Positions 1-27,540 of a stretch of 27,540 nucleotides of DNA are shown here, one piece after another; the first letter of the stretch is position 1; every line of letters starts with the position of its first letter. Source of the DNA: Picochlorum sp. SENEW3 (taxonomy: Eukaryota); assembly GCA_034226945.1 (NCBI GenBank), contig CP120464.1, positions 744,001-771,540 of the forward strand, in the 5' to 3' direction. A program made the position numbers and the translations under genes. Below the pieces are notes generated by a model. The model was not told the DNA's origin and did no database searches. It saw only the letters and a program-made list of their open reading frames with translations.

Positions 1-75
1 GATTTTTATCTTTTGATTTTGGTTTTGCTTCCTTCTTTTGTGTTGGTTGCTGTTGTTGTTGTCTTCTCTTGTTGT
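1..75 (-). repeat. Inverted copy of the AT-rich spacer at 5276-5350
   Basis: The reverse complement of 1-75 (acaacaagagaagac...caaaagataaaaatc) is identical to 5276-5350. Confidence 0.95.
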
Positions 76-494
76 TGTAGTAGTAGTAATAGAGGAGGAG
101 GAGCAGTAGTAGTAGCAGAGCTTGTGGTGTGCCGTGTCTTTTGTTGTTGTCGTTGTTGTTGTATATATAGTAGTATAGGTGTTTATTATACTACTTATTA
201 TTCTTCTTGATATTGTATTGTATATTCTCGTTCTTTTGGTGGTGTTTTTGGATGTTTTTTTAGTTGGTGTGTTTTTTTGGTTAGGGTATTTTGGTCTTGT
301 TGGTGGTGTTTTTTGTTGGCTTTATTTTTGATTTTTTGGATATTTTCTTATTTTTGGGTAGTTTGTATATTATTTAATTTAGAAAATGTGTTTATTTTTG
401 TTTGTGTGGTGGGAAGTGGGGTGACTATGGTGTTATATACCCTCATTACCCTCCTGCCAAGAACGACGGTATGTACAGGGTATAGGGTATAGGG

Positions 495-520
495 AGCAAT
501 ACGTAACTGAACGAAGTACA
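495..520 (-). other. Oxford Nanopore ligation adapter (technical sequence)
   Basis: AGCAATACGTAACTGAACGAAGTACA is the reverse complement of the ONT adapter (AA)TGTACTTCGTTCAGTTACGTATTGCT, recalled from memory. Confidence 0.93.
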
Positions 521-610
521 CTACTCACGACGATGTTTTTTGGTACCTTTTTAAAAAAATTCCAAAAAAAATTCCAAAAAAAAAGCGACTAACAAACACA
601 ATCTGATGGC
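519..610 (-). other. Fused termini of the ONT DNA control strand (DCS), technical sequence
   Basis: The reverse complement of 553-610 is GCCATCAGATTGTGTTTGTTAGTCGC-Tn-GGAA-Tn-GGAA-Tn (DCS start). The reverse complement of 519-552 is An-GGTACC-An-CATCGTCGTGAGTAGTG (DCS end). The DCS sequence is recalled from memory. Confidence 0.85.
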
Positions 611-633
611 AGCAATACGTAACTGAACGAAGT
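611..633 (-). other. Second Oxford Nanopore adapter copy
   Basis: AGCAATACGTAACTGAACGAAGT, the same as 495-517. Confidence 0.93.
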
Positions 634-3466
634 CTCTCCAATCAAACTCATACGGGTTGCTTTGCCCAGAGCTTGTTGTGAACATTGGTGGTGAATGCGA
701 CGCGAACTACTCCTCCTCCTGATACTGGCGAATGGCGAAGATCTTTACACGGCTATTTCTTCTCATGAAGTCCATATGAGATGCCTAAAGTCGGCAAACC
801 ACGGGTAAAAGCTCTCCAACCACCTTCGAGTCTGAGGCAACCACTGGTGGTTGATTCCTGGCCCACTGTAAAAACATGCGGTGACCAAGGTGGGTCCTCG
901 ACCCGTGAATGCGCCATCTGGCCCCTTGCATAGGTTTTTTGGATACATATAAGACTTAGTAGCACCGCAGACACGACGATAGAGTGCTGATGCGAGCACA
1001 ATCGTGTACCAAGCGTTGGAAAAGTGGCCCCCAGGCACACCCCTCCCTAGACGGCCGGTCACGAGGAATCTGGGAAATCGGAGAAATCTCTTTTTGAATT
1101 ACATCCATATAAGGTGCCTGAAGGCGAGAAACCAAGGAGCAGAGCTCTGAGGCGAGCACAATCGTGTACCAAGCGTTGCAAAAGTGGCCTCCAGGCACAC
1201 CCCTCCCTAGACGGCCGGTCACGAGGAATCTGGGAAATCCGAGAAATCTCTTTTTGAATTATATCCATATGAGGTGCCTCAAAGCGAGAAACCAAGGAGC
1301 ACAGCTCTCACGTGCCCACAATCGTGTACCAAGCGTTGCAAAAGTGGCCTCCAGGCACACCCCTCCCTAGACGGCCGGTCACGAGGAATCTGGGAAATCG
1401 GAGAAATCTCTTTTTGAATTACATCTATATGAGGTGCCTGAAGGCGAGAAACCAAGGAGCATAGCTCTCACGTGCCCACAATCGTGTACCAAGCGTTGGA
1501 AAAGTGGCCCCCAGGCACACCCCTCCCTAGACGGCCGGTCACGAGGAATCTGGGAAATCGGAGAAATCTCTTTTTGAATTTCATCCATATAAGGTGCCTG
1601 AAGGCGAGAAACCAAGGAGCAGAGCTCTGAGGCGAGCACAATCGTGTACCAAGCGTTGCAAAAGTGGCCTCCAGGCACACCCCTCCCTAGACGGCCGGTC
1701 ACGAGGAATCTGGGAAATCCGAGAAATCTCTTTTTGAATTATATCCATATGAGGTGCCTCAAAGCGAGAAACCAAGGAGCACAGCTCTCACGTGCCCACA
1801 ATCGTGTACCAAGCGTTGCAAAAGTGGCCTCCAGGCACACCCCTCCCTAGACGGCCGGTCACGAGGAATCTGGGAAATCGGAGAAATCTCTTTTTGAATT
1901 ACATTCATATGAGGTGCCTGAAGGCGAGAAATCAAGGAGCACAGCTCTCACGTGCCCACAATCGTGTACCAAGCATTGCAAAAGTGGCCTCCAGGCACAC
2001 CCCTCCCTAGACGGCCGGTCACGAGGAATCTGGGAAATCGGAGAAATCTCTTTTTGAATTACATCTATATGAGGTGCCTGAAGGCGAGAAACCAAGGAGC
2101 ATAGCTCTCACGTGCCCACAATCGTGTACCAAGCGTTGGAAAAGTGGCCCCCAGGCACACCCCTCCCTAGACGGCCGGTCACGAGGAATCTGGGAAATCC
2201 GAGAAATCTCTTTTTGAATTACATCCATATAAGGTGCCTGAAGGCGAGAAACCAAGGAGCAGAGCTCTGAGGCGAGCACAATCGTGTACCAAGCGTTGCA
2301 AAAGTGGCCTCCAGGCACACCCCTCCCTAGACGGCCGGTCACGAGGAATCTGGGAAATCGGAGAAATCTCTTTTTGAATTATATCCATATGAGGTGCCTC
2401 AAAGCGAGAAACCAAGGAGCACAGCTCTCACGTGCCCACAATCGTGTACCAAGCATTGCAAAAGTGGCCTCCAGGCACACCCCTCCCTAGACGGCCGGTC
2501 ACGAGGAATCTGGGAAATCGGAGAAATCTCTTTTTGAATTACATCTATATGAGGTGCCTGAAGGCGAGAAACCAAGGAGCATAGCTCTCACGTGCCCACA
2601 ATCGTGTACCAAGCGTTGGAAAAGTGGCCCCCAGGCACACCCCTCCCTAGACGGCCGGTCACGAGGAATCTGGGAAATCGGAGAAATCTCTTTTTGAATT
2701 ACATCCATATAAGGTGCCTGAAGGCGAGAAACCAAGGAGCAGAGCTCTGAGGCGAGCACAATCGTGTACCAAGCGTTGCAAAAGTGGCCTCCAGGCACAC
2801 CCCTCCCTAGACGGCCGGTCACGAGGAATCTGGGAAATCCGAGAAATCTCTTTTTGAATTACATCCATATGAGGTGCCTCAAAGCGAGAAACCAAGGAGC
2901 ACAGCTCTCACGTGCCCACAATCGTGTACCAAGCGTTGGAAAAGTGGCCTCCAGGCACACCCCTCCCTATATGGCCGGTCACGCAAAATCTGGGAAATCC
3001 GAGAAATCTCTTTTTGAATTACATCCATATGAGGTGCCTCAAAGCGAGAAACCAAGGAGCACAGCTCTCACGTGCCCACAATCGTGTACCAAGCGTTGGA
3101 AAAGTGGCCTCCAGGAACACCCCTCCCTATATGGCCGGTCACGCAAAATCTGGGAAATCCGAGAAATCTCTTTTGAATTACATCCATATGAGGTGCCTCA
3201 AAGCGACAAACCAAGGAGCACAGCTCTCACGTGCCCACAATCGTGTACCAAGCGTTGGAAAAGTGGCCTCCAGGAACACCCCTCCCTATATGGCCGGTCA
3301 CGCAAAATCTGGGAAATCCGAGAAATCTCTTTTTGAATTACATCTATATGAGGTGCCTCAAAGCGACAAACCAAGGAGCACAGCTCTCACGTGCCCACAA
3401 TCGTGTACCAAAGATTACCAGTTTTGGCTGAAACCAAAAGTTTGAGGTTATGGACCCCCCTTTACA
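634..3466. repeat. Module A: leader + 160-bp array + terminal motif
   Basis: The leader (tgttgtgaacattggtggtgaatgcgacgcgaa at 674) is homologous to those at 3794 and 5698. The module ends in CCAAAAGTTTGAGGTTATGGACCCCCCTTTACA (3434-3466). Confidence 0.85.
1001..3410. repeat. Tandem array A: 15 monomers of 160 bp
   Basis: atcgtgtacc recurs at 1001, 1161, 1321 ... 3081, 3240, 3400. One monomer is 159 bp (shorter T-run). Confidence 0.98.
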
Positions 3467-3787
3467 AAATCAAAAGATACAAATCTCATAATAATCATAA
3501 TGACACAACAACAATCTATACTATGCTATGCTATGCATGAATGAAAAGAATCTCTGTCTTCTTCTTCACAACAGCAACAGCAGCATCAACAGAAGGACAC
3601 AATATTAAGTAAGTAAGTAAGTAAGAAGAATACCAATAATAATAATAATAATAAACACCCATCATTAAAAAAACGTCGCACAACCAGTGGTGCAAAACAT
3701 CAAACAGGTCTGCTGCCACATGTCTGAAGAAGAAGAGGGAGCATCTCGGAACAACAAGATATATATTGAATTATATTGATATATATC
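3467..3787. repeat. AT-rich inter-module spacer, duplicated at about 5332-5637
   Basis: Near-identical text including the (ctatg)n, (taag)n and (aat)n microsatellites and gtggtgcaaaacatcaaacaggtctgctgccacatg. Confidence 0.93.
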
Positions 3788-5278
3788 GAATTCTGTTGTG
3801 AACATTGGTGGTGAATGCGACGCGAAATACTCCTGACGCTGGTGAGCGGAGAAGCTCTTTACACTGCTAGTTCCTTCTCATCAAGTCGATATGAAATGCC
3901 TAAAGTCGGGAGACCACGGGTGAGAGCTTTCAACCTTCGAGTCTGAGGCAACTGCTCCTGCTTTGATTCCTGGCCCATTGCAAAAACATGCGGTGGCCAA
4001 GGTGGGTCCTCGCCATGTAAATGCGCCATCTGGCTCCTTGCATAGGTTTTTCGAATACATGCCAGGCTTAGTAGCACCACGGACGCTACGATATAGTGCT
4101 CACGTGCCCACAATCGTATCCCAAGCGTTGGGAAGTGACTCCCAAACACACCCCTCGCTATCTGGTCGGTCGTCGCGAGTATGGCAAATCCGGGAGAGGG
4201 CATTTGAGATATTATATATACAAGCCTGCTGAATGCGACAGACCCAGAGGAAGACCTCCCACGCGGCCAGAAAAGTGACCCCAAGGGTGTTGCAGCTGTC
4301 TTCTCAACCACCCCTCGCTATCTGGTCGGTCGTCGCGAGTATGGCAAATCCGGGAGAGGGCATTTGAGATATTATATATACAAGCCTGCTGAATGCGACA
4401 GACCCAGAGGAAGATGTCTCACGCGACCAGAAAAGTGACCCCAAGGGTGTTGCAGCTGCCTTCCCAACCACCCCTCGCTATCTGGTCGGTCGTCGCGAGT
4501 ATGGCAAATCCGGGAGAGGGCATTTGAGATATTATATATACAAGCCTGCTGAATGCGACAGACCCAGAGGAAGATGTCTCATGCGACCAGAAAAGTGACC
4601 CCAAGGGCGTTGCACTGGCCTTCTCAACCACCCCTCGCTATCTGGTCGGTCGTCGCGAGTATGGCAAATCCGGGAGAGGGCATTTGAGATATTATATATA
4701 CAAGCCTGCTGAATGCGACAGACCCAGAGGAAGATGTCTCACGCGACCAGGAAAGTGACCCCAAGGGCGTTGCACTGGTCTTCCCAACCACCCCTCGCTA
4801 TCTGGTCGGTCGTCGCGAGTATGGCAAATCCGGGAGAGGGCATTTGAGATATTATATATACAAGCCTGCTGAAAGCGACAGACCCAGAGGAAGATGTCTC
4901 ACGCGACCAGGAAAGTGACCCCAAGGGCGTTGCAGCTGCCTTCTCAACCACCCCTCGCTATCTGGTCGGTCGTCGCGAGTATGGCAAATCCGGGAGAGGG
5001 CATTTGAGATATTATATATACAAGCCTGCTGAAAGCGACAGACCCAGAGGAAGACCTCCCACGCGGCCAGAAAAGTGACCCCAAGGGCGTTGCACTGGCC
5101 TTCTCAACCACCCCTCGCTATCTGGTCGGTCGTCGCGAGTATGGCAAATCCGGGAGAGGGCATTTGAGATATTATATATACAAGCCTGCTGAATGCGACA
5201 GACCCAGCAAAACGCCTCTCACGCGACCAGGAGAGTGACCCCAAGCCAAAAGTTTGAGGTTCTGAACACCCCTTTACA
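3788..5278. repeat. Module B: leader + about 7 monomers of a second 160-bp family + terminal motif
   Basis: cccctcgctatctggtcggt at 4151, 4311, 4471, 4631, 4791, 4951, 5111. The terminal motif CCAAAAGTTTGAGGTTCTGAACACCCCTTTACA is at 5246-5278. Confidence 0.95.
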
Positions 5279-5640
5279 ACAAGAGAAGACAACAACAACA
5301 GCAACCAACACAAAAGAAGGAAGCAAAACCAAAATCAAAAGATAAAAATCTCATAATAATCATAATGACACAACAACAATCTATACTATGCTATGCTATG
5401 CATGAATGAAAAGAATCTCTGTCTTCTTCTTCACAACAACAGCAACAACAACAACAGAAGGACACAATATTAAGTAAGTAAGTAAGTAAGAAGAATACCA
5501 ATAATAATAATAATACACACCCATCATTGAAAAAAACTCCCACAACCAGTGGTGCAAAACATCAAACAGGTCTGCTGCCACATGTCTGAAGAAGAAGAGG
5601 GAGCATCTCGGAACAACAAGATATATATTGATATATCTTT

Positions 5641-6382
5641 CTCCCTCCATACATCAAAGTCACACGCGTTGCTTTGCCCTGAGATTGTTGCGAATTCTGT
5701 TGTGAACATTGGTGGTGAATGCGACGCGAAATACTCCTGACGCTGGTGAGCGGAGAAGCTCTTTACACTGCTAGTTCCTTCTCATCAAGTCGATATGAAA
5801 TGCCTAAAGTCGGGAGACCACGGGTGAGAGCTTTCAACCTTCGAGTCTGAGGCAACTGCTCCTGCTTTGATTCCTGGCCCATTGCAAAAACATGCGGTGG
5901 CCAAGGTGGGTCCTCGCCATGTAAATGCGCCATCTGGCTCCTTGCATAGGTTTTTCGGATACATGCCAGGCTTAGTAGCACCACGGACGCTACGATATAG
6001 TGCTCACGTGCCCACAATCGTATCCCAAGCGTTGCAAAGTGACTCCCAGACACACCCCTCGCTATCTGGTCGGTCGTCGCGAGTATGGCAAATCCGGGAG
6101 AGGGCATTTGAGATATTAGATATACAAGCCTGCTGAATGCGACAGACCCAGAGGAAGATGTCTCACGCGACCAGAAAAGTGACCCCAAGGGTGTTGCAGC
6201 TGCCTTCCCAACCACCCCTCGCTATCTGGTCGGTCGTCGCGAGTATGGCAAATCCGGGAGAGGGCATTTGAGATATTATATATACAAGCCTGCTGAATGC
6301 GACAGACCCGGAGGAAGATGTCTCATGCGGCCAGAAAAGTGACCCCATGCCAAAAGTTTGAGGTTCTGAACACCCCTTTACA
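5641..6382. repeat. Module C: leader almost identical to B + about 2 B-type monomers + terminal motif
   Basis: Monomers start at 6055 and 6215. The terminal motif at 6350-6382 is identical to that of B. Confidence 0.95.
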
Positions 6383-6748
6383 TCGCCGCTCAGCTCTCAT
6401 CCTGAACAGCTGGCTCTGTGTGTGTGTATGTGCTCCACATCCACTCCCATCAAAAGATGTCTTCGATGGAGAGAGAGCCGTGAAGAACAAGAAAAATCCA
6501 CGACATCCTCGGTCAAACATTTTGTGGTGATGGGAAGAAGAACGAAAACATGCCACCAAAAAAAAAAAAAAAAAAAGATGCAGCATGAGTGTGTGGCCGA
6601 GCGGTCTCAAGGTCATCCTTTTTTATTGTCCTCATTTACGGACGAACACCACGTCCGAGAAGACCGGGGTTCTTGGTCCTACTTTTTTTTATTGTGTTTG
6701 TTTACGGAGAGTTCTCCGTACGACACGAGCTGCTGTACGAGACCGTTG

Positions 6749-7475
6749 GGGGTGCACCCCAACCACCTCCTCCTGGTTGACTAGTCACCACACAGCATGG
6801 CAGCCAAACAGCACACTACCACCAAGAAAAATTTTGGGCCCTTTTTTTTTTTTCGAACGGAAAGCGCCTAATTTTTCAAGTCAATCAAGAGGGCTCTCCT
6901 ATTTTTTTTTGGGGGGGGGGGGTGCACCCCACCACCACTGGGTGACTAGTCACCACAGCATGGCTGCAAAACAGCACGACCACATCAATATCGGGTCCGC
7001 CGCCATTGGCGGATTTTTTTTTTTCGGGTAGGGTACAACAAAGAGCCCCTAATTTTTTCAAGTCAATCAAGGGGGCTCTCCTATTTTTTTTTTTGGGGGG
7101 GTGCACCCCAACCACCACTGGGTGAGTTTTTTGGGGGGCCACAGCATGGCATGGCATGCTGCGCAGCCAAACAGCACACGACCACCAAGAAAAATTTTGG
7201 GCCAGCCATTGGCGGCGTTTTTTTTTTTTCGTAACAGAGAGCCACTATTTTTTTCAAGCCGATCAAGGGGGGCTCCCCTATTTTTTTTTAATATTTTGAG
7301 GGGAGGTGGAGGGGAGGGTGCACCCCAACCACCACCACTGTGTGGCAGCACCCCACAGCACACGACCACAAACAACAACAATTTCGGGCCCGCCGCCAGT
7401 GGCGGCATTTTTTTTTCGTAACAGAGAGCCACTATTTTTTCAAGCCGATCAGGGGGGGCTCCCCTTTTTTTTTAT
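6749..7475. repeat. Four degenerate 170-220 bp tandem repeats with palindromes and T-tracts
   Basis: GGGGTGCACCCC at 6749, 6919 and 7098, and GGGTGCACCCC at 7316. Each unit also has cagcac, a T-tract, and ttttcaag(t/c)c(a/g)atca followed by gggctc. Confidence 0.85.
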
Positions 7476-8389
7476 TTCCTCCGCCCCCCCAACGGCGTGG
7501 CTCACCACGGATACGTAGCATAGTATACTACTATAGTGGGAGGTCTCCCTTCCTCAACTATTGGTTTTATTTTTTAATTAAGAAACTTTTTGGCTTTTTC
7601 TCCTTGTGTGTTGCATCATTTTTTGTGCAACGCATATATTATTAAACTGTATGTAATTGCGCATCTTTTGATATTAGTTTCACGCTCAATGATGCGGTAT
7701 CCGCGACAAACGGGGCGAATGTTAGTTGGGCCGTGACACATCCTCGGTCGAATGATCATGTGGATGGGCCGACACGAAATTCGGGTACATGCGTGGGCTC
7801 GTCGCCTCATCCGGTGGGGCATTAGTACCGGTATTGTTTGTTTCCTTTCACCCTTGCCATCATCACGTATAATTTATCACGAATTAATAGTACTTCCTCG
7901 TGGATGTCGTGTTGGTAGGGCGGGAGTGTGGGCGTACACAGCGTCTGGCCAGGGACATCGCAGTGTCCCACGACATGCGACACCGTTGGGGTCCCTACAT
8001 ATACTGTATACTGGGAGGAAAAAAAAAAAGGCCTTAAACGGTTGTGTGCGTCTGTACATACACGAGTTGGCGCAATGCTTTTGAGAAGAGTTTGGTAGAC
8101 TCGTGGGTCTCGTCTTGCCAGATGGCAGGCACGTTTCTTTTCTGATAAAGAAACGAATCAGAAAATTCGTGCCAAAGCTAGATAGTCGTTCAACCACAAG
8201 GACAACTACCACTGACAGTATAATGGAATGTTCATATCAATTCATCCCACAACCAGTGGGAGGTGTCGAATCTGGTGGAGGTTTGTTTGGAGGAATTTTT
8301 TTTTTTTTATTATTATTCACAGGTTCTTGCAGAAAGGAGAAGATGTTCCAGAACGGTAGGAGACAGAAGGCTGTTGCAAGCCATGCAAA

Positions 8390-9020
8390 CATTCTTTTAC
8401 TGATGAACAAATATGAGACAGGACGTGGAGGATGTGGTAGGATACCGTGAAGTACTCCCTGTAAATCGAAGATTATTAATCAGAAGCCTTATGGCAAGGC
8501 TCAACCATGACCCACACCAAGGTACAGATTGGGAAGAAATTACTATGGATTTGGTTTCAGGGTTTACTGGTGTTTTTTTTTTGTTGTTGTTGTTGTTGTT
8601 GACAAAAAATCAAAGATGGTCAGACCAGTACCTATACAGAAAATGGAGTTATGCTACTACCAAATAAAAGAATAGCGAAAGCATCTATCGATACGATATT
8701 CAAGTTGCATGGAATGCAGAAAAGGATCATACCTGATCGAGCATCCACATGTTCTCTGCTGGAGAGTTCTATCATGCAATAGCCCATTTGGAAGAAGCTA
8801 GCTGAGCGCTCAGTGAAAACAACAAAAAAAAAAAAAGGAGTCATTGGATCTCGAAGAAGAGAACATGATATTCGAGTCGGAGGTAAAGTTTATGTGGGTA
8901 CAAAAAAAAAAAAAAAACTTTAGACAACAATCTTGGGACCAGGGCAGGCAAAGCTGGTTTTTCCAGATACATTGGCCCTGTGGTTGTCACAGCATTGATT
9001 GGCCCTAACGCAGTAAGAAT
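8390..9020 (+). pseudogene. Decayed Ty3/Gypsy integrase fragment
   Basis: Collinear remnants across frames: NMRQDVEDVV, QKPYGKAQP, WEEITMDLVSGF, IFKLHGMQKRIIPDR, RYIGPVVVTALIGPNAV. The order matches the intact integrase in 24341-27412. Broken by stops, deletions and homopolymers. Confidence 0.8.
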
Positions 9021-9132
9021 GAATATATATACGTGATTACGAAGAATTGCATATGGGTCTGGATGGAAAAGTGTTACTGTAAAAAAATCAAAAAAACAAC
9101 AAGAAAAACAACAACAGGAAGAAACAAAGAAT

Positions 9133-12100
9133 TCATTGTTTCTGAATGGCCACGAGGAGAAATATCTGCTTCCTGTCCGTCATCCACCGGTACAAGAATG
9201 GTATTTCCTCGCTATCGCGCTCGACATCGTAGTACACCCTGTTCTTCATGACTGGTCGAGAATGGAAGCCATTTTTTCGGGAGGCCCTGGAGAACGGCTC
9301 CAGACCCATCTCCGACATCATGTGCCTGATCATCTGATTGCGAGGCCGGCCTTCGATGTCGCGGGCTCTGCTCGGGGGGTAGGCAAGATCCACCCAGCCG
9401 TCGCTCCCTGGTGCCGTGTTGACGTTCTCACGCACCAGCCGCAGGCCTGGACCTCCTCCTCGCGGCGCGGTGGACGCCTCGCCCCGCAACGTGTGCAGGA
9501 GGAATCGGTTCAGGTCGTGCACCACGCCTTTCTCTCCGTACTCGTCGGAATAGCCGAGCAGGTAGGCCCGAGCCTTGAAGACGACATTGACGCGTGGGCG
9601 GGGGTGCCGCTCCACGCCGGCTGCCTTCATGGCGCTGTCCAACAGGGCCTTGGTGAACACGTGCACGCACCACGGGGCCCCCCTCAACGGGTAGCGGTGG
9701 TACGTGACATTCGCGTGCATGCCAACAATGTTCTTCTCGGCATCGGCAACTCCACAAGCGCGTAGGTAGGCAGCGAGAGATTTTTGGGGCGCGCCAGAAA
9801 AGCCGACGAATTCCAGGCAGGCGTACCCCCCCTTGTCCAGCAGGCCCTGGATCTGGCTGACGGTGGTGGCGACGGCGGCGGCGGGGCGGCCAGCCCTCCC
9901 TTTGAACAGGTACTCGTCGAAAAAGTCCGCATTGCTCGACACGAACTCTGGCAAGGTGAACGAGACGGACTGGGCCAGTCCCTCCGCCTGTGCCAGGCCA
10001 CCACATGCACCACCATCACCACCGTCCGGCTGGGGAGCCACCCTCGCAATGACATACACGGGACGAAAAGCTCCCTTCCTCGTGGCCTTTTCGTATTCCA
10101 GAGACACCCCCCTGTACGACTCATTTTCCAGCACCGCGGCGTTGTCTACCAGCTGCTTTCGGAGGGACGCCGCCTTCGGGTGGTCCCGCTGGAACCCCAG
10201 GTCGCCGAAGGCGAAATGAACGGCAGCCATGATGCTGTCGAACGACGCAGCGGACGACGCCCCGCTGGCCTTTGGCGTGTACCTGAGCATTGCTCGGGGT
10301 TTGCCGCCGCCCGCACCTCCCTCCTCCGCTCGTCCCTTCTCTCTTCTGGAAGGCTGCTGGATGTCACACATTCCGAGACGCCACAGGTTGTAGTGGATTC
10401 CGGTCGACCCGACGGCCAGTGAGAGCCACGAGCGGACGGTGCCGATGTGAACGTGGCCCACGCCGTGGTCGACGAGCATGGCCTGGACCTCGGTGGGGCT
10501 CAGGTGCAGACGCCCCTGGAGGGTGGGGGTGTCGAACAAGATACCATACTTCCCACTCGGCACAACCACCTCCCGCTTCCGAGCTCTCCTCGTGATGGAC
10601 ACGCCCTCCTCGTGCAACAGACTCTTCCCGTTCCGGTTGAGGAAATAGGCACGAACGAGCCCGTAGATCCATGCCCTCGTGGGAGTCGTCCCGCGCGGGA
10701 GGTATTTTTTCAACCGTGCCACGAGGCCCTCGGTGCGCTCCATCCACGCCACCACCTGCCACAACCCTTGGCACGCGCCGCTGGCGTGCTCTCCGAAGGT
10801 AGCCTCGAACAGGTTGGTGCTCGAGACGGACCCAAAGAGGCGGTAGACGTCGAGGAGCTGGTGCCGATGCGCGGCTGGCTGCCTGCTCCCGAACGTCTCG
10901 GCGACGCAGCGCCGCCTCCTCTCCTCCGCCTCGTGGGGATTCAACACGGAGTCGTTGAGGCTGCCATATATCCGTGAGGCCTCCATCTGGACCCCAAAAA
11001 ACGACCCCAGCATCGTTGCCAGTGCTTTCCTCCCGATCACCACACCCTCGCCACACGCCCCGCTGTGGCGGTCCCTGAATGTGTACCCGTACAGCCCCTT
11101 CAAGCGGTCCACGTCATCGTCGTCGACATCATCATCGTCGTCGACATCATCATCGTCGTGTTCCTCTTCTGGGCGTTCCGGGAGGCGGACGACCTGGATG
11201 CATGGCCTGAGCGCCTGCGGGAGGCCGCCGCGCCCGAACCACCCCAGGACAGTCGAGTCGGCATACTCCTGAAACTCCTTTGGGTACCCCCTCGCCCTCA
11301 TGGCGGCCTTGATTGGCGCGACCGCCTCCACCAGGCAGTCCGCCCGAACCGAAATAGCTGGCAGGTCCGTCTTGCCTTCGTACGGATGCACCAGCACCTC
11401 GATTCGAACACCACACGCAGCAGCCGTGTTTCCCCGGTCGCACAGCAACCGAAGATTCTCGGGGTCGTTGTTCCCCTTGTTCTGATCAATGTGATCGGTC
11501 GTCAGACGCCGCACGCGCCCACCGGCGTCCCAGAGCATCTTGACTTGCACCCCTCTGCCGTCGGCCGTCGGCCGGGCCACCTCCCCCAAGCCAGCGCCTC
11601 CTCCTCCCTCCACCGCGACTGCCGATCCCGTCCTCACCACCTGATGATACAACCGCGTGAAGGAAATTGCCGTATGAATGTAGCAGCTCGTTCCAGCCAC
11701 AGTCAGTGTGCGATAGTGCTGCTGTGGTGTGGTTTTAAGAGGCCGATCCAAAAAGAGCCACGAACCGTCGCTTGGTCTCCAGATGCACTTTTTCTCTGCG
11801 TATAGGAAAATCGTGGGGTCAACTTCGAGATCCACCCACAAAGGCCCGTCCCTTGCCCCCTGTTTGAATTGACGGTACACCTCGCGAGACACCCCGCCCT
11901 CCTCCAGCCTGGCCATGGCAAGCCCCTCGTCTTCCATGCACGCCGACGCCACCTCCTGCCGAACCGTGTCCAGGTCACCGAACGGGATAAACAGGGGATC
12001 GTCCGCCACGCTTTCGGATAAGAACGTCTCCCTATTGCGAGGGCGCGTGTTGACTGCCTGCTGGGCCCCGGTGGCCAGTTGCACCAATGCAGGCTGATTA

Positions 12101-13626
12101 TAGGCGTGGCTCCTGGTCAGGTGGTCCACGCTCAGACCCTCCTCCCACAATAGCCATTCGAACTCTTCCATGGGCATGTCGTACTTGGCCATGGCCGTCA
12201 CATGCCACAACGAGTAACAGCGCGTCTCGGAACCATTCCAGAATCTGACGCCCAAGAAGCCATTAGAATTCACCGGGTGCCGGAAGGCTGCGGTGTCGGT
12301 GTTGGTGATGCAGCGACCTTCCGCCGTGACGTACAGCATCCTGGTATCGTTGTATCCCAAAGACACCCTATTGAAGAAGAAATCCTCGGCCAAGACGTGG
12401 CGCGTGGCCCCGTGGTTCTCTTTGTCGGCACCCGGCAGCAACACATGGGAGCAAATCATTGCCCCCCAGCCCCGAGCATCCACCGAATACGTGAGCGCAC
12501 CAAAATGCAGCAACGCACACACCACTTTCTCGACGCTCATGCTGAGCCCTTCGGGGGTGTATTCCAGCATGTCGACGCCGTGCCGTGGAAAGACGGTACC
12601 AGCATCGCTGTCCGGAATCGGGTCACACATGTCCTCGGCCCGGGTCACACACGTCCACGCGTGGCGCGCACCATCTGGAATCAGGGCGAGCACGCAATCG
12701 GTCAATGTCGACCGGGCGTGGCTGCTGGCATTGCTCCCCGTCGAGCAGTAGATGCTCCAAAACGTCTCGTGCATCTCTTCCAGACCGCCAGCAAACGAGC
12801 AGGACAGCAGCGCCAGAAGAGCCACTTCGATGGGCAAACACCTACACAAATCCTCGTCGGACAGCACAACCTCGCCGAGCTTGGCACGACGCCTGGTATA
12901 CGTAGCGTCCGTTGCAGGCACCCGACGGCCGCAGTAGTCCCACACCATGCACAGCTTGCGCACGTCTTCCAGCGCTGCCGACAGCTGGTCGCCGTCATCA
13001 CGATAAAAGTACTTTGCAGAGGCCTCTTGCGAGGACAGCACGTCGACGACCGGCACGCGTCGTGCCCCAACACCGCCGGCGTCGGCGTCGGCGTCGGTGG
13101 TGAGACCTCTCAAGGTCCCGAGAAAGCCTGCAAGGCCACCAGCGCGTCCCGACGCTCTCAGCCGACGATCGACGAAAGGGCCCAGACCGCCAAACACGTC
13201 CTGCGCCTTCTGGCCTTCCTCCCGTTCCCCGCCACCTGCAACACACCACCATAATACTGATATTAGTATCGGTACGAGCGGTACCATCCGACAATCAGTC
13301 AACCAAGAAGGCAATCGAACGCACCCGGTCCATGAGGGTCGGCTGATCCAGGTGGTGCCAGAGGGACGGGTGCCATGGTCCCCAGAAGAAGAGACCGTTG
13401 ACCAGCTGCCACGCCGAGCCCCCCCTCCCCCGTGGTCGCCCGAGCCCGTTTCTGCAACAGCAACCATGATCGTCATTGCAACTATACATAGTACGAGGAA
13501 TGAAATGCAAGGCCGACGGCGGTGACGACGGCCGGGACGCACCTCGACTCCCAGAACTGTCCCAGTTCGCCTCTTTTTTGAATTCGACAGCAGCGTCTCA
13601 GCCCTCATGACGACCCCTGAATGCAT
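9133..13626 (-). CDS. Large protein (~1497 aa from the first ATG) with two NUMOD4/HNH homing-endonuclease-like domains
   Basis: Uninterrupted GC-rich ORF (open to 13740; first ATG 13626; true start uncertain). Domain 1 (12049-12339): LYVTAEGRC...NGFLGVRF...LWHVTAM...SVDHLTRSHAYNQPALVQLATGAQQAVN. Domain 2 (11449-11716): YRTLTV...YIHTAISF...TDHIDQNKGNNDPENLR. Confidence 0.75.
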   Translation of the reverse strand: MHSGVVMRAETLLSNSKKRRTGTVLGVEVRPGRRHRRRPCISFLVLCIVAMTIMVAVAETGSGDHGGGGARRGSWSTVSSSGDHGTRPSGTTWISRPSWTGCVRLPSWLTDCRMVPLVPILISVLWWCVAGGGEREEGQKAQDVFGGLGPFVDRRLRASGRAGGLAGFLGTLRGLTTDADADAGGVGARRVPVVDVLSSQEASAKYFYRDDGDQLSAALEDVRKLCMVWDYCGRRVPATDATYTRRRAKLGEVVLSDEDLCRCLPIEVALLALLSCSFAGGLEEMHETFWSIYCSTGSNASSHARSTLTDCVLALIPDGARHAWTCVTRAEDMCDPIPDSDAGTVFPRHGVDMLEYTPEGLSMSVEKVVCALLHFGALTYSVDARGWGAMICSHVLLPGADKENHGATRHVLAEDFFFNRVSLGYNDTRMLYVTAEGRCITNTDTAAFRHPVNSNGFLGVRFWNGSETRCYSLWHVTAMAKYDMPMEEFEWLLWEEGLSVDHLTRSHAYNQPALVQLATGAQQAVNTRPRNRETFLSESVADDPLFIPFGDLDTVRQEVASACMEDEGLAMARLEEGGVSREVYRQFKQGARDGPLWVDLEVDPTIFLYAEKKCIWRPSDGSWLFLDRPLKTTPQQHYRTLTVAGTSCYIHTAISFTRLYHQVVRTGSAVAVEGGGGAGLGEVARPTADGRGVQVKMLWDAGGRVRRLTTDHIDQNKGNNDPENLRLLCDRGNTAAACGVRIEVLVHPYEGKTDLPAISVRADCLVEAVAPIKAAMRARGYPKEFQEYADSTVLGWFGRGGLPQALRPCIQVVRLPERPEEEHDDDDVDDDDDVDDDDVDRLKGLYGYTFRDRHSGACGEGVVIGRKALATMLGSFFGVQMEASRIYGSLNDSVLNPHEAEERRRRCVAETFGSRQPAAHRHQLLDVYRLFGSVSSTNLFEATFGEHASGACQGLWQVVAWMERTEGLVARLKKYLPRGTTPTRAWIYGLVRAYFLNRNGKSLLHEEGVSITRRARKREVVVPSGKYGILFDTPTLQGRLHLSPTEVQAMLVDHGVGHVHIGTVRSWLSLAVGSTGIHYNLWRLGMCDIQQPSRREKGRAEEGGAGGGKPRAMLRYTPKASGASSAASFDSIMAAVHFAFGDLGFQRDHPKAASLRKQLVDNAAVLENESYRGVSLEYEKATRKGAFRPVYVIARVAPQPDGGDGGACGGLAQAEGLAQSVSFTLPEFVSSNADFFDEYLFKGRAGRPAAAVATTVSQIQGLLDKGGYACLEFVGFSGAPQKSLAAYLRACGVADAEKNIVGMHANVTYHRYPLRGAPWCVHVFTKALLDSAMKAAGVERHPRPRVNVVFKARAYLLGYSDEYGEKGVVHDLNRFLLHTLRGEASTAPRGGGPGLRLVRENVNTAPGSDGWVDLAYPPSRARDIEGRPRNQMIRHMMSEMGLEPFSRASRKNGFHSRPVMKNRVYYDVERDSEEIPFLYRWMTDRKQIFLLVAIQKQ

Positions 13627-14595
13627 GTATGTGATACTTGTAATATCTATATATATATACACGCGTACAGACAGACGAACCCTCGTCGGATGGGGCGACA
13701 AACAGTCGCACTGAATAAAAGTTTCGCGCGACACGCACACACACCTGTTCCGTATGATATGATACGCACCGATACCACTCTGCAGAGCTATGACTCTAGT
13801 GGTATGTATAATAATAATAAACTCTTGATAACTGCCGCTGACAGCATAGAGGCGCCCAACAAAACAGAGCCACGGAGGTCTGGTTACCGGTTGTTAGTTC
13901 ATCAGGGCCCATGGCCGAGGCCTCCTCCCAGGAGGTGTCCACTCAATACTACAATGCTCACAGCCCTCATGGCATGAGCAGCCATGAGGGCCTCCACCTG
14001 CCCCGCCCCCGGCCCCCTCAGGTTGACGCTCGTCGTGTTGTACATCCTTTCGATAGTGGATCCATTTTTTTAATTTTGGTTTGCTTTGATTTGATTTCTC
14101 TTCTTGTTCAACAGGGGTGCCGCAAGACAGCATGGCAAGAGGATGCCTACTACCCTCCACGTCTTTTACGCATCCAGGGACACCTACCTGGATGCGTACC
14201 ATCATCATGGCCATATATAACTCCATCAAAAAGAAAAAAATGCACCTCGCGCCAAGCCCTTGCGTGTGGCACCACCACACCAAGCAAACTCCGACACGGC
14301 CATGCGAGCTCGTTTCTCGAGAAACACCCTTCCTCGGCCACGGTGCACGGACCAATCGTCGTGCTCATATTATTTGATCTGATGATCAAAATGATAATAA
14401 TAATGATAACAACAATAACAGTAATAATCCCATCCATCCATATACATGGTTTGTAACTGCGCTGCGTGGAGGAGGGTCCTCATTCATGAGGATAGTGAAC
14501 AAGTTTTCCTTTGGAACACTTGTTTCAAAAGGAAAAAAAAAATAGAGAGAGGAGGAAACTTTCTTAATGTTTTATTTGAGGAAGAAAAGTTCCTT

Positions 14596-14607
14596 AAAAA
14601 AAAAAAA
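14596..14607 (-). terminator. RNA polymerase III terminator (T12)
   Basis: A T-run on the minus strand immediately after the tRNA discriminator base. Confidence 0.8.
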
Positions 14608-14679
14608 CGCCGAACCAGGGAATCGAACCCAGATCTCCTGCGTGACAGGCAGGAATACTAACCATTATACTAATTCGGC
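14608..14679 (-). tRNA. trnD-GUC: tRNA-Asp (GTC), 72 nt
   Basis: Acceptor stem GCCGAAT/GTTCGGC; D-arm TAGTATAATGGTTAGTAT; anticodon arm CCTGC-CTGTCAC-GCAGG; T-loop GTTCGATTC (one T-T mismatch in the T-stem); discriminator G; no encoded CCA. Confidence 0.95.
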
Positions 14680-14733
14680 TGCTGTGCTTGGTGCTTCGGA
14701 ATTTATGCCCATATATGTGGTGTTTTAGGGGAA

Positions 14734-17700
14734 TTTTTTTTTTTTTTTTTTTGAGCCGTGTTTTCTGCACGCCAAGGCCCTGGAACAGCGGATCCGACCG
14801 CCCCTTGGTGTGCTGAAGAAGCAAGAGAGTGAGAAAATCTGGGCCGACACAAAGTTGCTGCTTGCGTGGGCGGCCTCCTCGTGAGGGAACCCGGCTGCCT
14901 GTGCGACTGAGGAAGCTTGGGGTGTCAATGAGAAGCGCCCACGTTGCAAGTGGTTCCTTCCTGGTGGCCCGTGCCTGTCAGGAGACATAGCAGTGGCCGC
15001 CAGCTGGGTGTCCAGATACCATTCCAGGCATGTGAGGATTGCACTCACTAAAAACTCACTCCCACACCTCGGGATGGGATCACCCAACCCCTTGGCGTCG
15101 ACTGGTTGTTCTGGGCCGTCCAGACCAGACCCCGCTGTCTCCGAGCTGTTCTGCCGCCTCGGCGACATGGGAGTGAACAGCCCCGAGCCTGGGGGCGGTG
15201 GTCCTTTCAGCAAAGAACTGCCTTACACTAAACGGTGCATTGGCTCTGGGACGGACCGGGGGTGACCCTCTGCGCTGGGTCACCTTATCACGAATGTTCT
15301 GAAAGTGCTTGCCGAGCACTCGATGTAAAAATCTGCCTACACGTTGCCACAACGGGATCTGTGGCTGGCTGCTGCTGGCCTCGCCAATCGAGGCTGTGTC
15401 TTCTCCATCCTCGTCCTCATCCATCAGCCAAGACATGGCTGAGTCCTCTGGTGCCTGCATTGAGGAACCATCACTGTCTGTGTCCTGCACACTGGGCATC
15501 TCATCTGGAGGGCTCGTCCCTCGCACGTGAGTAGATAAATTGTTAGTATGGTCAGTAGAAGACGTAGATCGTAAGTCATACCGGTGGGACTCCCTGGCTG
15601 GCTGGGAGGGAGTCCCTTCCACGTGGGGGGCTGTCCCCCTGGCTGGCTGTGGGGACGGCGTGCCCACCCACATTTGCTGAAGATTCTGAAGAATTTCAGC
15701 GTCAGTGGTGGAGAGACCTCCAAGGCACGCTGTCCACACAGTGTCACTTCGACGTTGCAGCTGGTGGTCGTCGAAGAACTTGGTGATGGCGTCTATCGCT
15801 GGTCTGAGAATGGCTTCTCGCTGTTCCTGAAATGCTGGACACACCATGCCAATGTGGTGGAGGTCATCCCTCGGGGCGCTGTCACACGAGGGGCACACAC
15901 ATTCAAAGCCTGGCAAGAGGCACGTTTCGTGCCATTTGGACAATCTGTAGAGCAGGCCTGGCCACGCGTTCAGTCTGGTCCTAAGAAGCCGATGCATGTC
16001 CACAGGGGTGGTCCGATGTGTGCTAATCTTCAGGTATGTCTTCGTGTTCTGCATATTGTTGGCAAAGTAGTGTCCCCCAGCCGCTGCCGTGCTGGTGGAC
16101 CGGTATTCTCTGCTCAATGCCTCTTTCACTTGCTTAGCCACCGTCTTTGGCTGTAGGTCTTCAACATCTGCAGGCGAGAGTCCCAAGCGTGCCATCTGTT
16201 TGCTGAAAATCCTGCTGGAGGGCTGGGTCCAGCTGAGCCGAGAGAAGCTGCGGTCTCTGACGAAATCTGCAATCCAAGTATGGAGGTGACGCCATTTGAT
16301 CCATGCACGTACCCTTTGGGACGTAGCAATAGCGCTGATATTTGCTATGTCCAGTTCCTCGTGAACGATGTGGGTGCTGATGGCTCGCTTGTTCTTCATT
16401 CTGCCGACTGTGGTCAAGCGGAGAGCATTGTTCAGGATGCGCTGTACTGGAGGAATGTTGCACTGCTTGTCTGCCCAGACTTCTGCACCATAGCACAGCT
16501 GAGGGAGGAGGATACCATTGATCACCATCTTCTTCATCGCCACTGGGATGGAGGAGTGTGCCAGGAACGGGGCCAAGTGGCTGAGCGTTTTGGCCCCGGT
16601 GACTGCCCTGGCTTCTGCCATGGTAGCTGTGGATACCTCTGTGTCGATGGTGAGTCCCAGGTATGTATACTGATCCACAACTGGAATAACACTCCCTTGT
16701 GTACGCCAGACTGAATCTTTGGCTTTGCTGTGTGCAGGCTGATCGTGCAAGACCATGAGTCCGCATTTGTCGTGGCCAATCTTCATGTGCCAGGACGTCG
16801 CCCACTCCCCAAAGGCTGCCAGATTATCCCTCATCTCCGTGTCTGTATTGGCAAGAATCCATGACATAGTTGAACAGCAGGGGAGACAAGCTGTCCCCCC
16901 TGCCGCACCCCGCGTTCTAGTGGGGCCAGGTCTGAGGTTGTGGGACCCACTAGAACGCGGAAGGTACCGTTGGTATACAGGCGTTGAATGAAAGACCAGC
17001 ACTTACCTGAGACTCCTTTGGCTCTGAGGATGTGAAGCATGCCATTGTGTGGGACCATGTCAAAGGCTTTCTGGAGGTCCATGAAGGCGACATATGTCGG
17101 CTTCGCTTCTGCACCCCGTCTACCTGCAATTTCTATGAGGGTGGCGGCCTGTGCGTTGCACTCTTCCCGCAGGCGGAAGCCTGCTTGCTCCTTGCGCAGG
17201 CCTCCCGTGCCTGGGACTGCATGTTGTTGGAATCTGTTCGCGACAATTTTCGTGACCAACTTGAGCACGCAGGAGATTAAGCTGATACCTCTCCTGTTGC
17301 TCAAGTAGGTGAAATCCTTGTTTGGCTTGGGCAGGGAGACGACGAGACTGGTATTCAGGGCATCAGAGATGTTGCCCGAGAATACCGAGTTGCACGTCCG
17401 CAGCAAAACCGTGCCCATCGCCGATTCTGGGGAGCTGGAGGTCAAATCTACACGACACAAGCGAAGGAATTCGTTAGGGAGACCATCCATGCCAGGACAC
17501 TTACTGGTTTTGAGCTGGTGCAGGACACCATTCAATTCCTCCCATGTAATGTCTTCATTCAAGGCTTCAATCGGCGGCTGCTGTTCCATGGGCTGGTGGT
17601 CGGCCCACCATTGTAGCGATTGACTGTCTGGATCCGTGGCGAGCTGGCTATAATGGCATCGTGTGGCTGTCACGATGTCCTCTAGATCTTGGAGCATGTT

Positions 17701-19531
17701 GCCCTCCATGTCTCTGGTGGGAGGGACGGCTGGCAGTGAAGTTTGCTTCTTCGCAGACATGCTTTTAATCCAGCGCCACACTTTGGAGTAGTTGCCTTCG
17801 CGGAGTGGCCTGAGACCGCGCTCGATGTGCTTTGACCAGCCCTTTCTATTATCTTTCATTCGAAGGTGCTTGGCGCGCTGCCTGGCTTCGCGAGCCCTGC
17901 ACAAGCATTCCTCCGAGATGTCTTCTCCTCGCTGCTGGCTTCGTCTGATGGCTTGCGTCAAAGCACTGCTCTGTCTGATGGCGGTCTTGGTGGCGCTGGA
18001 GTGGGTATGGTGGAGGCGCTTCTGGTGGTGACCTTGGGCGACTGTGACATAGCAGGCATTGTCAGACAGCACTTCCTGGCTGAGCTGGATGAAGGCGTCT
18101 GTATTGAACTCTACGTCACCCAAGGCTGCAAGGGCCGCCCATCTGTTATCGTCCAAGATAGGGCGTCGACAGGTAAGCATTGTCTTCACATCCACGCGAC
18201 GCCTCGCTGGTCTGGCTACAGGACGGTGCTGGACCGTGTGCTGCAGGGGCAGGACAAGGGGCACGTGATCAGACGTATCGTACTCAGGTTTCGTCAACAC
18301 CTCTTGGGCAACAAATGGACGGGCACTGGCAGAGACCACGAAGAAGTCGATGGTGGAGGGGCTGAAACAAGTACCTGCAGGAAAACGAGTAAACTGGGAG
18401 TTATGGATGACTTCAAATGGTCCGTGGAGCTGAGTAGACAACTCCTCGAATGTCATGTTGAAGTCACCCCCTGCAATAATAGGAATAGTAGGATACTTAG
18501 TAGCATATGTGTTCAGCAGATCGAGAAACTCAGTCCAACACGCTGTGCGACGAAGGGCTGTTCTCTGCGATACCACTGGGAGGTACAGGTTCACGAAAAT
18601 ACAGTCAGTGTGTTGTAACAGTCCCGTGATCCGAATGGGTAATATGTTAGGATTAGCACACGGCAGCTCTACCACGGGCAATTCTTTATTGTACAAGATG
18701 CAGATGCCTCTTGCACCAGGAACGTCCCGGGTCATCGAGCGATGCACTGTATGATATCCACGCATATCCAGGGGGAAGGTATGGGCTTGGATCTGATGTT
18801 CTTGAATGGCGAGGATCTGCGGGCGCTGTTTTGCTAAGAGTTGGTCTATAGTGGCACGGTTGCCGTTGGCCGTTCTAATATTCCAACTAATTATACGTGG
18901 CAGGACATGTTTCTTCTGCAGGACGGGGTGCACGTCAGTAGAGGAACGGGATCGTACCTGACGTGCGTTTGCCCTCACACGGTACCCTCGGTGCGGTCTA
19001 ATACACCAGCCATAGTGCCACAGCAGATCGTCTCGGTGTCGCCAATGTGTCGTGCTATCCTCGGATTGCTCCCTGGGGTAAAGGAGGTCCAGCCATGCTT
19101 TGAGGTCATGGCTGGGCTCGCCATCCCTGTTGGTACGACAATACACGCTTCCCAAGGGGAATTGTGTACGTCCAGGGAGCGACTCCTTGTGTGGAGCACT
19201 GGTGGTAATAACGAACATGACCGTTGGGCGGATCTCCGACGAGATCTGCCGTGATCGAGAGCGGTTGGGGCGTCCAATCCTGATCCGCTCAATATGTTCG
19301 ATACGCACGAGTGAGTCCACCGGGAGCATATCCTGGAATATTTGGTATACCGTAGCAACCGTGGTTGCTGGTATACCCCACACAGCCCATGTGGCTAACT
19401 GTCGAGATCCGCGGGATGGTTCGACGATTAGACCCGAGGTGCCGTGTGGAAGAAGTTGCTCTGCCATGTTTAATTAGTCTAGAAACAGGTTTCTAAGGCT
19501 AAAAAACACGGGAGTGCGAGCACGACAGTGT
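14734..19531 (-). mobile_element. Near full-length non-LTR retrotransposon (single-ORF APE-RT LINE, RTE/RTEX-like architecture), copy 1
   Basis: About 64-nt 5' UTR, ATG at 19467, APE and RT domains, C-terminal CCHC finger, about 330-nt 3' UTR, A19 tail (T-run 14734-14752). The clade is tentative. Confidence 0.93.
15080..19467 (-). pseudogene. LINE polyprotein (APE endonuclease - RT - zinc finger), disrupted in the RT core
   Basis: APE: IISWNI, AIQEH, GGDFN, TIDFF, SDHVPL. RT: KCPGMDG, NRRGISLIS, EQAGFR, FMDLQKAFDMVPH, GVRQG. A second frame continues with YTYLG, LCYGAEVW and CPSC..DDLHHIGMVC. There is a frameshift at a G6 run (16895-16900) and no YADD motif. Confidence 0.9.
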
Positions 19532-19537
19532 AAAAAA

Positions 19538-21064
19538 TTTTTTTTTTTTTTTTTTGAGCCGTGTTTTCTGCACGCCAAGGCCCTGGAACAGCGGATCCGA
19601 CCGCCCCTTGGTGTGCTGAAGAAGCAAGAGAGTGAGAAAATCTGGGCCGACACAAAGTTGCTGCTTGCGTGGGCGGCCTCCTCGTGAGGGAACCCGGCTG
19701 CCTGTGCGACTGAGGAAGCTTGGGGTGTCAATGAGAAGCGCCCACGATGCAAGTGGTTCCTTCCTGGTGGCCCGTGCCTGTCAGGAGACAGAGCAGTGGC
19801 CGCCAGCTGGGTGTCCAGATACCATTCCAGGCATGTGAGGATTGCACTCACTAAAAACTCACTCCCACACCTCGGGGACATGGGAGTGAACAGCCCCGAG
19901 CCTGGGGGCGGTGGTCCTTTCAGCAAAGAACTGCCTTACACACGTTGCCACAACGGGATCTGTGGCTGGCTGCTGCTGGCCTCGCCACTCGAGGCTGTGT
20001 CTTCTTCATCCTCTTCCTCATCCACCAGCCAAGACATGGCTGCGTCCTCTGGTGCCTGCATTGAGGAACCATGACTGTCTGTATCCTGCACACTGGGCAT
20101 CACATGGGTGGAGAGACCTCCAAGGCACGCTGTCCACACCGTGTCACAAGAGGTCATCCCTCGGGGCACACACATTCAAAGCCTGGCAAGAGGCATACTT
20201 CGTGCCATTTGGACAATCTGTAGAGCAGGCCTGGCCACGCGTTCAGTCTGGTCCTAAGAAGTCGATGCATGTCCACAGGGGTGGCCCGATGTGTGCTAGT
20301 CTTCAGGTATGTCTTCGTGTTCTGCATATTGTTGGCAAAGTAGTGTCCCCCAGCGGCTGCCGTGCTGGTGGACCGGTATTCTCTGCTCAATGCCTCTTTC
20401 ACTTGCTTAGCCACCGTCTTTGGCTGTAGGTCTTCAACATCTGCAGACGAGAGTCCCAAGCGTGCCATCTGTTTGCTGAAAATCCTGCTGGAGGGCTGGG
20501 TCCAGCTGAGCCGAGAGAAGCTGCGGTCTCTGACGAAATCTGCAATCCAAGTATGGAGGTGACGCCATTTGATCCATGCACGTACCCTTTGGGACGTAGC
20601 AATAGCGCTGATATTTGCTATGTCCAGTTCCTCGTGAACGATGTGGGTGCTGATGGCTCGCTTGTTCTTCATTCTGCCGACTGTGGTCAAGCGGAGAGCA
20701 TTGTTCAGGATGCGCTGTACTGGAGGAATGTTGCACTGCTTGTCTGCCCAGACTTCTGCACCATAGCACAGCTGAGGGAGGAGGATACCATTGATCACCA
20801 TCTTCTTCATCGCCACTGGGATGGAGGAGTGTGCCAGGAACGGGGCCAAGTGGCTGAGCGTTTTGGCCCCGGTGACTGCCCTGGCTTCTGCCATGGTAGC
20901 TGTGGATACCTCTGTGTCGATGGTGAGTCCCAGGTATGTATACTGATCCACAACTGGAATAACACTCCCTTGTGTACGCCAGACTGAATCTTTGGCTTTG
21001 CTGTGTGCAGGCTGATCGTGCAAGACCATGAGTCCGCATTTGTCGTGGCCAATCTTCATGTGCC
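19538..21064 (-). mobile_element. LINE copy 2: 5'-truncated, five internal deletions, A18 tail
   Basis: Matches copy 1 from 14734 to about 16791 with blocks missing at about 15073-15162, 15229-15339, 15501-15705, 15748-15859 and 15878-15894. Confidence 0.93.
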
Positions 21065-22017
21065 TTGCGTGGGCGGCCTCCTCGTGAGGGAACCCGGCTG
21101 CCTGTGCGACTGAGGAAGCTTGGGGTGTCAATGAGAAGCGCCCACGTTGCAAGTGGTTCCTTCCTGGTGGCCCGTGCCTGTCAGGAGACAGAGCAGTGGC
21201 CGCCAGCTGGGTGTCCAGATACCATTCCAGGCATGTGAGGATTGCACTCACTAAAAACTCACTCCCACACCTCGGGGACATGGGAGTGAACAGCCCCGAG
21301 CCTGGGGGCGGTGGTCCTTTCAGCAAAGAACTGCCTTACACACGTTGCCACAACGGGATTTGTGGCTGGCTGCTGCTGGCCTCGCCACTCGAGGCTGTGT
21401 CTTCTTCATCCTCTTCCTCATCCACCAGCCAAGACATGGCTGCGTCCTCTGGTGCCTGCATTGAGGAACCATGACTGTCTGTATCCTGCACACTGGGCAT
21501 CACATGGGTGGAGAGACCTCCAAGGCACGCTGTCCACACCGTGTCACAAGAGGTCATCCCTCGGGGCACACACATTCAAAGCCTGGCAAGAGGCACACTT
21601 CGTGCCATTTGGACAATCTGTGGAGCAGGCCTGGCCACGCGTTCAGTCTGGTCCTAAGAAGCCGATGCATGTCCACCGGGGTGGTCCGGTGTGTGCTAAT
21701 CTTCAGGTATGTCTTCGTGTTCTGCATATTGTTGGCAAAGTAGTGTCCCCCAGCCGCTGCCGTGCTGGTGGACCGGTATTCTCTGCTCAATGCCTCTTTC
21801 ACTTGCTTAGCCACCGTCTTTGGCTGTAGGTCTTCAACATCTGCAGGCGAGAGTCCCAAGCGTGCCATCTGTGTGCTGAAGATCCTGCTGGAGGGCTGGG
21901 TCCAGCTGAGCCGAGAGAAGCTGCGGTCTCTGACGAAATCTGCACGTACCCGTTGGGACGTGGCAATAGCGCTGATGTTTGCTATGTCCAATTCCTCATG
22001 AACGAGGTGGGTGCTGA
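21064..22017 (-). mobile_element. LINE copy 3: same deletions as copy 2 plus one more; lacks the tail and the last ~108 nt
   Basis: Repeats copy 2 at a 1400-bp offset (19664 vs 21064). Extra deletion at aaatctgca|cgtacc (about 21944). Similarity stops at about 22017. Confidence 0.92.
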
Positions 22018-22230
22018 GGATGGGTCGGACCAGGACCACCAGTTGGCAGCACTCAGCAGTGGCAAGGGCAATCCTTCGTTTTGATCGATGTAGATCATGG
22101 CAAAGGGAAATTCAGCCGTCCTCAGGCATGCGATCTATCAGTGGTGATTGAGAGAGAATTCATCAAAGAGGCCTGCCGTCCTGTAGCACCAAGGAGTGAC
22201 CCAAAGTTCAGGTCCTAAACCATTGCTTAG

Positions 22231-23650
22231 GACAGGGTTGCAAACTTTGCAGCTGCAGAGACAGTGGCCGAGGAGACCTGACTGTGCCAATCGGTAGGAT
22301 CTGACTTAGCACAATGTAAAAGTGAGCTCGCGAATCTGGAACAAACTAAAGAGATATCGCCACCATCGATCAAAGTACCCAATTGGGCCGTTTGCAATTG
22401 CAGTGCGCACTGCCAGTCGACTGGCAGCGCTGCCAGGACCATGGAACGCGAAGTCTTTACCCGATACAAGGCCACGTCCGACGGGCGGCAATCCTGGTAA
22501 ATATTTTTGACAAATTGTTTTAATGGCCCTACAATTACGTATAACTCCTCCTCTACATAATGCTACCGAAAATGAGGAATATGTCCCATCCAAACATCCA
22601 TGCGAGCGTGCACAAACGTCAACTTGGCGCCTCCGCGAAATCGACACCTGTTTTTTCCGTGCAAAAGTCAACTTTCTCGATAGCGGACCAAATCACGCTC
22701 CACAAAGGCCAGAATCATGTTCATCAAGTATAGAATCTCAAACTATTCAGGAGGTATCGATCGAGACCCTGCGCAAGGAATTGGCCGAGCTCAACTGCCA
22801 CGAATGTCGTAGCGCAACGACCTTGCGGGTTCTCCTCCCGTGAGCTGGGGGCCTTCTAAAGCGGTGTAACTGCAATTCAGAGAGAAGAGAAGTCATATGC
22901 GGATTGATTGATACCACGGGGCTGCTTCGGGACCATCTCTTTGACACACATTCGGCTGTGGGCAGAGTCATCCTTCGTTTTGTTGGTCTGTGAAATCCTT
23001 GAGGGAAAACCCCGGCGGTCAGCAGCATAGGAGGAAATCATTGGAGAAGTTGCGAACAAACTGCCAGGGCAGGACAGGAGTCTTTCAATTTTACATCACT
23101 GGGGAAGTGGCCCAAAGCGTGGTCACAAACATCACCAAGGTTGTCCTGACCCTCAACATGGTTGTGATGTACCTCAGGGAGACGATATTCTGCAACAGAA
23201 CGGTCCACGTGGGACTCGGTCGTCGAAATGGAGATGGCGAGACGCTGCACGAGGGCTTACGACTAGGCAAGCACGTCTGGGCTCAAAACAAGGCTGCAAA
23301 CTTTGCAGCTGCAGCATCATTCAGATGGCTGAGCAGCCTTGAATGTTCCATGGTGTCAACATCTGTAGAATCTTATAAGTTATGCAGTGTAAGTGCGAGC
23401 TCACGAATATGAAGCAAACAAAATGGATGTCACCACCATCGCTTGGATCAAAGGCCCCTTGATACCAGCACTGCCAGTCGACTGGCAACGACGATGGCCA
23501 TGGCCATGGAAGGCGAAGCCCACCGGACACAAGGCCACGCACGACGGGCAAGACCCCTAGTCACAATCTAAGGAAATGCAAGTCAATTTTCACAGGGAAG
23601 GAGATTGTAGGGGATGCACCTGCTGTGACGGCCACGGAGCAGTCGAGTGC
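22231..23650 (+). pseudogene. Two diverged copies (22231-22495, 23290-23555) of a possible gag C-terminal relic followed by a zinc-knuckle-like motif
   Basis: The duplication is directly visible (tgcaaactttgcagctgcag, gagctc.cgaat, gcactgccagtcgactggca, acaaggccacg). The gag call is weak: LHEGLRLGKHVWAQNKAANFAAA and CRGCTCCDGHGAVEC (23606-23650) with non-canonical spacing. Confidence 0.35.
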
Positions 23651-24116
23651 CGATACCCCCGCAGAATGCAGGTGAAGGTGCTGCAGAGGATGGCACTCGT
23701 TTAGAATATTACAATACTCACACCTCTATTCCCAAGAAAACAGCACCGTTCGAAGAGCTGTTAGAAAGAGATCGAGTCGTATTGGAGACACCAATTTTTT
23801 CATCCTATCGTTTTCCAAAAATCCCCTGTAACTTGTGAGAGAATCCATTGGCATTCCCGAGGTTGAGCACCACATTTGCCTTTGGCAGCAGTATGTATTC
23901 GACCCTCTTCCCAAAAAGCAATAGATTTCACACAAAGATGATGCGTGTGAAAAGTGTAAGGAAATACAAGTCAGATATAGCGACTTTGTTGTACCAAAAT
24001 CTCAAAAGTGGCTCAGACATCGATTCGTACACGTGGGTTGCTGTTAGCTGTTGATTTGCAATAGCTTGAGCTCAAACTGCTTGGGCAGGAACTCAATGAT
24101 ATAGGTTCAGAACACG

Positions 24117-24278
24117 TGTGTGCGTTCTATCACTTTAGATGTTAGTACAAGTTACAATAGTTACTTGCTTATATATCTTCGTTGACTGTTATTGTTCTCT
24201 CCATGCTTATATACCTTGGCAACCATCATGAGTAAGTGGTTGTTCTAATTTAGATGATTTAAGACGTAACAGTTTCTA
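24117..24278 (+). repeat. Left inverted repeat (162 bp)
   Basis: Reverse complement of 27379-27540. The outer 132 bp are identical; mismatches occur only at 24249, 24250 and 24273. Confidence 0.97.
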
Positions 24279-24340
24279 GTACCTCCTCTGTATCTTTGCC
24301 TTCGCCTGATGCCACATCACGTCGCTTGAAACTTTGCGCC

Positions 24341-27300
24341 ATGCTCATGGAAGAAGACGAGCTGGTTGATCTGTGGCACAATAAAGCAGACCTAGTCGAA
24401 TATTGCTGCACATTGAATTATCAGGGTCCTCCATACCCATTTGTTGGGAATGTTGAATTGCCTGATTCTTCTCCCAAATCACAATTTCATGTCGGTTTGA
24501 ATGATACGAGACTAACGAATTTCTTGCATAGCAATCAAGATATCTTTGTTCAGGGTTTACCGCCATTGCCGCCGCGAAGGCCAGGTTTTGATGTGAAATT
24601 GTCTTTGAAAGAAGGCGCTCAACCGCCTACAACATACTTTAAATGGCCTACAGCGGAAGAGGAGGCTTTTCTTAGACAAAAAGTTGACGAGCTGTTGAAA
24701 GAAGGATTCATCGTACCTAGTACATCTGCTTTTGGGAGTCATGTTTTGTTTGTCAAGAAGAAGGATGGCTCCATGCGCATGGTAGTTGATTACCGTGCGA
24801 TTAATAAGCTCATCGTGGATCAAGCGTCGGATTTGCCACCTATTCAATATCTCCTCAGCAAGATTCGCCATCGCAAGGTTCTCAGCTCGCTTGACTGTGC
24901 AAGTGGGTATTGGCAACTCCGATTGCAAGATCGTCAGTCTATGGAACTGTCATCTTTCATCACGCCGATGGGTCGGTGCATCTTTAAAGTGCTACCGTTT
25001 GGACTCCGAGTAGCACCAGGTCATTTCTCTAGGCGTTTGGCCTCAATTTTAGGGGATCTGCTTGCCACCGGTGAAGTGTTCTTCTATATGGATGACATGT
25101 TCATAGGTACTGACTGTGTCCCACGCCATCTTGAAATTTTACGAATTCTGCTCGACCGTCTCCGTCAGTATCAGCTCTATTTGAATTCGAGCAAATGTTT
25201 CTTTTTCTTTGAGCGTTTGGAATGGCTTGGACATGTTATTTCTGCCAATGGAATAGAAGTTACCCCTCAGAAGGTGCAAGCCATCCAGCAATTGAAGCCT
25301 CCAGAGAACCTATCTCAATTGCGTTCAGTTTTGGGTCTCACAAACTTTTATCGACGGTTTTGTCAAGGCTATGCAAAGATTGCCGCCATTCTGTCCGAGC
25401 TGCTGAAAGGTAAAACGCTGGTGTGGTCTGCACAAGCTCAAATAGCCTTTGAAACATTGAAGAAGCTGATTACCAGTGCGCCTGTTCTCGCTGTGCCAGA
25501 GCCCACACAGCCGTTTTTGATTCAATGTGATGCCAGTGATTTAGCCCTCGGTGCTGTTTTGATGCAGAATCCCACAGGTAAAGGCTGGCAGCCCATAGAG
25601 TACTTGTCCCACAAGTTCACTGATACCGAAGCGAGATATGGTATTTGTGAGAAGGAGACTTTAGCTATTGTGTATTGTCTCAAACAGTGGGCCAAATTCC
25701 TCACACAATCCCCCCAGGTAATTGTCGAAACAGATAACGCCGCAGCCGCTCGTATGCTCGCACAACGAGAACTTCTCAAGGGCCGAAGAGAAGTTGGCTA
25801 CCTGCAAGTGCTATCTCAGTATCGAGATGGGCAATTAATTATTCGTCATTTGCCAGGTGCCAAGAACAAGGTCTCTGATCCTTTATCCAGATTGCCGAAT
25901 GGGGTGCATCAGGCACAGACTCTACCCTCCTCAGATGTCGAGCCTCATCATTTGCTAGCAGTGTCGGAACAGCCCAACGAGCTGGCGGATCCAATTCAGT
26001 ATATGTGTGATACGATTCGGAAGTCGTACTCGGAGGACCCCTGGACATCTGTTTTGTTGCGTTGTGTGCTTGAACCTCAACGAGCACCTTACAGCACATG
26101 TAGTCGGTTGTGTCGTAAAATCGACCCCAGGAGTTGTCGATTGGAGAATGGACTGCTGAGAGGTGAATATTGTGAAGTCACCATCATTCCTAATTGCCCA
26201 CAGACTGATGCTCTCAGACAGAATATTCTTCGTCAGTTTCATGAGCAGTGTGTTCATGGAGCACACCAGGAAACTAAAGCCAGATTAAGTCGGCATTTTT
26301 ATTGGAAGCATCATCTTCATGAGTGTCATTTGTTTGTCTCGCGTTGTCATGTGTGCCAGTGTGCCAAGGACAGTACTCAGAAGCCGTTTAATAATGCTCA
26401 GGCTTTGCCAGTTCCTCCACATCCCTTTCATACAGTGCATATGGACGTTTGTTCAGGTTTTCCAGCTGTCGAACTGTCGGTTTCTGGTCATGTGGAGATA
26501 GTGGATTGTATTGTTGTGTTTGTTGACAGTCTGACCAAATTCGTGGTCATTGTCGCCACCTCCAAGAAAGGGTTAACTGGTGCCAAGATTGCTGACCTGT
26601 ATTTTCATCATGTTTTCAAGCGTTTTGGGATCTCGCATCGTTTGATTTCGGATAGAGGTAGTGAATTCGTGAATGACTTTTCTGCTCGCCTGAATGTGTG
26701 TTTCCAAATCGAAGTGAGCCGTACAACGTCCTATCATCCAGCAGGAAATGGTCAAGTGGAACGATATAATAGGCTCATACTGAATAAATTGCGCTGTCTT
26801 ATGCATCCTTCCGATGATGATAATCGTCATGCGCGAAATTGGGCTGATAAGCTCACTATGATTGAATTTGCGTTGAATTCGTTGGTGAATACAAGAACGA
26901 AGCATTCCCCATTCTTTCTGAATCATGGTCGTGAATTAGTCTTCCCTATGGAATTTGAGCGCCAATTACTTCTGGATCCTCATAATACAGATGTGCAGAC
27001 TCGATTACAGAACATTCAAGCAGCACAGATACAAGCCAGAGAGGCTTTAGACCATTATCAAATGACAAAGGTTGTGTCTGGTCAACGAAAATTCCAAAAG
27101 CACAACTTTAAGCCAGGTGATCGTGTTCTTTTGAATGTGAAATATTTGCATCTGGGATCTGCAATTAAGTTGCCGAAGCTCATTCCACGTTTCATTGGTC
27201 CTTTTACTATTCAGCGTATGCTTTCGCCAAACACTGCTCTCATCTTTTGGACTGATTTGTGTGATTCTGGCACTCCTAAATCCAAATTAGACTTGGAGTT

Positions 27301-27412
27301 GATCCAGACAATGCGTCGTGCTCGACCAGTGTTACATGTTAAATGGTTTCGCAGGTATAATACTGATAAAGCCCAGTGTAGAACCTGTTACGTCTTAAAT
27401 CATCTATTTTAG
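24341..27412 (+). CDS. pol: Ty3/Gypsy-type Pol: RT, RNase H, integrase (no protease, no gag, no chromodomain seen)
   Basis: RT: VKKKDGSMRMVVDYR, LDCASGYWQ, LPFGL, YMDD. RNase H: CDAS, EKETLA, ETDN, DPLSR. Integrase: H-X4-H...CHVC, VHMD, ISDRGSEF, GQVERYN (D-35-E counted), PRFIGPF. The frame is open from 24263; the first ATG is at 24341. Confidence 0.95.
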   Translation: MLMEEDELVDLWHNKADLVEYCCTLNYQGPPYPFVGNVELPDSSPKSQFHVGLNDTRLTNFLHSNQDIFVQGLPPLPPRRPGFDVKLSLKEGAQPPTTYFKWPTAEEEAFLRQKVDELLKEGFIVPSTSAFGSHVLFVKKKDGSMRMVVDYRAINKLIVDQASDLPPIQYLLSKIRHRKVLSSLDCASGYWQLRLQDRQSMELSSFITPMGRCIFKVLPFGLRVAPGHFSRRLASILGDLLATGEVFFYMDDMFIGTDCVPRHLEILRILLDRLRQYQLYLNSSKCFFFFERLEWLGHVISANGIEVTPQKVQAIQQLKPPENLSQLRSVLGLTNFYRRFCQGYAKIAAILSELLKGKTLVWSAQAQIAFETLKKLITSAPVLAVPEPTQPFLIQCDASDLALGAVLMQNPTGKGWQPIEYLSHKFTDTEARYGICEKETLAIVYCLKQWAKFLTQSPQVIVETDNAAAARMLAQRELLKGRREVGYLQVLSQYRDGQLIIRHLPGAKNKVSDPLSRLPNGVHQAQTLPSSDVEPHHLLAVSEQPNELADPIQYMCDTIRKSYSEDPWTSVLLRCVLEPQRAPYSTCSRLCRKIDPRSCRLENGLLRGEYCEVTIIPNCPQTDALRQNILRQFHEQCVHGAHQETKARLSRHFYWKHHLHECHLFVSRCHVCQCAKDSTQKPFNNAQALPVPPHPFHTVHMDVCSGFPAVELSVSGHVEIVDCIVVFVDSLTKFVVIVATSKKGLTGAKIADLYFHHVFKRFGISHRLISDRGSEFVNDFSARLNVCFQIEVSRTTSYHPAGNGQVERYNRLILNKLRCLMHPSDDDNRHARNWADKLTMIEFALNSLVNTRTKHSPFFLNHGRELVFPMEFERQLLLDPHNTDVQTRLQNIQAAQIQAREALDHYQMTKVVSGQRKFQKHNFKPGDRVLLNVKYLHLGSAIKLPKLIPRFIGPFTIQRMLSPNTALIFWTDLCDSGTPKSKLDLELIQTMRRARPVLHVKWFRRYNTDKAQCRTCYVLNHLF

Positions 27413-27540
27413 AACAACCACTTACTCATGATGGTTGCCAAGGTATATAAGCATGGAGAGAACAATAACAGTCAACGAAGATATATAAGCAAGTAACTAT
27501 TGTAACTTGTACTAACATCTAAAGTGATAGAACGCACACA
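27379..27540 (-). repeat. Right inverted repeat (162 bp, reaches the window edge)
   Basis: Reverse complement of the left repeat. It contains the pol stop codon (27410-27412) and two TATATAAGCA motifs on the + strand. Confidence 0.97.

Follow-up and report, generated by a model that had tools for sequence, protein, structure and literature searches.

We analyzed a stretch of 27,540 nucleotides from Picochlorum sp. SENEW3, which is referred to as the window. Picochlorum is a trebouxiophyte with a compact genome of ~13 Mb. The window contains a tRNA gene and, on the same strand, three pieces of a non-LTR retrotransposon (LINE), with the following features:

14596-14607, 3' of the tRNA-Asp gene: T12 run resembling a Pol III terminator (sequence)
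14608..14679, minus strand: tRNA-Asp gene, anticodon GTC (ARAGORN and Rfam RF00005, 58.3 bits)
14680..14733, minus strand: 54-bp spacer between the tail of LINE copy 1 and the tRNA 5' end (sequence)
14734..14752, minus strand: poly(A) tail of LINE copy 1, a pure A19 (sequence)
14753..19537, minus strand: LINE copy 1, full length but defective (Pfam, self-BLAST, tblastn with the proteins P0001 and P0010)
16850..16900, minus strand: lesions of copy 1, a gap of ~78 nt and an extra G (tblastn, run contigs)
19538..19555, minus strand: poly(A) tail of LINE copy 2, an A18 that abuts a T6 and then copy 1
19556..21064, minus strand: LINE copy 2, 5'-truncated, equivalent to copy 1 positions 2750-4806 (self-BLAST)
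21064..22017, minus strand: LINE copy 3, equivalent to copy 1 positions 3161-4680 (self-BLAST, MAFFT)

The surroundings are rich in repeats. Arrays of a 160-bp satellite are located at 997-3411 (15 units), 4149-5245 (7 units) and 6044-6347, and a Ty3/gypsy pol gene is present at 24263-27412. With satellites, LINE stack and Ty3/gypsy element within 27.5 kb, the window is a repeat island. The Picochlorum genome is otherwise repeat-poor according to excerpts of PMC11092101.

The presence of a tRNA-Asp gene at the stack, which a preliminary description of this DNA had proposed, was confirmed: ARAGORN and Rfam agreed on a single tRNA-Asp(GTC) at 14608-14679. With its Rfam score and the T12 terminator, the gene looks functional. 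The position of the copy 1 poly(A), 54 bp from the tRNA 5' end and on the same strand, was likewise borne out. The spacer contains the A/T-rich motifs ATATAT (-37..-32) and ATAAATT (-27..-21), which may be read as TATA-like. In X15, a run of the probable source strain whose contigs total 13.3 Mb, the word depth indicated that the spacer is single-copy, and one contig of 6237 bp covers 13700-14720, the tRNA included.

Copy 1 is 4.8 kb long, and its 5' leader starts at 19531. The T6 at 19532-19537, between this leader and the tail of copy 2, may or may not belong to copy 1. The ATG is found at 19467, with the apurinic-type endonuclease (APE) and the first part of the reverse transcriptase (RT) within 16831-19467. 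The C-terminal part with a CCHC motif is encoded within 15080-17002, and the 3' UTR extends over 14753-15079. Pfam matched Exo_endo_phos (1.5e-13) and RVT_1 (1.1e-11), and the Cys-His motif reads C-x2-C-x9-H-x4-C. By tblastn, ~78 nt are missing at 16850-16858, corresponding to P0001 residues 871-896 and including the invariant LLADD box; residues L889, L890, A892, D893 and D894, which are invariant in the RT protein alignment A1 of relatives, are thereby gone. One extra G in a G-run near 16895 causes a +1 frameshift. Contigs of X18 and X7 do not have this G, as is the case for part of the X13 contigs, and those of X18 and X7 have 78 extra letters at the position of the gap. Because of the frameshift and the loss of the RT catalytic box, copy 1 is dead. 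The most complete copy had been said to lie nearest to the tRNA; copy 1 is indeed the most complete, but it is not intact.

Copy 2 carries internal deletions in its C-terminal region, the CCHC motif included (MAFFT gap list). Copy 3 has neither a poly(A) tail nor the last 127 bp and is fused to the 5' end of copy 2, with 1 nt of microhomology at the junction; its own 5' junction also appears as a loose end at 16380 in X15. The deletions of copy 3 are those of copy 2 plus one more, those common to both forming four blocks by BLAST and five by MAFFT, and the two copies have in common 15 substitutions relative to copy 1 (954 three-way aligned columns). Since deletions and substitutions are in common, copies 2 and 3 are not demonstrably independent insertions. 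A simple tandem duplication as their sole origin was rejected, as copy 2, although the downstream one, reaches further 5' (2750) than the upstream copy 3 (3161); better fits would be template switching or a pair of insertions with a later deletion. The LINE 3' end (24 nt) followed by A8 occurs twice in the window versus 0 expected (100 shuffles), poly(A) tails are present on only two of the three pieces of the stack, and tblastn revealed no further LINE fragment in the window. The stack previously described as three deep thus consists of three same-strand LINE pieces but of only two tailed insertions, copy 3 being tailless.

The reported distance of 6 bp between the poly(A) of copy 2 and the 5' end of copy 1 corresponds to TTTTTT between the A18 and the first bases of copy 1. 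Copy 1 has GGCTC-A18-TT as its 5' flank and GGCTC-A19-TT as its 3' flank. This arrangement would be the trace expected of an insertion into an existing A-run, and a target duplication of up to A18TT at copy 1 is possible. A target duplication around the whole stack was absent: the longest word that the spacer has in common with the 60 nt upstream of copy 3 is 5 nt.

The protein P0010 (1582 aa) aligned along all of copy 1, from 19446 to 15083 (tblastn), and both P0010 and a second relative, P0017 (1583 aa), are encoded by a single ORF. These relatives, P0010 spanning the whole of copy 1, support the earlier designation as a single-ORF LINE. The annotated proteins P0009 and P0002, from strains SENEW3 and BPE23, are ~90% matches to the LINE. 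The APE-type, L1-like features comprise an N-terminal APE, an RT, a C-terminal Cys-His motif, the A19 and A18 tails and 5'-truncated copies. As judged from sequence, the family is a single-ORF (~1,580 aa), poly(A)-tailed LINE with APE, RT and CCHC motif, which we term L1-like by its domains, tails and PDB match. Its best solved relative in the PDB was human L1 ORF2p (97.7 bits, over the RT and its flanks) versus 75.6 bits for R2. Human LINE-1 ORF2p has the same combination of APE, RT and C-terminal Cys-His motif, and human LINE-1 also ends in a poly(A) tail; it differs in its separate ORF1, whereas the Picochlorum LINE has an extra N-terminal region of ~190 aa fused into its one ORF. The relatives showed a weak zf-RVT match. 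A domain search did not find RNase H in copy 1 and its closest relatives; it was found only in P0019 and P0020, which are more distant. The N-terminal 195 aa were modeled by AlphaFold with a mean pLDDT of only 54.7, and Foldseek, used to compare this region with the PDB, returned nothing at E ≤ 0.001 and no DNA-binding or known targeting fold. The best Foldseek rows (E 0.2-1) were generic ferredoxin/RRM-like folds, with the L1 ORF1p RRM at rank 10, a weak lead.

The word depth of the LINE in X15 climbs towards the 3' end and suggests about 20 LINE 3' ends, with just one full-length copy, located at the tRNA-Asp locus. Flanks were listed for three other truncated copies in X15, with 5' junctions at 14837, 14858 and 15115; 41 further loose ends fell outside this listing. 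All three of these flanks are unique upstream sequence of 255 letters or more, and none is the tail of another copy. Because of this, self-stacking does not look like the rule, nor does the family look like a strict former of Zepp-type clusters. In strain X7, the 3'-flank contig of the full-length copy lies off this tRNA-Asp locus. The other copies appear to be dispersed. The comparison with the runs covers sequence outside 14721-14761, the masked 3' junction; stretches of the flank that have no cover in X18, or in X7 beyond 14308, are uninformative.

In searches of sequence collections, the exact 24-nt pattern of the LINE 3' end had no match in the metagenome, genome and viral contig collections. 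P0001 gave 26 pattern matches but no relatives among metagenome contigs, and alignment A1 gave 174 pattern matches but no relatives among viral contigs. Among genome contigs, A1 retrieved 91 relatives, all of them LINEs on contaminant contigs of bacterial metagenome-assembled genomes. Only one of the 80 that were kept, L001, is close (55% identical along an internal piece of 1.2 kb). The 29 of these 80 LINE-bearing contigs that were scanned with ARAGORN yielded no tRNA, a result that is uninformative for the Picochlorum LINE. Among the listed titles and abstract openings on Picochlorum retrotransposons, no description of this LINE was found, and the same holds for the listed matches on Picochlorum centromeres and LINEs. 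A literature search for retrotransposons upstream of tRNA genes in algae returned no report.

The explanation that we favor, with about even confidence, is that the single-ORF L1-like LINEs of Picochlorum form a small family with recent activity and that the stack was built by ordinary target-primed reverse transcription (TPRT) that re-used the tail of an earlier copy. Initially, a deleted, 5'-truncated variant would have inserted and given rise to copy 2. Copy 3 could have arisen together with copy 2, if the reverse transcriptase switched templates, or from a second insertion of the variant that was later trimmed by a small deletion. Full-length copy 1 would then have nicked the T-run opposite the A-tail of copy 2 and primed there. 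Priming of L1 on T-runs is an established mechanism, to which the likeness here is by analogy. Priming on the A-tail of copy 2 would put the newer copy, in unchanged orientation, between the flank and the tail already there. The stack site would be a harmless spot inside the repeat island, and the tRNA gene merely a marker of where the first copy landed and survived in a gene-dense genome, with no Pol III factor guiding it. We infer the order of events, the priming on the A-tail and that the tRNA is incidental; the anatomy, both tails, the deletions in common, the loss of function of copy 1 and the host genus are shown. The preliminary description had postulated repeated insertion at a fixed distance from the tRNA gene; the three events shrink to two tailed ones, the second of which lies on the A-run of the first. 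Such a position is predicted by A-tail priming and would be explained equally well without a Pol III factor. According to passages of PMC8226300 and PMC3446292, Zepp LINEs, which belong to the same algal class (Trebouxiophyceae), integrate into copies already present and build tandem arrays mostly of 3' ends.

An alternative is Pol III-directed targeting, which we consider rather unlikely. The LINE protein, perhaps by its N-terminal region of ~190 aa, would recognize TFIIIB/TFIIIC and nick ~50-55 bp upstream of tRNA genes, so that successive copies land at one spot and shove older ones away, in convergence with the dictyostelid TRE5 and NLTR-B elements. The 54-bp spacer falls within the tight distance ranges of TRE5 and NLTR-B, the only LINEs known upstream of tRNA genes, which are 44-54 bp for TRE5 (PMC5911963) and 39-64 bp for NLTR-B (PMC5911963; PMC5006619). 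This match, the location of the only full-length copy of X15 at the tRNA-Asp gene and the compactness of the genome (13.3 Mb of X15 contigs), a setting in which safe-haven targeting evolved repeatedly according to the abstract of PMC5006619, argue for targeting and count against the explanation that we favor. The three listed X15 flanks, none of them the tail of another copy, also count against the latter. Moreover, both tailed insertions end at the identical nucleotide relative to the tRNA, the tRNA-Asp is apparently functional, and the TATA-like motifs at -37..-21 would place the insertion just outside a presumed TFIIIB site. By our estimate for ~20 copies inserted uniformly in 13.3 Mb, which assumes ~50 tRNA genes, ~0.001 such adjacencies would be expected by chance, which counts against an incidental tRNA neighbor.

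On the other hand, this is one locus, which cannot by itself show tRNA targeting, and its second insertion is accounted for by A-tail priming. The locus is surrounded by an island of satellites and transposable elements, and the N-terminal region is without a DNA-binding or known targeting fold in the AlphaFold and Foldseek analyses. LINE lineages upstream of tRNA genes are known only in dictyostelids, and a scan this large produces chance neighbors. The full-length copy of X7, whose 3' flank is not at tRNA-Asp, speaks neither for nor against targeting, as another tRNA might lie in that flank, and the absence of tRNAs from the 29 scanned of 80 contaminant contigs with distant LINE relatives weighs little against targeting, as other families are involved and contigs are short.

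TRE5-A of Dictyostelium discoideum resembles the Picochlorum LINE in being APE-type and oligo(A)-tailed, in residing in a compact genome and in its distance of 44-54 bp, compared to 54 bp here. TRE5 elements differ in that they face the tRNA in the opposite orientation and have two ORFs, with ORF1p binding TFIIIB (PMC5911963), whereas the Picochlorum LINE is on the same strand as the tRNA and has a single ORF of ~1,580 aa, so that it is not a TRE5 element proper. The tRNA association is genome-wide for TRE5, whereas for the Picochlorum LINE a distance within the published range was found at a single locus. Pp_NLTR-B of Polysphondylium pallidum is also located 39-64 bp upstream of tRNA genes, and since it is a non-TRE LINE, the tRNA-upstream position evolved more than once. 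It differs in its separate ORFs and its RNase H, a domain not seen in copy 1 and its closest relatives. In general terms, we regard it as unlikely that a single-ORF L1-like LINE of Picochlorum integrates ~54 bp upstream of tRNA genes and faces the same way as the tRNA, possibly via its fused N-terminal domain.

Less probable still is that the family, in the manner of Zepp, prefers one repeat cluster per chromosome, with the window as a candidate Picochlorum centromere and the tRNA there by chance: satellites, LINE stack and Ty3/gypsy element lie together in an otherwise repeat-poor genome, and the ~20 LINE 3' ends may be set beside the 12 centromeres reported for SENEW3 (PMC11092101), but the window holds only three LINE pieces, and the three listed truncated copies of X15, with unique upstream flanks of at least 255 letters, are not joined to further copies. 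Centromere sequences of Picochlorum are uncharacterized according to excerpts of PMC11092101, and the green-algal centromeres known so far are described in parts of PMC11005252 and PMC12633428 as clusters of transposable elements, tens of kb in size, with L1/Zepp, RTE-X or Copia elements. Zepp and Zepp-like LINEs of Chlorella, Coccomyxa and Chlamydomonas resemble the Picochlorum LINE in poly(A) tails and 5' truncation and perhaps in nested head-to-tail arrays of 3' ends in repeat clusters; Zepp comes from the same algal class, and the likeness is one of behavior. They differ in forming one large cluster per chromosome, compared to one head-to-tail stack of three pieces here, apparently dispersed copies elsewhere and listed X15 junctions unjoined to another copy in 3/3 cases.

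Without targeting, the locus would be an ordinary nested LINE insertion in a repeat island and a possible marker of centromere-like regions in Picochlorum. If targeting were true, the family would add one more independent origin of safe-haven targeting guided by Pol III. Neither LINEs outside Amoebozoa nor the green lineage would have provided an earlier case, and the convergent strategy of yeast Ty elements and dictyostelid TREs would reach green algae. Picochlorum would then offer a transformable alga with a compact genome for studying recognition of the Pol III complex by a single-ORF LINE.

The LINE stack consists of three pieces (copies 1, 2 and 3) on the minus strand, located upstream of a tRNA-Asp(GTC) gene and in the same orientation. 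This gene, called by ARAGORN and with Rfam (58.3 bits), is the only tRNA gene in the window and is followed directly on its 3' side by a T12 run.

Features of the tRNA-LINE stack, the pieces being read from the sequence
14608-14679, minus: tRNA-Asp(GTC)
14680-14733, minus: 54-bp spacer on the tRNA side of the LINE tail
14734-14752, minus: tail of copy 1, pure A19
From the A19 tail to ~19531, minus: body of copy 1
19532-19537, minus-strand reading: six T's between copy 1 and the copy 2 tail
19538-19555, minus: tail of copy 2, A18
19556-21064, minus: copy 2
21064-22017, minus: copy 3

The tRNA calls, the sequence, self-BLAST and the terminal 24-mer of the LINE, which occurs twice in the window versus zero times expected from shuffles, all agree with the coordinates and spacings of the preliminary description. 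Its stack of head-to-tail pieces was likewise recovered, except that only two of the three carry a poly(A) tail. Copy 3 ends 127 bp before the LINE 3' end and is fused to the first base of copy 2, with one common G. In self-BLAST, copy 2 corresponds to positions 2750-4806 of copy 1 with four internal gaps, and copy 3 to positions 3161-4680 with the gaps of copy 2 and one extra. Over 954 three-way aligned columns, 15 differences from copy 1 are common to copies 2 and 3, with 7 differences private to copy 2 and 12 to copy 3. Because they have these differences and the deletions in common, copies 2 and 3 descend from one deleted variant, either as a single insertion with a template switch or as two insertions and subsequent trimming by a deletion. 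Tandem duplication alone was rejected as their origin, since the downstream copy extends further 5' than the upstream one in self-BLAST. The left flank of copy 1 reads GGCTC-A18-TT and the right one GGCTC-A19-TT, so that copy 1 is positioned exactly on the A-run of copy 2. No target-duplication-like repeat bracketing the whole stack was found, the longest word in common being 5 nt.

The best explanation, in which we place about even confidence, is that an ordinary L1-like LINE inserted a second time by re-using the tail of the first insertion, the tRNA neighbourhood being a place that tolerates insertions. If the T-run facing the resident A-tail is nicked during target-primed reverse transcription, the poly(A) of the new RNA could prime at the nick, and the new copy would come to lie in the same orientation, with the old tail on one side and the downstream flank on the other. 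This expected arrangement is the one seen in the stack. In the algal class that includes Picochlorum, Zepp LINEs of Chlorella and Coccomyxa are reported to target copies already present and to form tandem arrays mostly of 3' ends (PMC8226300, PMC3446292). Green-algal centromeres are described as clusters of TEs that span tens of kb (PMC11005252, PMC12633428). The element is an L1-like LINE of Picochlorum with nesting that may be Zepp-like; our literature searches found no published description of it.

In copy 1, 16831-19467 codes for APE and the beginning of RT (Pfam), and 15080-17002 for a long C-terminal part in which the sequence shows a C-x2-C-x9-H-x4-C motif. Copy 1 is dead through two lesions: one extra G near 16895, which is absent in contigs of the isolate runs X18 and X7 and in part of those of X13, and ~78 nt missing at 16850-16858 compared to isolate contigs. 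Residues 871-896 of the related LINE protein P0001, including the LLADD box that is invariant in the family alignment, lack a counterpart in copy 1. Since another relative, P0010 (1582 aa), aligns with copy 1 from end to end, the family plan is a single ORF of ~1,580 aa, in line with the single ORF proposed initially. Weak zf-RVT matches occur in some relatives, and an RNase H domain is present in others that are more distant. Among relatives of solved structure, human L1 ORF2p scores highest (97.7 bits, versus 75.6 bits for R2), and we call the LINE L1-like. Ahead of the endonuclease lies an N-terminal region of ~190 aa (18883-19467, minus), which is kept in P0010 (50% identity) and the relative P0013 (30%). 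It folds poorly (mean pLDDT 54.7), the low-confidence model predicting a beta-alpha-beta-beta, ferredoxin or RRM-like arrangement, and a structural search gave no significant match for it.

The closest proteins are from Picochlorum. They include a hypothetical protein of strain BPE23, a 91%-identical entry named 'LINE-1 retrotransposable element ORF2 protein, partial [Picochlorum sp. SENEW3]', and a 98%-identical protein from a transcriptome, which indicates transcription of the family in one strain. The family is present in contigs of all four coded isolate runs (X7, X13, X15 and X18). X15 is probably the strain from which the window comes, its contigs showing no differences from the window on most pieces.

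Word depth in X15
Unique flank: 58.7
LINE 5' half, 17816-19383: 55.1
17032-17619: 119
16052-16443: about 305-316
Last 200 bp of the LINE: 1263

This gradient suggests ~20 3' ends, of which few belong to long copies and one to a full-length copy, that of the window; these are indicative estimates only, because summed contig depth does not equal copy number. In all four runs the contigs depart from the window sequence 3' of about 15030, and in X15 and X18 they also do so 3' of about 14785, which suggests LINE subfamilies with different 3' UTRs. In one X18 contig, 22043-22072, a stretch close to copy 3 on its upstream side, is joined directly to window position 15392 within the LINE, bypassing the start of copy 3; this reflects either a differently truncated copy at possibly the same upstream flank or a repeated 22043-22072 flank.

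The window is a repeat island.

Features around the stack
997-3411: 160-bp satellite array, 15.1 units
4149-5245: 160-bp satellite array, 6.9 units
6044-6347: 160-bp satellite array, 1.9 units
9133-13893, minus: open frame, 1,586 codons, ~60% GC, HNH motif
24263-27412: Ty3/gypsy pol ORF (RT, RNase H, integrase)

The satellites form tandem arrays of two different families (94-96% matches) and may be centromere-like or subtelomeric DNA. Picochlorum genomes are described as compact and repeat-poor, with centromeres located, in that account, by Hi-C only (PMC11092101). The pol ORF is flanked by a 98% identical, 162-bp inverted repeat (24117-24278 and 27379-27540), whose second arm is cut by the window end; inverted arms are odd for an LTR element, the repeats of which are direct. 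The open frame starts ~870 bp downstream of tRNA-Asp, and the part near its start, from 13700 onward, shows conservation in X13. The sole motif in the frame is a weak HNH_3/HNH match (E 2e-4) near residues 795-822, and its nearest language-model clusters, viral HNH endonucleases (score 0.88), are a lead only.

The preliminary description had proposed that integration is directed to tRNA genes, a plausible reading that we nevertheless consider rather unlikely. The 54-bp distance falls within the reported ranges of the dictyostelid LINEs TRE5 (44-54 bp; PMC5911963) and NLTR-B (39-64 bp; PMC5911963; PMC5006619), whereas TRE5 is oriented opposite to the tRNA and has two ORFs (PMC5911963; PMC5006619). 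Between the tRNA and the insertion, and close to the latter, are A/T-rich motifs at -37 to -21 of the tRNA, a putative TFIIIB site, and the genome is compact; by our own arithmetic, which assumes ~50 tRNA genes, ~0.001 matches of this kind are expected under uniform insertion. However, this is one locus that was picked in a scan of very many, targeting can be imitated by survival bias when a genome is gene-dense, and re-use of the resident A-tail accounts for the second insertion without any Pol III factor. The three 5' junctions of other copies displayed for X15 all lie in unique DNA, which argues against strict self-stacking and is uninformative on tRNAs. If true, a tRNA-targeting LINE would be the first in the green lineage.
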